Source: Bacteroidaceae bacterium (GTDB taxonomy: Bacteria; Bacteroidota; Bacteroidia; Bacteroidales; Bacteroidaceae). Taken from it: 61,116 nucleotides of DNA. The stretch is taken from assembly GCA_963634425.1 (NCBI GenBank), contig CAVHCL010000128.1, forward strand, positions 8,751 to 69,866, read 5' to 3'. Of the stretch, positions 1 to 61,116 are shown one piece after another; within the stretch, counting starts at the first letter, position 1, and each line of letters begins with the position of its first letter. The notes beneath the pieces were generated by a model. The model was not told the DNA's origin. It searched no databases and saw only the letters and a program-made list of their open reading frames with translations. The position numbers were made by a program, and so were the translations under genes.

Positions 1-1
1 C

Positions 2-2221
2 CTTTGTGTACTTGCGGTCTTCGACCTTGTGGTAGGCGTAAGCAACGATGCCGTCAACTTCATAAACGGCGCAATAGGAGCCAAGGTGGCATCTTACAAG
101 GTTATCATAGCCGTTGCGGCGGCAGGGGTGTTCTTGGGAGCGGTAATGTCCAACGGCATGATGGACGTGGCACGGCACGGTATCTTCTCCCCACAGTATT
201 TCACCTTCTACGAGGTGATGTGCATCTTTCTTGCGGTAATGGTGACAGATGTCGTGCTTTTGGACATCTTCAACTCGTTTGGAATGCCTACGTCCACCAC
301 TGTGAGCCTTGTCTTTGAGATGCTGGGAGGCGCTTTTGCTTTGTCTGTCATAAAGATGGCTTCCGGAGCTATAGGACCCGACGGCATGGAGTTGGGTATT
401 GGCGAGTTGCTGAACACGGACAAGGCATTGAGCGTGATTATGGCCATATTCATGAGTGTAGCAATAGCCTTTGTGTTCGGTGTGCTTGTAATGTGGTTAA
501 GCCGTATGCTCTTTACATTTGTCAAGCCGTCCAACCGGTCTGTGCGCACCATACTCTTCGGTGCTTTGTGCGCCACCGCCATCGTCTGGTTTCTGCTTAT
601 AAACGGGCTGAAGGGCTCAACCCTCATGACTCCCGAACTTAACGCGTACATATCCGAAAACACCCTTACCATCATTGCGGGCTGTATGGTTGTCATGACA
701 CTTATAATGATTGTACTGTCGTTGTTCAAGGTGGACATACTCACAGTCGTGGTATTGTTGGGAACATTCGCTCTCGCCATGGCATTCGCTGGCAACGACT
801 TGGTGAACTTCATCGGAGTGCCTCTGACAGGGCTTGACTCATATCTCGATTATACTGCCAACGGGAACGGACAGCCTCACGAATTCCTCATGGTGTCTCT
901 TCACGAAAGCGCGCACACACCCATATCATATTTGATGATAGCCGGCACGGTGATGGTGCTTACCCTGATGTTCTCCAAGAAAGCGCAGAATGTGGTGAAG
1001 ACGAGCGTCGACCTAAGCAGGCAAGACGAGGGGGACGAGATGTTCGGTTCGTCCGGCGTGGCACGCACCTTAGTCCGCTCGACCATGAAAAGCAGCAGTA
1101 CCATTTGCAAGCTCCTCCCCGCACCGTTTAAGAAATATGTGAACAGCCGTTTCAACTCGGAAGAACTCTCACTGCCCGAAGGCGCCGCCTTCGACAAGGT
1201 AAGAGCCAGTGTCAACCTGGTGCTTGCCGGACTTCTCGTGGCAATGGGCACAGCCTATAAATTGCCGCTCTCCACCACCTACGTTACGTTTATGGTGGCT
1301 ATGGGAGCCAGTCTGGCGGACAGGGCGTGGAGCCGCGAGAGTGCCGTATTCCGCATCACAGGTGTGATTTCCGTGATAGGAGGCTGGTTCATAACGGCAG
1401 GCGTGGCATTCTTCTTCGCTTTCATCGTCACCGCTTTCATGTATTTCGGCAGTTACGCCGCCATGGCAGCATCCATAGCACTTGCCATATTCCTCATCAT
1501 CAGCAGCAACATGAAGTTCTCAAAGAAGGTCGTCAAGCAAAAGGACGTGCTCTTCGACAAGATTATGCACACGACCGACAAAAATGAGATATGGGGGCTT
1601 CTGTGCCAACATATAAACGAGGGTAACGCCAAGCATCTGTCCGCAGTGGAAAACGCATACCGCACGGACACAGACTCCCTGCTGACGGAAAGCTACAAAG
1701 GCCTGAAACAAACCTCGTACCTGATAGACGAGCAGCGCAAAGACCTGAAGAGGCAACGCCGGCGCGAGTTGCTTTCCATGCAGCGTCTCGACCCTCTCAA
1801 GGTTATATCCCGCAACACATGGTATTTCCTGGGTATCAACTCATGCTCGCAGATGCTCTATTGCATGAAGCGTATCAACGACCCCATTAGAGAGCACATA
1901 GGCAACAACTTCTCCTCACTTCCTAAAGAGGAGTGTGGGGCATTCATCAAGCTCAGAGACGGCGTACTGTCCGTGTACGAGCAGGCACGGAAGATGCTGG
2001 AGAGCGGCGATTATTCGAAAACGGATGCTTTACGCAACGAATGTACCGTCGTACAGAAGCAACTCTCGGCTGCGCGTAAACAGACAATAGACACCCTCCA
2101 AGACAACAAGGTGAACATGAACACCCAGCTCATCACCATTCTCATCCTGCAGGAATCCCAGGAACTGGTAGGCAATCTACGACACATGCTGCGTGGCATG
2201 AGCAAGTTTGCAGAGGAGTAG
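2..2221 (+). CDS. Inorganic phosphate transporter, PiT/PHO4 family, with a C-terminal PhoU-like helical extension. The 5' end lies outside the window.
   Basis: The frame is open from the window edge (LCVLAVFDLVVGVSNDAVNF...), so the GTG at 29 is probably internal. Duplicated PiT signature GVSNDAVNFINGAIG / AGNDLVNFIGVPL. Many TM helices. The last ~230 aa are helical and PhoU-like. Confidence 0.85.
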   Translation, partial: LCVLAVFDLVVGVSNDAVNFINGAIGAKVASYKVIIAVAAAGVFLGAVMSNGMMDVARHGIFSPQYFTFYEVMCIFLAVMVTDVVLLDIFNSFGMPTSTTVSLVFEMLGGAFALSVIKMASGAIGPDGMELGIGELLNTDKALSVIMAIFMSVAIAFVFGVLVMWLSRMLFTFVKPSNRSVRTILFGALCATAIVWFLLINGLKGSTLMTPELNAYISENTLTIIAGCMVVMTLIMIVLSLFKVDILTVVVLLGTFALAMAFAGNDLVNFIGVPLTGLDSYLDYTANGNGQPHEFLMVSLHESAHTPISYLMIAGTVMVLTLMFSKKAQNVVKTSVDLSRQDEGDEMFGSSGVARTLVRSTMKSSSTICKLLPAPFKKYVNSRFNSEELSLPEGAAFDKVRASVNLVLAGLLVAMGTAYKLPLSTTYVTFMVAMGASLADRAWSRESAVFRITGVISVIGGWFITAGVAFFFAFIVTAFMYFGSYAAMAASIALAIFLIISSNMKFSKKVVKQKDVLFDKIMHTTDKNEIWGLLCQHINEGNAKHLSAVENAYRTDTDSLLTESYKGLKQTSYLIDEQRKDLKRQRRRELLSMQRLDPLKVISRNTWYFLGINSCSQMLYCMKRINDPIREHIGNNFSSLPKEECGAFIKLRDGVLSVYEQARKMLESGDYSKTDALRNECTVVQKQLSAARKQTIDTLQDNKVNMNTQLITILILQESQELVGNLRHMLRGMSKFAEE

Positions 2222-2229
2222 AAAGCCCA

Positions 2230-2276
2230 CACAATCCGCACTGTCAGAAGTCAAGGTCTGCCCAGTGCGGATTGTG
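2230..2276. terminator. Hairpin between the convergent PiT and EEP genes (candidate bidirectional terminator)
   Basis: Perfect 14-bp inverted repeat CACAATCCGCACTG (2230-2243) / CAGTGCGGATTGTG (2263-2276) with a 19-nt loop. The right arm overlaps the last codons of the minus-strand gene. There is no U-tract. Confidence 0.4.
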
Positions 2277-3104
2277 GTCGGAAAGATGGGCGTCGAAGTG
2301 CGGGGGCTCTATGTGAGTCCTTTCCACATGTATGTTCGGCGTAACGAAAATATAGTCTATCTTGCCACACTCAAGAGGATGTATAGACCCGAAATCGTGG
2401 AAGGTGTACGTCGTGCCGGTATGGTTGGGTGAACTGTGGTAAGCGTCGTACATACGGAAAGAACTGCTTATCATTGTTTTGTAGGCTTCGTTGCTTTCTT
2501 CTATGTTGAAGTCTCCGGTAACCACAGCCGGCTTGTCGCCTACTATCTCCTGTATTTTCTTCATTATAAGCAGGGCACTTTGTTTGCGCGCCTCCACACC
2601 TACGTGATCAAAATGGGTGTTCACCGCCATAAACACTTTGCCTGTTGCCTTGTCGCGCAGCTTCGCATAGCTGGCAATTCTCTCCAATGCGGCATCCCAA
2701 CCTTTGCTGCCTGGCGCATCTGGAGTCTCGCTCAACCAGAAGTTGCCCTTCTCCACGGCTTCAAATCTGTCTTTCAGGAAAAAGACCGGACTGTACTCTC
2801 CCTTTGTCTTACCGTCGGTTCTGCCGACACCCACATAGTCGTACTCGGGCAGACGCTCTATCAAGTCGAGCAACTGTGGATGGGTCACCTCCTGCATTCC
2901 TATTATGTCTATATTGTTGTCTTTTACGTATTTGGCAACACGGTCTTTGCGGACATCCCATCCCACACCTTTCTTGTCGTCGCTTCCATTCTTGAGCCTG
3001 ACATTGAAAGTTCCCCATCGTACATTTGTTTTGACCTCCGTCTTCGCTACTGCAAAGACAGGCAACAAGAGCATCAAGATACTCCAGAAAAATCTTCTTC
3101 TCAT
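2244..3104 (-). CDS. Secreted endonuclease/exonuclease/phosphatase (EEP) family protein
   Basis: N-terminal signal peptide MRRRFFWSILMLLLPVFAVA. EEP motifs: WGTFNVR, IIGMQEV, VNTHFDH, VTGDFN, SDHNP. Confidence 0.85.
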   Translation of the reverse strand: MRRRFFWSILMLLLPVFAVAKTEVKTNVRWGTFNVRLKNGSDDKKGVGWDVRKDRVAKYVKDNNIDIIGMQEVTHPQLLDLIERLPEYDYVGVGRTDGKTKGEYSPVFFLKDRFEAVEKGNFWLSETPDAPGSKGWDAALERIASYAKLRDKATGKVFMAVNTHFDHVGVEARKQSALLIMKKIQEIVGDKPAVVTGDFNIEESNEAYKTMISSSFRMYDAYHSSPNHTGTTYTFHDFGSIHPLECGKIDYIFVTPNIHVERTHIEPPHFDAHLSDHNPHWADLDF

Positions 3105-3328
3105 TTTCTACGTTGTTTGAATTTGTTAATGTTATGTGAATATGTAATCCTAAAATTTCCGGCTTGTGACATAAGTTCTCACCTATATTCTGTCCACAAA
3201 ATTAAATATTTTTGCGGAAATGCAAAAGCAAACAAACCGGCAAATGTGAAAAAATGTATTTTTGTTTGCCTGACGGCAATATAATAAGTAACTTTGAAGC
3301 GAAATCTTACGGAACACGACCATATATT

Positions 3329-4450
3329 ATGGAAAAGAAATACAAACAGATTAAGGACGATGCCCGACTGTCGGAAACGTTGGGGAGTGATGTACGCGAG
3401 CTGAGACACTTTGCATTCCAAAGCGTCAACCTGACCGCCGACTGCAGTGCCGCGCTCTCGCACACATACAGGGACTGTCTTTTCATAGGATGCACGCTGC
3501 CCATGGGACTTAAAAAGCAGTCGTGCGACTGTCTCTTCCTGCCGGACATGGGCGAAACATTCCATTACCGCAGCCGTCTGTATTCCCCGGAGGAGCTGTA
3601 CGAAGGTTACGTCCCGTCGTGTCCGAAGAGTTACGACAAGTGTTACGACGGCGTGGTGTACAAGCACTATCTGAGAAAAGGCAAGCGCGAAAGCGATGTC
3701 AAAGAGACTTTGGCACGCTGTCTGCACGACCATAGCATAAGCGACTGCCTGTACGACTTTCTCTCGGACTACAATGAACATTGCCTCATAGGGGTGATGG
3801 GCGGACACGGACTGCCACGCACCCACGACGCTTACAGACAGATAGCCCAACTCTCCAAACGGCTTACGGAAAAGGGATTCCTTATGGTGACCGGCGGAGG
3901 TCCGGGGGCAATGGAGGCCACACATCTCGGAGCGTGGATGGCAGGACGCACAGAGGAAGATCTGGACGAAGCGTTGAACATAATACGCACAGCCCCCACA
4001 TTCAGCGACAGCGGATGGCTGGAGACGGCATGGAAAGTGCACGACACATACCCGCAGAACAAATATGTAAGTCTTGGAGTGCCCACATGGCTCTATGGAC
4101 ACGAACCCTCCACGCCATTTGCCACGCACATAGCCAAGTATTTCGACAACAGCATACGCGAGGACGGCATCCTGAGCATTGCCAAAGGAGGTATCATATA
4201 TACCCCGGGGAGTGCGGGCACGCTACAGGAGATATTCCAGGAAGCGGTGCAAAACCACTATCTTACTTTCGGATATTCATGCCCTATGATATTTCTCGGG
4301 GTGGACTTTTGGACAAAAGAGGTTCCCGTGTGGACGCTGATAAACTATCTCGTGGAAAAGGGTACATACAAGAACCTCTTGCTCACGCTCACAGACTCCC
4401 CGGACGAGATAGAGAAAGTTCTCAAGGGGTCATCTTCCGAGCCTCGGTGA
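3329..4450 (+). CDS. LOG-family (TIGR00730-like Rossmann) protein with a ~150-aa N-terminal extension
   Basis: GVMGGHG...VTGGGPGAMEA...PGSAGTLQEIFQ matches the LOG / lysine-decarboxylase-like fold. I prefer the ATG at 3329 (MEKKYKQ) to the ORF-track start at 3212. A TAttTTTG box lies at 3257-3264, upstream of 3329. Confidence 0.7.
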   Translation: MEKKYKQIKDDARLSETLGSDVRELRHFAFQSVNLTADCSAALSHTYRDCLFIGCTLPMGLKKQSCDCLFLPDMGETFHYRSRLYSPEELYEGYVPSCPKSYDKCYDGVVYKHYLRKGKRESDVKETLARCLHDHSISDCLYDFLSDYNEHCLIGVMGGHGLPRTHDAYRQIAQLSKRLTEKGFLMVTGGGPGAMEATHLGAWMAGRTEEDLDEALNIIRTAPTFSDSGWLETAWKVHDTYPQNKYVSLGVPTWLYGHEPSTPFATHIAKYFDNSIREDGILSIAKGGIIYTPGSAGTLQEIFQEAVQNHYLTFGYSCPMIFLGVDFWTKEVPVWTLINYLVEKGTYKNLLLTLTDSPDEIEKVLKGSSSEPR

Positions 4451-5651
4451 CACTGATAGGCTTTCCACCTATGTGAGCCACTATGAAGGCATCCGGGAAC
4501 TTGTGCTTTATGCTTTCCTTGGTCTTTTGGGCTTGTTTGTAGTCTGTAGTGCCTCCGTACAGACCTTTATACATATTGCCGTCTTTGACGAAAGTCACTG
4601 GCGAGAGTCCTTTCAGCCTGGAATCTTCACATGAGGTTTCCTTTCTTACAGCCACTATCTGTATACTGTACACCGGAACAGAAGTCGTGGGAGCGCCGTT
4701 GTTTTGTGCAGTGTCCTTAACCGTTTCTACAACGGAATTGACTTCTTTTCCTGTTGCGGCGACAGGGATTTCATCCTTGGGTGTCCTGTCCGTCTTAGGC
4801 TCAACGGCATCCTCATTAACGGTTTCTCCTTTTCTCATACGCTTGTACACTCCGGGAACGTTCAGGTGATAGGCATTTATTCCGCTTTTCATGTTACCGC
4901 TGTTCCGCAGTTTCATCAAGCTCTGCGCCTGCGTCCTGGCTTGCGTGGTGGTGTAATACTCCATAAGAGCGTTGAAGATGTTGACGGCTATCTCTTTCTT
5001 TCCATCCTTGCTTGTCATGTATGCGGCATCCTCTATGTTGCTGAGGAAGCCTATCTCTGTGAGCACGGCCGGCATGTTGGTGTTCTGGCACACATAGAGA
5101 TTTTTCTTCCTGGCCCCTCTCATACTTGGGCGTTCGCTTTCCATATAGTTCTTTTGCAAGAGACGCGCCAACAGTTCGCTTCTGTCAATTGTCCTGCTCA
5201 GCGAACCGCTCCTCACTGTGTTGTGCGTCTGTCCGAGATTGGCGTAGAAAGTCTCCGTGCCGGACATAAGCCGGCTGGGGGCGGAATTGACATGTATGCT
5301 GAGAAAGAGGTCGGCGTTCGCCTTGTTTGCTTTCTTGCATCTGTTGTCCAGAGAGACGAAACGGTCGTCGCTCCTGGTCATTATCACTTTGATGCCCGGC
5401 TTGTGTTTTGCGAGCAGTTCCTTCACCATAACGGCAATGTCGAGGTTGATGTCTTTCTCCGGATTTCCGTTGAAAGAGGTTCCTTTGTCTTTTCCTCCGT
5501 GTCCCGCATCTATCACCAATACCAGCGGACGCAAGTTACGTCCTTGGCATATACCTGCAAGGAGAAACGTCAACAGGATAATGCATATACGGGCCATGGG
5601 GGGGGTGGATTGTCGGCAACCGCCGTTTGTGTCTACGATATTATTTCTCAT
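4422..5651 (-). CDS. N-acetylmuramoyl-L-alanine amidase (Amidase_3) with a C-terminal SPOR domain
   Basis: LVIDAGHGGKDKG...LFLSIHVNS...GFLSN is the Amidase_3 signature. The last ~75 aa (VYSIQIVAVRKE...GLYGGTTDYKQAQKTKESIKHKFPDAFIV) look like SPOR. The ATG at 5651 overlaps the mfd stop as ATGA. The alternative start at 5597 (MARICIILL) gives a cleaner signal peptide. Confidence 0.85.
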   Translation of the reverse strand: MRNNIVDTNGGCRQSTPPMARICIILLTFLLAGICQGRNLRPLVLVIDAGHGGKDKGTSFNGNPEKDINLDIAVMVKELLAKHKPGIKVIMTRSDDRFVSLDNRCKKANKANADLFLSIHVNSAPSRLMSGTETFYANLGQTHNTVRSGSLSRTIDRSELLARLLQKNYMESERPSMRGARKKNLYVCQNTNMPAVLTEIGFLSNIEDAAYMTSKDGKKEIAVNIFNALMEYYTTTQARTQAQSLMKLRNSGNMKSGINAYHLNVPGVYKRMRKGETVNEDAVEPKTDRTPKDEIPVAATGKEVNSVVETVKDTAQNNGAPTTSVPVYSIQIVAVRKETSCEDSRLKGLSPVTFVKDGNMYKGLYGGTTDYKQAQKTKESIKHKFPDAFIVAHIGGKPISVTEARKMTP

Positions 5652-8600
5652 TCACTTTTCAGTGTGCCTATTCTATCAAACACCGTCATCGCGCTCTCCA
5701 CCGTAGGAACTTCAGAAACGAGCATACTGCGTTTGCCGTTCTTCTCTTCCAGACGTGAGATATGAGGGAACGAGGTGACGAAAGTTATTATCTGTCCAAA
5801 TACTCCACTCTGATAAAACGGACTGTCTGCCGAAGAGACGAAGTACATACGCATCTTACCGTTTTTCAATACTATGCGTTCGCAGGCGAAGAGTTTTCCC
5901 ATACGTCGGAGGGCGACTACGCGTATAAGTTCCTCTCCCTCGGGGGGAATGTCGCCGAAACGGTCTTTCATCCTGTGCCTGAACATCTCCACATCCTCTT
6001 CTTTCTCCAAACCGTCCAACTCTCTGTACAACAACATACGCTCGCTGCAAGTGGGTACATATTCCTCGCTGAACGACATCGGTATGTCGCTTTCCACCAC
6101 ACACTCGTCTACGTAGTCGAAACTCCCGGCAAGGTCGGATGTCTTCGCCTCTTCCCCATAGAGTTGTCCAAACTCGTCGTTGCGCAACTCGCTCACCGCC
6201 TGCGAGAGTATCTTCTGGTATGTCTCGTAACCGAGGTCTGCTATGAAACCGCTCTGCTCGGCTCCCAACATATTGCCGGCTCCGCGTATGTCCAGGTCTT
6301 GCATGGCTATGTGAATGCCGCTGCCGAGGTCGGAGAACTCCTCTACTGCCTGCAGCCGTCTACGGCTCTCCGCATTTAGCGAAGCCAGTGGAGGGGCAAG
6401 GAGATAACAGAACGCCTTACGGTGGGAACGCCCTACCCTTCCCCTCATCTGGTGGAGATCCGAGAGTCCGAAGTTGTGCGCTCCGTTTATAATAATGGTA
6501 TTGGCATTGGGAATGTCAAGTCCGCTCTCTATGATTGTGGTGGACACCAGCACGTCGTAGTCGTAGTGCGCAAAACCCAGCATCACATTCTCCAGTTCCT
6601 CGGCCGGCATCTGTCCGTGTCCCACGGCGACACGTGCGTCGGGAACATACTTGCGTATCATGTCGGCCAGTTCGTAAAGGCGGCCTATCCTGTTGTTTAT
6701 AAAGAAGACCTGTCCGCCACGGCTCATCTCAAACCCTATGGCTTCCGTTATCACTTCGGCACTGAAAGTGGTTATCTGCGTCTGTATGGGACGGCGGTTG
6801 GGCGGCGGTGTCTGTATGACGCTGAGGTCTCTTGCCCCCATAAGGCTAAACTGTAGTGTCCGTGGTATGGGGGTGGCTGTAAGTGTCAGCGTGTCCACGT
6901 TGCTCTTCATCTGGCGGAGCCGTTCCTTGGTGCTCACGCCAAACTTCTGTTCTTCGTCTATTATCAGCAGACCCAAGTCGTGGAAATGCACGGTCTTGCT
7001 CACCAGTCTGTGCGTACCCACCACGATGTTTGTCTCGCCGCTCTTCAGTTCCTGCAATATCCGTCTCGTCTCTGCCGCCGGACGTGCGCGGGTGAGGTAG
7101 TCCACCTTCACGGGGAAACGGCTAAGCCTTTCGCTGAAAGTCCGGAAATGCTGATAGGCAAGCACCGTGGTAGGCACAAGCACCGCCACCTGCTTGTTGT
7201 CGGCACAGGCTTTGAATGCCGCCCGTATGGCCACTTCCGTCTTTCCGAACCCTACGTCTCCGCAGACAAGACGATCCATAGGACGGCCGCTCTCCATGTC
7301 CGCCTTCACGTCCTGCGTAGCCTTCAGCTGGTCGGGCGTGTCCTCATACAGGAAACTTGCCTCCAGTTCGTGTTGCATAAAACTGTCCTTGCTGAACATG
7401 AACCCTTTCTCCCTCCTACGTTCCGCATAGAGCTTTATGAGGTCGCGCGCAATGTCCTTTATCTTGGTCTTTGTACGTTCCTTCATCTTCTCCCACGCCC
7501 CGGTACCCAAGGTGCTTACGCGCGGTGGCTCTCCCTCCTTGCCCTTATACTTGGAGACTTTGTGAAGGGAGTTTATGGAGACGAAGATCGTATCGTCGTT
7601 GTTGTATATTATCTTTATTACTTCCTGCATCTTATCCCCACACGGGATACGCACCAGTCCGCCGAAACGTCCTACCCCATGGTCTATATGCACCACGTAG
7701 TCGCCCACATCAAACTGCTGCAGCTCCTTCAACGTAAGGGCAACCTTGCCGTTATGCGTACATTCGCTGCGGAGACTGTACTTGTGGAAACGGTCGAAAA
7801 TCTGATGGTCTGTGAAGAAACAAGCCTTCAGTGTGTCGTCCGCATAGCCCTCGTGGAGAGTCTTGTCGACGGGAGTGAAGGTGATGTCCGAGCCGCCGTC
7901 CTCAAAGATGTTCTTCAACCGCTCCGTCTGCTTTGCGCTGTCTGCCAGTATATAGAGACGCATCCCGTCTTTGAGGTACGAGGAAAAGGACGATTTGAGA
8001 AGCTCCAGGTTCTTGTGGAACGACGGTTGTGGATGTATGGAGAAGCATATCCCCCCATCGTTGTCCCTGACTGTGGGCGAGACACGGACATGACGGAAGC
8101 CTGCCATCTGCCGCTCAAACACGGACGGGTCGACAAGTGTGTCTTCCTTTACCAGTGTCTGTGTGTCGGACTCGCTCTCTTTCTGAGCCTGAAACGAGAA
8201 TCCGTCGTCCCATATCCGCCGCACACTGTCCGCAATGTAGGTGCTGTCCCTCATCACCAACACGCTGTCCTGCGGAATAAAGGAGAGGAGCGAAGTGCTC
8301 TCGCCGTCGCCCGCCTTCATCTCGGGCACTATGCTTATGCTCTCAAGACGTTCGGTGCTAAGTTGCGTCTCCACCTCGAATGTGCGTATGCTGTCCACCT
8401 CGTCGCCGAAGAAATCTATGCGGTAAGGCAATTCGTGGGAATATGAGTATACGTCTATTATACTGCCGCGCACCGAATACTGTCCCGGTTCGTAAACATA
8501 GTCAGTACGCACGAAGCCGTAGTCGGCCAGCGTCTCCTGCACAAACATCACATCCACTTTCTCTCCCTTGCACAACCGCAGGGTCTTCTCCGAGAGCACA

Positions 8601-9022
8601 CTCTTGGCCACTGTTTTCTCCGCTAATGCCTGTGGGTATGTTACCGCTATGAGCGGTGTCCTGCCGGAGGCGAACGAGGAAAGTGCCTCTGTGCGCAATA
8701 TCCCGTTACCTGCGTCACGCTGGCCGTACTTTACGGCACGCTTGAACGAACTCGGGAAAAACAGTACCGTGTCGGCATCAAGGACTTGGGTCAAGTCGTG
8801 GTACATATAGCCGGCGGCATCCTCGTCTTCCGCTATCACCACCCACGGCGAGCGCATCACTTTGCCGTACTTGTCCGCCAAGGTGGCTATCACCATAGCG
8901 GCGGCACTTGGCGGCAGTCCGCTGACATCTATGGGAGAATTGTCTCCGGCACTTAGCCTCTCCGCTATCTGCCTCACGCAGGGATGACGGGTGTAAAGAG
9001 TCAGTATCTCCCGTATCTTCAT
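5648..9022 (-). CDS. mfd: Transcription-repair coupling factor
   Basis: 1124 aa. CarD-like region (DYVVHIDHGVGRF). Superfamily 2 helicase motifs GDVGFGKTEV, DEEQKFGV, TATPIPRT, GRVGRS. TRG region. Confidence 0.95.
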   Translation of the reverse strand: MKIREILTLYTRHPCVRQIAERLSAGDNSPIDVSGLPPSAAAMVIATLADKYGKVMRSPWVVIAEDEDAAGYMYHDLTQVLDADTVLFFPSSFKRAVKYGQRDAGNGILRTEALSSFASGRTPLIAVTYPQALAEKTVAKSVLSEKTLRLCKGEKVDVMFVQETLADYGFVRTDYVYEPGQYSVRGSIIDVYSYSHELPYRIDFFGDEVDSIRTFEVETQLSTERLESISIVPEMKAGDGESTSLLSFIPQDSVLVMRDSTYIADSVRRIWDDGFSFQAQKESESDTQTLVKEDTLVDPSVFERQMAGFRHVRVSPTVRDNDGGICFSIHPQPSFHKNLELLKSSFSSYLKDGMRLYILADSAKQTERLKNIFEDGGSDITFTPVDKTLHEGYADDTLKACFFTDHQIFDRFHKYSLRSECTHNGKVALTLKELQQFDVGDYVVHIDHGVGRFGGLVRIPCGDKMQEVIKIIYNNDDTIFVSINSLHKVSKYKGKEGEPPRVSTLGTGAWEKMKERTKTKIKDIARDLIKLYAERRREKGFMFSKDSFMQHELEASFLYEDTPDQLKATQDVKADMESGRPMDRLVCGDVGFGKTEVAIRAAFKACADNKQVAVLVPTTVLAYQHFRTFSERLSRFPVKVDYLTRARPAAETRRILQELKSGETNIVVGTHRLVSKTVHFHDLGLLIIDEEQKFGVSTKERLRQMKSNVDTLTLTATPIPRTLQFSLMGARDLSVIQTPPPNRRPIQTQITTFSAEVITEAIGFEMSRGGQVFFINNRIGRLYELADMIRKYVPDARVAVGHGQMPAEELENVMLGFAHYDYDVLVSTTIIESGLDIPNANTIIINGAHNFGLSDLHQMRGRVGRSHRKAFCYLLAPPLASLNAESRRRLQAVEEFSDLGSGIHIAMQDLDIRGAGNMLGAEQSGFIADLGYETYQKILSQAVSELRNDEFGQLYGEEAKTSDLAGSFDYVDECVVESDIPMSFSEEYVPTCSERMLLYRELDGLEKEEDVEMFRHRMKDRFGDIPPEGEELIRVVALRRMGKLFACERIVLKNGKMRMYFVSSADSPFYQSGVFGQIITFVTSFPHISRLEEKNGKRSMLVSEVPTVESAMTVFDRIGTLKSE

Positions 9023-9060
9023 TTCTTTGCTGTTTTTGGTCTTTGTCTCATGTGCGGCAT

Positions 9061-11322
9061 TTATTGTTCTATTGTTTTAACAAATGTCCCAGCTTCCCGG
9101 AGCGACTTCTGTTTTCCCACATCCATAAGGCGCAACCCCGGTTGAATGTACCCGTATATGTTTTCTTTGTCGCATATACGGAGATAGAAGTCTATGATGG
9201 AGAACTTGTCGGGGAAATCGTCGAAATAGCTGAACAGTCTGGGGTGCATATAATGGATGCCGGCAAATGCCAGACGGCGGTACTTCGCAACGTCCAACAG
9301 AGGATAGGGGCTCTTCACCTCGCCGGTACTGACGTTGGTCCAACCCACAAGACGCATATCGTCGTCAAACAGAAGATAACGGTTGGTTTCTCTTTCCGAC
9401 ACGAGCAAAACTGCCGCCTTGCCTGTGGAGTATGCGGAAAAGGTTCTGAGGTCTGCGTTGCTCAGTATGTCAACGTTGTGGATGAGGAACCCGTCCTGTG
9501 CGTCACGCAACAGCGGAGCAGCGTGTTTCACGCCTCCTCCGGTCTCCAGAAGTGCGGCACTCTCGTCGGAGAACCATACATTCATGTCATTTACGTGCTC
9601 TGCGCACCACTCCTCTATCACGTCCGCAAAGTGATGCACATTCACCACAATGTCTCTGAAGCCGGATGCCTTCAGCTTCTCCAGAAGATGTTGCAGCAGA
9701 GGTTTGCCGTCCACCGGGACAAGAGCCTTTGGCATATTGTCCGTAAGGGGACGGAGTCTGGTGCCGAGCCCCGCGGCGAATATCATGCAGCGTGCCGCGG
9801 CAAAGGTCTGCGTTATGCCTTGTTCGCGGTGGCACACATGGACTTCTATCCCGAACTTGCCATGTATGTGTTCCGCCAGATGCTGTGCGCTGTAAACGCT
9901 GCGGTGCTGTCCGCCGGTACACCCGAATGAGAACATGAGGTTGGTGAAACCACGCTGGATGTACCTTTGTATATGGGCATCGGCAAGGTTGTACACGTTT
10001 TCGAGAAAAGTCAGTATCTCACCGTCGTCCTCCAGGAAACGTATCACAGGCTCGTCCAGGCCTGTCAGGTTCTTGTACGGTTCGTAGCGTCCTGGGTTGT
10101 GGGTGCTTCTGCAGTCAAAGACATATCCGCCGCCGTTGCCGCTCTTGTCCTCCGGTATACCTTTTTTATAAGAGAAACTGTAAACGCATACCACAAGCGG
10201 CCCCTTGCCGTCGTAACGGCTGAACGTGGCAGGGCCGTCGGAAGGATGTGCCGGATATGGGTTGTACTCGGTGGTCTTCAGTCCGTCCGCCCTCTTCACA
10301 GGCTTTTCCGGTTTGGGTTGAAACTGCGGGAGCTCCACCATGGCGGAGAGTATGTCGCGCAGATAGGGGTACGGGCATCCATCGTCGTTGAGAAGGGCTT
10401 TCAGGTTGGCTATAGCCGGTGGGATGCTCTCCAGAAAATGTTTCTTGCGCTCAAAATAACCTCTGAAACCGTAAGCGCCCAACACTTGCAGCAAACGGAA
10501 GATGACACACAGACCGAGTCCGTGGCGGAAATCTTTCTCGTTCACCTCCATATACAGTTTGAGGTTCTCCTTGTATGTGTTTATCAGTTCCGTGCGGAGC
10601 GACGGCGAATATTTTGCCGAAGCCTGCCACAGAAAACTTGCCACATCGTACTGCACAGGTCCACGGCGGCCTCCCTGGAAGTCTATGAAATAAGGGTTGC
10701 CGTCTGCGTCAAGCATCACGTTGCGTGCCTGGAAGTCGCGGTACATGAACGTCTCCCCAGGAATGTTCACAATGTCCTGAGCCATCAGTTTGAATGTGGC
10801 TTCCAACTTCAGCTCGTGGAAGTCCATTCCGGTAGCTTTCAGGAAGCAATACTTGAAGTAGTTGAGGTCAAAGAGCACGGTTGTCTCGTCAAGACACTCT
10901 TGCGGATAACAGTTGGAGAAGTCAAGTCCTCTTGCGCCCTTCACCTGTATCTTGGGCAGCATGGATATGGTGCGGTGCAGCAGGTCTTTCTCTTTCTGGG
11001 TGTATCTTCCGCCTGCATCTCTGCCACCTTTCAGTGCGTCGAAGAGTGAGACATTCCCCAAGTCGGTCTGCAAATATCTGAGTCCGTCGGCCGACTGCGC
11101 CACTACGGCAGGCACTGGCAGCCGACGTGAGAGGAAGTGTTCCGAAAGGTAGCAGAAAGCGTGGTTCTCGTCCTTGCTTGTCCCTATCGCCCCCACCAGT
11201 GTGGTGCCGTCCGAACCCTGCAGGCGAAAGTATTTCCTGTTGCTGCCCGCTCCGGGAAGAGGCTCGCACGAGACTATGTCAAGACCAGTGGTTTCTCTAT
11301 ACAGTTGTTTCAATTCTTCCAT
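9061..11322 (-). CDS. Three-domain fusion: APH-fold sugar kinase-like (AmgK-like), RapZ C-terminal-like domain, and sugar-1-phosphate nucleotidyltransferase (MurU-like)
   Basis: N-terminal YRDFQARNVMLDADGNPYFIDFQGG...YDVASFLWQ is an APH/choline-kinase catalytic loop. The middle segment (about 10210-9822), FDCRSTHNPGRYEPYKNLTGLDEPVIRFL...FGCTGGQHRSVYSAQHLAEHI, matches the RapZ C-terminal signature. C-terminal MIFAAGLGTRLRPLTDNMPKALVPV is the nucleotidyltransferase G-x-G-T-R motif. The start is set at MEELKQ (11322), which overlaps the upstream stop by 13 nt. Confidence 0.7.
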   Translation of the reverse strand: MEELKQLYRETTGLDIVSCEPLPGAGSNRKYFRLQGSDGTTLVGAIGTSKDENHAFCYLSEHFLSRRLPVPAVVAQSADGLRYLQTDLGNVSLFDALKGGRDAGGRYTQKEKDLLHRTISMLPKIQVKGARGLDFSNCYPQECLDETTVLFDLNYFKYCFLKATGMDFHELKLEATFKLMAQDIVNIPGETFMYRDFQARNVMLDADGNPYFIDFQGGRRGPVQYDVASFLWQASAKYSPSLRTELINTYKENLKLYMEVNEKDFRHGLGLCVIFRLLQVLGAYGFRGYFERKKHFLESIPPAIANLKALLNDDGCPYPYLRDILSAMVELPQFQPKPEKPVKRADGLKTTEYNPYPAHPSDGPATFSRYDGKGPLVVCVYSFSYKKGIPEDKSGNGGGYVFDCRSTHNPGRYEPYKNLTGLDEPVIRFLEDDGEILTFLENVYNLADAHIQRYIQRGFTNLMFSFGCTGGQHRSVYSAQHLAEHIHGKFGIEVHVCHREQGITQTFAAARCMIFAAGLGTRLRPLTDNMPKALVPVDGKPLLQHLLEKLKASGFRDIVVNVHHFADVIEEWCAEHVNDMNVWFSDESAALLETGGGVKHAAPLLRDAQDGFLIHNVDILSNADLRTFSAYSTGKAAVLLVSERETNRYLLFDDDMRLVGWTNVSTGEVKSPYPLLDVAKYRRLAFAGIHYMHPRLFSYFDDFPDKFSIIDFYLRICDKENIYGYIQPGLRLMDVGKQKSLREAGTFVKTIEQ

Positions 11323-12509
11323 ATCTTCTTGACGTGTATGTAAATGGCTATGGCGTTTGCCGCTCCCACCGCCAATAGCATGGCTATTCCTGTTCCCAGC
11401 GCACAGTATATGTTTCCGTCCTCCATGTTGGGGAACATATTCCACAACGCCTCCATATACATGCGGCGCACCTGCCACAGGAGCAAGGATGCCATGAGGA
11501 AGACAGAGGCGTTTACTGCCAACGTCAGCATTTGGTACGGCAGGGAGACGGTCAGCGGAGTATAACCTATCAGCATCAGGTTACGCACTTTCTCCTTGTT
11601 TTTATGTAACAACAGGAAGATGCTGAGCATCAGTATGTACAGAGCCAGCACACTGATAAGCAACCCTATCGCCGCTACGACTATGGTTACCACTTTAAGG
11701 AAATATGCGGTCTTGCCCTCAGCAAGTTTGTCATCCTCCAGTTCCAAGTTGTTGTCTTCCACATACCTCGCTATGGAGCCGTCGGCAGGGTTGTTCACCT
11801 CCAGTATCAGGCGGTTGGGACTTTGTCTTACGTCGGACGCCAGTATGCCGTTGCTCCATTCCATAAATGACATCGGCACGAGTATGGTGTTTATGCGTGT
11901 GCTGAATCCTGCCACCTTGCCTGTAAGCCGCAACTCCTTGCCGTTGCCTCTCATACGTATGTTCAGTTTCATGTCGCCTACCAACGACTCGGATATCTGT
12001 GGCAGCGACTGGCTTCTGGCAAATCCGAAATTGTACAGTGCAAGGTACGACTTGGGCAATACTATGGGCACTGTGCCGTCGCCGGGCGTATAGTTCCACT
12101 TGCTCAGATCAATGTCTATGTACATATCGGGCACGCTCTCAAAAAACATATCGGTGCCCATGCTTGCCATGCCTTCCACGCCTACACTACAGTAGACTTT
12201 GTAACCGCTGGCGGCAAATCTCCCTACAGAACAGCAGAACGGCTGTTCCTCAAGGCGTTTTATCTCGTCGTCAGAGAAGCAGGAACTGGCATCGCCAATG
12301 AGGGAGCCTAACGTGGAGACCCGCTTGGAGACTATGACGTACTGTTTGCCCACCACGGAGTCCTCTCCCTGGAAGAAGGGCAATGCGTCCCTGTACATCT
12401 GCACACTCAGCATCACTATGAACATACCTACAAGGTTGGCGAAGAAAAATCCCGCCAACTGCCCTACGCTGATGTGCTTACGCAGAAGTTTCCACACTAA
12501 TGTGTTCAT
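11310..12509 (-). CDS. FtsX-like ABC transporter permease
   Basis: MNTLVWKLLRKHISVGQLAGFFFANLVGMFIVM starts with a TM helix, followed by a large extracytoplasmic loop and three C-terminal TM helices. The ATG at 12509 forms an ATGA overlap with the ATPase stop at 12506. Confidence 0.7.
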   Translation of the reverse strand: MNTLVWKLLRKHISVGQLAGFFFANLVGMFIVMLSVQMYRDALPFFQGEDSVVGKQYVIVSKRVSTLGSLIGDASSCFSDDEIKRLEEQPFCCSVGRFAASGYKVYCSVGVEGMASMGTDMFFESVPDMYIDIDLSKWNYTPGDGTVPIVLPKSYLALYNFGFARSQSLPQISESLVGDMKLNIRMRGNGKELRLTGKVAGFSTRINTILVPMSFMEWSNGILASDVRQSPNRLILEVNNPADGSIARYVEDNNLELEDDKLAEGKTAYFLKVVTIVVAAIGLLISVLALYILMLSIFLLLHKNKEKVRNLMLIGYTPLTVSLPYQMLTLAVNASVFLMASLLLWQVRRMYMEALWNMFPNMEDGNIYCALGTGIAMLLAVGAANAIAIYIHVKKIWKN

Positions 12510-13147
12510 AACTGCAATGTCTTGTTGTACGGCAGCTCCGGATGTCTGCCCACACTGGTTATCACTATGGCAGAGCCTTGTCTTTCCGCTTCCTGCATCA
12601 CAAGGCGGCACACCGCCCTGGAGTTGGCATCGTCAAGGTGGCTTATCGGCTCGTCGGCGAAAAAGAAGTCGAACGGTTGGCATAGCGAACGTATTACCGC
12701 CACGCGCTGCTGCTGTCCTATGCTCATCTGTCCTACCTTCGCCCTCACTTTCTCTTCCATCCCTGTTGCCTCAAACATCTCCATTATCTCCCTGTGCGTC
12801 TTGTAGCGCGTGAGACGGTTCTTCACCTCCACATTCTCGTACGCGTTAAGTTCCGGGAAGAGCCGCAACTCTTGCCACATAAGGCTGATGCAGGAGCGTC
12901 TGACGGCAGTCCATTCCTTTATGCCGAACGTTCTCGCATCGATGTTGTCGAAGAGGATGCTCCCGCGGTAGTCGTGACGGTATCCCACCACAAAACTGCA
13001 CAAGGAACTCTTGCCCTCTCCGCTTGCAGCCTCCACGAGACAGATGTCGCCCCGCACAATCTCCACGTCTTTCCGCCATACCTCGCTGTTCACGTCGCGG
13101 GCGGCGAACACTTCGGGCAGAAGCCCCCGTAGTCTTATGGTATCCAT
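12506..13147 (-). CDS. ABC transporter ATP-binding protein
   Basis: Walker A-like SGEGKSSL, ABC signature MSIGQQQRVAV, Walker B FFFADEP, H-loop SVGRH. Confidence 0.85.
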   Translation of the reverse strand: MDTIRLRGLLPEVFAARDVNSEVWRKDVEIVRGDICLVEAASGEGKSSLCSFVVGYRHDYRGSILFDNIDARTFGIKEWTAVRRSCISLMWQELRLFPELNAYENVEVKNRLTRYKTHREIMEMFEATGMEEKVRAKVGQMSIGQQQRVAVIRSLCQPFDFFFADEPISHLDDANSRAVCRLVMQEAERQGSAIVITSVGRHPELPYNKTLQL

Positions 13148-13175
13148 GTCTCCCTGTCCTGCGTTATGTCATCCT

Positions 13176-14594
13176 TCACTCCGTCACAAGTCCTTTCGCC
13201 ACATCCTTCACCGGTACATCAAAGGACAGCTCCAGCCTTATCTTCTTATCCAAGTCCGTCATGATGTCAAGTCTCCCCATCTTACCAAGGACGGAAAACA
13301 CGCTGAGACCAACGTCGTGCGGTAGCAGGGGAAGTACCGTCACATACATCATTCTCTTCATGTCCATCGAGGCATACAACCTGTACTGCCCTATCTCCTC
13401 CTCTCTGTCCAAAAGCGTCTTGTGCAGTATGCGGTTGCCCACAGAGGCGGCAAGGTCGTCGCTGTTGGTGAGGTACAGGAGTTTGTCCTTCACCCCGAAC
13501 GAAAACGATATGCCCCGATTTTTTACTGTGTATTCCGTAAGCGACTTCTGGCTTATGGGCAGGGCGAAACGGGCGAATGCGGAAGCTATGTCTCCATTCC
13601 TTACAAAGCCGTCGTCCTTCACCTGGGCGTAAAGGAGGAAATTTGCTCTCTGTGTGGCAGTCTTTTCCAAGGCAAGGGACACCTTTCCGTCAAGAGATTC
13701 CGTCATCTCTCCCGTGTCCATCACGCCCTGCAGCATCCATAAATGCGAATTATTCTCTATGGCAGCCACTACCTTCTCCATGTTTAGGTTTGCCACCATC
13801 CAGAACATGGGAGACGGAGGCAGGAAAATGTCGTTCACATTGTTTATTGTGGCGAAGTAGGAGCGCAGCTCCTCCATGAGTTCCTTTGTTTCCTTGTCCT
13901 CTGTGGCCATATCCGTGTCGAGAACGATGCTCTCCCCATGTATCTCAAGTGCCGTGGACAACAGGGTCTTGGACAAGTCCATGTCTGAAGAGAAGTCCCC
14001 TACTGTCTGTTTCATCAGATTTTGCATCACGTCGCCCGACGCTACAAGAGCGAAAGGGGTGTCTTTTCTCAGCAATGCCAACAGCACGGAGGGGTGCGTG
14101 TCCTTGGTCATCAGCCGGTACATCATGTTGCGCAGACGGCTATCGTCGGCTCTGTCGGCGGGGCCTGCCAAAAGCATACGTCCAGAGTCGAAGCAGCAGA
14201 CCCATCCGTCGCACACTGCCCAGCGGAGTCCACGTGCGGATGATATGGCAGCACCTTTGTTCACAAGTGTCCTCTCCAAATCGTCGGCATCCTTTACACG
14301 CGCCACAAGCCCTACGGTGTTGTCGGCGGAGATGAAACCTAAGATGTCCGAGGAGAAGTCAAGACCGCTCTCCGCCAAACTGCTGCCATCAAGTATGTCA
14401 CTGGCACCGTCATCCAGCCCCAACTGCCTCAACACCAGTCTTGGACGAAGCACCGCCACAGCTTTGGAGTCATCGGGAATGACGTCTACACACGAGTGCG
14501 TGTCTTTCTCTCTCGTCCACAGAGCCACTCCCACTACAACGGTCGCCAACAGTAAGCACGACGCTATTAACCATTTCTTGTTCTTCATATCCAT
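13176..14594 (-). CDS. Hypothetical membrane-anchored or lipoprotein-like protein (possibly DUF4836-like)
   Basis: 472-aa ORF with an N-terminal hydrophobic segment KKWLIASCLLLATVVVGVALW. No catalytic motif recognised. The family guess is from memory only. Confidence 0.5.
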   Translation of the reverse strand: MDMKNKKWLIASCLLLATVVVGVALWTREKDTHSCVDVIPDDSKAVAVLRPRLVLRQLGLDDGASDILDGSSLAESGLDFSSDILGFISADNTVGLVARVKDADDLERTLVNKGAAISSARGLRWAVCDGWVCCFDSGRMLLAGPADRADDSRLRNMMYRLMTKDTHPSVLLALLRKDTPFALVASGDVMQNLMKQTVGDFSSDMDLSKTLLSTALEIHGESIVLDTDMATEDKETKELMEELRSYFATINNVNDIFLPPSPMFWMVANLNMEKVVAAIENNSHLWMLQGVMDTGEMTESLDGKVSLALEKTATQRANFLLYAQVKDDGFVRNGDIASAFARFALPISQKSLTEYTVKNRGISFSFGVKDKLLYLTNSDDLAASVGNRILHKTLLDREEEIGQYRLYASMDMKRMMYVTVLPLLPHDVGLSVFSVLGKMGRLDIMTDLDKKIRLELSFDVPVKDVAKGLVTE

Positions 14595-14609
14595 TATACA
14601 TTATGCGGA

Positions 14610-15350
14610 TTATAAACTGTTGCGCATATACAAAGCGTGCGCAACGGCTATCGCCGCCGTCTCGGTGCGCAGACGGCTGTGCCCGAGGGAGACACTTTTG
14701 AAGCCGTACTTTACGGCCTCACGCACCTCTTCCACGGAGAAGTCGCCCTCCGGTCCTATCATCACCACCGTGTCCGCTCCTTTGGTGGCAGCGTTCCATA
14801 TCAAAGGCTTGTCGCCACCCTCCGCACCCGAGGTGATGTCCGACTCGTCATAGCAGTGACAGATGAACTTATCATCCGCCCTCACCTCCTTCACGAAGCG
14901 CATGAAAGGTGTCATACCGTTTATGTCCGGCATCCACGCCTTACGGCTCTGCTTCACGGCGGATACGGCTATCCTTTCCATACGTTCGAGTTTTATCTGT
15001 CTCCGCTCGCTGAACCGGCAGTCGAGGAATGTCAACTCGTCTATTCCTATCTCTGTTATCTTCTCCGTCATCCATTCGTTACGGTCGTTGAGTTTGGCGG
15101 GAGCTACGGCTATATGTACGCGTCCTGCCCTATCTCTTTCCTGCGGCAGAGTCTCCAGTATCCTGTACATACACCTGTGACCTGTAGCAGCGGTGATGCA
15201 GGCACGGAAGAAACATCCCTTCCCGTCCATAAGGAAAAACTCGTCGCCCGTGCCGAGACGCAGTGCCTTCACCGCATGACGGGCCTCTTCCTCGGGCAGT
15301 TCCGTGGAGTGTTCCGCATCCGGAAAAAAGAAAAACCTTTCCTCCTTCAT
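14610..15350 (-). CDS. rsmE: 16S rRNA (uracil1498-N3)-methyltransferase
   Basis: RsmE-type N-terminus (RFFFFPD...EEARHAVKALRLGTGDEF) and C-terminal SPOUT knot IGPEGDFSVEEV...LGHSRLRTETAAI. The start overlaps the upstream stop as ATGA. Confidence 0.85.
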   Translation of the reverse strand: MKEERFFFFPDAEHSTELPEEEARHAVKALRLGTGDEFFLMDGKGCFFRACITAATGHRCMYRILETLPQERDRAGRVHIAVAPAKLNDRNEWMTEKITEIGIDELTFLDCRFSERRQIKLERMERIAVSAVKQSRKAWMPDINGMTPFMRFVKEVRADDKFICHCYDESDITSGAEGGDKPLIWNAATKGADTVVMIGPEGDFSVEEVREAVKYGFKSVSLGHSRLRTETAAIAVAHALYMRNSL

Positions 15351-16621
15351 TTTGTCTCCTTTATATGCTTATATCTGAACAATACGGCGAACAACACCGC
15401 CACCGTCAGCGAGTATGCCGCAAAGATTGTCCAACAGGTATTCCACCCTTGCCATACCTGCATCTTGTCGGCGGCAGTTCCAAGGCTGTACACATAACGG
15501 TTCACCACCTTCTGCGCCGTGAGAATGCCTACCGTAGAGCCGAAGCCCACGTTCATCATCATGAAGAGTCCCTGCGCACTGCTGCGCATGGCGGTGTCGG
15601 TCTCTCTGTTCACAAAGAGCGAACCGCTGATGTTGAAGAAGTCAAACGCCACGCCGTACACCGCCATGCTCAGCACAAAGAGCCATACGCCCGCACCGGG
15701 GTCTCCCAAGGCGAAGAGGCCGAACCTCAACACCCATGCGAGAATGGCCATAAGCATTACGTTCTTTATGCCGAAACGGCTCAGGAACCAAGGGATGAAC
15801 AGCATACAAAGCATCTCGCTCATCTGGCTCAGCGAGATAAGTATGTTGGCATGTTGTACGCCAAAGGTCACGGCATACTCCGGAATGTCCTTGAAACTGG
15901 TGATGAAAGGGTTGGCAAAACCGTTGGTTATCTGCAGACACACGCCCAACAGCATACTGAACACAAAGAAAATAGCCATTCTGGGGTTCTTGAACAGGGC
16001 AAAGGCTTTCAGTCCCATGGCTTCCGCCAGACTTCTGTCCTTGCCCCTGCATCCTGCCGGGCACTTGGGCATGAACAGGGAATACAGAGCCATCGCTATG
16101 CCCAGTATGCCGCTCCAGCCGAACTGTAACGCACTGTACTGCAGACCGCACAAGTCTACAACCCACATACTGACTATAAAACCTACCGTACCGAAAATGC
16201 GGATGGAGGGAAACACTTTCACCGTGTCAAATCCAGCCTTTTCCAAAGCATTAAAAGCTACAGAGTTCGACAATGCTATCGTCGGCATGAAAAACGCCAC
16301 GCTACAGGCGTACAAGGTGAATAGCGTGGCAAACTGTACGTTGTCCCCTGCCGTCGTGCCGTATGCCGCCACGGTTGTCATGAACACTCCAGCCGACAGA
16401 TGGCAAAGGCTGAGCAACCGCTGGGCTTGCACCCACCGGTCGGCTATTATTCCGAACATGGCTGGCAAGGCAAGTGAGACGAAACCCTGTACGCTGCAAA
16501 ACCATCCTATGCGGGATGCCATTCCTACGGACGCAAGGTAGGTGGCCATGCTGGTCAGATAAGCTCCCCACACGGCGAACTCCAGAAATACGAGTATCGA
16601 CAGTTTTGCTTTTATGTTCAT
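15347..16621 (-). CDS. MFS nucleoside:H+ symporter (NupG/XapB-like)
   Basis: MNIKAKLSILVFLEFAVWGAYLTSMATYLA is a typical Nuc_H_symport N-terminus. About 12 TM helices. An alternative start lies at 16636. Confidence 0.75.
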   Translation of the reverse strand: MNIKAKLSILVFLEFAVWGAYLTSMATYLASVGMASRIGWFCSVQGFVSLALPAMFGIIADRWVQAQRLLSLCHLSAGVFMTTVAAYGTTAGDNVQFATLFTLYACSVAFFMPTIALSNSVAFNALEKAGFDTVKVFPSIRIFGTVGFIVSMWVVDLCGLQYSALQFGWSGILGIAMALYSLFMPKCPAGCRGKDRSLAEAMGLKAFALFKNPRMAIFFVFSMLLGVCLQITNGFANPFITSFKDIPEYAVTFGVQHANILISLSQMSEMLCMLFIPWFLSRFGIKNVMLMAILAWVLRFGLFALGDPGAGVWLFVLSMAVYGVAFDFFNISGSLFVNRETDTAMRSSAQGLFMMMNVGFGSTVGILTAQKVVNRYVYSLGTAADKMQVWQGWNTCWTIFAAYSLTVAVLFAVLFRYKHIKETK

Positions 16622-16654
16622 CACATATAGGCACATATAGGCGTTGGACGTTTC

Positions 16655-17836
16655 CTATTCCACATAGAGAACAAGACCTTTCAAGTACTCTCCCTCTGGG
16701 TGGTATATATTCACTGGATGGTCGGCGGGTTGGTGCAATTGATGCAATATTTTCACATTCCGCCGCGCTTGGGTTGCCGCAGTGAACACCGCCGTGCGGA
16801 ACTGTTCCTTGCTCACTGCCTGCGAACAGCTGAATGTAAAGAGCACTCCGCCTTTGGCTATCTTGGCCAACGCCTTGGCGTTAAGGCGGCTATAGCCTCT
16901 GAGGGCGTTCTTCAGTGCGTCTTTGTGCTTGGCGAACGCCGGCGGGTCAAGTATAATCATGTCGTAGGTCTCTTCCGCCCTGTCCAGATACTTGAACGCG
17001 TCTTCTGCAAACGACTCATGCCGTGTGTCGCCAGGGAAGTTGAGCTCCATATTGGCATCGGTCAGTGATATGGCCTTTGTGCTGCTGTCCACGCTGTGCA
17101 CCTTTTCCGCGCCGCCTCTCATGGCATAGACGCTGAAGCCGCCCGTGTAACAGAACATATTCAGCACCTTCCTACCCTTGGCGTAACGCTCAGCCAGCGC
17201 ACGGTTGTCCCTCTGGTCCACAAAGAAGCCTGTCTTCTGTCCTTTCCTCCAGTCTATGTGGAAGAGAAGTCCGTTCTCCATAGCCGCATAGTCGCCGCAG
17301 TGTCCCCACAGGAAACCGTCCTCCTGTTGCAGATCCGCCTTAAAGGGCAAGGTGGTCTCACTCTTGTAGTAAACGCTCTTCAAGGAGTCGCCCGCCACGG
17401 CTCTCAAGGCTTCGCTAATCATTTCCCTGTCCTTGTGCATCCCCACACTATGGGCCTGCATCACGGCATTGCCGTCGTATATGTCTACGACGAGCCCGGG
17501 GAGATAGTCGCCCTCTCCGTGCACCAGTCGATACATATTGTTGTCGGAGCCTCCCTCCACGCCTATCGCATATCTCATGTCCCATGCCGCACGGAGCCGT
17601 CTCTCCCAAAACGCTCTGTTGATGCTCTCGTCAAGGAAAGTCAGCACCCTCACGGATATGCTGCCTGCCTGCCAGTGTCCCTTGGCCACAAAGCGGCCCT
17701 CGTGGTCAACCACGGTCACTACGTCGCCTTCCTCCACGTCACCTTCTATGTGGTGCACGGCACCGCTGAATATCCAAGGATGAAACCTCTGCAGACTCTC
17801 CTCCTTGCCTCTCTTTAGATGTAGTATCTTGTCCAT
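16655..17836 (-). CDS. rlmI: Class I SAM-dependent 23S rRNA m5C methyltransferase, RlmI-like
   Basis: LKRGKEESLQRFHPWIFSGAV...VVDHEGRFVAKGHW is a PUA-like N-terminus close to E. coli RlmI. SAM motif VLNMFCYTGGFSVYA, then DPPAF. The start is chosen at MDKILHLK, because longer versions run into the upstream gene. Confidence 0.8.
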   Translation of the reverse strand: MDKILHLKRGKEESLQRFHPWIFSGAVHHIEGDVEEGDVVTVVDHEGRFVAKGHWQAGSISVRVLTFLDESINRAFWERRLRAAWDMRYAIGVEGGSDNNMYRLVHGEGDYLPGLVVDIYDGNAVMQAHSVGMHKDREMISEALRAVAGDSLKSVYYKSETTLPFKADLQQEDGFLWGHCGDYAAMENGLLFHIDWRKGQKTGFFVDQRDNRALAERYAKGRKVLNMFCYTGGFSVYAMRGGAEKVHSVDSSTKAISLTDANMELNFPGDTRHESFAEDAFKYLDRAEETYDMIILDPPAFAKHKDALKNALRGYSRLNAKALAKIAKGGVLFTFSCSQAVSKEQFRTAVFTAATQARRNVKILHQLHQPADHPVNIYHPEGEYLKGLVLYVE

Positions 17837-17883
17837 GTGTAGTATTTCCATTGTGTCGGACAGAAGCCTTCCCCCTGCCCAGA

Positions 17884-18492
17884 TCATGATGCCGTCAACT
17901 GGAACTCTCCGGTTCTCAGTTTTTCCATTTCCTTGTAGAGCAGCGTGCACGCCCATGCGTCCGTGGCAGCGTAGAGCGTCTGTTTGTCTGTCAGGGTACT
18001 CGCCTCCCAGTTGGTCAGCTGCTGCGACTTGTTGACCCTCTTTCCCAATATGTTGGCGCAGAGTTTCCTCAGCGACTTGTCTTCCACTCCCAGACTCCCT
18101 GCCAGTGTCTGCAGTTCCACATAGCTTCCCATTTGGAAATCCCTGCGTCGGTGCAACTGCTGTATATCATCGTGCCACGACAGCCCCACACGCAACAGCG
18201 AGGGTACGGAAAGCAGCTTCACTATGCAGTCGGGTATACCCATCTTGTTGAGGCGGAACAGGAAACACGTGTCCTGCGAGCTCGCCTGCAACAGAGCCAC
18301 CTGATGACAGACACCTTTCTTGAACGTGGGTTTTGTCTCCGTGTCCAGCCCCACCATGTCCTGCGTCAGCAGGTAATCCACCGCTTTCTCCGCATCGCTC
18401 CCCGTCTCCACCACAACTATCCTCCCGCCAAATGACAAAGTGTCCAGCGCACATATCGTCTCCACGGGAAACTTACTCAGTATCGTCCTCAT
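17884..18492 (-). CDS. 3'-5' exonuclease domain protein (RNase D / DnaQ-like)
   Basis: VGLDTETKP (ExoI), ALLQASS...CFLFRL, and YAATDAWACTLLY (ExoIII Y-x3-D). Confidence 0.8.
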   Translation of the reverse strand: MRTILSKFPVETICALDTLSFGGRIVVVETGSDAEKAVDYLLTQDMVGLDTETKPTFKKGVCHQVALLQASSQDTCFLFRLNKMGIPDCIVKLLSVPSLLRVGLSWHDDIQQLHRRRDFQMGSYVELQTLAGSLGVEDKSLRKLCANILGKRVNKSQQLTNWEASTLTDKQTLYAATDAWACTLLYKEMEKLRTGEFQLTAS

Positions 18493-18618
18493 CGTCTGTC
18501 GTTGATGTCGTGTCTCCTTTTCTTACCGGATGCAAAGTTACGAAAAAAAATCACGCAAAGTCCCTTAGTATGGATTATTTGCGCTAAATTTGCACCGTAT
18601 TCATTTTAAGGAAGAGGT

Positions 18619-21120
18619 ATGCCCACAGAGACACAATATAGGAAAAGAAACCACAACAAGAACAAGAACAAAAGCAAGGCAAAGGAAAACGGCATAAAGA
18701 AAGGACTTGGGTGGCTAAGTCTCAATTTCCGTTCCCAGGACGAAGTTAACGACAGCAAAAAGATAGAGCACAAAGACAACATACGCTTTGTGGTGGGTGT
18801 GATTGTCTCTGCCATCTCCATAGCCTTGTTGCTTGCGCTCGTCTCGCATGTCTTCACTGGAAAGGAAGACCAGAAGCTCTTGGCTGGCGGTGCGGATGTC
18901 AGTCCTTCCAACTGGCTCGGCTCTTTCGGCTATCACACCGCCCACTGGCTCATGGACAACACGTTCGGTGTGTCTTCCGTGCTGCTGCCCCTGCTGTTGC
19001 TGGCCACCAGTCTCAAGACCATGAATGCTGTGAGGCGGCTGAGACTGCACAAATGGTTTCTCAACTGCATGATACTCATGATATGGACTTCCGCCTTTGC
19101 CGCCCTTATCATGCATTTCTTCCCCGCTGCGCGCAGTTCGTACATCAATTGGAGCGGCGAGATAGGAGAAAACGAACTGAAGTTCATCATGGAGAAAACG
19201 GGTACCGTGGGAGCTGTGCTGATATTGGTTGTCACAGCCCTCGTGTATGTCTTCTACGTCAGCGAGAAGATGGTTACAGCTTTCCGTACGTTTGTGGTGC
19301 GCCCTCCCAAGGACAAGGACGCTGAGGAGGACACTTCCTCCTCCGACACGTCCGACGGCGGACAACTCTCCTCTGGGACTGCCTCTACGGAGACAGGGGA
19401 GCACGGCGTACCTTTTGACGACAATCCCTCCGTCACAGCCACAACCATCAACTTCAACGACCTTTCCTCTAACACCGATATTACACCGTGCACGGAAGGG
19501 CAGACATTGCCTCTTGAAGTCTCCGCACCCACTGACAACATGGACGTGGTGGTGGGCCAGAACCCCGAGAAGGCTGATGTGAAGAAGGGGGAGGCTCTGG
19601 AGCCTTATGACCCCAAGCTCGACCTCGAGTATTACAAGTACCCTACGCTGGATTTGCTCAAGAAGTACGACAACAGGACGAGCGTGGTGGACATGGAGGA
19701 GCAGGAGAAGAACAAGAACCGTATTCTGCAGATTCTCGGCAACTTCAACGTGCAGGTGTCAAGCATCAAGGCCACTATAGGTCCCACCATCACGCTCTAC
19801 GAACTCACTCCTGCCCCGGGTGTGCGCATCAGCCGCATACGAGGTCTTGAAGATGACATCGCCCTTAGCCTCAGTGCCTTGGGAATACGCATCATAGCAC
19901 CCATCCCAGGGAAAGGCACCATCGGTATAGAGGTGCCCAACGCCAGACCGCAGATGGTGAGTATGGAGAGCGTGCTCAACAGCCGCAAGTTCCAAGAGAC
20001 CGACTACGAACTGCCCATGGCCATAGGCAAGACCATCACCAACGAGGTGTTTATGGTGGACTTGGCCAAGATGCCGCACCTCCTTGTGGCTGGAGCAACG
20101 GGACAGGGAAAGTCAGTGGGACTCAACGCTATCATAGCGAGTCTCCTCTACAAGAAACATCCCGCCGAGCTTAAACTCGTCATGGTAGACCCCAAAAAGG
20201 TGGAGTTCAGCGTGTACAACCCCATCGTCAACCATTTCTTGGCGCAGGTGGAGGGCAACGAGGACTGCGAGGAGCCTATCATCACGGACGTTAACAAGGT
20301 GATACAGACTCTCAAGAGCCTATGCGTGGAGATGGACACTCGCTACGACCTCCTGAAGAGGGCGAAGGCAAGGAACATCAAGGAGTACAACCAGAAATTC
20401 AAGGAACGGCACCTCAACCCCGACAACGGACACAGGTTCATGCCTTACATCGTGGTGGTGATAGATGAGTTCGGCGACCTCATCATGACAGCCGGACGTG
20501 AAATAGAGCTTCCCATAGCGCGCATAGCGCAGTTGGCGCGTGCCGTGGGCATACACATGATTATAGCCACACAGCGACCCACCACCAACATCATCACCGG
20601 CACCATCAAGGCCAACTTCCCGGCGCGCATGGCATTCAAGGTGAGTGCTATGATAGACAGCCGCACCATTCTGGACAGGCCCGGTGCCAACCAACTGGTG
20701 GGGAAGGGCGATATGCTCTTCTTGGCAGGGAGCGAACCGGTGCGCGTGCAGTGTGCGTTTCTTGACTCCGACGAGGTGGATAACATCGTCTCTTACATCG
20801 CACGCCAACAGAGCTACAACGCTCCGTTCCCCTTGCCGGAGGTGGCTCTCGAGGGTGGAGAGGAAGGAGGTGCCGCCGATGTGGATCTCAATCATCTCGA
20901 CCCTATGTTCGAGGAGGTGGCACGCATGGTGGTCACTGAACAGAGCGGAAGCACCAGCATGATACAGCGCAAGTTCTCCATCGGCTACAACAGGGCGGGA
21001 CGGCTCATGGACCAGTTGGAGAAAGCCGGGATAGTGGGACCCACCAAGGGGAGCAAACCGAGGGAGGTGCTGTGCATAAGCGACGAGGAACTACAGTACA
21101 GGCTCGACAACCTCAGATAG
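18619..21120 (+). CDS. ftsK: DNA translocase FtsK
   Basis: N-terminal TM helices, a Pro/acidic linker, motor-domain Walker A GATGQGKSV, Walker B VVVIDEF, and a C-terminal gamma winged helix (MIQRKFSIGYNRAGRLMDQLE). Confidence 0.95.
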   Translation: MPTETQYRKRNHNKNKNKSKAKENGIKKGLGWLSLNFRSQDEVNDSKKIEHKDNIRFVVGVIVSAISIALLLALVSHVFTGKEDQKLLAGGADVSPSNWLGSFGYHTAHWLMDNTFGVSSVLLPLLLLATSLKTMNAVRRLRLHKWFLNCMILMIWTSAFAALIMHFFPAARSSYINWSGEIGENELKFIMEKTGTVGAVLILVVTALVYVFYVSEKMVTAFRTFVVRPPKDKDAEEDTSSSDTSDGGQLSSGTASTETGEHGVPFDDNPSVTATTINFNDLSSNTDITPCTEGQTLPLEVSAPTDNMDVVVGQNPEKADVKKGEALEPYDPKLDLEYYKYPTLDLLKKYDNRTSVVDMEEQEKNKNRILQILGNFNVQVSSIKATIGPTITLYELTPAPGVRISRIRGLEDDIALSLSALGIRIIAPIPGKGTIGIEVPNARPQMVSMESVLNSRKFQETDYELPMAIGKTITNEVFMVDLAKMPHLLVAGATGQGKSVGLNAIIASLLYKKHPAELKLVMVDPKKVEFSVYNPIVNHFLAQVEGNEDCEEPIITDVNKVIQTLKSLCVEMDTRYDLLKRAKARNIKEYNQKFKERHLNPDNGHRFMPYIVVVIDEFGDLIMTAGREIELPIARIAQLARAVGIHMIIATQRPTTNIITGTIKANFPARMAFKVSAMIDSRTILDRPGANQLVGKGDMLFLAGSEPVRVQCAFLDSDEVDNIVSYIARQQSYNAPFPLPEVALEGGEEGGAADVDLNHLDPMFEEVARMVVTEQSGSTSMIQRKFSIGYNRAGRLMDQLEKAGIVGPTKGSKPREVLCISDEELQYRLDNLR

Positions 21121-21194
21121 GCTTGCCTGCACATTTCAATTCAATCATAGACAACATGTTTTTCACATTCACCCATCACTACAAACACCACGAC

Positions 21195-21818
21195 ATGAAC
21201 AGACTACTTGTTGCTTTCTCTCTCTGCCTCCTGTCCCTGTGGACAACGGCACAGAAACCCATGAATGTGCTCGACGAGGCGGCCGCCTCCGTGCGTATGG
21301 CCGGAAACATGAAGATAGGCTTCACCGCCACCACATTCTCCGACGGCAAGGAGCTGAGTTCCACCACAGGCACCATGCTGCTGAAAGGCAAAAAGATGCA
21401 GTTGGACACTCCCGAAATGAAGATGTGGTACGACGGCACACGGCAGTGGACCATGCTCACGGGCAGCGACGAGGTCAACTCCTCTATCCCCACCGCCAAG
21501 GAGATGGCTTCCGTAAACCCTTACTCCTTCATCTCCGCATACAAAAAGGGCTACCGTATGTCCATGCGCGAGACTTCGCTCCGCGGACAGCAGGTCTACG
21601 AGATACACATGCGCGCCACCAAGACTGAGAACCCTGCACAGGAGATTTATGTGGACGTAAGCAAGGCGGACAGTTCACCGCTGTGCATACGCATCAGACA
21701 GGACAACGAGTGGAACCGCATCTCCATACACTCCCTGCAGGGAGGTATGGACTTCCCCGACTCGGACTTCACTTTTCCACGGGAACAATATCCCGACTGC
21801 GAGATCATAGAACTGTGA
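21195..21818 (+). CDS. lolA: LolA-like outer-membrane lipoprotein carrier family protein
   Basis: Signal peptide MNRLLVAFSLCLLSLWTTAQ. LolA-like pattern (GTMLLKGKKMQLDTPEMKMWYDGTRQWTM). Conserved position directly after ftsK. Confidence 0.65.
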   Translation: MNRLLVAFSLCLLSLWTTAQKPMNVLDEAAASVRMAGNMKIGFTATTFSDGKELSSTTGTMLLKGKKMQLDTPEMKMWYDGTRQWTMLTGSDEVNSSIPTAKEMASVNPYSFISAYKKGYRMSMRETSLRGQQVYEIHMRATKTENPAQEIYVDVSKADSSPLCIRIRQDNEWNRISIHSLQGGMDFPDSDFTFPREQYPDCEIIEL

Positions 21819-21852
21819 AAACCACAAGCGCGACATTCTTACACACGACATT

Positions 21853-22797
21853 ATGAAACAGACAGACATTCTTATCATAGGCAGCGGACCGGCGGGACTC
21901 ACTGCGGCAGTGTACGCCGGCAGAGCCGGTCTTGCCCCTCTGCTTCTTGAGGGTATGCAGCCGGGAGGACAGCTCACTACTACCACGGAGGTGGAGAACT
22001 TCCCCGGCTTTCCCGAAGGCATCGATGCCAACATGCTTATGGACAACATGAGGAGCCAAGCTTTACGCTTCGGCGCAGAGATACTGCCCTCTGTGGCGGA
22101 GAAAGCCGACCTTGACGTTTATCCTTACAAAGTGTGGCTCGACAGCATCGAGGAGGTAGTAGCTCGCTCCATCGTCATAGCCACAGGTGCCAAAGCCAAG
22201 TACTTGGGACTGCCGGACGAACGGAAATACTTGGGACAGGGGGTCAGCGCCTGCGCCACCTGCGACGGCTTCTTCTACCGCCGCAAGACCGTGGCTGTGG
22301 TGGGCGGCGGCGACACTGCGTGCGAGGAGGCTTCCTATCTGGCAGGGCTGGCCTCCAAGGTTTACCTCATCGTCAGGAAACCTTTTCTCAGGGCAAGTGC
22401 CGTCATGGCACAGCGTGTGATGTCCGACCCAAAGATAGAGGTACTCTTTGAGACGAACGCCGTAGGACTCTTCGGGAAAGACGGAGTGGAGGGCGCACAT
22501 CTCGTATATAAAAAAGGTACGGACGAGGAGCGTGCCTACGACATCGCCGTCGACGGCTTCTTCCTCGCCATAGGACACAGTCCGTGCAGCGAGTTGTTTG
22601 CTCCGTGGCTACAGACAGACGCAGACGGATACATCGTCACGGAGGGAGACACACCGTGTACCGCCAAGCCCGGAGTGTTCGCCGCTGGCGACGTGGCGGA
22701 TCGCAGGTACAGACAGGCTGTCGTCGCAGCCGCCTCTGGTGCCAAGGCCGCCATGGAGGCGGAGAGGTTTCTCGCATCAAAAGAAAAACTGTCATGA
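21853..22797 (+). CDS. trxB: Thioredoxin-disulfide reductase
   Basis: FAD motif IIGSGPAG, redox-active CATC, NADPH motif VVGGGDTACEEA, and C-terminal GVFAAGDV. Confidence 0.95.
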   Translation: MKQTDILIIGSGPAGLTAAVYAGRAGLAPLLLEGMQPGGQLTTTTEVENFPGFPEGIDANMLMDNMRSQALRFGAEILPSVAEKADLDVYPYKVWLDSIEEVVARSIVIATGAKAKYLGLPDERKYLGQGVSACATCDGFFYRRKTVAVVGGGDTACEEASYLAGLASKVYLIVRKPFLRASAVMAQRVMSDPKIEVLFETNAVGLFGKDGVEGAHLVYKKGTDEERAYDIAVDGFFLAIGHSPCSELFAPWLQTDADGYIVTEGDTPCTAKPGVFAAGDVADRRYRQAVVAAASGAKAAMEAERFLASKEKLS

Positions 22798-24290
22798 CAA
22801 AACTTGAACTTTACCGTCTCATAAGGCAGAATGACGCTCTCAAGGACAAGCGTCATCCCATGTTCGACAAGAACAGGTTCATGCGTCTGCTCGCAATCTT
22901 CATGTGGCTCTACTATGCCGCACTGCTGCTAATAATGGGCGTGGTGCTACCCTTCGGCATGGAAGGGGCTTACAATGGGGTGGCAGCCTTTCACGTGCTG
23001 GACGGTTTCTTCCCGCTTCTTCTCATCGCTGACTTCTGGGTACGTTTCATACTACAGGAGACACCTGCCATGCAGTGCCGCCAATATGCCCTGCTCCCCG
23101 TACGCAGGTCGTTCCTCATGAACGTCTACCTCATACGCTCGGGCTTCAGTGCCGGCAACCTTTACTGGTTCTTCTTCCTCGTGCCTTTCGGACTTATCGC
23201 CATTGCCTCGCATTTCGGATGGCTTCCTTTCTTGGGGTGGCTCATAGGATGGTGGCTGATGTGCGTGGCGGACGGCTTCGCCTACCTTTTCGTCAGAACT
23301 CTCTGCATGAAGTACCTTGCATGGGCGTTGTTGCCGTTGGCGGCGCACGGTGCGCTGTTGGCTGTAATGTTTGTGCCGGAGCGCAACCCTTTGGATATGC
23401 CGTGCACCGAATGGATCTACGCCTTCTCTCTCTGGCAACCACTGCCATTCGTCGTCATGGGTGGGGTCATAGCCCTTCTCTTTTATGCCAACACCGCCCT
23501 GCAGGGACGCGCGGTGTACGACGAGGTGGCTGACAAGGAAGAGGTGGAGATAAAGTCCACCACGCAGATGGACTTCCTCAACCGCTACGGCAAGGTGGGC
23601 GAGTACCTCAAACTGGAACTCAAGCTGCGCCTACGCAACAAACAGGTGCGGTTGGCTTTCTTCATGATACTCGGTGCCATGGTGCTGCTCAGCGGCATAC
23701 TCGACTTCACCTCCATCTACGACGGCGGCCTTATGAATTCTTTCATTTGTCTCTACGACTACATAGTGCCTGGTGTGGGCACCTTGGTGACGGTGATGTG
23801 CTACGAGGGCAATTATATGGACGGACTCATGTCGCGGCGAGAGAGTGTCTACGACCTGCTCAAGGCCAAGTACTATTTCCACGTTATGCTGCTCGTCGTG
23901 CCCATGGTGCTGCTCATACCCTCCATGGCACTGGGCAAGATAGGATTGCCAATGAACATCGGCTATCTCTTCTTCACAGCAGGGGTACTCTACCCTCTCC
24001 TCTTCCAGACAGCCGTCTACAACAAGGAGACGATACCCCTCAACCGCAAGATCACGGGCAAACAGGCCAACGCAATGCAGAACATAGTGTCTTTGATGGT
24101 ACTCTTCATTCCCATAGGGTTAGAGAGACTTTGCGTATTTCTCCTTGGAGACACGTGGGGCTATCTGCCGCTTGTCTTGGCGGGAGCCATAGGAGTGGCT
24201 ACACACCGTATGTGGCTGCGGAGCATATACCGCCGCCTCATGGAGCGAAGGTACGTCAATATGGAGGGCTTCCGCGCATCCAAAGAATGA
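22794..24290 (+). CDS. Polytopic membrane protein (DUF5687-like), a probable partner of the downstream ABC ATPase
   Basis: Start at MTKLELYRLIRQ (22794), an ATGA overlap with the trxB stop. About 10-12 hydrophobic helices. The family name is from memory only. Confidence 0.6.
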   Translation: MTKLELYRLIRQNDALKDKRHPMFDKNRFMRLLAIFMWLYYAALLLIMGVVLPFGMEGAYNGVAAFHVLDGFFPLLLIADFWVRFILQETPAMQCRQYALLPVRRSFLMNVYLIRSGFSAGNLYWFFFLVPFGLIAIASHFGWLPFLGWLIGWWLMCVADGFAYLFVRTLCMKYLAWALLPLAAHGALLAVMFVPERNPLDMPCTEWIYAFSLWQPLPFVVMGGVIALLFYANTALQGRAVYDEVADKEEVEIKSTTQMDFLNRYGKVGEYLKLELKLRLRNKQVRLAFFMILGAMVLLSGILDFTSIYDGGLMNSFICLYDYIVPGVGTLVTVMCYEGNYMDGLMSRRESVYDLLKAKYYFHVMLLVVPMVLLIPSMALGKIGLPMNIGYLFFTAGVLYPLLFQTAVYNKETIPLNRKITGKQANAMQNIVSLMVLFIPIGLERLCVFLLGDTWGYLPLVLAGAIGVATHRMWLRSIYRRLMERRYVNMEGFRASKE

Positions 24291-24347
24291 ACCGCATACA
24301 TATACATTGTGATATAGTATAAAATAATATACAGAAAACCCAGAAAG

Positions 24348-25079
24348 ATGGACATAAAGATAAAAGACCTCAGCAAACGCTTTGGCGACAAGGTGGCGGT
24401 GAACATACCGCACTTCCACATCCACAGCGGCGAGATGCTCGGACTTGTGGGCAACAACGGTGCGGGCAAGAGCACCCTTTTCCGCCTGATGCTCGACCTT
24501 GTGAAGGCCGACACCGGCAACGTGGTGATGGAGGGCGAATATCTCGGTACAGCACGCCAGACAGATGTGGCACAGACCGAGGAGTGGAAGGACTGGACAG
24601 GTGCCTTCATAGACGAGAGTTTCCTCATAGACTACCTCACTCCAGACGAGTACTTCCACTTCGTGGCGAAGATAAGCGGACTGGGCGATGCCGAACTACA
24701 GGAGACGCTGCGCAGTTTCGGGCACTTCATGGCAGACGAGGTGGCGGGACAGAAGAAACTCATACGCAACCTCTCGGCCGGCAACAAACACAAGGTGGGC
24801 ATAGTGGCGGCCATGCTGCTGCGCCCACAGGTGCTCATCCTCGACGAGCCTTTCAACTTCCTCGACCCATCCTCGCAGGAGGCCATCAAGCATCTGCTCA
24901 CCGTTTACAACCGCGACACAGGAGCAACCATACTCGTCTCCAGCCATAACCTGCAGCACACCGTGGACATCTGTCCGCGCATCGCCCTCATGGAACACGG
25001 CTCCGTCATCAAGGACATCGACAACAGCGACGGAGAGGCCAAGGCTCTGCTTGAGGACTACTTCCGTATAGACGACTGA
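24348..25079 (+). CDS. ABC transporter ATP-binding protein
   Basis: Walker A GNNGAGKST, signature LSAGNKHKV, Walker B LILDEP, H-loop SSHN. Confidence 0.9.
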   Translation: MDIKIKDLSKRFGDKVAVNIPHFHIHSGEMLGLVGNNGAGKSTLFRLMLDLVKADTGNVVMEGEYLGTARQTDVAQTEEWKDWTGAFIDESFLIDYLTPDEYFHFVAKISGLGDAELQETLRSFGHFMADEVAGQKKLIRNLSAGNKHKVGIVAAMLLRPQVLILDEPFNFLDPSSQEAIKHLLTVYNRDTGATILVSSHNLQHTVDICPRIALMEHGSVIKDIDNSDGEAKALLEDYFRIDD

Positions 25080-25095
25080 CCAACACTCCACAGCT

Positions 25096-25869
25096 ATGCA
25101 AGACAGACAACTCAACAGACGGCTATATTTCCGCGAACTCGCATACACCAGCGAACATTACTTCATACCTTACATCAGCCGTTTTATGCGTGTCGGCGCG
25201 CCATTGCGTGTTCTTGAGATAGGATGTGGCGACGGCGGCAACCTGCTGCCGTTCGCACGTTTGGGATGCGAGGTCACGGGGTGCGACATGGCTGAGTGCA
25301 GAATATCGGACGCAAAGCGTTTCTTCCAGGAAGAATCCGCCGACGGCACTTTCATAGCCTCGGATGTCTTCCTGCTCAAGGGGCTTGAACGGCGTTTCAA
25401 CCTCATCATCTGCCACGACGTGATAGAGCACATCCTCGACAAGGGAGAATTCATGCGCAAGTGCAAGTCGCTGCTGCAGCCCGGCGGTGCCATGTTCATG
25501 TCGTTCCCGGCATGGCAGATGCCTTTCGGCGGACACCAGCAGATATGCAGAAGCCGACTGCTCTCACACCTCCCCTTCTTCCATCTGCTGCCCGCACCGC
25601 TCTATTCACGTATACTGAGAATGGGTGGCGAGAACGAGGGATGCATAAAGGAGTTGTTGGACATCAAACAGACACGGTGTCCCATAGAACTCTTCGAGAG
25701 AAGCATCCCCGACTGCTTCGAGGTGGCAGACCGCACCTCGTGGCTCATCAATCCGCACTATAAGGTGAAGTTCGGACTCACTCCGCTCCGTCTCCATGTT
25801 CCGTTTTGTGCCGTGCCGTACCTCCGCAACTTCATAACCACCTCGGTGTTCTATTTTTTGAGAGGATAG
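25096..25869 (+). CDS. Class I SAM-dependent methyltransferase
   Basis: Motif I VLEIGCGDGGN, followed by an acidic residue after beta-2 (VTGCDM), then ICHDVIEHI. Confidence 0.8.
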   Translation: MQDRQLNRRLYFRELAYTSEHYFIPYISRFMRVGAPLRVLEIGCGDGGNLLPFARLGCEVTGCDMAECRISDAKRFFQEESADGTFIASDVFLLKGLERRFNLIICHDVIEHILDKGEFMRKCKSLLQPGGAMFMSFPAWQMPFGGHQQICRSRLLSHLPFFHLLPAPLYSRILRMGGENEGCIKELLDIKQTRCPIELFERSIPDCFEVADRTSWLINPHYKVKFGLTPLRLHVPFCAVPYLRNFITTSVFYFLRG

Positions 25870-25873
25870 AAAC

Positions 25874-25926
25874 TCTAGAGAACCTAGAAGTTCTAGACTT
25901 TCTAGAACTTCTATAAAATCCATAAA
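25874..25926. repeat. Phased 9-bp palindrome array #1 (6 units)
   Basis: CTAGA/CTATA/CCATA cores start at 25876, 25885, 25894, 25903, 25912 and 25921, an exact 9-bp period. The 8-mers are CTCTAGAG, ACCTAGAA, TTCTAGAC, TTCTAGAA, TTCTATAA, ATCCATAA. The array begins 5 nt after the stop at 25869. Confidence 0.9.
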
Positions 25927-25927
25927 G

Positions 25928-25953
25928 GCTGGAGGCTCTGTAGCCTCCAGCCT
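25928..25953 (+). terminator. Perfect stem-loop after the methyltransferase gene
   Basis: GGCTGGAGGCT (25928-25938), loop CTGT, AGCCTCCAGCC (25943-25953): an 11-bp GC-rich perfect stem. There is no clear U-tract, which is common in Bacteroidota. Confidence 0.6.
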
Positions 25954-25991
25954 CGGCAAAAGCCGCTTATCTTATTTTATATCAGGTGCCC

Positions 25992-26066
25992 CCACGCACA
26001 AAAGTCGCCTTTTTAACTTTTTCTTACCCAAAAGTTAATAAAAATTAAAAAGGCGATATTGCGTGG
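25992..26066. repeat. Imperfect 22-25-bp inverted repeat around a 28-nt AT-rich spacer
   Basis: Left arm CCACGCAcaaaagtCGCCTTTTTAA (25992-26016). Right arm TTAAAAAGGCGatatTGCGTGG (26045-26066). Two perfectly complementary blocks (7 bp and 11 bp) are separated by an internal bulge. Confidence 0.7.
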
Positions 26067-26093
26067 CATTTACGTTTTTTTCTTCTCTAACAT

Positions 26094-26124
26094 TTTGGAG
26101 GAAAGGGATTTTGTCATATCTTTG
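26094..26124 (+). promoter_or_regulatory. Bacteroides-type promoter P1 for the pilus-like locus
   Basis: TTTG at 26094-26097, a 19-nt spacer, then TATCTTTG (TAnnTTTG) at 26117-26124. The first ATG of the downstream gene lies at 26181. Confidence 0.55.
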
Positions 26125-26180
26125 CCGCCTAAAGTGGAAACGATTGCTCTACACGAGTCATAAGATCCGAAACGTACCAT

Positions 26181-27589
26181 ATGTCACACTCTGCCTTACA
26201 TATCATAGCAATGGTAGCCCTTTTGTTTGTGTACGACACTAGACGAGCGGGGGGGTATTTGCGCAGTCGACAAATACGGCAGACAGAACGTTCGTCACTG
26301 ACTCACATCCTATAATCTTCGTCGTAAACAGAACGGACATCAGCCCCAATGACGAAACGTGGCTGACAGACACTTTGTGCGCAAGGTTGCAGGCAATAGA
26401 GCCGCACGGCATCATAGTGGGGCGTGCGGCGACTTCGCCCGACGGACCGTACGGCAACAACCGTATGCTGGCGGAGGGACGGCGCAAGACCGTGGATCGC
26501 ATACTGCGGCGGTTGGGCTACAATACCGAAATCATACATTACGACGTGGTGGCGGAGGACTACAGTCTTCTGCTCACCATGATGCGTCTCCACCATGATG
26601 CGGACTGCGACGTGGTGGACTCGCTTGTCTCGGCATATGCGCACGAGGGCGCACACTTGAAGGCTGAACTGAAAGCAACCGACGGTGGACGGCTATGGCA
26701 GAGACTGCTGCGCGACTACTTCCCTTCGTTGCGTGCGGTGCGCATCATACCGATGGACGGCAGACTGCTGGTGGACGGAACACTGATGCCGGACTTGCAG
26801 CAGAAGGAGTTCCCTCAGACTGCGGGCACGGCACGGGCGGAACGCATAATTGGCGGAGAGCCGGCACTCCACCCTCTCACGGACTTCTCACGTCACACTG
26901 CCTACGGCTCTGCGCTACGTATGCCACGCCGCGAACTGCTGTCGGTGAAGACCAACCTTCTGTTCGACTTCGCCTATATGCCAGGCGGATACGATCGTAT
27001 CTGCCCAATCCCCAATGTCGCCATTGAGTTCTATCCACTCCATGGGCACTTCACCTACGGCGCATCGTTCGACTGTCCATGGTGGCAAGATTACGACGAA
27101 CACAAGTTCTTCCAAGTGCGCAACTACCAGTTGGAAGTGCGCTACTACCTGAAGAGCGGAGACGTGGACTACGGCAACGGGGCGGCATTCCGCGGACTTT
27201 ATGCGCAGGCTTACGTCCATGCCGGACTTTTCAGCATCTGCTTCGACGAGAACCGTGGATGGGAGGGCGAGGGCGCAGGCGCAGGACTTGGACTGGGCTA
27301 TGCGCTGCCTCTCACACGCACCGGACACTGGCGGTTGGAGTTCGGAGCGCAGTTCGGGGTGTTCTTCTCGAAATACGATCCTTACCAGTACGGGAGTGTC
27401 GTCTACCCCGGCAAACTCGATGGGTACTACTATAAATTCAACAACTTCGGCAACTTCTTCACACGGCGGCAACACCGCTTCACGTGGTTCGGCCCCACCA
27501 GGGTGGGCATCACGCTCACCTACGACTTGTTGTACAGACGCAGGGCGAAGAAGGGGACGAGCTTAAAGAGTTGGGAGGTGCAGAGATGA
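26181..27589 (+). pseudogene. OmpA-like/DUF3868-DUF3575-type outer-membrane protein gene, out of frame at a G7 tract as sequenced
   Basis: The ATG at 26181 gives MSHSALHIIAMVALLFVYDTRRAGG, then stops 34 codons later. The long frame (to 27589) is open from 26243 but has no ATG or GTG before the TTG at 26375. One extra G at 26249-26255 would join the two as ...RRAGGVFAQSTNTADRTFVTDSHPIIFVVNRTDISPNDETW.... The C-terminal half (LLSVKTNLLFDFAYMPG...IEFYPL...) is DUF3575-like. Confidence 0.7.
26249..26255 (+). repeat. G7 homopolymer at the frame junction
   Basis: The sequence ...gagc ggggggg tattt... contains seven consecutive G. Confidence 0.95.
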
Positions 27590-28761
27590 ATGCTGTGCCG
27601 CATATATGTGCTGCGGCACACAGGTGCGCTGCGGTTCTGTTCCCACTCGCAGCGGCGGTGGTGTCAGGATGCGAACGACGACCTGAACTGAATCTCGACT
27701 ACTACGAGAACGTGGTGACGAGACTACCTGTGGTGGAACTGCGCCTCGACGTGTTCTGGAACTACAGCATGGAGGGGGCAGGCTTGTATGACTGGCGTAA
27801 CGAGTGGTACTACGGATGGGACGAGGACGACAAGAAACTGTTCGGGGAGATGGGATACACCAAGCCTTCGTCGTTCCAGATACGCCGCTACTACACCGGT
27901 TCCACACCTTATGCGGCACACACCAGCGTGTCCTCCGACATCATCAGCGGATATGTCTACTCAGCGGCGTTCGATTGGGGCTTCTGGGACTTGCTGGCGT
28001 GGAACGAGGTCGCCACCGGGGACGGCGTGCAGAGCCTGCACATCGACGAGCAGTCCACGCTTGAGTACGTGACAGCGTACACGGGACAGACCATGAACGC
28101 AGCACGCTATCAGGCACCCAAGTACACAAGGTCGTTCTACCAGCCCGAGGCTCTGTTCTGCGCGTACATCGAAGGACTGAAAATCAACAAAGAACTTGAC
28201 GGATTTGAGTACGACCACGAACGCAGCGTATGGGTGAGACAGTTGGATATGCAGCTCTACCCCGTCACATACATATACCTGACGCAGGTGGTGCTGCACC
28301 ACAACAACGGCAGGGTAACCGGGGTGGACGGCAACGCCAACCTCTCTGGAATGGCGAGGAACGTGAACGTGAACACCGCAGTGGCGGGGACAGAGCCGGT
28401 GACCGTGCACTACTACGTGCGCTTCAAGAAGAACTGCGACATGAAAGGCGAGGACGTAGACATAGTGGGCGGACGGCTGATGACCTTCGGTATGTGCAAC
28501 GTCAACGGCAGCCGTGCCACGGAGGCTGTGGACGACGGAGTACGTCACTACATGGACGTGGACATGCAGTTCAACAACGGCATGGACTCCACCTTCGTGT
28601 TCGATGTCACCGAACAGGTGCGCAAACGGTACAAGGGAGGTGTGCTCACCATGGAACTGGACATCGACACCGTAAGAATCCCCACACGCAAGGGAGGCTC
28701 GGGCTTCGACGCAGTGGTCAAAGACTTCGAGGACGGAGGCACCCACGAGTTTGAGATGTGA
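27586..28761 (+). CDS. Putative pilus anchor lipoprotein (Mfa2/FimB- or DUF5119-like)
   Basis: The ATG at 27586 overlaps the upstream stop (ATGA). Lipobox ...AAVVSGC. Trp/Tyr-rich beta-type sequence. Its position directly after the DUF3575 gene and before the pilin genes matches Mfa-type operons. The family assignment is tentative. Confidence 0.55.
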   Translation: MNAVPHICAAAHRCAAVLFPLAAAVVSGCERRPELNLDYYENVVTRLPVVELRLDVFWNYSMEGAGLYDWRNEWYYGWDEDDKKLFGEMGYTKPSSFQIRRYYTGSTPYAAHTSVSSDIISGYVYSAAFDWGFWDLLAWNEVATGDGVQSLHIDEQSTLEYVTAYTGQTMNAARYQAPKYTRSFYQPEALFCAYIEGLKINKELDGFEYDHERSVWVRQLDMQLYPVTYIYLTQVVLHHNNGRVTGVDGNANLSGMARNVNVNTAVAGTEPVTVHYYVRFKKNCDMKGEDVDIVGGRLMTFGMCNVNGSRATEAVDDGVRHYMDVDMQFNNGMDSTFVFDVTEQVRKRYKGGVLTMELDIDTVRIPTRKGGSGFDAVVKDFEDGGTHEFEM

Positions 28762-28818
28762 AACAGTAAAGAAAGAAGAAACAAACATTATCAATAAACA
28801 TTTTTAATTTTTTAAGTT

Positions 28819-30549
28819 ATGAAAAAACATTATTTGTATCTTGCCACAGCACTCGCACTCGCAAGCTGTGCAAACGACGACTACTTAGACGGCACATCTC
28901 CGTTGTCTACAGGCGACGGCTACATCTCCTTCAGCATGAGCACGCCAAATGCGACACGTGGAGACCAACAGCTTACTGGTAAAGACGCCGCAATTGCCCT
29001 CAACAACGAGTTCATCGTGTGGGGTGAGAAGAACGAAGCAGACAACACTGCAACTAAAACAGAAGACCTCGTTTTCAAGAACTACCGTGTGCAGTATAAA
29101 GAAAATACCAACAACACTACTACCAGCAACACCGCAGGTTGGGAGTATGTGGGTCTCACACCTTATGAAAGCAGCAAAGTGTCGCCCTCAATCCATAAAA
29201 ACGCGAACGCTAAGCAAACCATCAAGTATTGGGAGTTTGGTAAGACTTATACTTTCACGGCTGTGTCGGCATATCAATCGGACATTACTAATGGTAATGT
29301 GAAGATAACAAAGACAGAGGGTTCAACAACCTTGGCTTCCAAAGTCAAGGGCTACACCATCGTGCTGACCCAAGGTGCTAAAGCGACGGATATTTTTGTT
29401 GCTGACCGCAAAGAGGTTAAATATGAAACAACTGCACAGTCCGTTTCTGCTGTTCAGATGCAGTTCCGCAACTTCCAGTCAAAGATACGCTTCGGTTTCT
29501 ACGAGACTGTTCCTGGATACAATGTGCAGATTACCGGGGTGAAGTACGACACCAAAGCTGATTACGTAACAACTGCTTTCGGTGTTGACGGCAAGTTCGT
29601 ACAAGTTCCTACAGGGACAAGCGACAACGACAAACTTACTTACACCGTTACCTATGACACTAACAACAAGCCTGTTGTGGATGTCACAACAGGGAGTAAC
29701 ACAGCGACAAAAAGCTATGAGGAGTTCGGCAGCTACGTCTTCAGCAAAGACCTTGGTACAACTGCAACTTCTGATGTTGTCTATGATAAGGAGAATGGTG
29801 CATACAGCTTAATCCTGCCCAATACCAACAATGATACTCCGATGTCATTTACGGTTTCCTACAAGTTGATTTCCGAGGACACAGGGGAGGAGATAACTGT
29901 CACAGACAAAAAAGTGACGGTGCCCGCCGCATACTGTAAGTGGAAGCCCAACTTCGCCTACACCTATCTCTTCAAGGTTAGCGACCAATCAACAGGTCTC
30001 TACCCCATCACCTTCGACGCTGTCGTAGAGGCTGACGAAGTTAGCAAACAAGAGACAATTACCGAAGTCGGCGAACCAAGCATCACTACGTTTGCCGTTA
30101 AGTCTGATGGCAAGACAGTCGTAGTAGACCAAGATGAATATCAAGGCAATAATACTATCTATGCCACAATTAACACGGATGGCGGTATGACAAGCTCTAA
30201 CACCAAACTTTATACGGTGACAGCGACGAGCTATGCTTCTGGCATCACCGAGGCTTCAGTTGCCAACTGTCTGGCACACGGAAAGAAAGGCAATGATACA
30301 GCTCCGACTACTTGGACAGCAACAGACCTCAACAATGGTGTATTGACGGTAACGGCTGTTACGATCAGCTCAGATGGAAGTTCGACACCAGCGTTCGTAG
30401 ACAATGTTCCTTCTGAAGATGGTAACGGAACACGCACAGTCAACGCCCTCAAGTGGACTGCAACTGCAAGCACTGTTTACGCAGTAGAGTACACCAATGG
30501 TGGTAACAAGACCTACAAGATTGTTAAGGTAGGTACTGCTGAGCAATAA
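28819..30549 (+). CDS. Type V pilin (fimbrillin/Mfa1-like lipoprotein), candidate major stalk subunit
   Basis: Lipobox LALASC. N-terminal strand plus Arg site GYISFSMSTPNATR/GD. Motifs shared with the next two genes: FRNFQSKIRFGFYETVPGY and YCKWKPNFAYTYLFKVSD...GLYPITFDAVV. Confidence 0.75.
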   Translation: MKKHYLYLATALALASCANDDYLDGTSPLSTGDGYISFSMSTPNATRGDQQLTGKDAAIALNNEFIVWGEKNEADNTATKTEDLVFKNYRVQYKENTNNTTTSNTAGWEYVGLTPYESSKVSPSIHKNANAKQTIKYWEFGKTYTFTAVSAYQSDITNGNVKITKTEGSTTLASKVKGYTIVLTQGAKATDIFVADRKEVKYETTAQSVSAVQMQFRNFQSKIRFGFYETVPGYNVQITGVKYDTKADYVTTAFGVDGKFVQVPTGTSDNDKLTYTVTYDTNNKPVVDVTTGSNTATKSYEEFGSYVFSKDLGTTATSDVVYDKENGAYSLILPNTNNDTPMSFTVSYKLISEDTGEEITVTDKKVTVPAAYCKWKPNFAYTYLFKVSDQSTGLYPITFDAVVEADEVSKQETITEVGEPSITTFAVKSDGKTVVVDQDEYQGNNTIYATINTDGGMTSSNTKLYTVTATSYASGITEASVANCLAHGKKGNDTAPTTWTATDLNNGVLTVTAVTISSDGSSTPAFVDNVPSEDGNGTRTVNALKWTATASTVYAVEYTNGGNKTYKIVKVGTAEQ

Positions 30550-30556
30550 ACTAAAC

Positions 30557-30606
30557 CGTTCCGCAAGGAACGTCAAAGCCGGGTGGGGTTCGACTCCCCT
30601 CCCGGC
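30557..30606 (+). terminator. Two tandem hairpins after the first pilin gene (attenuator or terminator; the second is tRNA minihelix-like)
   Basis: Hairpin 1: CGTTCC-GCAA-GGAACG (30557-30572, GNRA loop). Hairpin 2: GCCGGG-T-GGGG [TTCGACT] CCCC-T-CCCGGC (30578-30606), with a T-loop-like 7-nt loop. Confidence 0.55.
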
Positions 30607-30653
30607 TACAAGAAACGCTGCTACCTCCCTCCCACAAAAACGCTAAGCCGTTA

Positions 30654-30685
30654 TTTGTGAGAATTACTGGATAGTCGTATCTTTG
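30654..30685 (+). promoter_or_regulatory. Bacteroides-type internal promoter P2
   Basis: TTTG at 30654-30657, a 20-nt spacer, then TATCTTTG at 30678-30685. This is the same -7 octamer as P1. It lies 132 nt upstream of the ATG at 30817. Confidence 0.55.
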
Positions 30686-30720
30686 CAGCGAATAAAAGGA
30701 TAATGGGTGGCACTGTGCCG

Positions 30721-30808
30721 CCATAGAAGCTATAGAGAATCTATGAGATCTATAAGTCCTATAGGCTATAGAAAACCTAAAAGCATAGAGGCACTATAGA
30801 GCCTACAT
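30721..30808. repeat. Phased ~9-bp palindrome array #2 (about 10 degenerate units)
   Basis: CTATAG-type cores (CCATAG, CTATAG, CTATGA, CTATAA, CTATAG, CTATAG, CTAAAA, CATAGA, CTATAG, CTACAT) start near 30721, 30730, 30741, 30750, 30759, 30766, 30777, 30784, 30794 and 30803. Spacing is 7-11 nt with a mean near 9. The array ends 8 nt before the ATG at 30817. Confidence 0.85.
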
Positions 30809-30816
30809 AACATGTA

Positions 30817-32823
30817 ATGTATAAGAGAATAGGAGTATATATATTGGCGGTGGGCCTGACGGCCTGTGTGGACGACTACTACAACGGGGGCTACTCTGCT
30901 CCCAACGGAGGAGGCATCTCTTTCGTCAATGCAGTCGTGCCTTTCACCCGTACCGGGAAGACCGGCAAGAATGCCGCCGATATGCTTGGAAACAGGTTCT
31001 TCGTCTATGGCATAAAGAACGAGAGCTTAGGCGCAGACGCTCTTGCCGCCGAAAACCTTGTGTTCCAAAACTACAAGGTGACGTACTCCGACGGCACCGG
31101 AGGTTCCTCCGTGGACAACAGCAGCGGATGGGGATATATAGGCAACGCCCTTTCCTACGACGAGGCTGCCAACCTGCGGGACAACATCGGCACTGCCGCA
31201 CAGGCCGTGAAATACTGGGACTACAATGCCGCCGACTATACCTTCTATGCGTTTGCCATCGCCAACAACGACCTTGAGGACGGCAAGATGAAGGTGACGA
31301 AGAACACCGGCAGCACCTTTGACACCTATCGCAACGGCTACACCATAGAGATGGCTGCGGATGCCGAGCCTACAGACCTCTATCTTGCCGACCGCATACA
31401 CATAACGGCATCCTCCAACACCGACCAGACACAGAGCAACGCCTACGGCGGCAAGGTGAGCTTCAACTTCCGCAACGCCATGGCGAAGGTGCGCGTGGGG
31501 ATGTACGAGACCGTCCCCGGCTATTCGCTCACCATCGACGCATTCCGCACTGTCGACGAGACAATGCCTTCGTTCGGTGACATGACGACGGAGAACACCG
31601 GTCAGTTCGCCGCCAACCTGAGCCACAACACACCGTACAAGGAGGGTACTATGACAGTGACGTACACAGACCGACACGCCACGGAAGAGAACATACCAGT
31701 GGTCGTTTTCGGCGGGACGAAGGACAATGTGCTCACTCTCGGCGACAACCTCCGGCAAGGGACGGTGCTCGGCGACAACGCCGCCGACGTGGTATACGAC
31801 AAGAGCGACGACGGCTATACCGCCATATATCCCATGGAGTACAACGCCCACAGTCTGAAGGTGAAGATGGACTTCACCCTGAAGTCCAAAGTGGGCGAGA
31901 CCATAGAGGTGAGGAACGCCACGGCGGAGGTGCCGGCCGCCTACTTGAAGTGGAAACCGGGATGTGCCTACACCTACATCTTCAAAATCAGCGACCAGAC
32001 CAACGCCACCGTAGGCAGCCTCACTGGGCTCTACCCCATAACGTTCGACTGCGTGGCAGTCAGCGACGGCACAGGAGAGGAGGAGAAGATATCCAACACA
32101 GGCAATGATGTCAACATAGTCACCATGGGCTACAACCCCGACTTGCGGCTCGTCACCGTGGGGCATGATGACTACAATGCCGGCAACACCGTCTATGCGT
32201 CATTCGTGGACAACAACACCCTCGTGACCGCCACATCGTCAAACACGAGACTCTTCGTCGCCACCACCACCGACCCAGAGAACTACCCCGTCACGCAAGC
32301 CAACGTGTCGACGTACATCAACAGCTACACCGCCGACAACACCCTCGTGGACCAACCTGTGACGGTGTACGGGCAGACTATAGCCGACGACGACTTCGTG
32401 AACGAGGTGCCTATGGGCGACGGCACCGATGCCATGCGTTCCTTGCCGGCAGTGAGATGGACGGCGGAGAGACGCGTCTACGCCGTGGAGTACACCACCT
32501 CGGACTCCAAGAGATATTACAAGATAGTGAAGGTGGACGGCTACGACGGACAGACCTCCGGCACGCTGTCGCTCAATCCTGCTGTAATAGAAAACTCCGG
32601 CGGCACAATAACACCGTCACTCACTGTGGACGGCATCACGGCATCCAATGCCGATGTCACGTACGCCCTCGACGCCGATGTGCCGTCGGGAGTGACCGTC
32701 AACGACAACGAGTCGGAGAATGTAACCATCACGGTGCCCGGCCAGACAACGGCAGGCACCTACACCATCATCGCCACCTACAACCGCAGGACGTACAGGA
32801 CATCCTTCAAGGTAAACCAGTAG
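30817..32823 (+). CDS. Type V pilin (fimbrillin/Mfa1-like lipoprotein), paralog 2, with a C-terminal Ig-like extension
   Basis: Lipobox GLTAC. GGISFVNAVVPFTR/TG. FRNAMAKVRVGMYETVPGY. YLKWKPGCAYTYIFKISD...GLYPITFDCVAV. Confidence 0.75.
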   Translation: MYKRIGVYILAVGLTACVDDYYNGGYSAPNGGGISFVNAVVPFTRTGKTGKNAADMLGNRFFVYGIKNESLGADALAAENLVFQNYKVTYSDGTGGSSVDNSSGWGYIGNALSYDEAANLRDNIGTAAQAVKYWDYNAADYTFYAFAIANNDLEDGKMKVTKNTGSTFDTYRNGYTIEMAADAEPTDLYLADRIHITASSNTDQTQSNAYGGKVSFNFRNAMAKVRVGMYETVPGYSLTIDAFRTVDETMPSFGDMTTENTGQFAANLSHNTPYKEGTMTVTYTDRHATEENIPVVVFGGTKDNVLTLGDNLRQGTVLGDNAADVVYDKSDDGYTAIYPMEYNAHSLKVKMDFTLKSKVGETIEVRNATAEVPAAYLKWKPGCAYTYIFKISDQTNATVGSLTGLYPITFDCVAVSDGTGEEEKISNTGNDVNIVTMGYNPDLRLVTVGHDDYNAGNTVYASFVDNNTLVTATSSNTRLFVATTTDPENYPVTQANVSTYINSYTADNTLVDQPVTVYGQTIADDDFVNEVPMGDGTDAMRSLPAVRWTAERRVYAVEYTTSDSKRYYKIVKVDGYDGQTSGTLSLNPAVIENSGGTITPSLTVDGITASNADVTYALDADVPSGVTVNDNESENVTITVPGQTTAGTYTIIATYNRRTYRTSFKVNQ

Positions 32824-32826
32824 AGA

Positions 32827-34017
32827 ATGAACGAGGGAACATTCCATACAAGCATACTCCCCTCCGCGGCCGCACTGCTTGCCGTCCTTGCGGCAGCGAC
32901 GCTGTGCTGCTGCTCCGACGACGTGCCCGACAACCCAAGCGGCAAGGAATACAGCATCTCGTTCAACACTGGCAGCGGCACAGAACAGGCGACACGCGCC
33001 GGTTCGCAGACGGGACTGCACACCCTCGGCCACGACCAGATAACGGTCTACGGCTACAAGACACTCAACGGCATGGTACAGAACGTGATGCCTGGCTACA
33101 CCCTCAACTACACAGAAAACTCCGCCAACTCTTCCACTACCAACACCACCGGCTGGGAGTACGTGGGACAAGGCACCGACTACTTGGGACAAATGCAGGA
33201 GATAAAATACTGGGACGGCAACAGCAGCGACTACCGCTTCTTCGCCGTGCTGCCCAACTATAAGAACAACCTGCGATACAACGGCAGCGTGATAGACGCG
33301 AGCACAGAGGTGTCGGCAGACGGCAGCTTCAGCATGGTGTTCGACGGACTGGAGTACATAACCCACACTAAGGACGGCAAATACAAAACCAGCGACGGCA
33401 CCGAGGTGGCAGAGAAGAACATCCCGATGTACGGTGCGTTGTGGCAGGGCAACCCTGCCAAGTGTTACGACACCCCGGTACAGTTGGTGTTTGTGAAACC
33501 TTACGCCCTCGTGCGCTTGGAGTTCGAACGCCCCGAGGGAACGTCAACGACACAGCTCGGCAAAGATGACGACGCAACGCATAACATCACCTTCGGTCCC
33601 AAGGACGGATCCGAGCTTACCGGCGACGGCTCAGTGAATGTCAGCTGGGACATGACAGGCAGCCGTGAGACAGCTACCGCCACGGCAGGAACGGTGACTC
33701 TGCCCACGATGACCCTCGACCCTCTGGAGCTCACCAACCAGAACGAACGCTATCAGGCATGGCCGGAATATCTGATGATTCCCACGTCCAGCACCGTGGA
33801 CTTCCTCTGCACCGCCTACGTGTACACCGACAACAGTTCGGGAGATGACTTCGACGAGCGCACAGCCGTCATCCCTGCGGAGTACATGAAGTGGAGACCC
33901 GGTTACCTGTACACATACGTGTTCAAAATAACAACGAACAACAAACTCGAGTTCAGTCATGCCGTGGAGGTGTACACCAAGTGGCAGGCAGGGTACGTGG
34001 ACACCACCACATGGTAA
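32827..34017 (+). CDS. Type V pilin-like lipoprotein, paralog 3
   Basis: Lipobox-like ATLCCCS. YSISFNTGSGTEQATR/AG. YMKWRPGYLYTYVFKIT. Only a 3-nt gap separates it from the previous gene. Confidence 0.7.
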   Translation: MNEGTFHTSILPSAAALLAVLAAATLCCCSDDVPDNPSGKEYSISFNTGSGTEQATRAGSQTGLHTLGHDQITVYGYKTLNGMVQNVMPGYTLNYTENSANSSTTNTTGWEYVGQGTDYLGQMQEIKYWDGNSSDYRFFAVLPNYKNNLRYNGSVIDASTEVSADGSFSMVFDGLEYITHTKDGKYKTSDGTEVAEKNIPMYGALWQGNPAKCYDTPVQLVFVKPYALVRLEFERPEGTSTTQLGKDDDATHNITFGPKDGSELTGDGSVNVSWDMTGSRETATATAGTVTLPTMTLDPLELTNQNERYQAWPEYLMIPTSSTVDFLCTAYVYTDNSSGDDFDERTAVIPAEYMKWRPGYLYTYVFKITTNNKLEFSHAVEVYTKWQAGYVDTTTW

Positions 34018-34038
34018 GAAGAACAAAAGGACAGAGAA

Positions 34039-35061
34039 TTGATGAAACGTGCACTCCATATAATATTCCCACTGCTGGCACTGCTGCCGATGGCATGCTC
34101 CACCGACGACGGCACACTGGAGACAAGGGTCGTGACGCTCGAAATCCCCGTCGACATATACCGTGCCAACACCTCCACTGCCACACGCGCCGCAGAGCAA
34201 GGCGACCCTGGCAATGACGTGGTGTTCGAGGCTCCGCTCTATCTCTACGTATACGCCTTCGTGTCGGAGACAGGCGGCAGCGAAGTGCTGACGCAGACTT
34301 TCACCTATACAGACGACCAGACGGCGACGGAATGGGAAAGACGCGACACGGACACCAAGGACGAGCGGTGGCACAAGAACGTGCGCGTGACGTTCCGCAT
34401 CAGCAGCGACTTCAACAAAGTCCTAGGCAAGAACCGCGTGTATGCCATAGCGTCGCGCACCGACCTCAGCGGCGTGCTGCCAGGCAGCATGGCCAACTAC
34501 ACCATGGAAAGGATAGAAGCCATAGAGTGCGACTTCTCTGCGTTCTCTTCCAGTCAACTGAAGGACATCTACTCAACGCCCGCCAACGACCGTTCCTCTC
34601 CAGCCGCAAGCACCGACAACGGCGTTATAATGAGCAACAACGACGTGCTGACATGTAGTGCGGTGAAGCTCTACCACGCTGCGGCGAAGGTGGACTTCAC
34701 ATGGGAGATACCGTCATCGCTGCGCCAGACGGTGGAGCTGCAGAAGATAGAGTGCACTGGGCTGCCCTCTAAGTGTAAGATATTCGTGCCCACGGGCAAC
34801 ACCGCCGGCACATCCTCCTCCGTGGTCTTGGGAGAAGGTATGGACAATCCGTCGTTTGAAGTCAACGAGGGCAACAAATGGACAGGGCGCGCCTACGCCT
34901 ATATGCTCCAGCCGCCGTCGCCCGGCACGATAAACTACACAGTCACCTACGGCGGTTCGGGCTTGCGTCCGCAGACAAACGGCGCAGTCACCCCCGCCAC
35001 AGACACCTACAGCAACATCTACACCGGTTGGTATCGGGTGATAGCGAGTGTGAAAGAATAA
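34039..35061 (+). CDS. Pilin-like accessory lipoprotein
   Basis: Lipobox LLPMAC. N-terminal strand plus Arg site ...NTSTATR/AAE. Beta-rich. It sits between the pilin genes and the giant gene. Confidence 0.55.
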   Translation: MMKRALHIIFPLLALLPMACSTDDGTLETRVVTLEIPVDIYRANTSTATRAAEQGDPGNDVVFEAPLYLYVYAFVSETGGSEVLTQTFTYTDDQTATEWERRDTDTKDERWHKNVRVTFRISSDFNKVLGKNRVYAIASRTDLSGVLPGSMANYTMERIEAIECDFSAFSSSQLKDIYSTPANDRSSPAASTDNGVIMSNNDVLTCSAVKLYHAAAKVDFTWEIPSSLRQTVELQKIECTGLPSKCKIFVPTGNTAGTSSSVVLGEGMDNPSFEVNEGNKWTGRAYAYMLQPPSPGTINYTVTYGGSGLRPQTNGAVTPATDTYSNIYTGWYRVIASVKE

Positions 35062-35085
35062 TGTGAAACAAAAGCATACGCTATA

Positions 35086-38000
35086 ATGCAACGCAAGATA
35101 GTCGGTTTACTGATATTTACAATCCTGTCGCTGCTCTGCCCCCCGGGCGGCGCGGCACAAGAGGTGCGGTACGTGTCGAAGGGAGGAGCCTATTCCAACG
35201 ACGGCAAGTCGTGGGAAAAGGCGAAGTCCAACATACAAGACGCCATCAACGACCTCGTGGACAACGGACTCACGGGCGAGGTGTGGGTGGCTCATGGCAT
35301 CTATACCCCTACGGAGAGCACCGAGTCGACAGGCGGCAGCACCCTCTACATGTCGTTCAAAATACCAGCCGGCATCAGTGTGTACGGCGGCTTCAAAGGT
35401 GACGAGACCTCCAAGGAAGCACGCGAGGAGAACGCCACCAAGTCCTTCGGCAACGTGTACAAGTACTCCACCATACTCAGCGGCGACCTCTCCTCCTCGG
35501 CGGAGTTTACATGGAACACCACCAGGGAACGGTGGGAGACCTCGTTCTACGGCAACTGCTACCACGTGGTGTTCTTCGCCACCAATGGCTTTGACGCCAC
35601 AGGGCGCGCCAAGCCCAACGGCGGAGGCAAGCAGTCGGCACTGCTTGAGGGCTGTGTCATAGAGCACGGTAACGCTTACAACTCCGACCTGTCTGGCCGG
35701 CCGCACAACGCCTACGGAGGCGGAGTGTATATGGTGGAAGGCTCGTGCCTGAAGAACTGTCTGGTGCGGCAGTGCGTGTCGTACCGCGACGGCGGAGGCG
35801 TCTATATGGACGGCGGAGGCTACATAGAGCATACTGCCGTGATGGACTGCCAGACTGTGGGCATAGGCATCTCCTACGGTATGGGCGGCGGAGTGTGCAT
35901 GGACGGACCCGACACTTACAGTGCGTCCTACACACCCATGGTTATGCGTCGCTCGGGAGTCTTCGGATGCGTGGGACGCATGGGCGGCGGAGTGGCGATA
36001 GTAGCCAACGACACCGACGGCGACAACAAGTACAAGATAGCGTGCAGTGCCGTAGTGGTGGCAAACAACACTGCCACCAACGAAGCCGGAGGCATATACA
36101 TGAACAGCGGCGGTGTCATAACGCAGGCAACAGTCGTCAACAACAAATGCAACGGTGCGGGCATCATAACCAACGGCATAGCCAACGGACGCTCTGCCGG
36201 CGTATACTGCCGCAACAACGCCATAGTGTCCAACTCCGTGCTGTGGGGAGGTGTGTGCAGTGCCAACAACGACATACAGTATGCCACCTCGCGCTCGGGC
36301 AGCGGCACAGAACTCAGCCCCAACATCATGTACACCTCGCTCAGCCAGTCGGACTACACGGACTGGAGCGGAGTGATAAAGGACAACGTGACGAAGCTGT
36401 CGAAGTACAACAGCAGTGCCGACGGTACCGCATACGCCTCCGAGGGTTATCCGTTGTTCTCCAACCCCACGCCCAACGCCGGTTATGTAAGCTCCGCACA
36501 GAGAACGCAGTTCATCTACGACGGTACAAGCAGCATAGCCGACGGAGTAACCCTCTACGACAACATGGGAGTGGAGGTCAACGCCGACAACATCAAACTC
36601 GGCACTACCTACTATACAGACGTAGCCATGCAGACCGTAGCAGTGGAGGGACGTGACTACACATACCTGGGTGCCGCCTACGACTTCCAGCCGCTGTCAC
36701 GCTCCTCGCTCAACCACCGTGGCGTGCTCACCATCGACCTCGACCGTTACGGACGGACTCCCGCCTATGAGATAGACAAGGACGTGATGGGAAAGAGTTT
36801 TACCCCACGCCCTACCCTCGGTGCGTACCTCACCACCCACACCACCATAGAGCCGCAGACCGTCACCGCCTCGGGAAAGACAACGGTCAACTTCTACGTA
36901 GCCCCCAATGACGACGGCGGCACAGAGTACACCTCCATAGGCTCAAGTTGGAACCAGCCGATACGTTTCTTCTCCGATGCCATGGCGTTCATCAAGGAGC
37001 AGAGCTACCCGTCAGCCACCACCGTCAACGTATATGTGAAAGAGGGAACGGTGAACAATACCAACACCTCCGCCGTAGGACGTATACGCACAACGGACAT
37101 AGGCATACCGGGCAATGTGAACATCTACGGAGGATATTCCTCCGACAACACCGGCACCGACCTTGACAAACGCAGCCCTACCGCCTGCCTTACCATCATC
37201 ACCGGCGACGCACAGGACGACTATGCCCTCAACGTATCCCACCTACTAACGTTCGACGGCACGGAGAACACTGTGCTTGACGGCTTCGCCATACGCAATG
37301 CCAACGCACGCGGCACGGAGAAGATAGAGGGCACACCCGTGACGGTGGGGGCTGCCATGACGTTCAACAACGCCACAGGTGTGAAGATACGCAACTGCAG
37401 CGTGGCTGGACACACCGCCAGCGAGGGTGCCGCCGCCGACATGACGGACTCGGAGGTGTACTTTGAGAACTGCATCTTCCACAACAACGAGAGCCGCACA
37501 CTGGATGCCGACGGCAATGCGGTGTCCAACACCGGCAACATCGTGGTGCGCACAGGTTCCACCGCCAGTTTCTCCCACTGCAACTTCATACGCAACGTGG
37601 GCAACGCCATCGACAGCTACGGCACGGTGAAGGTCGTCAACTCCGTGTTCTACGGCAATATGTCCGAACCGCTCGAAGACACACGCGGCAATGAGGACAA
37701 GGCTCTCACGGCGGTGCGTCTCTTCAACGGAGGCACGTTCACCGGCGACCACAACCTCTTCGACTCCAAATCGGCGGCCTTCATCGCCAACAACAGTCTG
37801 GACGGCACCAACGAGGCTATCCTCACCTACGCCTTCAGCAGCACGTCCACCACATACCCGCGTTTCATGAACCCCACGAAGAACGCCGGGGTCTCCCCAT
37901 CGGGCAATGTCACCTACTATGGGAAGGCGACATCCTTCATGCCGCACAACAACAACCCGATGGTAAACCGTGCCTCCACGGTGGACAGCGACGGCGCAGA

Positions 38001-41000
38001 GACCGACGACCATGCCGAATGGGGCACCGACATGACTGGCACTGTGACCCGCGACTACGGCGGTCTGCCCGACATAGGAGCCATAGAGAACCACGAGAGT
38101 GCCGTCGCCGACGAAGGCGAGAAAGCTTATCCCGACGGACAGAAAGCCTACGGCAAGGTATTGTATGTGCGCAACTACCGCAACGACGACGGCACGGTGG
38201 ACAACAGCACCACCGACCGCGACGGTTATTCATGGAGCAGAGCCATAAACGGCAACGCCACCTACAGCGGAGTGAACGGCTTCCAATATGCCCTCAATAT
38301 GGCAAACACCCTGTGGAATGCCGACCAAACGACACAGCACGAGGTGCACGTGGGCGCGGGCACGTACACCGCCAACCTCACATGGAAGGAAGGCGTGAAT
38401 GTGAAAGGCGGCTATCCTGCTGAAGGCAACCCCGGCGAGAACGAGCGCAGCATCTCCAACACCAAGGCTGAGCACATGACCGTCATCAACGGCAACGGCA
38501 ACGGACGCGTGCTTACGCAATATGCCAATTTCTCCACCGCCGCCGTCTTCGAGGGCTTTACCATACAGGACGGCTACACCACAGGGACTAATTATGGTGC
38601 CGGAGTGTATCTCCTGAGTGGCGGAACGCTGAAGAACTGCCTTGTGCAGAACAATACGTATAGTGCATCTTCAAGAAACACAAATTATTGTCAAGGCGGT
38701 GGAGGCATCTACATGAATGACGGTTCTATTGTCAAGAACTGCAAGATAATGAAGAACTACGTCTATGCCAACAACTACCAGTCATTCTTCGGGGGCGCTG
38801 GTGTGTATGCTGCGGGCGGCACACTCATCAACTCTCTCATTGTGGAGAACACCACAGACAGTCGGAAAAACAATTTGCTCGGTGCCGGTTTGTACATATA
38901 TCAGACCTCCAGCCTTTACAACTGCACCATTGCTTATAATGTGGCTGTAAGTGCGGGGCCGGATGGCGACTATGCCGCTACAGGCGGCGTGTGGGATGCG
39001 GCAGCAAAACATCAAGGTGGTGGAAAATACATCAATCAGTCTCGTTTCTACAACTGCATTATTTGGGGTAACTATGCCAATGGTAGAACAGCAGAGAACC
39101 TGATACAGGTCGGTATGTCCGGTTTCAGTGACCAAGCCGGAAATACAAATGATGCCTTTCATACATGTTACAGTTCGGCATGGTCAAAGACGTATGCTTC
39201 TGACGATGCTTCCGATGTCAACAAAGTGATGATTGTTGGCACGGGTACAGGTTCCGCTTCCAATTATCTTGCGTTCTATAACAACAGCAAAGCCAACGAG
39301 CCTTTCGTTCGCGATGACTACGACAATACAGACTACTCGCTGAAAGCCACCGCCACACAGTGTATCAACAAGGGATCGGAATACCAGGAGCTCACCAACC
39401 TTGACATCACAGTTGACATCAACGGCGAAGAACGCATACAGGACTGCACCATAGACAAGGGTGCATACGAGTACAACCAGTCGCTCGACATCAACCCTGA
39501 GATAATCACCACTACTGGCTCTACGAATAACAAACGTGTCTTTTACGTCACCCCCGACGGTCGTGGCACGGCATCTGCCGACAGTCCCGCCAACGCCGCC
39601 TGCGCCTCTAAGCTTCAGAAGGTGCTCGATGCAGCAGGACGCTACAAGTACAACTATCCGTCGGACACCGTCATCGTGAAGGTGGCAAACAGCGCATCCT
39701 TGGCTGCCGCAGGAGAGAATTTCCAGTACTATGCTTGCCGTACCACCGACGAGGGCGACCAAAGCGCACGTGTATGGTCCATCATGGTGCCGCGCGGAGT
39801 GGAGGTGTGGGGCGGATACACCGACACCTATACCTCTGACGACGACAACGGCTTCTACACCAAGGACTCGGCGGGAAACACCGCTGACAACCGCGACATC
39901 ACGGGCAACCCCACATACTTCGATTCCTACTACTACAACAAGAGCGAAAAACAGTACACATACACCTATCACGTGGTGACATTCACCGACCGTGTGTTTG
40001 ACGGCGAGGGCTACCCGTACGAGGAAGGCGACACCATTGGAGAGCCCAGCACATGGAAGGAAGGTGACAAATATATGTCGATGAGTGAGAAAACCGCCGA
40101 CCGCGCCGTCATAGACGGGCTGTTCGTCACCGGAGGCAACGCCGACGCACAAGTGCCGAACTCCGCCAACGCCACAGCCGACATCAACCAGTATGGCGGA
40201 GCCGCCATAGTCACCGACTATGCCCACGTGCGCAACTGCATAGTGCGCGGCAACAATGGCACCTACGGAGGAGCCCTCGCACTCACCCACAACGCCCTCG
40301 TCTCGGGATGTCTCATAGACCAGAACACCGCCGACTACGGCGGTGCGGTATATATGTTTGAGGAGGGCACAACCCTGTCCGACGGAACTGTCGTCGACAC
40401 CAAGTCCTCAGGCACCGCCGTCGACGAGAACATGGCTCATGTCTACACATCCACCATCGTCAACAACACCGCCAACAAACAAGGCGGCGGCATCTGGTTC
40501 GGACAGAGCAGCGACGACATGAACATCCGCGTCAACTCCTCGGTGATTTGGCAGAACAACAGTGTCAACCAAGCTAATGTGTCGGGACTCTACAACGCCA
40601 CCAAGGCCGCCGACGACCCGTTGACGACGATAGAGTTCTACCCCTTCGCCTTCTGTGCCGTGCAGAACCTGCTCGTGCCAGGACTCAACAACATACAGCT
40701 TGGAAACCTCAACTCCTCGGGTGTGCGTTTCGCCGCCAAGGGCAACGCCGATGACGACCACAACACCATTGCCAAGGAAAGCACGGACGACGACACACAC
40801 GGGAAGTACGACGACTTCGGCTACTATGCCCTCACTGACTACTCCTCACTGATACGCAACGGTATGCCCAGCGAGCAGTACTCCGCATTGGTGACAAGTG
40901 CTGGTCTGTCGGCATTCGACTTCGCCGCCGAAGACCGCCTCGTGTCCACAGGGAGAAACCGCACCAGCATAGAGATGGGAGCGCGTGCCTTGGACAAGAT

Positions 41001-44000
41001 ACTGGACAGCCGACAACTGATGCTGCGTATCTTCGTGGCAAGATCGGAAGACATTAACATGGATGCCGCACAGACCATGATGAATCTTGCCGCCACGGCG
41101 GCCGAAGGCAGTGACGAGGAGTACTACAGCCAGGAGGGCTCATCGTTCGCCTTCCCCATGCAGAGCCTGCAGGACGCACTTGACTACATAATAGAGGCGC
41201 GCTCGCTCAACGGGGTGAAGACGGGGCTCAACCAAGAGGGCTCCAACAACCTGCCCTTTGAGATATGCCTCGGCAGGGGCACATATTATCCCAGGCACAA
41301 CATAGACAACGTACACATCAACTCCTCGGGAAACAGTTTTGCCATACCCGAGGGCGTGAGCGTGTACGGAGGCTTCGCCATAGACAACCCCGACAGGGAG
41401 AAGTCTTACTTCGGCAGATACTACAAGGAAGGCGACAACCCCGCCGGCTATACCAATGTCCTGTCCGACAACGTCAAGTCGGTGGTAGAGACAGACAACG
41501 ACACCTTAGTGAGCATAGGAGGCAGTGACGGCTACGCCATAGACCAGCTGCCCATAAGCAAGTTGAAGCCACGCCGCCGGACGCTGGACAACAACGGCAA
41601 CAACATCATAGAGCCGTGGGAGTTCGAGAATCAGACCATACTCTCGGGCGACGTGAGCTACCAAGCCGCCAACGGAAGCTATCATGTGGTGACGCTCGTC
41701 GCCGACCAGAACGTGACGGGCATGCTGCCCAAGGCCGCCGAACCGACAAGCGACGCTTTGGATTACAGCGTCTACACGACAGCCAACGGCGAAGGCTCCT
41801 ACGCCTATGAGCAGGGGCAGGACATAGTGCTTGACGGACTGCAGATAGTAAGCGGCCATGCCTTACACTATACCGAAGGCTCCACCGACTATACGAACAT
41901 GTACAACCACTACCTCGGCGGCGGAATCTTCGTCAACGGCAACCGCTACTGCGACGACTACAACAAGAAAACTTCACTCGCCGCCGAAGGGTTCGGCACC
42001 ATAGAATACAAGCACAGCGGCATAAGCGAATCTGTGGGCTACCGCAACATACCCCTTATCATTGCCAACTGCAAGTTCACCAACAATACGGCAGGAGGTG
42101 GAGGCGCGCTCTGCTCCAACGGTCTGGTGAACATATACAGCAGCGTATTCGAACAGAACCGCTCTGTCAGCGGCTGTGAGACGCTGCTTGACATTAACGG
42201 CGACGAGAAGGAAGTGGCATACGCCGGCATAGGCGGAGCAGTGCTCGCCACATACCAGCTGAGAGTCTACAACACGCTGTTCGCCAACAATGAGGCGTAC
42301 GACGAGAGATTGAACGAGAAGCCTACCGAGTTCAAGAGGATGCTGGCCGACGAGACACGCTCACTTTTAGGCGGCGCGGGCGGTGCGGTGTATGTGGGAC
42401 GCTTTGGCTTCTTCCACATCCTCAACTGCGACTTTGTGCGCAACCGTGCCAACGCATACCCCGTGATGTTTACCATGAACCCCAACCGCGACTTCACAGA
42501 CGGACGCAACGGCGGCATAGGAGAGGGCAACCCTCTGCGTCCCACCACGACATACTACAACCAGTTTGTAAACACCCTGTTCTGGGGCAACGACATCAAC
42601 GACGAGATGAGCAAGAAATACGACAGTGTCAACCCGCTGTTCAAGTTCAACTCGCGTCTCTTCTGCAACTACGCTCCCGGCGAGTTCTCCGGCATCTACT
42701 CCGCTCCCGACTTCACCGACGACACCAAGATACCCTCCGACCTGACGGCTCTCGACGGCAACAGCACATCACGGCACTCCGACTTCGGCGAGACGGCATG
42801 GTACTGCGCTTATGAGTACGGGCGCGGTACGACACCGCACAACATCACGGACATGAGAAACCTTGGATTCCTCCCGCACGTTTACGCCCGCGACATGATA
42901 CACTCCGAAGGCGAGAAGAAAGGGGCGGACACCTACCAGAACTGCAACATACGCCTCAGCTCGGAGAACTCTGACCTCGAAGGTCCCAACTTCGTGAACC
43001 CGTCGCTGACTGCGGGCTACGACGGTTACTACGAGTCCGCCGACTGGAGTCCGGCACGCCTCTCCAACCTCGTGGACAACGGAGCTGGAAAGATAGCCCA
43101 AGAGATTACCCTCGAGAATGAGGTCTATAAGACTTCGTTCAAGGAGTACACGTCTGAAAACATCCCCTCACGCTCTATATATTACAATAATGGTAATGCC
43201 GACGGCTACACCACCGAGACCGTAGGCGACTACGACACCGAGGGAGTCTACACCACCACACGTGTGCTGAACACCTACGACAGAAACCGCACGTATCTGC
43301 CAGTGGGTGAGATGACGTATATGGAAAGCTCAGCCACGGGACAAGCCCTGTACCGCATCTCGTACGACCCAAACCCCACACACAACCAGACATACATAGA
43401 CATAGGCGTGTACGAGTATCCGCACACCGAGCTGCAGTATACCACTACCGGTGACGAGGTGGACATCCTTTGGGTGTCGCCGTTTGAGAAACCCGACAAC
43501 GGTCTGCCCAACGGCAGCGCATGGAGCCAGCCCACCAGCGACCTACAGCGTGCCATAGAGACACTGCTCGCCAGCCGCAACGGCCACCGCAAGGAGATAC
43601 GCCTGATGGACGGGCCGTTCACTCCCATCTACAACATAGAGGACAAATTGGCGTTCACCATTGACACCAAAGCCATCAACGAGTCGGTGACCATGCCAGT
43701 GAAGGCGTACGAAGAGGATGGTAAAACAGTGAAAGAATATGACACAGGCAAGGGCGTGGTGTCCCTCACCATAAAAGGCGGGTACAGCCGTGAACTCAAC
43801 AACGTGTACAACCCTTTGGAGTATCCCGCCGTCATACGCCAACAGGCACGATCCCATGCTACATCCGACAGGTGGAACTACCTCTTCTATATCCACGACG
43901 GCACCCAGCGCTACGGCTACAACACATACAACGAGGCGAACGGCTACGGCAACTACGCCGACAGCGACGGCGAAGGTTACAGCAAGACCGTGAACACCAT

Positions 44001-47000
44001 ACCGCTGCACATCGACGGTGTGACACTCGTCAACAACCAGGCCAACAAGGATGTCAACGGTGCCGCCATCTTCTACGGTGACCTTGCCGACGACATCACG
44101 GCTTCCACACCAGCCCACGTCTCGATAAACACCTATTACACTGACGCGGAAAAGTCCGAAGAGTCCGAGGAGCCTACACGCTACTACAACCGCACCGTGG
44201 ACAAGTACTACACCGATGCCACGTACCAGGTGGTGTCGGAGACGGAGACACCGTTTGTCTCTTACAAGTATGCGGAGACCACTGCCAACAAGATTGTCAT
44301 CAGCAAGAGCAAGATAATGAACAGCGGTTCCTATGCCGACGACGACCACTCCACCTGCGCCGTGTACATAGGAAAGAACGGAGGCAATGCGTTGCTCTAC
44401 AACAACGTGATGCACAGCAATACAGGCAATCCGCTTGTCTCGGCAGTGCCCACCACCATCGTCAACAACACATATGCCCTCAACAAGGGACGCGTAGACC
44501 TCAACGGCGAGAACACCAGAGTGTCGTCGCTCGTCATCAACCAAGACGACAACGACGGCAACTACGACCCCGACGGACCTATGCTTGCGCCTCACCACCA
44601 GCGGCGCGCCCCATCGGCTGCCACTGGCTCGGCAATATTCAACAGCGTGTTCTGGCGCAACAACAACGACGGTGTGCAGTTTGTACTGCCAGGGTTCGTC
44701 AGCGCACAGAAGTCGGGCTCCATATTCTCGCACAATGCCGTTACGGGGTACAGCACCGATGTGAGCGACTACTCCCTACCCGACATACCCGACCAGAACT
44801 ACAACGTGGGACTCTCTGACGAGAACAGCGACATCATCAACGGTCCCAACTTCGCAGACCCTAAACAGGAAGCCACGCTGGCAGACGACATAGAGTTGCG
44901 CAACTTCACTCTGCTGCCCTCACTGCGTCTGCTCAACAAAGGCAACAACACCCTCTACAACGACAACGTTATCAAGAACCCCGACACGTATAATATATAC
45001 GACCTGGCGTGGATGACCACCACACGCACCGATGCCGGCGGCGAGCAACGCTTCGTGTACGACATAGACCTCGGTGCATATGAATATCAGAACAACCTCA
45101 ACCGCATCATCTACGTCAACCCCAACGTGAGTGCCACGGGACTGGGCAACTCGTGGGCCGACCCTGTGGCTTACGGCAACCTGCAGGCAGCCATAGACCT
45201 TGCCGCGGTGTATCATGTGAACAACGTAGACGAAGAGGCGTACGTGTTCGTCAAGGGAGCCGGCACAAGCTCCGCCGGACTGCACCTCGGCGAGTCGGTA
45301 ATCATGCGCGACGGCGTGAGCGTGTACGGAAGCATACTCCCCACACGCACGGAGGACTGCCCATACACCACAACCTCCAGCAACGGCATACGTGAATATG
45401 CGCAGACCGAAATAGACAAGTACGTGGCAACCGTCACCGCCGAGCGCGGAGGACTTGCCGACCCCACCGCCGGCACCACCACCGTCAGCGGTATCAAGAC
45501 TCCCAGCTCCACGACGTTCAACAACACCAACGCCGAGATAGTGTCCGTAGTCGACGGCTTTGCCGTCACTGCCACCAACAGAAAGAACCCCTCGGGCACT
45601 GTCGCACAACCGGTAATAAACGTGCAGCCGTTTAACTCCGACGGACGCGTGGCTCTGCGCAACATCATAGTACACGGCAACGACTTGTCCGCCCAACGGC
45701 TCACCGACCTCGCCACAGTGGACAATGCCCTCATATATGAAGCCCTGTTCCGCGACAACAAGGTGGACGACACTGGATGCCATCTGCGCATCGGGCGCAA
45801 CGGCTATGGGGTGAACCTCACCGTAGAGGGCAGAACAGTGGGAGCAGACGGGAATGTCACCTACAACGGTACCGACAGCAAGGACGGAGACCATATCTTC
45901 AACTCGCTCGTCAACTATACCGGACACCCTGCCACAGAAAACACCCTCTCGGGCTATAATTACAAGGTGAGCGCCCCCAACCTCAACTACCAGCTCACAG
46001 AGATGTCAACACACATAGACCAGTGCGAAGCAGTCAACCCGATGAAGGATGTGCCGACACTGAAGCAGTTCATCAACTACGACACCGACCGCGACCTCCT
46101 TGGCAACCTGCGTCTGCTCAGGGGCGTGAGCACCGAAGACAAGGTAGACCGCGGTGCATTCGAGACATGGCGTGTGGACCAGGACGTTGTCTGCACGTCG
46201 AAGGATGCTGACGGCAACCTCACCAACTACTACCCACACGTCGGTTCGGTAGTCTACATCATGCAGGGCAACAGCCTTGTGATGGAGCAGTATGAGACCC
46301 AAGCCGCCGAAGGAGTGACAACGCAGACCTCTGGCACCGCCTTGCGCCCTGCCTATCTGCTCGTACAGGACGGCGCGTCGCTCTACGGCAACGGCAACGC
46401 CGTCAGCGTGAGCTATGTGGGAGTGGAGCGGGAGACGAGCAAAGACGGCTCCATGGTGAGTCTGCCTTACGCCATGCAGTATGGGGGGACGGACATCGCC
46501 TCCAACGGTACGGGAGCTCCGGCATACTCTGCCGACGGCGTGCTGACACTCTCCGCCGACAAGGCCGGGACATATTCCTACAACGGCGTGGGACGCTCGG
46601 CATGGAACTCCACATTCTACAACACGGCTTCGCCGCAGTGGACAGAACTCACCGACGTGACGACCGACTCCAACAAAGGCATACTCTACAAATCTGCCGC
46701 CGACAAGCTCTACCGTTTCACTGCACAGGGCGATGCCGACAACATGGACTCCTATGTGTACACCGAGACTGCAGGCGAGATAAGCAAGACGGTGGAACTG
46801 CAGCAGTACGACGACCGTGTCTCCACCGACGGCGCTGCGGACTTCACGGAGAAGGAGGACATGGGATGGAACTGCATCGGTCTGCCTTGGCTCGTGAGTG
46901 ACTATGACACATCAGCGAAGGAGACTCTCAGCGGTGACAGCCACTACAACATGGACATACCTCACACCCTGTGGCTGTGGTATGACGGCAAGACATATCT

Positions 47001-47475
47001 CGACGGCACAACGGCGGCAGACGGCGACGGTGGCTTCTACAGCGTAAGCTCGTGGGACACCTCCGACTGGCATCTCGCCACCGGCGACAAAGCTCGCATC
47101 TGGACAGGCGAGGGCATCTTCACACAGACCGCAGCCGTAGCGGACAAAGAGGAACTCACCTTCCATCGCCCGGTGTACAACCACACGACACGCGCCAAGG
47201 GAACGGGAGCTCCGTCCGTGCGGCACAACGTGCGCCGCTATGCCGCAGAGCCCGACATTGACGACGCACAGGGCGACATAGAGATACGGGTGTACGGCCA
47301 CGAAGTGTACATAAGCGGACTGCAAGGCGGCGAGGAGATAGACATCTACGACGCTTCCGGACGGAGACACGCCTCGGCAAAGGCGCAAAGCAAGCAGTAC
47401 AAGACTGTAGTAACCGCCGACGGAGTGTACATAGTAAAAGTAGACGGCAAGTTGAAGAAAGTGATAGTCAGATAG
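35086..47475 (+). CDS. Giant (4129 aa) secreted multi-module right-handed beta-helix protein with a T9SS C-terminal sorting domain
   Basis: Signal peptide MQRKIVGLLIFTILSLLCPPGGAAQ. Seven modules each open with a cap like (I/V)(Y/F)V..G.G.SW..P...LQ.AI and close with D.GAYE. Many GGG(V/I)Y and N-N-x-A beta-helix rungs. The last ~70 aa, ...EIDIYDASGRRHA...ADGVYIVKVDGKLKKVIVR, look like a type A T9SS CTD. Confidence 0.85.
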   Translation: MQRKIVGLLIFTILSLLCPPGGAAQEVRYVSKGGAYSNDGKSWEKAKSNIQDAINDLVDNGLTGEVWVAHGIYTPTESTESTGGSTLYMSFKIPAGISVYGGFKGDETSKEAREENATKSFGNVYKYSTILSGDLSSSAEFTWNTTRERWETSFYGNCYHVVFFATNGFDATGRAKPNGGGKQSALLEGCVIEHGNAYNSDLSGRPHNAYGGGVYMVEGSCLKNCLVRQCVSYRDGGGVYMDGGGYIEHTAVMDCQTVGIGISYGMGGGVCMDGPDTYSASYTPMVMRRSGVFGCVGRMGGGVAIVANDTDGDNKYKIACSAVVVANNTATNEAGGIYMNSGGVITQATVVNNKCNGAGIITNGIANGRSAGVYCRNNAIVSNSVLWGGVCSANNDIQYATSRSGSGTELSPNIMYTSLSQSDYTDWSGVIKDNVTKLSKYNSSADGTAYASEGYPLFSNPTPNAGYVSSAQRTQFIYDGTSSIADGVTLYDNMGVEVNADNIKLGTTYYTDVAMQTVAVEGRDYTYLGAAYDFQPLSRSSLNHRGVLTIDLDRYGRTPAYEIDKDVMGKSFTPRPTLGAYLTTHTTIEPQTVTASGKTTVNFYVAPNDDGGTEYTSIGSSWNQPIRFFSDAMAFIKEQSYPSATTVNVYVKEGTVNNTNTSAVGRIRTTDIGIPGNVNIYGGYSSDNTGTDLDKRSPTACLTIITGDAQDDYALNVSHLLTFDGTENTVLDGFAIRNANARGTEKIEGTPVTVGAAMTFNNATGVKIRNCSVAGHTASEGAAADMTDSEVYFENCIFHNNESRTLDADGNAVSNTGNIVVRTGSTASFSHCNFIRNVGNAIDSYGTVKVVNSVFYGNMSEPLEDTRGNEDKALTAVRLFNGGTFTGDHNLFDSKSAAFIANNSLDGTNEAILTYAFSSTSTTYPRFMNPTKNAGVSPSGNVTYYGKATSFMPHNNNPMVNRASTVDSDGAETDDHAEWGTDMTGTVTRDYGGLPDIGAIENHESAVADEGEKAYPDGQKAYGKVLYVRNYRNDDGTVDNSTTDRDGYSWSRAINGNATYSGVNGFQYALNMANTLWNADQTTQHEVHVGAGTYTANLTWKEGVNVKGGYPAEGNPGENERSISNTKAEHMTVINGNGNGRVLTQYANFSTAAVFEGFTIQDGYTTGTNYGAGVYLLSGGTLKNCLVQNNTYSASSRNTNYCQGGGGIYMNDGSIVKNCKIMKNYVYANNYQSFFGGAGVYAAGGTLINSLIVENTTDSRKNNLLGAGLYIYQTSSLYNCTIAYNVAVSAGPDGDYAATGGVWDAAAKHQGGGKYINQSRFYNCIIWGNYANGRTAENLIQVGMSGFSDQAGNTNDAFHTCYSSAWSKTYASDDASDVNKVMIVGTGTGSASNYLAFYNNSKANEPFVRDDYDNTDYSLKATATQCINKGSEYQELTNLDITVDINGEERIQDCTIDKGAYEYNQSLDINPEIITTTGSTNNKRVFYVTPDGRGTASADSPANAACASKLQKVLDAAGRYKYNYPSDTVIVKVANSASLAAAGENFQYYACRTTDEGDQSARVWSIMVPRGVEVWGGYTDTYTSDDDNGFYTKDSAGNTADNRDITGNPTYFDSYYYNKSEKQYTYTYHVVTFTDRVFDGEGYPYEEGDTIGEPSTWKEGDKYMSMSEKTADRAVIDGLFVTGGNADAQVPNSANATADINQYGGAAIVTDYAHVRNCIVRGNNGTYGGALALTHNALVSGCLIDQNTADYGGAVYMFEEGTTLSDGTVVDTKSSGTAVDENMAHVYTSTIVNNTANKQGGGIWFGQSSDDMNIRVNSSVIWQNNSVNQANVSGLYNATKAADDPLTTIEFYPFAFCAVQNLLVPGLNNIQLGNLNSSGVRFAAKGNADDDHNTIAKESTDDDTHGKYDDFGYYALTDYSSLIRNGMPSEQYSALVTSAGLSAFDFAAEDRLVSTGRNRTSIEMGARALDKILDSRQLMLRIFVARSEDINMDAAQTMMNLAATAAEGSDEEYYSQEGSSFAFPMQSLQDALDYIIEARSLNGVKTGLNQEGSNNLPFEICLGRGTYYPRHNIDNVHINSSGNSFAIPEGVSVYGGFAIDNPDREKSYFGRYYKEGDNPAGYTNVLSDNVKSVVETDNDTLVSIGGSDGYAIDQLPISKLKPRRRTLDNNGNNIIEPWEFENQTILSGDVSYQAANGSYHVVTLVADQNVTGMLPKAAEPTSDALDYSVYTTANGEGSYAYEQGQDIVLDGLQIVSGHALHYTEGSTDYTNMYNHYLGGGIFVNGNRYCDDYNKKTSLAAEGFGTIEYKHSGISESVGYRNIPLIIANCKFTNNTAGGGGALCSNGLVNIYSSVFEQNRSVSGCETLLDINGDEKEVAYAGIGGAVLATYQLRVYNTLFANNEAYDERLNEKPTEFKRMLADETRSLLGGAGGAVYVGRFGFFHILNCDFVRNRANAYPVMFTMNPNRDFTDGRNGGIGEGNPLRPTTTYYNQFVNTLFWGNDINDEMSKKYDSVNPLFKFNSRLFCNYAPGEFSGIYSAPDFTDDTKIPSDLTALDGNSTSRHSDFGETAWYCAYEYGRGTTPHNITDMRNLGFLPHVYARDMIHSEGEKKGADTYQNCNIRLSSENSDLEGPNFVNPSLTAGYDGYYESADWSPARLSNLVDNGAGKIAQEITLENEVYKTSFKEYTSENIPSRSIYYNNGNADGYTTETVGDYDTEGVYTTTRVLNTYDRNRTYLPVGEMTYMESSATGQALYRISYDPNPTHNQTYIDIGVYEYPHTELQYTTTGDEVDILWVSPFEKPDNGLPNGSAWSQPTSDLQRAIETLLASRNGHRKEIRLMDGPFTPIYNIEDKLAFTIDTKAINESVTMPVKAYEEDGKTVKEYDTGKGVVSLTIKGGYSRELNNVYNPLEYPAVIRQQARSHATSDRWNYLFYIHDGTQRYGYNTYNEANGYGNYADSDGEGYSKTVNTIPLHIDGVTLVNNQANKDVNGAAIFYGDLADDITASTPAHVSINTYYTDAEKSEESEEPTRYYNRTVDKYYTDATYQVVSETETPFVSYKYAETTANKIVISKSKIMNSGSYADDDHSTCAVYIGKNGGNALLYNNVMHSNTGNPLVSAVPTTIVNNTYALNKGRVDLNGENTRVSSLVINQDDNDGNYDPDGPMLAPHHQRRAPSAATGSAIFNSVFWRNNNDGVQFVLPGFVSAQKSGSIFSHNAVTGYSTDVSDYSLPDIPDQNYNVGLSDENSDIINGPNFADPKQEATLADDIELRNFTLLPSLRLLNKGNNTLYNDNVIKNPDTYNIYDLAWMTTTRTDAGGEQRFVYDIDLGAYEYQNNLNRIIYVNPNVSATGLGNSWADPVAYGNLQAAIDLAAVYHVNNVDEEAYVFVKGAGTSSAGLHLGESVIMRDGVSVYGSILPTRTEDCPYTTTSSNGIREYAQTEIDKYVATVTAERGGLADPTAGTTTVSGIKTPSSTTFNNTNAEIVSVVDGFAVTATNRKNPSGTVAQPVINVQPFNSDGRVALRNIIVHGNDLSAQRLTDLATVDNALIYEALFRDNKVDDTGCHLRIGRNGYGVNLTVEGRTVGADGNVTYNGTDSKDGDHIFNSLVNYTGHPATENTLSGYNYKVSAPNLNYQLTEMSTHIDQCEAVNPMKDVPTLKQFINYDTDRDLLGNLRLLRGVSTEDKVDRGAFETWRVDQDVVCTSKDADGNLTNYYPHVGSVVYIMQGNSLVMEQYETQAAEGVTTQTSGTALRPAYLLVQDGASLYGNGNAVSVSYVGVERETSKDGSMVSLPYAMQYGGTDIASNGTGAPAYSADGVLTLSADKAGTYSYNGVGRSAWNSTFYNTASPQWTELTDVTTDSNKGILYKSAADKLYRFTAQGDADNMDSYVYTETAGEISKTVELQQYDDRVSTDGAADFTEKEDMGWNCIGLPWLVSDYDTSAKETLSGDSHYNMDIPHTLWLWYDGKTYLDGTTAADGDGGFYSVSSWDTSDWHLATGDKARIWTGEGIFTQTAAVADKEELTFHRPVYNHTTRAKGTGAPSVRHNVRRYAAEPDIDDAQGDIEIRVYGHEVYISGLQGGEEIDIYDASGRRHASAKAQSKQYKTVVTADGVYIVKVDGKLKKVIVR

Positions 47476-47478
47476 GTT

Positions 47479-47522
47479 TTCTAGAAGTTCTAGAGACTCT
47501 AAAAAATCTAGAAGATCTATAA
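47479..47522. repeat. Phased 9-bp palindrome array #3 (5 units, plus a degenerate unit over the stop codon)
   Basis: The 8-mers TTCTAGAA, TTCTAGAG, CTCTAAAA, ATCTAGAA and ATCTATAA start at 47479, 47488, 47497, 47506 and 47515, an exact 9-bp period. The array fills the 60-nt gap between the giant gene and the next gene. Confidence 0.9.
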
Positions 47523-47535
47523 AAACAACAAACGT

Positions 47536-50500
47536 ATGAGAAACTATATAAACAAGATATTGCTCTGCATGGTGTTCCTCATAGGCATCGTGGCGACTGC
47601 CGCTGCCGACAATCTCTATGTCATCACCGACGGCAACGGCAACTACCTCGCCAACAATGGAGGAACTCTCACCAATGCCACCACCTTCAACCCCAAAACC
47701 TGTATGTGGACGTGCTCGGGAACAAGCAGCGGAACACTGAGTAACCAAGGGCATTATCTGTATGGGGATAGATCATCTTTGTCGTTGAAAACATCTTCTT
47801 CCGACGGCACATCGTGGACAATATCCAACAACAGGGTGTATACCACACCTTTGTTTTCCACCTATTACATAACCTACAACAACAGCAAGTGGACTACGAG
47901 TCGGTCTGGCGGTGCTTCCATCTACTCAACAACCTTGAAGCAGACTGCCAAATCTGGCACCGTGACTGTGGAATACGACAACACACAGACATTCGAACGT
48001 GAGGGCGACACGCGCGACTATTATGTGAGCGCAGTGTCATACACCCCAGCATACAACACCTACACTTGGACGGAATCCGGCGGCACAAAGACTTGGTATG
48101 CGTCGTCTGACGACAGTTATGCGTCAGAAACAGCACCGTCGGAGGTAACCACAGTGTCGGCCTACGAATGGACTTCCAGCCATTCCAACATCTCCGTCAC
48201 CAAGGACAACGAACATCCCGAGCAGGCAACGGCTTCCTACGACACTAAGTTCTCCTCCGAGACGACCGTGACCATCACCGCCACAGCCACAATACCGCAG
48301 TCCGCCAGTGAGTTCATGACATCCGATGCCACCATGAGCGGCACTGTCACAGCCACGCTGCTGCCGCGCCACCTTACCGACATACAGATTTCCGCCAGCA
48401 CGACGGCACTCTACATAGGCGACACAGGGTCGTTGACCGTCACCACAAATTCCAACGGTGCGGTGACATACACCTCCAGCGACACGTCAATAGCGGAAGT
48501 CTCCACAGACGGAGTGATTACCGCCAAAGGTACTGGCAACAAAAACGCTGCTGAAGTGCAGATAACTGTAAGCACGTCGCAGACCGACGACTACGAGGCA
48601 GCCTCCGCCACATTGACCATTGAGGTGAGGAAACGTCCCGCAAAGATAGACCTCCAGTACGACAAGTCCTCTCTGACCTACGGCGAGGCGGTGCCTGTGC
48701 TCACCTCGTCCACGCTGACCGACGGCATCAGCGGCGAAGAGATTAATAAGGGGAAAATAAGCTTCTCGTCTTCCGTCACACACATACAGGCTGATGCCTC
48801 CACCGGTGCCATCACTGTAGACAAGGCTGGCATCGCCACTATCACCGCCACGTTTAGCGGCAACAAAACCTATGCGAAGGCGGAAGCGACGTTCGACATT
48901 ACCGTAAGCAAGGCTGCCACTACGCTCTCCTTTCCCGAGACGGACTATTTCGTGCTCTACACCCAAGGCTTCACCGCCCCAGCCGCCACGCTCACCCCTA
49001 CGGATGCCGGAACGGTGAGCTACAGCTGCGTATCAACTCCCGAGGGAGCTGTGACGATAGACGGGAGCACCGGAGCTGTGACCCTTAACGCCATGGAGGC
49101 GGAAGCCACCGTCACAGCCTCGTTTGCCGGCAACGACTGCTACGAGCCCTCCGAAGCATCGTACAAGCTCACGGTGAGCACACGCGCCATCCCCACCATA
49201 ACCGCCACCGTGCCCTCGTCACTTTACGTGGATGACTCTCGTACGGTAAGGGCCTCTACCAACAGCTCCGCAGGTATCGTCTACTCCTGCGACGACACGG
49301 ATGTGCTCACCATAGACGAGGCTGGCAAGATGACCACCGTAGGCGAGGGAAAGGCCGTGGTGAAGATTACCTCAACGGAAGACGACGATTACATAACACT
49401 GACCAAGGAGTACACGGTGGAGGTGAAACGGTATCCCACGGAACTCATGGTGACTTATCCCTACGACATCTACCACACCGACTACGAGGGGCAGATAATG
49501 CCCTCCGTGACACTCCGTGAGACAGTGAACAACTCTCTGATAGGCCAAAACGAATTAGGTGGAGAGGTCACGTACAGTGCTGTGCCGAGCACAGTGCTGA
49601 CAGTGGACGATCTGACTGGAGAGGTGACAATAACAGGCAACGGAACTGCGGTCATCACAGCCTCTTACGAGGGCAACCACAAATACGAACCGTCGTCGGG
49701 AACATTCGTCATGCAAACACACAAGGTGGCAGGCCCAGGCTCCTTCATCAGACTGAAAGACCCGGACGGCAACTATCTGAATACCAATGGGACCACCGTC
49801 AGTGTGACCGCCGACGAAGACGCGTCCTCTATAATATGGTATGGGAAAGACCGTTCACTGCTCTTCTACCAGTGCGGGCTTTATCTGAAAGACACCTCAC
49901 CGGCACTGATGTCCCCTATAGATGTCGGCGAAAGCGGCAACAGTTTCTCGCTCACCCGTACGGGACATGTGTACACCGTCAGCGACGGCACAGGCAGTCT
50001 GACTTCAGGGAGCAACAATGAATGGACTGTGGAATTTGTAGAATACCTGCCGCTCACGTTCAAAAGTGCCGGCTACGGTTTCTCCACCATCTACTGCCCC
50101 TGCAACCTGTCGAGCCCGGCAGGAGTGGTGGCATACTATCCCACAGATCGTAATGCCGACGACACTGGTGCCGCCGACTTCGTGATAACGCTGAAGTCCA
50201 TGCCGGGCAACTTCATACCCCATGGTACTCCTACTGTGCTGCACACGCAGTACGTGGGCACGTACAACTTCCACATCATAGAGGAGGATGTGTACGACAT
50301 CACCGACCGTTGGGACGGACTCGCCGGCACACTGCCCACGTTAAACACCGCCTCGGCATACTCGGGTACACAGTGTCCCTACACCCTGCAGCCCGACAAG
50401 TCGGAGTCAGCCGGCTTCTATCCGTGGAGCAGTCAACGACACACTACAATAGAGCCTTTCCGCTGTTACATACCGGGCGAAAACGCCGCCAATGCCAGGA

Positions 50501-50673
50501 GTTTCCGCTTCGACATGGAGGACAACGGGACGGATACCATAAACAGTACTGCCGACGATGATGCCTCGGACGACAAGGTGTACAACCTCCAGGGTATGTA
50601 TATGGGCGACGGCTTGCAGCGTCTGTCTGCCGGGGTGTATGTGAGGGGCGGCAAGAAAGTTGTGAAGAAATAG
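47536..50673 (+). CDS. T9SS-sorted surface protein with tandem Ig-like (Big_2-type) domains
   Basis: Signal peptide MRNYINKILLCMVFLIGIVATAAA. Big_2-like repeats (e.g. ISASTTALYIGDTGSLTVTTNSNGAVTYTSSDTSIAEVSTDGVITAKGTG). C-terminal KVYNLQGMYMGDGLQRLSAGVYVRGGKKVVKK is a T9SS CTD. Confidence 0.8.
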   Translation: MRNYINKILLCMVFLIGIVATAAADNLYVITDGNGNYLANNGGTLTNATTFNPKTCMWTCSGTSSGTLSNQGHYLYGDRSSLSLKTSSSDGTSWTISNNRVYTTPLFSTYYITYNNSKWTTSRSGGASIYSTTLKQTAKSGTVTVEYDNTQTFEREGDTRDYYVSAVSYTPAYNTYTWTESGGTKTWYASSDDSYASETAPSEVTTVSAYEWTSSHSNISVTKDNEHPEQATASYDTKFSSETTVTITATATIPQSASEFMTSDATMSGTVTATLLPRHLTDIQISASTTALYIGDTGSLTVTTNSNGAVTYTSSDTSIAEVSTDGVITAKGTGNKNAAEVQITVSTSQTDDYEAASATLTIEVRKRPAKIDLQYDKSSLTYGEAVPVLTSSTLTDGISGEEINKGKISFSSSVTHIQADASTGAITVDKAGIATITATFSGNKTYAKAEATFDITVSKAATTLSFPETDYFVLYTQGFTAPAATLTPTDAGTVSYSCVSTPEGAVTIDGSTGAVTLNAMEAEATVTASFAGNDCYEPSEASYKLTVSTRAIPTITATVPSSLYVDDSRTVRASTNSSAGIVYSCDDTDVLTIDEAGKMTTVGEGKAVVKITSTEDDDYITLTKEYTVEVKRYPTELMVTYPYDIYHTDYEGQIMPSVTLRETVNNSLIGQNELGGEVTYSAVPSTVLTVDDLTGEVTITGNGTAVITASYEGNHKYEPSSGTFVMQTHKVAGPGSFIRLKDPDGNYLNTNGTTVSVTADEDASSIIWYGKDRSLLFYQCGLYLKDTSPALMSPIDVGESGNSFSLTRTGHVYTVSDGTGSLTSGSNNEWTVEFVEYLPLTFKSAGYGFSTIYCPCNLSSPAGVVAYYPTDRNADDTGAADFVITLKSMPGNFIPHGTPTVLHTQYVGTYNFHIIEEDVYDITDRWDGLAGTLPTLNTASAYSGTQCPYTLQPDKSESAGFYPWSSQRHTTIEPFRCYIPGENAANARSFRFDMEDNGTDTINSTADDDASDDKVYNLQGMYMGDGLQRLSAGVYVRGGKKVVKK

Positions 50674-50685
50674 AAAAACAGAAAT

Positions 50686-50991
50686 ATGGACATGAACTTT
50701 TCAGGATTGATAATAGCCGTGGTCACCTTTATGGTGATAGGCGTATTCCACCCTATCGTCATCAAGGGTGAGTATTATTTCGGCACCAAGTGTTGGTGGG
50801 TGTTCGCCCTTGCGGGTGTCGCTTTCATCACGGCGAGCCTGCTCGTGGAGGACAGCATGGCAAGTCCCATACTGGGTGTCGTAGGATGTTCGTGCCTGTG
50901 GAGCATCCTTGAGATATTTGAACAAAGAGAGAGAGTGAAGAAGGGATGGTTTCCCAAGAATCCCAAGAGAAAGGACGAATACGACAAATGA
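50686..50991 (+). CDS. Small membrane protein, DUF4491-like
   Basis: 101 aa with three hydrophobic helices. GVFHPIVIKGEYYFGTKCWW and the C-terminal KKGWFPKNPKR resemble DUF4491 (from memory). Confidence 0.6.
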   Translation: MDMNFSGLIIAVVTFMVIGVFHPIVIKGEYYFGTKCWWVFALAGVAFITASLLVEDSMASPILGVVGCSCLWSILEIFEQRERVKKGWFPKNPKRKDEYDK

Positions 50992-51003
50992 CAGCACACT
51001 GAC

Positions 51004-51786
51004 ATGGCACTGACGAATATAGAGAAGCACTACAACAAACATCCCGAAGACCTGCGGCTGCTGCGCAGACACGGTATGGTGGAGTTTGAGACCACCATGC
51101 ACCATCTGCACCGTTTCCTGCGCCCGGGACAGTATGTGCTGGACATAGGCGCAGGGACAGGCCGTTACACGTCGGCTCTGATGAAGGAGGGGTACAAGGT
51201 GAAGGCCGTGGAACTGGTACACCGCAACATAGAAGTCTTCCTGAAGCGCGAGCCCTCCGCCGACGTGATACAGGGCGACGCAAGGGATATGCCGTTCATC
51301 CCCACCGCATCGGCGGATGTCACACTCCTGTTGGGACCTCTGTACCATACCATAGGCGACGAGGGGAAGCTGGCGGTGCTGAACGAGGCAAAACGTGTGA
51401 CAAAACCGGGAGGAGTGATATTCGCGGCTTATCTGATGAACGAATACAGCATCCTCTCCTACTGCTTTGACGAGGAGAGGATAGGCGACTTCCTGAAGCG
51501 CGGTGTGGTAGACGGCAACTTCCACATACAGGCGCAGGAGGGGGAACTGTACGACTATGTGCGTACGGAGGACATAGACCGTCTCAACGAAAAGTCAAGG
51601 CTGAAGCGTGTCACCATATTCTCGCCCGACGGAGCGGCAGACTATATGCGCACGCGGCTCAACCACATGAGTGAGGAGACATTCTCCCTTTTCATCGAAT
51701 ATCAGAAACGTATGTCGGAACGCCCCGACCTCATAGGCGCTGGCAGCCACGTGGTGGACGTGGTGACATCACAACAGGCCTGGTAA
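51004..51786 (+). CDS. Class I SAM-dependent methyltransferase
   Basis: Motif I VLDIGAGTGRYT, then KAVELV, then GGVIFAAY. Confidence 0.8.
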   Translation: MALTNIEKHYNKHPEDLRLLRRHGMVEFETTMHHLHRFLRPGQYVLDIGAGTGRYTSALMKEGYKVKAVELVHRNIEVFLKREPSADVIQGDARDMPFIPTASADVTLLLGPLYHTIGDEGKLAVLNEAKRVTKPGGVIFAAYLMNEYSILSYCFDEERIGDFLKRGVVDGNFHIQAQEGELYDYVRTEDIDRLNEKSRLKRVTIFSPDGAADYMRTRLNHMSEETFSLFIEYQKRMSERPDLIGAGSHVVDVVTSQQAW

Positions 51787-53082
51787 CTGCCACAGACGCG
51801 TGCCGTGACTTCCCTTTATCAGTATGGTGTACCCTGTAAGCGGCAATGCAGCAAGCACCGACTTCACATCCTCCACACTGGCGAAGCACGTCGCACTCTG
51901 AAGTGGGCACTCGGCAAGAGCCTTCTCAAACTCTCCGCCCACCAACCATATCTTCTCTATGTCCGCCAGTGAGGAAAGTTGAGCGAGAACCTTGGCGTGT
52001 TCCACAAGACTCTCCTCTCCCAGCTCGCGCATCTCGCCCAGTATCACCATCTTGTGCCGGGCGTTGATGAAAGCGAAGTTGGCGAATGCCGCCGCCATGC
52101 TCGACGGGTTGGCGTTGTAAGCGTCCACGACGAGGGAGTTGGAGGCCGTTTTCCTGAACTCGCTCCTGTCGTTGGAAGGCACATAGTCCCCTATAGCCTT
52201 GTCTATACAGTCGGGAGACACGCCGTAGTGAAGTCCTACGGTGACGGCGGCGCATATGTTGGATATATTGTACGCGCCTATCAGGTGAGTCCGTATCCGC
52301 CGCCATGGAGAGCCTGTGTCCGTCCGCCACTCCACTTGCAGGAAAGGGTCGCAGCCCGCCACCCTGCCTTCGACATACGGCAAGGCGTTCTCCCCGAGCA
52401 CAAAGCCCCTCTCCACTGCCATCTCCATAAGGATGCCGTCGGAAGCGTTGAGGAAGACCAGTCCGCCGCGTCGGTGCAGGTCGTCGTAAAGTTCGCCCTT
52501 GGTGCGTTTAACGCCGTCGAAACCTCCGAAGCCCTCGAGATGCGCCCTGCCCACGTTGGTGACGAGTCCGGCATCCGCCTTCACCATGCGGCAGAGGAAC
52601 TCTATCTCGCCAGGATGGTTGGCTCCCGTCTCCACCACAGCCATCTCGTGTTCCGGACGTATGCTCAGCAGAGTGAGCGGCACACCTATGTGGTTGTTGA
52701 GGTTTCCCTGTGTGCAGACAGTGCGGTATTTGGAGGCGAGCACCGCGCTCACGAGTTCCTTGGTGGTAGTCTTGCCGTTGGTGCCCGTTATCTGTATCAC
52801 CGGCATGGAGAGACGCTCCCTATGCCACGCCGCCAAGTCTTGAAGAGCCTTCAGCGCGTCGTCCACCAATATGTACCTGTCTCCCACTGCATACCTCTCC
52901 TCGTCCACCACAGCGTAGGCGCATCCTTTCTCCAAGGCCGCCGCCGCATACTCGTTGCCGTTGAAAGACTCGCCTTTGAGGGCGAAGAAAATGGAACCTG
53001 CGGCACAACGGCGGCTGTCTGTAGTCACCGCTGGATGCCGCAGGAATATTTCGTATATGTCACATACGTGTCTTGTTTCCAT
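51769..53082 (-). CDS. murF: UDP-N-acetylmuramoyl-tripeptide--D-alanyl-D-alanine ligase
   Basis: VTTDSRRCAAGSIFFALKGESFNGNEY, P-loop ITGTNGKTTTKE, NLNNHIGVPLTLL, YNANPSSM. Start chosen at METRHV (53082). The ORF-track start at 53100 is also possible. Confidence 0.9.
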   Translation of the reverse strand: METRHVCDIYEIFLRHPAVTTDSRRCAAGSIFFALKGESFNGNEYAAAALEKGCAYAVVDEERYAVGDRYILVDDALKALQDLAAWHRERLSMPVIQITGTNGKTTTKELVSAVLASKYRTVCTQGNLNNHIGVPLTLLSIRPEHEMAVVETGANHPGEIEFLCRMVKADAGLVTNVGRAHLEGFGGFDGVKRTKGELYDDLHRRGGLVFLNASDGILMEMAVERGFVLGENALPYVEGRVAGCDPFLQVEWRTDTGSPWRRIRTHLIGAYNISNICAAVTVGLHYGVSPDCIDKAIGDYVPSNDRSEFRKTASNSLVVDAYNANPSSMAAAFANFAFINARHKMVILGEMRELGEESLVEHAKVLAQLSSLADIEKIWLVGGEFEKALAECPLQSATCFASVEDVKSVLAALPLTGYTILIKGSHGTRLWQLPGLL

Positions 53083-53151
53083 ACCAGTCAAAAAAAACAA
53101 TGTGTGCCGGAATTAATACACCGCAAAGTTATGGTATTTTCATGACATCAG

Positions 53152-53183
53152 TTTACCTCTTTTGAAAATAATTTGTAACTTTG
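53152..53183 (+). promoter_or_regulatory. Candidate promoter for folP-cdaA
   Basis: TAACTTTG (TAnnTTTG) at 53176-53183. A -33-like TTTA lies at 53152-55, a 20-nt spacer upstream. The ATG is at 53208. Confidence 0.4.
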
Positions 53184-53207
53184 TGCGGGATTTCAAGTGC
53201 ATAACGT

Positions 53208-54056
53208 ATGAAAGGACTCTTGCCGTACAGCATAAATGTGGGTGGCAGACTGCTTGACTTGGGCGAACCGCAGGTGATGGGCATTCTCAACGTCACCCCC
53301 GATTCTTTTTATGCCCAGAGCCGCAAACAGACACACGGCGAGATAGCAGAAAGGGTGGAGAGCATCCTTTCGGAAGGGGCTTCCATAATAGACATAGGGG
53401 CGTACAGCTCCCGTCCTGGTGCCGAAGACATACCGGAGGAAGAGGAGAAGAAGCGTCTGGCGCACGGACTGGAGATACTGAGAAACGTGGCTTCCGATGC
53501 CGTGGTGAGCGTGGACACGTTCCGCTCAGGCGTGGCGAGGATGTGTGTGGAGAACTTCGGCGTACAGATTATCAACGACATCAGCGGCGGAGAGTTCGAC
53601 CCGGAGATGTTCAGCACAGTGGCGGAGCTGGGCGTGCCGTACATACTCATGCACATGAAAGGCAATCCGCACACCATGCAGGACAACCCCTCCTACACCG
53701 ACCTCATGACAGAGGTGCTGAGGTATTTCGGCACGAAGGCACAGCGTCTGTACGAAATGGGAGTGAAAGACATCATCATAGACCCTGGCTTCGGGTTCGC
53801 CAAGACTCTCGACCACAACTACGAGCTTATGAGCCGTCTGCACGAATTCTCCGTGCTGCAACTGCCCATCTTGGCAGGAGTGAGCCGTAAATCCATGATA
53901 TATAAACTGCTCGGCACCACGCCACAGGATGCTCTCAACGGCACGACCGTGCTCAATACGCTCGCCCTCCTGCAGGGAGCTTCCATACTGAGGGTGCACG
54001 ACGTGCGCGAGGCTGTGGAGACCGTGGCTATAGTAAAGAAAACCATGTCATGCTGA
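53208..54056 (+). CDS. folP: Dihydropteroate synthase
   Basis: VMGILNVTPDSF, IIDIGAYSSRPG, VSVDTF, IINDISGG, MHMKGNP, DPGFGFAK, GVSRKS, LRVHDV. Confidence 0.95.
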   Translation: MKGLLPYSINVGGRLLDLGEPQVMGILNVTPDSFYAQSRKQTHGEIAERVESILSEGASIIDIGAYSSRPGAEDIPEEEEKKRLAHGLEILRNVASDAVVSVDTFRSGVARMCVENFGVQIINDISGGEFDPEMFSTVAELGVPYILMHMKGNPHTMQDNPSYTDLMTEVLRYFGTKAQRLYEMGVKDIIIDPGFGFAKTLDHNYELMSRLHEFSVLQLPILAGVSRKSMIYKLLGTTPQDALNGTTVLNTLALLQGASILRVHDVREAVETVAIVKKTMSC

Positions 54057-54829
54057 CATTAGGACTGAAGGACATAATAGACATAGTGCTTGTGGCGGTG
54101 ATGCTTTTCTACTGCTACAAGTTCATGAAGCAGTCGCGCTCGGTGAACATTTTCTACGGCATACTTATATTCATAAGCTCGTGGATAGTGATAAGCAAGA
54201 TTCTTGAGATGAAGCTCCTCGGCAACATCCTCGACCAGCTGGTGAGCCTTGGAGGGATAGCCATAATAGTGCTCTTCCAAGATGAGCTCCGCAGTTTCTT
54301 CTACAGCATTGGGGCACGCGAGCAGGCACGCCGCATCATACGCATCTTCCGCCCCGGCAGAAGAGACGACAACGAGGAGTTCGCCCACGACCGCGAGAGC
54401 ATCATACCCATAGTAATGGCGTGCATGAGCATGAGCCACCACAAGGTGGGGGCACTGATAGTGCTGCAGAACAACCTGCCCCTGACGGACTTCATCCGCA
54501 CCGGCGAGACGGTGGACGCAAGAATAAGCCAGCGTCTAATAGAGAACATATTCTTCAAGAACAGCCCCCTCCACGACGGAGCCATGATAGTGACCGGCGG
54601 GCGCATCACGGCAGCCGGATGCATACTGCCTGTCAGTCACGACCTCGACATCCCCAAGGAGTTCGGACTGAGACACAGGGCCGCCAAAGGCATCAGCAAG
54701 GAGACAGACGCGCTTGCCGTGGTGGTGAGCGAAGAGACCGGCAACATATCCGCCGCATACAACGACGTGCTAAGAGCCAACCTTTCGGCGGAAGACTTGG
54801 AGATACTGCTGATGAAAGGAAGATTTTGA
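54050..54829 (+). CDS. cdaA: Diadenylate cyclase (c-di-AMP synthase), CdaA type
   Basis: Three N-terminal TM helices, then the DAC domain: GALIVL...PLHDGAMIV...GLRHRAAKGISKETDALAVVVSEETG. Overlaps folP by 7 nt. Confidence 0.9.
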   Translation: MLTLGLKDIIDIVLVAVMLFYCYKFMKQSRSVNIFYGILIFISSWIVISKILEMKLLGNILDQLVSLGGIAIIVLFQDELRSFFYSIGAREQARRIIRIFRPGRRDDNEEFAHDRESIIPIVMACMSMSHHKVGALIVLQNNLPLTDFIRTGETVDARISQRLIENIFFKNSPLHDGAMIVTGGRITAAGCILPVSHDLDIPKEFGLRHRAAKGISKETDALAVVVSEETGNISAAYNDVLRANLSAEDLEILLMKGRF

Positions 54830-54860
54830 AAAAGAACAGATATACAAAACATTGTAGGAA

Positions 54861-55868
54861 ATGACATTGATGCAATCTATCGTCGCCCGCGCACAGAGCA
54901 ACAGACAGCGCATAGTGCTGCCTGAGAGTCTGGAGGAGCGCACGCTTGCCGCTGCCGACAGAGCCTTGGCCGACTCGTTGGCGGACATCATCCTTATCGG
55001 TGACCAGGACAAGATACTGGCACTCGGGAAGAAACTGGGACTCACACACCTTGACAAGGCCACCGTCATCAACCCCGCCACAAGCGATAAGACGGAACAG
55101 TATGCACAATTGCTCTACACCCTGCGCAAGGGCAAGGGCATGACAGAAGAAGAGGCACGCAAGAAGGTGCTCGACCCTCTGTACTTCGGCTGCCTCGTCA
55201 TAAAGAGCGGCGATGCCGACGGACAGATATCCGGAGCTCTCTCTACCACGGGCGACACGCTGCGCCCCGCCTTGCAGATTATAAAATGCGCTCCGGGAAT
55301 CACGTGCGTGAGCGGTGCCATGCTTCTCATCACGGACAAGCCCGAATACGGAGAGAACGGCATACTGGTGATGGGCGACGTGGCAGTGACACCTGCGCCT
55401 GATGCGGCACAGTTGGCACAGATAGCCGTCTGCACGGCACAGACCGCCAAGAGCGTGGCAGGGTTTGCCGAGCCGCGCGTGGCCATGCTGAGCTTCTCCA
55501 CCAAAGGCAGCGCGCGTCACGAAACTGTGGACAAGGTGGTGGAAGCCACACGTCTCGCACACGAGATGGCTCCCGGGCTTCAGCTCGACGGAGAGCTGCA
55601 GGCGGATGCCGCCCTCGTACCGTCGGTAGGAGAGAAGAAATGTCCGGACAGCAAGATAGCCGGTCACGCCAACGTGCTCATAGCCCCGAGTCTGGAAGTG
55701 GGCAACATCAGCTACAAACTGGTGCAGCGCCTGGCCGGTGCCGATGCCATAGGTCCCATACTGCAGGGCATAGCGCGCCCCGTCAACGACCTCAGCCGAG
55801 GATGTTCCGTGGACGACATATACAAGATGGTGGCTATAACGGCATGCCAGGCTATGGACGCTAAGTGA
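54861..55868 (+). CDS. pta: Phosphate acetyltransferase
   Basis: IVLPESLEERTLAAA..., GDADGQISGA, VMGDVAVTPAP, GELQADAA, NVLIAPSLEVGNISYKL. Confidence 0.9.
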   Translation: MTLMQSIVARAQSNRQRIVLPESLEERTLAAADRALADSLADIILIGDQDKILALGKKLGLTHLDKATVINPATSDKTEQYAQLLYTLRKGKGMTEEEARKKVLDPLYFGCLVIKSGDADGQISGALSTTGDTLRPALQIIKCAPGITCVSGAMLLITDKPEYGENGILVMGDVAVTPAPDAAQLAQIAVCTAQTAKSVAGFAEPRVAMLSFSTKGSARHETVDKVVEATRLAHEMAPGLQLDGELQADAALVPSVGEKKCPDSKIAGHANVLIAPSLEVGNISYKLVQRLAGADAIGPILQGIARPVNDLSRGCSVDDIYKMVAITACQAMDAK

Positions 55869-55916
55869 CGGCAGCTACCGCACGAAAAGGGAAAAGAAAT
55901 ATGTGAAACACACAAA

Positions 55917-57116
55917 ATGAAAATATTGGTTCTCAACTGCGGAAGCAGCAGTATAAAATATGCTTTGTACAACATGGACGACCATAGCGTCGTCACGAGC
56001 GGAGGAATAGAGAAAATTGGTATGCCCGACAGTTTCATCACAGTGAAGCTCAATGGGGAGAAGTACCGTACGGAACGCCCCATAGAGGAGCATACGGCAG
56101 GTGTGCAGTGGATCTTTGAGGTGCTGACGCAGGGCGAACACGCCGTGCTCGGGAGTCTCGGCGAACTGGATGCCGTGGGACACCGCATGGTGCACGGAGG
56201 CGAGAAGTTCAACAAGAGCGTGCTGCTGACACCAGAGGTGATGGAAGCCTTCGCCGCCTGCAACGATCTGGCTCCTCTCCACAACCCCGCCAACATAAAA
56301 GGTGTAAACGCTGTGAAGGCTCTACTGCCCGACATCCCCCAGGTGGGAGTGTTTGACACGGCTTTCCACCAGACCATGCCGGACTACGCCTACATGTATG
56401 CGGTGCCCCACGACCTGTACACCAAGTACCACGTGCGGCGCTACGGCTTCCATGGCACCAGCCACAGATACGTAAGCCAACGTGTGTGCGAGTTTCTCGG
56501 CATAAGCCCCGAGGGCACGCGCATCATCACCTGCCATATAGGCAACGGTGCCAGCATAGCGGCAGTGAAGGACGGCAAGTGCGTGGACACGTCCATGGGG
56601 CTCACCCCTCTGGAGGGACTCATCATGGGAACACGCAGCGGCGACATAGACGCCGGTGCCGTGACGTTCCTCATGGACAAGTTGGGACTGGACACGAAAG
56701 GCATCTCCAACCTGCTCAACAAGAAAAGCGGTCTCGCCGGTATAAGCGAGCTCTCAAGTGACTTCCGCGACATACTGGCAGGTGTGGCAGCGGGCAACGA
56801 CGAGGCCCGTCTGGCCAAGGAGATGTACACATACCGCATAAAGAAGTACATTGGCGAATACGCCGCCGCCATGGGAGGAGTGGACATCATACTCTTCACA
56901 GGCGGAGCCGGCGAGAACCAGTGGGAAGTGCGCGAGGGAGCCACAAGCGGACTGGAGTTCATGGGAGTGAAGATGGACGACGAGAGAAACCGTGCGTGCC
57001 GCGCCACAGAGGCCATACTCTCCGCTGACGACTCCAAGGTTACCGTCTGCTGCATCCCCACGGATGAAGAGCTGATGATAGCCATGGACACAGAGGCCAT
57101 CGTCTCCGGCAAATAA
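55917..57116 (+). CDS. ackA: Acetate kinase
   Basis: MKILVLNCGSSSIKY, GHRMVHGG, RYGFHGTSH, HIGNGASI, LIMGTRSGDID, IPTDEE. Confidence 0.95.
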   Translation: MKILVLNCGSSSIKYALYNMDDHSVVTSGGIEKIGMPDSFITVKLNGEKYRTERPIEEHTAGVQWIFEVLTQGEHAVLGSLGELDAVGHRMVHGGEKFNKSVLLTPEVMEAFAACNDLAPLHNPANIKGVNAVKALLPDIPQVGVFDTAFHQTMPDYAYMYAVPHDLYTKYHVRRYGFHGTSHRYVSQRVCEFLGISPEGTRIITCHIGNGASIAAVKDGKCVDTSMGLTPLEGLIMGTRSGDIDAGAVTFLMDKLGLDTKGISNLLNKKSGLAGISELSSDFRDILAGVAAGNDEARLAKEMYTYRIKKYIGEYAAAMGGVDIILFTGGAGENQWEVREGATSGLEFMGVKMDDERNRACRATEAILSADDSKVTVCCIPTDEELMIAMDTEAIVSGK

Positions 57117-57196
57117 CTATAGAAGGCTTAGAAGCTCTAGTGGCTCTAGAATACCTAGAGTTTCTATAGCTTCTAAGCCTTCTATAGCCTCTACAA
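57115..57196. repeat. Phased 9-bp palindrome array #4 (9 units)
   Basis: CTATA/CTTAG/CTAGT/CTAGA/CTAGA/CTATA/CTAAG/CTATA/CTACA cores start at 57117, 57127, 57137, 57146, 57155, 57164, 57173, 57182 and 57191 (spacing 10, 10, then 9 six times). The first unit overlaps the ackA stop codon. Confidence 0.9.
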
Positions 57197-57356
57197 ACAA
57201 GCAAAAAGAAAAAATAATACCATTAAAACAAAAATATTTGTATGTTTTGTTGTTGTTACCAGTAAATATTGTACTTTTATGCTCGCAACAAGCAAGAATG
57301 TGATATAATTGCAGCGTATTTTTAAGTGACAATACATTTTTTACACAAACAACACA

Positions 57357-60300
57357 ATGAAAAAGAGAAACTTACTTTCACTTGGTATCCTTTCTTTGTT
57401 ATGGATGCCAGCCAGCAATGCCAGAGCATGGGACGAACCAACTCTGGTGGACGGTGTCTACCAGATAGGCACAGCAAGCGAACTGGAGTGGTTCAGTGAG
57501 GCCCTTGGGGGTGGCAATATTGATGCCATCAGCAGTGCCGAGCTAACCGCCGATCTGGACTTCACAGGAATAGACCACAAGCCTATAGGCAGTGACACGG
57601 ACAACAAGTTCTGCGGTGTATTCAACGGCAACGGGCACACCATCAAGAACTGGGTGGTAAAAGACGGCACGGCAGACCAGGCATTCTTCGGTTGGGTGCG
57701 CGGCGGTGCTACCATCAAGAACTTGACCATTGACTCCTCGTGCTCAGTGGAGACTTCCGGCAGGGCAGCCGCACTGATTGTCTTCATACAGACAAAAACA
57801 GGAGGAACGGTCTCTGTGGAAAACGTGGTGAACAAGGCGGATATCACATCCACGGCAAAGATTGCCTCCGGACTGTTGGCTGCCGGAGCGGACGGCAATG
57901 ACCATCCCAACATCAACATCATCAACTGTGTGAACACCGGCAAGATAACCAACGAAAGCGGCAATTACGGAGTAGGCTTCATAGGATGGAACAAGAGCCC
58001 TGACAAAAGTTATATCAAATGCTGCTACAACATAGGGGAAATCACGCCCTTAGACAAGGAAGCCAACCTATTCCGCGGCAATAACCGCGCCCTTGAAAAC
58101 ACATACGACCTTACAAACACCACAGCCCAAGGGAAAACCGGCAAGCAGGGTCTGAAAACCGACTGGAAGACAGATGATCCCCTGCACAGCGGAGAGCTGT
58201 GCTATGTGCTGAACAACGGCGACATGGCTGCGTCTGGCATAAAGTACAAGCAAGACCTCTCCGACCCGACATCCGTGCCCATGCCTGTGGAGGACGGTCC
58301 ACTGGTGTACGAGGTGGCGGCGTACAACTGCGACGGCACCCTCAACGGAGGGGTGAAATACGCCAATGAGGAAACTGCCAAGGTTATCCCACCTCACACC
58401 TTCAGTGATGAGACTGGTCTGTGCACGTTCTGCCAGTACCCCAACGAACAATGGATGACGGCGGAGGAAGACGGTTACTACCACTTGAGCAACACCGCAC
58501 AGGTGGAATGGTTCTCGCACATGGTGCGTGATGCCCTCCACGGTACCATGAACGTGAAGTTAGACGAAGACATTGACTTCGGCGGAGTGGAGAACGCCCA
58601 CATGCCCATCGGCACACACACCTTCAAGTACTTCGGACACTTCGACGGACAGGGACACAGGATAAAGGGCATGAAACTGACCACCGCCAACAGTCTCGCC
58701 GACCGTGCGCATGACGGTCAAGGCTTCTTCGGCTCTGTCCGCGGCGGCGGCACTGATGCAGACGGCACCGTGACCAACGAGGCGATAATAGAGAACCTCG
58801 TCATTGATGCGTCGTGCTCTGTGGAACACGACAACAACTTCGCGGCGGGCTTGGTGGCACACATCAACAGCCGCAACGACGCAGACAGCCGCATAATCAT
58901 CCGCAACTGCAGCAATGAAGCGAACGTGACGACAACAGGCAAGAATGCCGCAGGAATACTCGGGTGCGTGGAGAACACGAACGTAGGACTCGTGCTGCAC
59001 AACCTCTACAACAAAGGCAAGATAGTGGGCGGCAACGGAGAGAGCGCAGCCATCTGCGCCTGGACGGGTCAGCGCAACACGGACGGTGAAGTGGACGTGG
59101 AAGGATGCTGGAACATAGGAGAGGTGCAAGGCGTGGACAACAACGGGTACAACCTTGTACGACGCAACTCCAAGATAGTACCGCGCAACATGGTGGACTT
59201 GTGCACCACCAACAGCGGCAACCAGGGCAAGGTGACAACCCTGAATACCTCCTCACCTATAGAGAGCGGAGAACTCTGCTATCTGCTCAACGGAGACCAG
59301 AGCAAGATAGTGTACACACAGACGGTGGGAACTGACGAGATGCCTGTATACGGCACAACATCCGGACAGGTTTATATGAACGGTACACTACACTGCGACG
59401 GAACTGTGAAGGAAGTGTTCTACGAGAACTTGGAGAAGACATTGACGAGAGAAAGTCATGTGACAAAGGCAAACGGTTTCTGCGAAAACTGCACCATGAA
59501 CCCCGTGGAGGCACTTCAGAAGGACGGCGAGGGCTTCTACCTTATCAGCAACGCCGCAGAACTCGAGAAGTTCTCCGACATGGTGGCCAATGGCAAGCAG
59601 AGTGTGGACAACAAAGCAAAACTGACTGCGGACATTGACATGGAAGGCGTTACGCACACCCCCATAGGCGGCGGAGCCGACGACAGCAACAAGTTCAACT
59701 CCATATTCGACGGACAGGGACACACCATAAGCAACCTCACTTCGTGCAACCGCGAGGACAACACGGGACTGTTCAGCTGGGTACGCGGAAGTTCCGTAAT
59801 CAAGAACATCATTATCGATGAGACCTGCTCCTTCAGCGGCACAAACCACGTGGCGGCATTTGTGGGCAAGATACAAGCCGGCGATGTGGTGACGATAGAG
59901 AACTGCATAAACAGAGCCAGCGTGACGGCAAGCGGCAACCACGCCGCAGCGTTTGTGGGCAAATCCTTCACAACAGGTCTCTGCGCAGTACTCAATAACT
60001 GCGGCAATACCGGAACCATAACTTCAGGAATGAACGCCTGCGCATTGGTAAGCTGGAACACCGGCGGCGAGATAAACGGATGCTGGAACGTGGGAGAGAT
60101 AGTGAAGAGCGACTGGGACAAGGACAATGGAGCCGACTATGACAGCGACGTGAAGGTGGCGACCCTCAACCTCTTCAACGGTGACAAGGCAGACAACGTC
60201 ACCGTCAGCAACACCTGCGACGCAAGTGCTTCGGAACAAAGAGGCCAAGGTACTCTGCTTGAGACATCTGCGGCGGCAAGCGGAGAGATGGCTTACAGAT

Positions 60301-60890
60301 GCGGCGAGGCGTGGAAGCAGACGATAGGAACCGACGAATTACCCACATTGACAGGGGACGCCGTTGTCCGCTACGTGGGCGAAGCCGGCTATGCCACACT
60401 CAGCAGCACATCGCCTTTCACTCTTAACGGAGACGTGAAGGGAAGCATCGTCACTGGCGAGAATAACAGAGTGCTCATACTCTCTGAGGTGAAGAATGTA
60501 CCCGCAAGCACGGGAATCATAGTGGAGGGTACTTATTATAATATGCTTAATGGTACGACCGCTGACGACTGCTCTGGCAATCTCCTTGTGGCTGTCAGTG
60601 AAGACATGGATGCTCCGGTAGGCACATACGTTATGCAGAAGCAAAACGACAAAGTCGGTTTCTATTTGGTAGTCAGCGGAGAGCAACCTACCATCAAAGC
60701 CGGCAAGGCATACCTCAGCATACCGTCGGAGGCAAGGACGCTGTGGCTTGAGGGTGACACCGAGACAGGAATAAGCGGCATAGGCTCTGCCGACAGTCAA
60801 GCCGGAAAGATTTACAACATGGCAGGACAGCAAGTGGAGAAAGCCGGCAAGGGCATCTACATAGTGAACGGAAAGAAAGTGATATATTAA
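57357..60890 (+). CDS. T9SS-sorted surface protein with three ~345-aa GLUG/beta-helix-like repeats
   Basis: Signal peptide MKKRNLLSLGILSLLWMPASNARA. Three modules open at about 57451, 58471 and 59530: YQIGTASELEWFSEAL / YHLSNTAQVEWFSHMV / YLISNAAELEKFSDMV. Each continues ...L.ADIDF.G..H.PIG...F.G.F(N/D)G.GH.I. C-terminal GKIYNMAGQQVEKAGKGIYIVNGKKVIY is a T9SS CTD. Confidence 0.8.
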   Translation: MKKRNLLSLGILSLLWMPASNARAWDEPTLVDGVYQIGTASELEWFSEALGGGNIDAISSAELTADLDFTGIDHKPIGSDTDNKFCGVFNGNGHTIKNWVVKDGTADQAFFGWVRGGATIKNLTIDSSCSVETSGRAAALIVFIQTKTGGTVSVENVVNKADITSTAKIASGLLAAGADGNDHPNINIINCVNTGKITNESGNYGVGFIGWNKSPDKSYIKCCYNIGEITPLDKEANLFRGNNRALENTYDLTNTTAQGKTGKQGLKTDWKTDDPLHSGELCYVLNNGDMAASGIKYKQDLSDPTSVPMPVEDGPLVYEVAAYNCDGTLNGGVKYANEETAKVIPPHTFSDETGLCTFCQYPNEQWMTAEEDGYYHLSNTAQVEWFSHMVRDALHGTMNVKLDEDIDFGGVENAHMPIGTHTFKYFGHFDGQGHRIKGMKLTTANSLADRAHDGQGFFGSVRGGGTDADGTVTNEAIIENLVIDASCSVEHDNNFAAGLVAHINSRNDADSRIIIRNCSNEANVTTTGKNAAGILGCVENTNVGLVLHNLYNKGKIVGGNGESAAICAWTGQRNTDGEVDVEGCWNIGEVQGVDNNGYNLVRRNSKIVPRNMVDLCTTNSGNQGKVTTLNTSSPIESGELCYLLNGDQSKIVYTQTVGTDEMPVYGTTSGQVYMNGTLHCDGTVKEVFYENLEKTLTRESHVTKANGFCENCTMNPVEALQKDGEGFYLISNAAELEKFSDMVANGKQSVDNKAKLTADIDMEGVTHTPIGGGADDSNKFNSIFDGQGHTISNLTSCNREDNTGLFSWVRGSSVIKNIIIDETCSFSGTNHVAAFVGKIQAGDVVTIENCINRASVTASGNHAAAFVGKSFTTGLCAVLNNCGNTGTITSGMNACALVSWNTGGEINGCWNVGEIVKSDWDKDNGADYDSDVKVATLNLFNGDKADNVTVSNTCDASASEQRGQGTLLETSAAASGEMAYRCGEAWKQTIGTDELPTLTGDAVVRYVGEAGYATLSSTSPFTLNGDVKGSIVTGENNRVLILSEVKNVPASTGIIVEGTYYNMLNGTTADDCSGNLLVAVSEDMDAPVGTYVMQKQNDKVGFYLVVSGEQPTIKAGKAYLSIPSEARTLWLEGDTETGISGIGSADSQAGKIYNMAGQQVEKAGKGIYIVNGKKVIY

Positions 60891-60903
60891 AAAACTGCAA
60901 GAT

Positions 60904-61083
60904 ATGAAAAAGACATATATTTCGCCAAACACAACGGCAATAAATATTCAGACACAACAACTCGTGGCCTTGAGTGTCCAGGACGGAACGGCAAACAAAG
61001 ACCTCGATGCGCTCAGCAGGGAGATGGACGATATTTGGGATGCTTGGGATGTTTGGGAAGAGGAAGACAAGACAAGAAGATAA
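60904..61083 (+). CDS. Small hypothetical protein (59 aa) with an acidic, Trp-rich C-terminus
   Basis: Hand translation: MKKTYISPNTTAINIQTQQLVALSVQDGTANKDLDALSREMDDIWDAWDVWEEEDKTRR*. Starts 14 nt after the upstream stop. Too short for the supplied ORF track. No homology is known to me. Confidence 0.35.
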   Translation: MKKTYISPNTTAINIQTQQLVALSVQDGTANKDLDALSREMDDIWDAWDVWEEEDKTRR

Positions 61084-61116
61084 GATAACGATATCTGTCC
61101 AGTAATCAAGCGGGAG

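Follow-up and report, generated by a model that had tools for sequence, protein, structure and literature searches.

What does a single gene of more than four thousand codons encode, and what might its product do for the bacterium that carries it? We investigated this for a giant gene in a 61,116-nucleotide stretch of a Bacteroidaceae contig (the whole stretch analyzed, hereafter the window). When the frame was read over the whole gene (35086..47475, + strand), it proved to be single and uninterrupted, with 4,129 codons. An earlier note, made from the sequence alone, had described the product as a concatenation of seven beta-helix modules with N- and C-caps, followed by a separate region of ~360 aa and a C-terminal sorting domain (CTD). 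HMM searches, profile comparison by hhalign and a model of module 1 bore out the modules; hhalign, TIGR04183 and Foldseek did the same for the two terminal regions. The layout is thus confirmed as a signal peptide, seven diverged beta-helix modules (M1 to M7), an unrelated tail domain and a type IX secretion system (T9SS) CTD:

35086..35160, +, Sec-type signal peptide, aa 1-25, MQRKIVGLLIFTILSLLCPPGGAAQ (by eye from the translation)
35161..36882, +, module 1, aa 26-599, with strand-helix N-cap, predicted right-handed beta-helix and degenerate C-cap TLGAYL (HMM, AF2, Foldseek)
36883..38151, +, module 2, aa 600-1022, C-cap DIGAIE (HMM, hhalign)
38152..39531, +, module 3, aa 1023-1482, C-cap DKGAYE (HMM, hhalign, NCBIfam)
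39532..41019, +, module 4, aa 1483-1978, degenerate C-cap IEMGARAL (HMM)
41020..43458, +, module 5, the longest, aa 1979-2791, C-cap DIGVYE (HMM, hhalign)
43459..45099, +, module 6, aa 2792-3338, C-cap DLGAYE (HMM, hhalign)
45100..46185, +, module 7, the shortest, aa 3339-3700, C-cap DRGAFE (HMM, AF2, hhalign)
46186..47265, +, beta-rich conserved tail domain, aa 3701-4060, not a beta-helix module (hhalign, alignment of relatives)
47266..47475, +, T9SS type A C-terminal sorting domain, aa 4061-4129, and stop codon (TIGR04183, Foldseek)

All seven N-caps lie in frame 0 at the positions first proposed for them and yield the peptides read there; they follow a strand-loop-helix pattern, V-x-Y-V...G-x-S-W...L-Q-x-A-I. 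The modules close with the pattern [D-x-x-G-x-x-R]...D-x-G-A-Y-E, and the seven proposed C-cap positions land on D-x-G-A/V-Y/F/I-E or on the degenerate forms of M1 and M4. Linkers of ~8-25 residues connect each C-cap to the following N-cap. Module 5 carries inserts, among them an EF-hand-like loop at aa 2163-2189. At the N-terminus, the alignment of the giant with its orthologue L014 begins at residue 20/21.

We then asked whether the modules are related to one another. An HMM built from homologues of M1, with the giant itself left out, matched all seven modules in the same order, so that the internal repeat signal on which the earlier reading depended is present. This HMM covered M1 over aa 27-581 and matched M2 at aa 613-840 and 847-999, M3 at 1089-1462, M4 at 1548-1832 (i-E 1.9e-26), M5 at 2044-2110, 2164-2363 and 2325-2666, M6 at 2809-2852 and 3089-3332, and M7 at 3340-3423, with i-E values across the modules of 1e-14, 1.6e-14, 1.9e-26, 4e-11, 4e-6 and 1e-7. 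Residues 600-4129 scored 240.4 bits against it, compared with -27 for the reversed sequence and at most 3.5 for 100 local shuffles. Per-module profiles built from orthologues were compared with hhalign, which aligned M1 to each of M2-M7 from the N-cap onward with a probability of 96.4-99.9% (M2, 99.6%; M3, 99.9%; M5, 99.7%; M6, 96.4%). M6 also aligned to M2 (98.5%), and M7 to both M2 and M3 (98%). These sequence comparisons indicate that the modules are anciently diverged copies whose similarity is far above chance.

The fold was predicted directly for M1, whose AF2 model (pLDDT 78, pTM 0.83, high over residues 1-430) is a right-handed beta-helix with an N-terminal capping helix. Its significant Foldseek matches in the PDB are beta-helix proteins only, including lacto-N-biosidase LnbX, pectin methylesterases, Pel9A, rhamnogalacturonan lyase and AlgE4. 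The expectation that every module would model as a right-handed beta-helix is thus supported for M1 by AF2 and Foldseek, and M2-M6 are inferred to be beta-helices by homology (hhalign at least 96%). A model containing M7 reached a pLDDT of ~80-90 over residues 1-260, with a strand-helix-strand pattern. Distant relatives of M1 bear Beta_helix, Chlam_PMP (PF02415) and Por_Secre_tail domains and are annotated as choice-of-anchor Q or parallel beta-helix repeat proteins, and 22 GGA(I/L/V)-like motifs are spread across M1-M6. In Pfam and NCBIfam scans of the whole giant and of each module, the only matches were sub-threshold Pmp matches, choice_anch_Q and the CTD. The best PF02415/TIGR01376 scores were 18.5 on M5 (cutoff 20.6) and 13.5 on M4 (cutoff 15). 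NF041518 (choice_anch_Q) scored 31.6 bits on the whole giant (cutoff 25; best stretch aa 1426-1464) and 18.4 bits, under the cutoff, on M3 scanned alone. Neither PF13229 (Beta_helix) nor a related Pfam model exceeded its threshold on the giant, whole or per module; PF13229 is passed by the equivalent of M2 in an orthologue (P0137). Sequence and profile searches of the PDB with the M1 family and with M7 plus tail returned nothing relevant.

The region after M7 is of a different kind. Its hhalign probability against every module is at most 1.2%, which rules it out as an eighth module. Many of its residues are invariant over 16 relatives (for example DMGWNCxG and YPHxGSVVY). Its AF2 model is poor (pLDDT ~40-75), Foldseek on the M7-tail-CTD model returned CTD matches only, none informative for the tail, and a sequence-profile search found no relative of the tail in the PDB. 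The single-module relatives P0072-P0074, L021, L036 and L044 match only M7, the tail and the CTD, and on this sequence evidence M7, tail and CTD form a unit that occurs alone in such proteins.

HMM scoring and structure comparison agree that the giant ends in a T9SS type A sorting domain. TIGR04183 scored 27.5 bits on aa 4061-4129 scanned alone (cutoff 23) and 18.1, under the cutoff, within the whole giant; PF18962 was not passed (20.4, cutoff 27). The top Foldseek matches, at a probability of 1.00 and an rmsd of 2.3-5.0 Å, were the RgpB CTD (7pq4 and 5ag8), the RemZ and RemA CTDs (8gl8 and 8gl6) and PorZ (5m11). GVYIV and KKVIVR of the giant's CTD fit motifs D and E described for such domains (PMC11969387). 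The 8gl8 and 8gl6 structures show the RemZ and RemA CTDs within SprA complexes. T9SS machinery genes are absent from the window, which we count against the surface-adhesin reading proposed below.

How widespread is this architecture? Collinear orthologues of ~4,000-4,200 aa occur in dozens of Prevotella and other Bacteroidales genomes, one of them an isolate. The cultured strain Prevotella brunnea A2672 is among the carriers. The giant shares 26-79% identity per module with them, and conservation is about equal in all modules, M4 being the best conserved, with 19% of its positions at least 90% conserved. The orthologue group, with its fixed gene cluster, spans Prevotella and its relatives among the Bacteroidales of gut, rumen and mouth. 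An assembly artifact, whether a chimera or a repeat that was collapsed or expanded into an apparent gene, has a negligible probability and is ruled out by the collinear orthologues, which are full length with identical module order in more than 28 independent assemblies, including the isolate genome. No long DNA repeats were found inside the giant gene, which also argues against a chimera and excludes recent tandem duplication or repeat-driven misassembly. Recent duplication is further excluded by the divergence between modules, which equals that between distant orthologues.

The head-to-tail array had been thought unusual, a view that did not survive a broader search. Exhaustively searched, the module profile matched 208,771 representative proteins; the best 150 of these are all long arrays, of 1,861-7,843 aa with 6-26 matched stretches each, and with a conservative sub-HMM the median number of N-caps per protein was 6. 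Nor is the seven-module giant itself rare, given its orthologues in dozens of Bacteroidales genomes. The giant is therefore a fresh member of a widespread family, with a design often seen among Prevotella-like bacteria of the gut and mouth. The family was not described in the literature that we found when searching for choice-of-anchor Q, for DUF5119 and for giant beta-helix T9SS proteins of Prevotella.

The giant gene sits in a conserved eight-gene cluster that resembles, by analogy of its organization, a type V pilus operon:

26375..35061, +, upstream set comprising a DUF3575 protein, a DUF5119-like lipoprotein and four lipoproteins (Pfam, lipobox N-termini)
28819-30549, 30817-32823 and 32827-34017, +, three paralogous lipoproteins (sequence comparison)
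34039-35061, +, 340-aa lipoprotein (lipobox N-terminus)
47536..50673, +, downstream conserved neighbor, a 1,045-aa Ig-like protein (Big_2/Big_3_5 Pfam matches sub-threshold)

The upstream genes lie close together and share the strand of the giant gene. A Big_2 protein is also found 3' of the orthologue in L002, and the C-terminus of the 47536..50673 protein resembles both a T9SS CTD and the C-terminus of the protein encoded at 57357-60890. Scanning the cluster for promoters and terminators gave results no better than those on shuffles.

Together, these observations lead us to propose, with a probability of about 0.6, that the giant is a T9SS-exported, surface-anchored, rod-like adhesin built from seven beta-helix modules. 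The Sec signal peptide would carry the protein into the periplasm, and the 69-aa type A CTD would direct its passage across the type IX translocon before being cleaved off. Judging from the behavior of Prevotella and Porphyromonas cargo, the new C-terminus would be tethered to the cell surface. The mature protein would be a chain of seven right-handed beta-helix modules joined by short linkers, with the non-helix tail domain adjoining the anchor and M1 outermost from the cell. Such a chain could form a semi-rigid fibril tens of nanometers long, a rough figure based on ~100 rungs of 0.48 nm each. Its likeliest role would be to adhere or to bind glycans without catalysis, in concert with the lipoproteins and the Ig-like protein that the cluster encodes. 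In support of a non-catalytic role, an F5/8 type C (discoidin) lectin domain sits inside module 3 of the orthologue P0222, which we count for the adhesin reading. A lectin assignment was also considered for a ~160-aa insert in close orthologues and was not sustained, the insert giving only a weak RicinB match (E = 0.03).

The "filament-length adhesin or enzyme array" envisaged at the outset thus remains plausible in its first half and fares poorly in its second. It could be argued that one or more modules are surface-displayed beta-helix lyases, hydrolases, esterases or epimerases degrading plant or host glycans: the best Foldseek matches of M1 are carbohydrate-active enzymes, the Prevotella lineage degrades glycans, and M4 and M5 keep many conserved charged residues (Arg, Asp, Glu). 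Yet the enzyme matches of M1 share only ~10% identity at TM-scores of 0.2-0.46, as expected from generic fold similarity, and profile searches of PDB sequences with the M1 family retrieved no enzyme. No Pfam or NCBIfam enzyme family, CAZy-type families included, matched any module up to E = 10, and the search for retained catalytic residues came out negative for the M1 family, which lacks an invariant D, E, K or H. Gly and Asn make up most of the conserved positions. The conserved cluster also contains no SusC/SusD or CAZyme genes, and we consider an enzymatic array very doubtful.

The gene neighborhood raises a different option, in which the giant is a T9SS-delivered accessory or tip of a type V-like pilus made from the upstream lipoproteins, comparable to Mfa5 in the Mfa1 fimbria of P. 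gingivalis. The beta-helix rod would then be held on the pilus and not on the cell surface, or would be required for pilus assembly. Several features of the cluster agree with this. The order DUF3575, DUF5119-like, four lipoproteins and a ~4,000-aa giant is kept in L055, L053 and L056, with tight spacing. A lipobox Cys is present in five of five upstream proteins (the DUF5119-like protein and the four lipoproteins), followed in the four lipoproteins at 28819-35061 by an Arg ~25-35 residues downstream, and C19 and R49 are nearly invariant in the 340-aa family. Three of the lipoproteins are paralogous to one another, and B. thetaiotaomicron tables place DUF3575 genes near Mfa1-type fimbrilin genes. 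Mfa5 itself has a T9SS CTD, and its gene closes a pilus operon in which the other subunits are lipoprotein precursors trimmed by gingipains (PMC7835359). Against this, none of the upstream proteins matched fimbrillin, Mfa or FimA families in Pfam or NCBIfam up to E = 10, and sequence and profile searches linked none of them to a solved pilin. The DUF5119 match is below the Pfam cutoff (23.1 compared with 27), the giant lacks a vWA domain in Pfam scans of the whole protein and its modules, and single-module relatives are found in other gene contexts. We therefore hold a pilus accessory to be possible but rather improbable. A related and unlikely idea is that the eight-gene cluster encodes an undescribed hybrid Prevotellaceae appendage, combining a type V-like pilus or platform of four pilin-like lipoproteins with a T9SS-delivered beta-helix rod and with the Ig-like protein as a second T9SS cargo. 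If this were true, a lipoprotein-derived pilus or platform would carry, or depend on, a beta-helix rod tens of nanometers long.

Returning to the surface-anchored adhesin, the giant belongs to a very large class of multi-module beta-helix surface proteins named only "hypothetical protein" and with no solved structure detectable by sequence. Since the orthologue group and its cluster are conserved across Prevotella and its kin, the giant is likely to be one of the main surface structures in a lineage that is abundant and host-associated. Its ligand, once identified, could help to explain Prevotella adhesion and colonization. Those who study T9SS cargo or beta-helix adhesins will not find the architecture surprising.

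Several known systems share parts of this design. NF041518 describes the same D-x-x-G-x-x-R ... D-x-G-A-Y-E cap closing a Pmp-like beta-helix, with various C-terminal anchors; this model is, however, one short domain without a seven-module array, tail domain or operon, and it aligns only to the M3 cap. We found no publication on the choice-of-anchor Q or right-handed parallel beta-helix repeat classes of NF041518. Chlamydial Pmp proteins share with the giant the beta-helix passenger-type repeats, the GGA(I/L/V)-like motifs and a presumed adhesin role, but consist of one helix where the giant has seven capped modules. The giant is exported by a T9SS CTD and lacks the Pmp-type autotransporter barrel, a C-terminal beta-barrel of this kind being absent from Pfam and NCBIfam scans and from Foldseek matches.

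SprB and RemA of Flavobacteria are, like the giant, repetitive T9SS-CTD surface proteins of several thousand residues, and the giant's CTD structurally matches the CTDs of RemA and RemZ. SprB and RemA are made of Ig-like or lectin repeats and act in gliding motility, whereas the giant uses beta-helix modules; we know of no link between the giant and gliding. Rhombotarget A (9cdu/9cdv), a single capped beta-helix, is the top TM-score match of the M1 model (TM 0.60 on target length), at ~12% identity and with no sequence-profile relationship. It is a single-module Acinetobacter protein with a sorting signal different from that of the giant. Finally, P. gingivalis Mfa5 is also a large T9SS-CTD protein encoded 3' of lipoprotein genes in a surface-appendage cluster (PMC7835359). 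Mfa5 is built from vWA and Ig-like domains with an isopeptide bond and its neighbors are pilins, whereas the giant is built from beta-helices and follows genes that are not demonstrably pilins.

The giant gene (35086-47475, + strand) is a single ORF without interruption, comprising 4,129 codons, with its start codon 24 nt past the stop of the preceding gene. All seven N-caps placed by the earlier note fall in frame, and translation recovered the peptides quoted for them. Its C-caps read D-x-G-(A/V)-(Y/F/I)-E in modules M2, M3, M5, M6 and M7 and take degenerate forms in M1 (TLGAYL) and M4 (IEMGARAL); a D-x-x-G-x-x-R-like stretch lies ahead of each, and linkers of 8-25 residues lead to the next N-cap. 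Inter-module BLASTP gave weak, collinear matches (M1 versus M5, E 6.5e-9, for example). We then ran an HMM of 32 module 1 homologues, the query left out, against the giant. It matched all seven modules in register from N-cap to C-cap (i-E 1.9e-26 to 4e-6) and scored 240.4 bits on residues 600-4129, against -27 for the reversed sequence and at most 3.5 for 100 local shuffles. An HHrepID-type comparison with hhalign, using one profile per module from 36 orthologues, linked M1 to M2-M7 at probabilities of 96.4-99.9% over 170-420 columns, with alignments beginning between cap positions 2 and 16 (at 47 for M4). This confirms the seven-module repeat. At the DNA level, the sole repeat within the gene is a 31-nt family (35361-35391, 37104-37134, 41343-41373 and 45303-45333; 68-87% identity), which encodes a conserved first-rung motif, P-x-G-(V/I)-x-(V/I)-Y-G-G, in modules 1, 2, 5 and 7.

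We modeled module 1 with AlphaFold2 from a 33-sequence alignment (pTM 0.83; residues 1-430 mostly above pLDDT 85). The model opens with a strand and a helix at its N terminus and continues as many short strands, and all its significant Foldseek matches in the PDB are right-handed beta-helix proteins: LnbX (lacto-N-biosidase), pectin methylesterases, Pel9A, AlgE4, rhamnogalacturonan lyase, tailspikes and Rhombotarget A. The last has the top TM-score (0.60 on target length), and all of them share ~10% identity with the model. The N-cap therefore corresponds to the strand-helix cap typical of these helices. Sequence profiles of the M1 family and of M7 plus tail matched no solved structure in the PDB, and neither the whole giant nor any single module had a significant Pfam match, Chlam_PMP repeats appearing below threshold only. 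The NCBIfam model choice_anch_Q (NF041518) scored 31.6 bits against a cutoff of 25, the aligned stretch being the module 3 C-cap. Among distant sequence relatives of M1, the domains PF13229 Beta_helix, PF02415 Chlam_PMP and PF18962 occur, and depositors named these proteins "choice-of-anchor Q" or "parallel beta-helix repeat" proteins. The M2 equivalent in the orthologue P0137 exceeds the Pfam Beta_helix threshold, and 22 GGA(I/L/V)-like motifs occur across M1-M6. The beta-helix interpretation of the earlier note is thus upheld for M1 by modeling, and we infer from homology that M2-M6 adopt the same fold.

The rarity attributed to a seven-module array was not borne out when 1.84 billion representative proteins were searched exhaustively with HMMER. 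The module profile matches 208,771 of them at E <=1e-3 and 41,656 at <=1e-30, and the best 150 are all multi-module proteins of 1,861-7,843 aa with 6-26 matched stretches. A conservative N-cap sub-HMM, which detects four of the seven caps in the window protein, found a median of 6 and a maximum of 14 N-caps per protein among these 150, most of which have 4-13 C-cap motifs; many are orthologues of the window protein (for example P0137, P0162, P0188 and P0222). A T9SS-type CTD terminates at least 58 of the 150, and the remainder end otherwise, which fits the name "choice of anchor." None of the nine protein clusters examined had a better name than "hypothetical protein," and literature text searches found no paper on this module family. 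Altogether, the window protein is a Pmp-like beta-helix surface protein of the "choice-of-anchor Q" type in a T9SS form, a new addition to a class that is both widespread and unannotated.

Scanning genomes with the M7 plus tail profile yielded 50 loci, nearly all from Prevotella, Bacteroidaceae, Paludibacteraceae and other Bacteroidales MAGs, with one isolate, Prevotella brunnea A2672. ORFs of at least 4,000 aa are found at 28 of the 50, most of these lengths being lower bounds set only by the 10-kb flank; complete orthologue ORFs measure, for example, 4,078, 4,183 and 3,463 aa. Orthologues follow the window protein collinearly along its full length (BLAST segments of 26-71% identity), and their modules stand in identical order and are about equally conserved (26-79% identity where covered). 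Together with the absence of long DNA repeats inside the gene, this rules out an assembly chimera and indicates an old origin for the seven-module layout. In the short relatives (~720-770 aa), a signal peptide is followed by a single M7-like module and then by the tail and CTD. This makes that unit the core, to which M1-M6 have been added N-terminally.

The closest orthologues (63-73% identity) lie at L003-L011, L016, L017, L020 and L022, loci from CAV... "cleanbin" assemblies with MAG titles of Bifidobacteriaceae, Lactococcus garvieae, Faecalibacterium prausnitzii, Gemmiger, Lachnospiraceae and Spirochaetota. Because a T9SS cargo gene is foreign to these taxa, the contigs look mis-binned or the records mislabeled. 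At another locus (L001, 8191-12283), the 760-aa relative P0062 begins inside the M7 equivalent and adjoins an integrase and type I restriction-modification island; it looks like a giant gene truncated by mobile-element insertion.

Translation gives the giant a Sec-type signal peptide at its N terminus. Its last 69 residues, scanned alone, score 27.5 bits against TIGR04183 (T9SS type A sorting domain; cutoff 23) and fold as a beta-sandwich in a second AlphaFold2 model. In the PDB this sandwich most closely matches the RgpB CTD, the CTDs of RemA and RemZ in complex with the SprA translocon, and PorZ, in agreement with the CTD first proposed. The C-terminal sequence ...DGVYIVKVDGKLKKVIVR fits motifs D (GxY then Ile) and E (basic residue) of cargo proteins from Prevotella intermedia, a species that cleaves off the CTDs and glycosylates the new C terminus (PMC11969387). 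Between M7 and the CTD, the tail (aa 3701-4060) is strongly conserved (e.g., DMGWNCxG and YPHxGSVVY). It matched none of the seven modules by hhalign (probability <=1.2%), so this ~360-aa region, already set apart in the earlier note, is genuinely a different domain. Its AlphaFold2 model is poor (pLDDT 40-75), its sequence profile found no PDB relative, and Foldseek on the tail-containing model was uninformative for the tail.

Such an array could serve as an adhesin or as a series of enzymes. Enzyme families matched no module. Invariant positions in the M1 family (33 sequences) are Gly, Asn, Pro and Val, with no invariant Asp, Glu, Lys or His, and across 36 orthologues Gly and Asn dominate the conserved positions of every module, as expected of a structural helix with Asn ladders. 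In M4 and M5, several Arg, Asp and Glu residues are nonetheless conserved; the enzyme reading is therefore unsupported, though some module may still be catalytic. Inserts in module 3 of orthologues point to glycan binding as the family's putative role. In P0222, the insert is a discoidin (F5/8 type C) lectin domain above the Pfam threshold (aa 1181-1308), located in the module 3 N-cap region, and closer orthologues (L013, aa ~810-1045; L014, aa ~1019-1178; L015) have at the same site a ~160-aa insert with W-containing repeats and a weak RicinB_lectin_2 match only; the window protein carries neither. The giant is best read as a semi-rigid, fibrillar adhesin exported by the T9SS and anchored at its C terminus, whose fibril would, by a rough estimate of ~100 rungs of 0.48 nm each, be tens of nm long.

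Module 4 has the top share of conserved positions among the modules (19%, ten Arg included), and its N-cap (39532-39700, ~aa 1500-1535; …NAACASKLQKVLDAAGRYKYNYP…) is nearly unchanged even in orthologues ~30% identical overall. Module 5 contains an EF-hand/dockerin-like loop, RRRTLDNNGNNIIEPWEFENQTILSGD (41572-41652, aa 2163-2189), with Arg, Asp and Glu positions conserved in orthologues; the loop is a possible calcium site. Comparable D-x-(D/N)-x-N-G-x-I-E-x-W-E loops are also present in unrelated giant arrays of modules, P0156 among them.

The interest of the protein lies not in its module count but in an orthologue group of ~4,100 aa that is deeply conserved in Prevotellaceae, with its tail domain and a fixed surrounding gene cluster. 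The giant is gene 7 of eight closely spaced same-strand genes:

26375-27589, +, DUF3575 protein
27484-28761, +, DUF5119-like lipoprotein (Pfam match sub-threshold)
28819-30549, +, lipoprotein, paralogue (35% identical to 30817-32823)
30817-32823, +, lipoprotein, paralogue
32827-34017, +, lipoprotein, paralogue
34039-35061, +, 340-aa lipoprotein
35086-47475, +, giant
47536-50673, +, Ig-like protein with a CTD-like (T9SS-like) C terminus

The same order is found at loci L053 and L056 and at L055, where a DUF3575 gene precedes genes for products of 389, 610, 661, 397, 353 and then 4,004 aa; at L002, a Big_2 protein follows the orthologue of the giant. Further along the window, a 1,177-aa ORF (57357-60890) has a signal peptide, no Pfam match and a C terminus resembling that of the 47536-50673 product; it is probably the window's third gene for a T9SS cargo.

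All five upstream lipoproteins have a lipobox Cys, and the four encoded at 28819-35061 have an Arg ~25-35 residues downstream of it; in the family of the 340-aa lipoprotein, C19 and R49 are nearly invariant. Type V pilin precursors are lipidated and later trimmed after an Arg, and the upstream lipoproteins resemble them in this layout of Cys and downstream Arg. Searches of the upstream proteins against pilin families, PDB entries and profiles gave no match, and we consider it unlikely that the cluster is a type V pilus operon with the giant as its Mfa5-like cargo. The cluster nonetheless resembles such an operon, and there is a precedent in Mfa5 of P. gingivalis, whose gene encodes a protein with a T9SS CTD and lies in an operon of this kind (PMC7835359).

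Follow-up and report, generated by a model that had tools for sequence, protein, structure and literature searches.

What is the role of a tandem repeat that lies in the short gap between two genes of an apparent operon? The repeat is in a 61,116-nt stretch of DNA from a member of the Bacteroidaceae (the window), where the stop codon of a giant gene is separated from the start codon of the next gene by 60 nt. A sequence-only reading of the window had reported five exact-period units at 47479-47522, a degenerate sixth unit that overlaps the stop codon of a 4129-codon ORF, and an end of the array 13 nt before the ATG at 47536. The sequence bears out each of these points. From 47479, the units are TTCTAGAAg, TTCTAGAGa, CTCTAAAAa, ATCTAGAAg, and ATCTATAA (to 47522), with an exact period of 9 nt; TRF also reports a period of 9, with 5.0 copies. 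The degenerate unit (AGATAGGT, 47470-47477) overlaps the TAG of an ORF at 35086-47475, which does encode 4129 amino acids. In the register of the consensus TCTAGARNN, there are six in-phase units at 47471-47524. We will call them array 3. The features of the junction are:

35086..47475, + strand: giant ORF, 4129 aa, with a C-terminal T9SS type A sorting domain (TIGR04183)
47471..47524, + strand: array 3, six in-phase units GATAGGTTT / TCTAGAAGT / TCTAGAGAC / TCTAAAAAA / TCTAGAAGA / TCTATAAAA (from the sequence, TRF, and a pattern scan)
47473..47475, + strand: TAG stop of the 4129-aa ORF; it falls in the degenerate unit that opens the array and also in the predicted 5' arm of its hairpin
47521..47535, + strand: A-rich leader AAAAACAACAAACGU, predicted to be unpaired, ahead of the ATG at 47536 (conserved in the relative L001)
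47536..50673, + strand: downstream ORF, 1045 aa, with Ig-like domains (Big_2, Big_3_5) and a signal-peptide-like N terminus

A two-unit pattern (TCTAGANNNTCTAGA, with up to two mismatches) has 14 matches in the window, versus 1.3 expected. None of 100 shuffled sequences reached 14 matches, and 13 of the 14 fall within three arrays. A relative has the same array in both of its independent assemblies, L001 and L002, so array 3 is not an assembly artefact. It is not a coding repeat either, as it is intergenic. The position of the stop codon is identical in orthologs that lack the array (L003 and L004).

The gene after array 3 had been described as the next T9SS cargo gene. The giant protein fits the T9SS part of this description, as its C terminus matches TIGR04183 (25 bits, versus a cutoff of 23). 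The downstream protein of 1045 amino acids is at best a candidate for T9SS cargo, as its last 149 residues gave no match to a T9SS C-terminal domain. We rejected a link between the arrays and T9SS or secreted cargo: the genes upstream of arrays in the window include a methyltransferase and ackA, and the genes that flank arrays in the wider family look varied.

Could array 3 be part of a promoter or a terminator? We found no sigma-70-type promoter in the 60-nt gap. A scan of the gap for the Bacteroidetes-type consensus (TTTG-N17-23-TAnnTTTG) gave only a 7/8 match, TAGGTTTT, which lacks the -33 box. Since the gap fits neither consensus, we rejected the promoter reading, and the earlier statement that the gap has no promoter box stands. 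In 47200-47800, we found no GC-rich stem-loop with a U-run (an intrinsic terminator), so we rejected a canonical terminator as well. The stem of array 3 is AU-rich and is followed by AAAAACAACAAACG, with no U-run. The claim that there is no stable terminator is correct for canonical terminators, but the array itself is predicted to form a stable hairpin (-17.8 kcal/mol). Rfam, searched at the gathering threshold, gave no family, and the sub-threshold matches (P26 and mir-558) were at chance level and fell on two other arrays of the window only (arrays 1 and 4, below). We found no known RNA family or tRNA-related element. We conclude that array 3 belongs to none of the following: promoters, operators at promoters, canonical terminators, and known RNA families.

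Just one canonical promoter was identified upstream of the operon that contains array 3:

30654..30685, + strand: Bacteroidetes-type promoter, TTTG-N20-TAtcTTTG (consensus scan)

Behind this promoter, the + strand ORFs are tightly packed, from 30817 to 50673. Given that the gap has neither a promoter nor a terminator consensus, array 3 is most likely intercistronic, within one transcript. It follows that array 3 is probably not a classical operator. The sequence-only reading had also placed the array within a single transcript and had argued against classical promoter repression; the lone upstream promoter, the packed ORFs, and the lack of a promoter in the gap support both claims.

We made three other observations upstream. 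At 26094-26124, there is another canonical Bacteroidetes promoter (TTTG-N19-TAtcTTTG), and the ~340 nt that follow it, to 26465, contain no convincing ORF; this region may be a long leader or a non-coding RNA. At 30578-30610, just after the ORF at 28819-30549, there is a hairpin with a GCCGGG...CCCGGG-type stem and GGTTCGA, which resembles a tRNA T-loop, in its loop. ARAGORN found no tRNA there, and the hairpin could be a tRNA-derived remnant or a terminator. Finally, ATGTAATG at 30813-30819 is a start-stop mini-uORF that overlaps the ATG of the operon's first gene.

Array 3 is a palindrome, and as RNA it is predicted to fold into a hairpin of 14+6 bp (-17.8 kcal/mol; z = -3.4 versus dinucleotide shuffles):

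47472..47485, + strand: 5' arm of the outer 14-bp stem, AUAGGUUUUCUAGA (MFE and centroid)
47507..47520, + strand: 3' arm of the outer 14-bp stem, UCUAGAAGAUCUAU (MFE and centroid)
47488-47504, + strand: inner stem, 2+4 bp

This hairpin is retained in both the MFE and the centroid structure of a 181-nt context, and the A-rich region around the start is unpaired in the centroid. To see whether the mirror arrangement goes beyond what CTAG cores at a regular period would give, we compared each array to versions of itself in which each column of the units was permuted among the units. This column shuffle preserves the cores and the composition. Mirror arrangement exceeded the expectation in array 3 (z = -2.3), array 1 (-1.95), and array 4 (-5.6) of the window, as well as in array 3 (-4.0) and array 4 (-7.0) of L001 and in L152 (-2.7). 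Arrays outside the lineage of the window showed no hairpin excess by the same test, with z near 0 in most of the 28. Palindromy is maintained in the lineage of the window.

Does this reflect selection on RNA? The stems are almost purely Watson-Crick, with few G-U pairs, and the antisense strand folds equally well. We had considered G-U pairs as a sign of strand-specific selection on RNA, and they are uninformative here, as the two strands do not differ in how well they fold. Because both strands fold equally well, the fold alone cannot separate a function in RNA from palindromy of the DNA. The sequence-only reading favored a role in RNA or in transcription elongation; such a role is one candidate, and the array hairpins may also have their role at the DNA level.

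Array 3 is one of four arrays in the window, each of which adjoins + strand genes. The others are:

25865..25927, + strand: array 1, seven units, the first of which begins within the stop codon (TAG) of a methyltransferase ORF
30722..30812, + strand: array 2, a variant whose core is CTATAG and whose spacing is irregular (7-11 nt)
57118..57198, + strand: array 4, nine units, which begin 1 nt past the TAA that ends ackA

Array 1 has a perfect 13-bp stem (25885-25897 / 25901-25913), with a GC-rich hairpin downstream of the array at 25926-25953. Array 2 is downstream of the promoter at 30654-30685 and ahead of the ATG at 30817, in what is presumably the 5' leader, and the mini-uORF directly follows it. 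Array 4 has an interrupted 31-bp hairpin at 57117-57187 (-48 kcal/mol, z = -9.5). Across 45 units from the lineage of the window and L152, the composition is T(82%) C(87%) T(87%) A(98%) G(71%) A(87%) R(89%) N N. As a side observation, 13 nt in the 3' arm of array 1 (25901-25914) are a perfect complement of units 1-2 of array 3 (47482-47494). With units this close to palindromic, the RNA of any array could pair in trans with that of any other.

The core of the repeat contains CTAG, which is the most depleted tetranucleotide in the window. There are 12 CTAG in the 61,116 nt, versus 88 expected from a Markov model or 232 from mononucleotide frequencies. Ten of the 12 are in arrays 1, 3, and 4, and just two are outside of the arrays. 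In 23 kb from the relative L001, all 6 of the CTAG are in arrays, and 23 kb from L004 contain 0 CTAG. Other 4-bp palindromes are depleted as well: the observed/expected ratios in the window are 0.13 for CTAG (~0.02 outside of the arrays), 0.25 for GATC, and 0.28 for GGCC. In L004, the ratios are 0 for CTAG and 0.06 for AGCT.

A full-text search of the literature found no description of such arrays of CTAG nonamers. We consider it established that they form a real, specific, and dispersed repeat family with fast turnover.

If the array is important for the two genes, then it might be conserved at orthologous junctions. We identified orthologs of the downstream protein with 75%, 59%, and 57% identity. 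The same element is found at the junction in the closest of these relatives (L001, with L002 as an independent assembly), with five units and a hairpin of -18.9 kcal/mol, but not in the 59% (L003) or 57% (L004) relatives, which lack the array and its hairpin. In L004, the junction is a plain 68-nt gap. In L003, the same junction (L003:9297-9960) is filled by ~700 bp with three copies of an unrelated repeat of ~150 nt, so this junction seems to attract repeats. When we searched metagenome contigs (metagenome_contigs) for further orthologous junctions with an exact-flank pattern, there were 0 matches. The known carriers of the junction array are thus two species only.

These two species both have five units at the junction, and the position of the stop codon and the leader are identical, with the register of the array shifted by 1 nt. 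The arrays differ at 13 of 45 positions: 5 of 30 in the cores and 8 of 15 in the spacers. For comparison, the divergence between the window and L001 at four-fold degenerate sites ranges from 0.22 (ackA) to 0.30 (the end of the giant gene). So the rate of change in the cores is not clearly below neutral, and the spacers change faster than neutral.

L001 also has an array after ackA. With the loops aligned, 24 pairs of columns are paired in both species; 4 of the 24 have changed on both sides and 3 of the 24 have a compatible change on one side. Perfect 20-bp stems have been kept in the two species even though the arms differ. We also examined 80 ackA loci from named genomes (1.4 Mb from herbivore-gut and rumen MAGs of Bacteroidaceae or Prevotellaceae; best, 90% identical), and none of these have an array after ackA. 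Several of them have an ordinary hairpin there, with a T-run in L133, L140, and L143, or GC-rich in L132, L135, and L138. By eye, the array hairpin is the sole structure that we could see after ackA in the window and L001.

The presence of arrays is patchy among the relatives. In L325, the promoter of the operon is kept, and there is only a two-unit seed at the site of array 2. In place of the array, between the promoter and the first gene, L325 has a 90-aa ORF (L325:110-382) with a weak match to DUF6364 (E = 0.026). We take the N terminus of this ORF to be ribbon-helix-helix-like.

Similar arrays are sporadic in other Bacteroidales contigs from the gut or rumen and in some viral contigs. The 1.4 Mb of ackA loci contain three clusters of CTAG: L152 (six units), L200 (CTAGT units), and L165 (period 7). 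The array in L152 lies between two co-directional genes, in the sense orientation, 55 nt upstream of the next gene, which is presumably fabG-like, judging by its N terminus. To look more broadly, we scanned metagenome contigs with CTAGANNNNCTAGAANNNCTATAA, which gave at least 120 matches; this pattern imposed the CTATAA end. We then filtered the listed matches for CTAG-depleted contigs with GC content of at least 0.42. Among the matches listed, at least 34 are family-like arrays.

The common layout of these arrays is a stop codon, the array, a leader of 2-71 nt, and an ATG; the leader is usually A-rich and 13-40 nt long. In half of the intergenic arrays among the matches listed, the gap from the stop codon to the array is -4 (an overlap) to 13 nt. 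Gene calls in the metagenome contigs were based on a longest-ORF heuristic, which gave at least one false call of an array within an ORF (L152). The arrays commonly lie between housekeeping genes that have no relation to one another; judging by their ends, the flanking genes presumably include gyrB, secA (C terminus), purH, fabG, and a susC/susD pair. Of 16 cases that could be scored for orientation, some of them not independent loci, about 13 have the purine-rich side of the unit on the sense strand; this bias may reflect nothing more than the A-richness of the coding strand (AT skew of about +0.2). The arrays in L217, L250, L262, and L276 are antisense to the flanking genes.

Since arrays often begin near stop codons, might they provide backup stops? 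Arrays 1, 3, and 4 do have TAG in frame, but the junction array of L001 is shifted by 1 nt. Across the family, TAG is in frame with the upstream stop in 13 of 24 arrays, or in 6 of 17 once arrays that supply their own stop codon are excluded. We rejected this idea. Footprints of transposons with 9-bp target site duplications seem unlikely as well: a palindrome of even length is at odds with a stagger of 9 bp, and we saw no remnants of insertion sequences.

Some arrays vary in length or lie within genes. L262 and L314 have 7 and 8 units. Some contigs have many arrays. In L266, two of 17-21 units flank a 225-aa ORF (8746-9423), and nonamer arrays at 6936-6975 and 7858-8032 are part of another ORF, in which they encode (LEN/Y)n and (SRE)n. 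This second ORF is presumably an AMP-binding acyl-CoA ligase.

Two viral contigs (L065 and L082) have arrays of RCTAGANGGR at several junctions in a block of + strand genes, and each array begins at or just after a stop codon. The sequences that flank the arrays are 97-99% identical between the two contigs. About a third of the spacer positions differ, as do the numbers of units, and all of the CTAGA cores are kept. The arrays end in a conserved box, GGGCTGGCGCGATGA (L065:5592-5606 and the equivalent sites in L082 and L113), which is absent from the bacterial arrays. When we compared the viral contigs to annotated phages with blastn, we found only weak matches to amidases, and PHROGs likewise identified amidase only. 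Most of the viral-contig matches to a 4-unit pattern are unrelated: they are ordinary coding repeats from AT-rich genomes that are rich in CTAG. We also set aside a group from the human gut (L228, L234, L253, L254, L267, and L296), which are coding repeats of Ser/Asp/Asn on the other strand.

We tentatively favor the view that array 3 is a dispersed REP-like repeat whose hairpin, in the transcript, would modulate the stability of mRNA 3' ends, read-through, or translational coupling. Array 3 is one copy of a fast-evolving family of tandem 9-nt units, with the core TCTAGAR, that occupies short untranslated stretches after stop codons. In the polycistronic transcript, it would form a stem-loop whose 5' arm includes the stop codon of the giant gene and whose 3' arm ends 15 nt before the next AUG. 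The stem-loop might be a barrier to 3' exonucleases or a weak attenuator, and could thereby set the ratio of the upstream message to the downstream message. Because a terminating ribosome must melt the hairpin, it might also couple the translation of the two genes or slow termination. We infer all of these functional effects of array 3. The array hairpin after ackA, where relatives have terminator hairpins, points the same way. Also, REP hairpins within 15 nt of a stop codon reportedly cause ribosome stalling and lower expression, and REPs are reported to stabilize transcripts (PMC12306157).

There are limits to the hairpin reading. The stem is AU-rich and of modest stability. Because arrays outside of the lineage show no hairpin excess, the hairpin cannot be the general function of the family. 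The arrays must also be dispensable, as array 2 is missing from L325 and the junction array is missing from L003 and L004. Finally, the scarcity of G-U pairs and the folding of the antisense strand fit DNA palindromes that are templated by repair as well as they fit selection on RNA.

This brings us to the possibility, which we consider doubtful but worth taking seriously, that the arrays are selectively neutral, self-propagating tandem repeats. Slippage or CTAG-directed nicking and repair would duplicate the TAGANNNNC unit, and arrays would grow, shrink, and decay, and be tolerated where they are harmless. Selection would play no part in their palindromy, which would arise when the cores, themselves palindromes, undergo template switching or hairpin-templated repair. 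This would account for the rapid change in the spacers (8/15, versus 0.22-0.30 at four-fold sites), for the differences in spacers (~1/3) and unit number between viral contigs with flanks that are 97-99% identical, for the 7 and 8 units of L262 and L314, and for the patchy presence among relatives. Arrays also occur inside ORFs, in two open frames, (SRE)n or (LEN/Y)n; ORFs that end in an array stop at its first TAG, and the frames are otherwise random (6/17 in frame). A series of n TAGANNNNC units plus TA would give the nTAGA at the start of the arrays and the CTAn at their end, decayed units read CCAGA or CTGGA, and there is no tie to any gene class. But pure slippage does not predict that all four of the multi-unit, short-period arrays in the window would share one core and one period. 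Furthermore, the core is a word that is otherwise purged (2 CTAG outside of arrays in 61 kb, and 0 in 23 kb of L004), two species whose arms differ have both kept perfect 20-bp stems, and compact viral genomes retain arrays of 60-100 nt at the same junctions. Another possibility is that the array is double-stranded DNA that is bound cooperatively by a protein, with one dimer per TCTAGA unit, or that a regulator reads it as an island of methylated CTAG. Its role would be that of a roadblock or silencer, and its specificity would come from the scarcity of CTAG across the genome. Ribbon-helix-helix repressors bind tandem boxes in this way: MetJ binds tandem 8-bp boxes and omega 7-bp heptads, and Arc recognizes TAGA. 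The palindromic core, the high information at 6-7 positions, the strict 9-bp phasing with free spacers, the near-absence of CTAG elsewhere, the strand symmetry of the hairpins, and the use of the same core and period in different Bacteroidales and viral contigs are all consistent with this. Yet there is no promoter in or near the gap, and the sites are after stop codons, in leaders, or inside ORFs, instead of at promoters. The orientation bias relative to genes (about 13:3) and the asymmetry of the unit elsewhere (the base before CTAG varies and the A after it is kept, as in RCTAGA in L065 or ACTAG in L200) also count against it, and we found no candidate for the binding protein: the weak DUF6364-like ORF in L325 (E = 0.026) is a hint only. 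We think that a double-stranded target is unlikely.

A further possibility, on the model of TRAP or HutP, is a target in single-stranded RNA, with an oligomeric factor that would read spaced UAG or CUAGA and control termination, processing, or translation at junctions. UAG triplets are regularly spaced and in sense positions that are predicted to be transcribed (leaders, intercistronic gaps, and 3' UTRs), most members of the family are unstructured, and hosts share the signal with viral contigs, as if a conserved host factor were at work. However, the triplets are separated by 6 nt, versus 2-3 nt for TRAP and 4 nt for HutP, and in the window they are locked in hairpins. Some arrays are antisense to the flanking genes (L217, L250, L262, and L276), and, as mentioned above, the purine bias of the sense strand may only mirror the A-rich coding strand. 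We know of no candidate protein, and we consider an RNA target to be very unlikely. A broader proposal, which we also view as a long shot although not as distant a one, is that arrays of CTAGA nonamers are a widespread and so far unrecognized cis-signal of gut and rumen Bacteroidales and some viral contigs, which is read by a conserved host factor and marks gene boundaries within operons. The factor would be an oligomeric protein that binds nucleic acids, or else an enzyme that modifies or repairs DNA at CTAG, and the purge of CTAG would provide the specificity. In a variant of this proposal, the arrays may instead pair in trans, as each is complementary to every other.

Bacteroidales largely do without Shine-Dalgarno-led initiation. 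How expression is balanced in their long operons is poorly understood, and the operon here is a 20-kb unit with a 12.4-kb gene. A repeat that is easily recognized, lies exactly at gene boundaries, and evolves quickly might offer a handle on intercistronic control in the phylum. It could also be a marker for strain typing and a test case for why these genomes purge CTAG and yet keep it in phased arrays. If there is a dedicated reader protein, this would be a new regulatory system; if there is none, the arrays would be a clear case of a selfish, REP-like repeat that is specific to one lineage and lies outside of the Proteobacteria.

How do the arrays compare to known systems? They resemble tandem operators of ribbon-helix-helix proteins (MetJ, 8 bp; omega, 7 bp; Arc, TAGA) in having unspaced repeats, a conserved and partly palindromic core, and a variable number of units. 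But those operators overlap promoters and have a cognate repressor gene, whereas array 3 lies between ORFs and has a period of 9 bp. To our knowledge, there is no repressor for an array of CTAG nonamers. With the targets of TRAP and HutP, which are protein families of Firmicutes that recognize spaced UAG or GAG triplets, the array shares only the repetition of UAG at fixed spacing. Here, in contrast, the spacers are 6 nt (not 2-4), the triplets are base-paired, and the array is not in a 5' leader with a terminator and antiterminator. Variable-number or contingency repeats also gain and lose units between close relatives and have occasional in-frame copies within ORFs. However, a period that is a multiple of three cannot switch frames, array 3 is intergenic with 5 units in both species, and the same core is found at many unrelated loci, in more than one genome.

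Intercistronic stem-loops can define stable 3' ends and uncouple the abundance of neighboring messages. The stem-loop that we predict between cistrons of one transcript is similar to the RNase III stem-loops of T7 and to the stabilizing 3' hairpins of operons. Similar arrays are found at the junctions of viral contigs, but RCTAGANGGR is not self-complementary.

The remaining comparison is to REPs and BIMEs. REPs are mobilized by RAYT transposases (Y1). Like them, our arrays are short, dispersed palindromes in transcribed gaps, often within 15 nt of a stop codon, with a patchy distribution and arms that co-vary. There are 4 copies in the 61 kb of the window and 2 in 23 kb of L001. An imperfect palindrome that can form a stem-loop is found in the arrays from the lineage of the window, but not in the wider family: most members outside of this lineage are not palindromic as a whole, and the arrays are built from tandem 9-nt units. 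REPs are described as single imperfect palindromes of 20-40 nt with a GTAG or CGTC head (PMC3733652). That head is absent here, as the arrays have nTAGA and CTAn at their ends and CTAG in the core. The roles reported for REPs are mRNA stabilization, attenuation, and ribosome stalling at stop codons (PMC12306157). Overall, we infer that the array is probably closest to REPs and BIMEs in its action, while falling outside of their sequence definition, and that it resembles ribbon-helix-helix operators in form but not in position.

What the first reader, a model, noticed from the sequence alone, without database searches (positions are those of the whole stretch)
57115..57196. Array #4: nine units starting on the ackA stop codon, upstream of a third T9SS cargo gene
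Cores lie at 57117, 57127, 57137, 57146, 57155, 57164, 57173, 57182 and 57191 (AACTATAG, GGCTTAGA, AGCTCTAG, GGCTCTAGA, ACCTAGAG, TTCTATAG, TTCTAAGC, TTCTATAG, CTCTACAA). The array is followed by a 160-nt AT-rich leader and then the 1177-aa GLUG-repeat T9SS protein.

This locus is 6.4 kb away from the pilus locus, with housekeeping genes in between. The association of the repeat family with surface-protein genes is therefore not simply one contiguous island.
Basis: seen in the sequence. Interest (0 to 1): 0.65.

Follow-up and report, generated by a model that had tools for sequence, protein, structure and literature searches.

The report
Stop-anchored CTAG repeat hairpin after ackA
The nine-unit repeat after ackA is real, but it is one copy of a fast-evolving 9-base intergenic repeat found next to ordinary housekeeping genes in many gut and rumen Bacteroidaceae, here folded into a long hairpin, and it is not a signal specific to surface-protein genes.

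Summary
The array at 57117-57193 exists exactly as described and is far from chance. CTAG is almost absent from the window (12 sites), and 10 of the 12 lie inside three such arrays.

They form a 33-nt-arm inverted repeat, which as RNA is a -48 kcal/mol hairpin beginning on the ackA stop codon.

A syntenic sister genome (AckA 98% identical) has a different sequence at the same place. It again folds into a near-perfect hairpin: 4-5 pairs changed on both sides, none broken.

Arrays of the same unit (TCTAGA-NNN / TCTATAG-NN) are common in CTAG-poor gut and rumen Bacteroidaceae-like contigs:
- They lie after stop codons and between cistrons, and are depleted from divergent promoter gaps.
- They show no orientation bias.
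- They vary in copy number between strains.
- They flank diverse housekeeping genes.

The downstream 1177-aa gene keeps its own conserved promoter-like block in genomes where no array is present.

The proposed link to surface-protein genes is therefore not supported. The most likely reading is a hypervariable intergenic minisatellite that here serves as the 3' stem-loop or insulator of the pta-ackA transcript. That function is inferred, not shown.

The parts
55917..57116 (+). ackA (acetate kinase). Its TAA stop codon at 57114-57116 abuts the first repeat unit.
   Evidence: Pfam Acetate_kinase, E = 1.4e-152. Sequence read.
57117..57149 (.). Left arm of the inverted repeat. It holds four units in the 'TAGAAG' orientation: CTATAGAAGG, CTTAGAAG, CTCTAGTGG, CTCTAG.
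   Evidence: Inverted repeat I1, RNA fold, unit parsing.
57150..57154 (.). Five-nucleotide loop (AATAC) at the dyad centre.
57155..57187 (.). Right arm of the inverted repeat. It holds four units in the 'CTTCTA' orientation: CTAGAGTTT, CTATAGCTT, CTAAGCCTT, CTATAG. Positions 57169-57187 are the exact reverse complement of 57117-57135.
   Evidence: Spacer-shuffle test z = -4.1.
57188..57196 (.). Last, degenerate unit (CCTCTACAA), lying outside the hairpin.
57231..57284 (+). Promoter-like or regulatory block of the 1177-aa gene (AAAATATTT..TTG..TTGTACTTTTATGC). Its marked motifs are invariant in all four homologous loci, including two that have no array.
   Evidence: Alignment A4.
57357..60890 (+). 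Gene for a 1177-aa secreted repeat protein with no profile match. A conserved small ORF of about 59 aa follows at 60904-61083.
25867..25916 (.). Sister array 1. It starts on the TAG stop of a methyltransferase gene and is followed by a G+C-rich hairpin at about 25926-25953.
30723..30803 (.). Sister array 2 (CTATAG type, degenerate). It lies after a G+C-rich hairpin and 14 nt before the ATG at 30817.
   Evidence: No extra hairpin energy in the spacer-shuffle test.
47473..47522 (.). Sister array 3. It fills the 60-nt gap between the 4129-aa gene (TAG stop at 47473) and the 1045-aa gene (ATG 47536). An orthologous array is present in L453.

Best explanation
Array #4 is a copy of a hypervariable intergenic minisatellite. 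The unit is 9 nt, TCTAGA-NNN or TCTATAG-NN, and TCTA is the best-kept part.

**How such arrays behave.**
- They are common in CTAG-depleted gut and rumen Bacteroidaceae.
- They grow, shrink and turn over, apparently by replication slippage and by template switching at their palindromic cores.
- They persist only where they are tolerated: directly after stop codons, between cistrons and between convergent genes.

**What is special at this locus.** Two half-arrays in opposite orientation form a 33-bp-arm palindrome. On the pta-ackA transcript this is a -48 kcal/mol stem-loop starting at the stop codon. It lies upstream of the separate, conserved promoter-like block of the next gene.

**Proposed function.** The element most likely acts as the 3'-end structure of the ackA message. 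That could mean a terminator-like pause or insulator, a barrier against 3' exonucleases, or a possible RNase III site. It does not look like a control site for the surface-protein gene.

**Shown versus inferred.**
- Shown: the periodic array, the palindrome, family membership, copy-number polymorphism in an array of the same family in the L148 species, the genomic contexts, and conservation of the hairpin through compensatory change.
- Inferred: slippage and template switching as the generating mechanism, that the hairpin forms in vivo, and what it does to the transcript.
For: **The structure**
- 33-nt arms, 88% complementary.
- -48 kcal/mol, z = -9.5.
- Exceeds controls that keep the cores and shuffle the spacers, 0 of 500.

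**Conservation of the structure but not the sequence.** The syntenic genome L453 has AckA 98.3% identical and 78-84% identity at 4-fold degenerate sites.
- At the same place it has a sequence only 53% identical, while the leader is 79% identical.
- That sequence again forms a near-perfect hairpin (20 perfect pairs; -52 kcal/mol, z = -7.8).
- The consensus stem has 19 pairs. Four were changed on both sides (five counting a small side helix), three on one side, and none is broken.

**Position**
- Relatives carry unrelated strong hairpins, often with a T run, right after ackA.
- The downstream gene's promoter-like block at 57231-57284 is conserved with or without the array.

**Family**
About 75 are 0.46-0.60 G+C, CTAG-poor contigs with arrays of 4-18 units.
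- Context counts are 41 tandem, 13 convergent and 3 divergent. Divergent depletion has p = 0.004 by gap length.
- 29 of 81 array/upstream-gene pairs start within 10 nt of the stop codon, and 16 of these genes end in TAG.

**Minisatellite behaviour**
- Two, three or four units occur at one locus in strains whose AckA is identical or nearly so.
- Cores decay in sister strains.
- Presence or absence varies at the pta-ackA gap.
Against: - There is no U tract after the hairpin in the window (CCTCTACAAACAAGC). The terminator scan finds nothing.
- Many family members cannot be efficient terminators. They sit 13-25 nt before the next ATG with no room for a promoter, for example array 3 and L336, L405, L374.
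- Several arrays sit beside a separate canonical terminator (L347, L351, L385, W1, W2).
- Most family members have no more hairpin energy than their palindromic cores give. The hairpin is therefore a property of this locus, not of the family.
- Palindromes can be kept perfect by mutational template switching alone. The compensatory changes do not prove selection.
- No transcript data are available.
Confidence: 0.55

Rival explanations
1. The array is a neutral or selfish minisatellite with no function. Slippage-prone 9-nt arrays accumulate wherever selection allows. The palindrome at this locus is made and kept perfect by intrastrand template switching (quasi-palindrome correction), not by selection.
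For: - Arrays evolve faster than 4-fold degenerate sites: 53-66% identity against 78-84%.
- Copy number and presence vary between near-identical strains, and cores decay to CCAGG, CTGG and TATAGA.
- There is no orientation bias relative to transcription: 19 against 12, p = 0.28.
- Flanking genes are unrelated housekeeping genes.
- Depletion from divergent gaps is also expected if arrays simply damage promoters.
Against: - Arrays persist at both orthologous positions (W3 and W4) in two genomes that differ at about 20% of neutral sites.
- The hairpin has no broken pair despite 8 changed pairs.
- The same core recurs at many unrelated loci and in many genomes, although CTAG is otherwise strongly avoided. 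This needs a biased generating process or selection.
Confidence: 0.25
2. The array is a DNA-level binding site for a lineage-specific protein. Candidates are a nucleoid-associated or roadblock protein, or a ribbon-helix-helix or TrpR-like dimer that binds cooperatively to phased CTAG/CTATAG cores.
For: - The cores are short and palindromic at a fixed 9-bp phase, with free spacers.
- Arrays show no orientation bias.
- CTAG is so rare elsewhere that the arrays are unique addresses.
- The resemblance to omega, MetJ, Arc and TrpR tandem operators rests on my own knowledge and was not tested.
Against: - CTAG and CTATAG cores place the half-sites 2 bp differently, yet both occur in the same arrays.
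- Cores decay freely in sister strains.
- Arrays are depleted from divergent promoter gaps, where operators normally sit.
- No candidate binding protein was identified. Distribution is patchy even among close relatives.
Confidence: 0.13
3. The arrays are upstream regulatory sites, or copy-number 'rheostats' for phase variation, dedicated to pilus and T9SS surface-protein genes.
For: - All four arrays in the window lie upstream of large secreted-protein genes.
- Unit number is polymorphic in an array of the same family in the L148 species, as in known repeat-controlled adhesin promoters (my own knowledge).
Against: - Family-wide, the flanking genes are housekeeping genes.
- Array 4 lies upstream of, and outside, the promoter-like block that is conserved in homologues lacking any array.
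- Array 1 is separated from the next gene by a hairpin terminator and about 460 nt.
- The polymorphic array sits between convergent genes.
Confidence: 0.05

Closest known systems
REP / BIME elements of enterobacteria and pseudomonads
   Same: - Extragenic imperfect palindromes placed after stop codons and between cistrons.
- Many copies per genome.
- Lineage-specific sequence.
- Thought to act as mRNA 3' hairpins.
   Different: - The element here is built from 9-nt tandem units with a CTAG/CTATAG core.
- There is no conserved full-length consensus and no 5' GTAG motif.
- Unit number varies between strains.
- No RAYT transposase was looked for or seen.
Cyanobacterial STRR (short tandemly repeated repetitive heptamers)
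   Same: - Short-period tandem arrays scattered through intergenic DNA.
- Function unknown.
- Sequence specific to the lineage.
   Different: - The unit is 9-10 nt with a self-complementary core.
- Here two mirror half-arrays form a hairpin.
- The Bacteroidaceae also carry very many true heptamer arrays, which are the closer STRR analogue.
Rho-independent terminator
   Same: A strong stem-loop immediately downstream of the last gene of an operon. Relatives have canonical terminators at the same place.
   Different: - The stem is 39% G+C and very long.
- No U tract follows it in the window. The L453 ortholog has only CTTTT.
- Family members inside operons must be read through.
VNTR / contingency-locus repeats (for example the 7-bp repeats upstream of H. 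influenzae hmw genes)
   Same: Short tandem units whose number differs between strains. In the window they lie upstream of surface-protein genes.
   Different: - The array lies outside the conserved promoter-like block.
- Across the family it sits next to housekeeping genes, at their 3' ends.
- It is not in a promoter spacer or a reading frame.

Membership tests
Rho-independent terminator | Stable stem-loop just downstream of a stop codon | tested here: met
   -48 kcal/mol hairpin at 57117-57187, starting at the stop codon.
Rho-independent terminator | U/T tract directly after the stem | tested here: not met
   The stem is followed by CCTCTACAAACAAGC. The terminator scan found 0 sites.
REP / BIME | Extragenic imperfect palindrome present in many copies | tested here: inconclusive
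   The element is palindromic and extragenic. There are 4 related arrays in 61 kb. However, the copies share only the 6-7-nt core and no full-length consensus.
REP / BIME | Conserved 5' GTAG tetranucleotide and a cognate RAYT transposase | not tested
   No GTAG motif is evident in the units. No search for a Y1 transposase was made in the window or the related loci.
STRR-like intergenic short tandem repeats | Short-period tandem units, intergenic, at many loci | tested here: met
   - Period 9-10, nine units.
- Family members at many loci.
- 252 short-period arrays in 1.49 Mb against 15 in block-shuffled sequence.
Contingency-locus VNTR controlling a surface gene | Unit number polymorphic between strains | tested here: met
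   2, 3 or 4 TCTATAG units at one locus in the L148 species. This could not be tested for array 4 itself, because no second strain was found.
Contingency-locus VNTR controlling a surface gene | Repeat lies inside the promoter, 5'UTR or coding frame of the regulated gene | tested here: not met
   The array lies about 35 nt upstream of the conserved block 57231-57284. That block is kept in homologues without arrays.
Tandem operator or iteron array (omega, MetJ, Arc, TrpR type) | Phased short units in either orientation | tested here: met
   9-bp phase, and units occur in both orientations.
Tandem operator or iteron array (omega, MetJ, Arc, TrpR type) | Located in promoter regions, with a cognate binding protein | tested here: not met
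   Arrays are depleted from divergent gaps: 3 of 57 against 18% expected. The binding protein cannot be tested with these tools.
Rfam RNA families | Match to a curated covariance model | tested here: not met
   No match at gathering score anywhere in the window.

The most novel reading that the evidence does not exclude
The CTAG/CTATAG arrays may be the 9-nt, self-complementary subclass of a Bacteroidaceae-wide and apparently undescribed 'punctuation' of intergenic DNA by short tandem repeats.

**Observations behind this reading**
- Arrays of 7-9-nt units start on stop codons.
- They fill the gaps between cistrons. For example, the pta-ackA spacer carries an array of roughly four or more copies in many of the species examined, with a different unit each time.
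- They often occur as inverted pairs that make long stems.
- Inverted pairs also flank small genes for bAvd-like four-helix-bundle proteins (the '23S rRNA IVS protein' family).

**The novel claim.** If these arrays are functional, they could do one or more of three things:
- clear ribosomes in all reading frames and provide unstructured landing pads for translation initiation without a Shine-Dalgarno sequence;
- provide double-stranded RNA processing sites;
- serve as the ends of a mobile cassette.

That would be a new principle of operon architecture in a major gut phylum.
Probability: 0.2. Interest if true: 0.8.

Novelty: new variant of a known kind. Interest (0 to 1): 0.5.

Why it matters
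For this window, the result removes a tempting but wrong inference that a repeat code marks T9SS and pilus genes. It replaces that with a testable one: a conserved stem-loop that separates the pta-ackA operon from the neighbouring surface-protein gene.

More broadly, it shows that gut and rumen Bacteroidaceae carry abundant, fast-evolving short tandem arrays anchored on stop codons. I found no description of these in six full-text literature searches.

Such arrays matter in four practical ways:
- Gene calling: they supply stop codons and create false N-terminal extensions.
- Strain typing: they behave as VNTRs.
- Assembly of metagenome-assembled genomes.
- Understanding mRNA 3' ends and intercistronic regions in organisms that translate without Shine-Dalgarno sequences.

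Tried and rejected
- **Rfam** and the consensus promoter/terminator scan found nothing.
- **Pattern scans of viral contigs** were swamped by perfect AT-rich tandem repeats, many from giant-virus contigs. These look unrelated and were discarded.
- **About a third of the metagenome hits were unrelated** and were excluded. They comprise AT-rich contigs (0.16-0.28 G+C) carrying a conserved palindromic element, and apparently coding repeats such as L367.
- **A second strain of the window's own species**: its AckA is unique in the protein collection, and the only contig found is identical to the window.
- **In-frame tandem stop codons**: array 4 puts 6 further in-frame TAG/TAA triplets after the ackA stop. 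However, the L453 ortholog starts about 20 nt later, and other arrays are not in phase. I treat the in-frame stops as a by-product of a 9-nt period anchored on a stop codon.
- **A Rho-loading (rut-like, YC-spaced) signal**: rejected because the arrays lie in either orientation relative to transcription.
- **A MITE with target-site duplication**: no conserved ends or duplications were seen around the arrays.
- **Hairpin formation as a family-wide property**: rejected by the spacer-shuffle test.
- **Profile confirmation of a T9SS C-terminal domain or GLUG repeats in the 1177-aa protein**: none found.
- **Literature**: six full-text searches found no description of this repeat family.

Full report
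**1. The observation**

The sequence after the ackA stop codon (TAA, 57114-57116) reads CTATAGAAGG CTTAGAAG CTCTAGTGG CTCTAGAATA CCTAGAGTT TCTATAGCT TCTAAGCCT TCTATAGCC TCTACAA.

The array is far from chance.
- CTA-N6 repeated four times matches 12 times in the window and never in 100 shuffles. Every match lies in the arrays at 25867-25913, 47481-47519 or 57120-57193.
- CTAG occurs 12 times in 61 kb, and 10 of these are in the arrays. All 7 TCTAGA sites are in arrays.

A fourth, more degenerate CTATAG-type array lies at 30723-30803.

The flanking annotation is mostly right.
- pta and ackA are confirmed.
- folP, cdaA, a methyltransferase and DUF4491 lie between the arrays.
- The 160-nt leader is 26% G+C.
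- The 1177-aa protein matches no Pfam or NCBIfam model, including T9SS sorting-domain and GLUG models. That label therefore rests on inspection only.

**2.

The array is two mirror-image half-arrays. Positions 57117-57149 and 57155-57187 are 33-nt inverted arms, 88% complementary, around a 5-nt loop. Positions 57169-57187 are the exact reverse complement of 57117-57135.

As RNA this folds at -48 kcal/mol. Shuffled sequences average -20 +/- 2.9, giving z = -9.5.

Each core is itself a palindrome, so I shuffled only the spacer bases. The result was -30.1 +/- 4.4, with 0 of 500 shuffles reaching the observed value. The same test is marginal for arrays 1, 3 and L148B. It shows no extra hairpin energy for array 2 or for the other three arrays in related genomes. 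The strong hairpin is thus a property of this locus and not of the family.

**3. Source and relatives**

The window comes from an uncultured Bacteroidaceae lineage of herbivore or pig gut type. CTAG is depleted throughout this clade, at mostly under 1 per kb.

In 80 ackA loci from relatives (1.43 Mb), chains of five or more CTA/TAG cores at 9-10-nt spacing occur in only two genomes, L148 and L196.

Relatives with 91% AckA identity have no arrays. In them ackA is followed 3 nt later by yaaA. Most other relatives carry an unrelated strong hairpin right after ackA, often with a T run.

**4. A syntenic sister genome**

L453 was found through a 90%-identical homologue of the 1177-aa protein. It has the same gene order as the window, from the giant surface-protein gene through pta-ackA to that homologue. 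AckA is 98.3% identical, and 4-fold degenerate sites are 78-84% identical. L453 has arrays at the positions of both array 3 and array 4.

The array-4 ortholog behaves as follows.
- It is only 53% identical to the window's array, with large indels. The leader is 79% identical.
- It starts about 20 nt after the stop codon.
- It is again a near-perfect hairpin, with 20 perfect pairs, -52 kcal/mol and z = -7.8.
- In the consensus fold the main stem has 19 pairs. Four changed on both sides (five counting a small side helix), three on one side and none is broken.

By my rough estimate, at about 20% neutral divergence one would expect roughly eight broken pairs and well under one compensatory pair. 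The hairpin is therefore maintained. The cause may be selection or the self-correcting template switching that palindromes undergo. These data cannot separate the two.

**5. The array is not part of the downstream gene's control region**

Two further homologues (82-83% identical, L454 and L455) lie next to a divergent MatE gene and have no CTAG array. All four loci share invariant motifs, AAAATATTT..TTG..TTGTACTTTTATGC, at window 57231-57284. This block is most simply the gene's own promoter or regulatory region. The array lies upstream of it, on the ackA side.

**6. The family is generic**

In L148 (a roe-deer rumen Bacteroidaceae genome) the arrays lie in three places:
- between pta and ackA;
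- in a 65-nt gap between an outer-membrane beta-barrel gene and a convergent pseudouridine synthase gene;
- between TetR and an SDR gene.

About 75 are CTAG-poor contigs of 0.46-0.60 G+C with arrays of 4-18 units and variable 2-nt spacers.

I called genes on these contigs with a simple codon-usage gene caller of my own. It is imperfect and missed a few window genes. The results were as follows.
- **Context.** 41 arrays lie in tandem gaps, 13 in convergent gaps and 3 in divergent gaps. Divergent gaps make up 18% of gap length, so the depletion has p = 0.004.
- **Stop codons.** 29 of 81 array/upstream-gene pairs begin within 10 nt of the stop codon. In 16 of these the upstream gene ends in TAG, and in most of them that TAG is the first TAG of the array. 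In L341 both convergent genes end at or within the outermost units of one 94-nt array.
- **Downstream spacing.** The next ATG usually follows 13-60 nt later, after an A-rich leader.
- **Orientation.** There is no bias relative to transcription: 19 against 12.
- **Flanking genes.** They are diverse housekeeping genes.

Some arrays leave no room for a promoter before the next gene, so they must be transcribed through. Several arrays sit beside a separate canonical terminator. The family is therefore not simply 'the terminator'.

**7. Minisatellite behaviour**

The evidence comes from strains of the L148 species whose AckA is identical or nearly so.
- The convergent-gap array has 4, 3 or 2 units.
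- The TetR-SDR array keeps 8 units, but its cores have decayed in sister strains to CCTAGA, TCCAGG, TCTGGA and TATAGA.
- The pta-ackA array is present only in L148. Other strains have different short repeats there, or a 430-nt insertion.

Together with the faster-than-neutral divergence between the window and L453, this points to slippage and rapid turnover.

**8. Wider context**

An unbiased Tandem Repeats Finder pass over the window plus the 80 ackA loci (1.49 Mb) found 252 arrays of period 6-12 with three or more copies. Sequence shuffled in 60-nt blocks gave 15. Period 7 dominates (164 arrays).
- In tandem gaps these arrays lie a median of 10 nt from the upstream stop codon and 15 nt from the next start codon.
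- The pta-ackA spacer carries an array of roughly four or more copies in many of the species examined, including B. thetaiotaomicron, with a different unit each time.
- Twenty-one pairs of arrays within 700 nt are inverted and none is direct. Close pairs make long hairpins. Four of the five pairs about 400-560 nt apart, plus the L318 insertion, enclose small PF05635 / bAvd-like genes.

The CTAG arrays are the 9-nt, self-complementary members of this larger class. In the library searched I found no paper describing either.

**9. Verdict**

The proposed link to surface-protein genes is not supported.

The best-supported account is a hypervariable intergenic minisatellite whose two mirror halves form a conserved stem-loop at the 3' end of the pta-ackA message. 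Its function as a terminator-like barrier, stabiliser or insulator is inferred and needs transcript mapping.

Two rivals remain open:
- a functionless repeat kept palindromic by mutation;
- a DNA-binding array.

Noticed in passing
L121-L200 (ackA loci of Bacteroidaceae), e.g. L169 9963-9993, L180 9965-9999, L187 9969-9999: Heptamer and octamer tandem arrays of about four or more copies are very common in intergenic gaps: 252 arrays in 1.49 Mb against 15 in block-shuffled sequence. Many start on the upstream stop codon and end near the next ATG. The pta-ackA spacer carries such an array in many species, with a different unit in each.
   Followed up: partly
L122 9481-9993; L132 3018-3531; L185 12069-12538; L182 4014-4637; L318 9513-10000: Small genes of 121-138 aa from the PF05635 '23S rRNA intervening sequence protein' / bAvd-like four-helix-bundle family sit between inverted heptamer arrays. 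One is a presence/absence insertion in the pta-ackA gap (present in L318, absent in L319-L327), bounded by an 11-nt direct repeat TTTAAAGTTTA. They look like mobile cassettes.
   Followed up: partly
window 60904-61083; L453 13548-13718; L454 5561-5731; L455 6296-6466: A conserved small ORF of 56-59 aa follows the 1177-aa gene within about 15 nt in all four loci. It reads MKKTYI.P.TTA.EIQTQQLVAMS..G... and ends in an acidic, Trp-rich tail (DIWD.W.EED). It has no family match.
   Followed up: partly
window, whole: Several 4-bp palindromes are strongly avoided: CTAG 12, GATC 31, TTAA 44 and AATT 52 sites in 61 kb, where other palindromic tetramers occur 98-283 times. CTAG avoidance is shared by the whole clade.
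   Followed up: partly
window 30678-30685 and 26117-26124: The same TATCTTTG motif, which fits the Bacteroidetes -7 promoter consensus TAnnTTTG, lies upstream of the 668-aa gene and of the DUF3575 gene. This would place array 2 inside a 5' UTR.
   Followed up: no
L341 1192-1285: One 94-nt TCTATAG array is the entire gap between two convergent genes. Both genes end at or within its outermost units.
   Followed up: no
L454 1690-1850: Upstream of the array-less homologue of the 1177-aa gene lies a different tandem repeat of about 42 nt. It has internal hairpins (GCTCCACGCGGAGCCGC...GATTCTAGCCCC, two to three copies).
   Followed up: no
L334, L339, L340, L371, L377, L390, L391, L419, L435, L444: Very AT-rich contigs (0.16-0.28 G+C) share a conserved palindromic element, GCATCTATAGAC TCTATAGAG TCTATAGATGC, with conserved flanks. 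It is an apparently dispersed repeat in an unidentified AT-rich organism and is unrelated to the Bacteroidaceae arrays.
   Followed up: no
L311-L317 versus window 57117-61116: In relatives with 91% AckA identity, ackA is followed 3 nt later by yaaA and then ribH. In the window and in L453, the hairpin, the 1177-aa gene and the small ORF occupy that position. This is a lineage-specific rearrangement or insertion.
   Followed up: partly
window 47143-47472: The C-terminus of the 4129-aa protein gives only sub-threshold hits to DUF6383 (E = 7e-4) and Por_Secre_tail (E = 2e-3). The T9SS-cargo labels for this locus are therefore weakly supported at best.
   Followed up: partly
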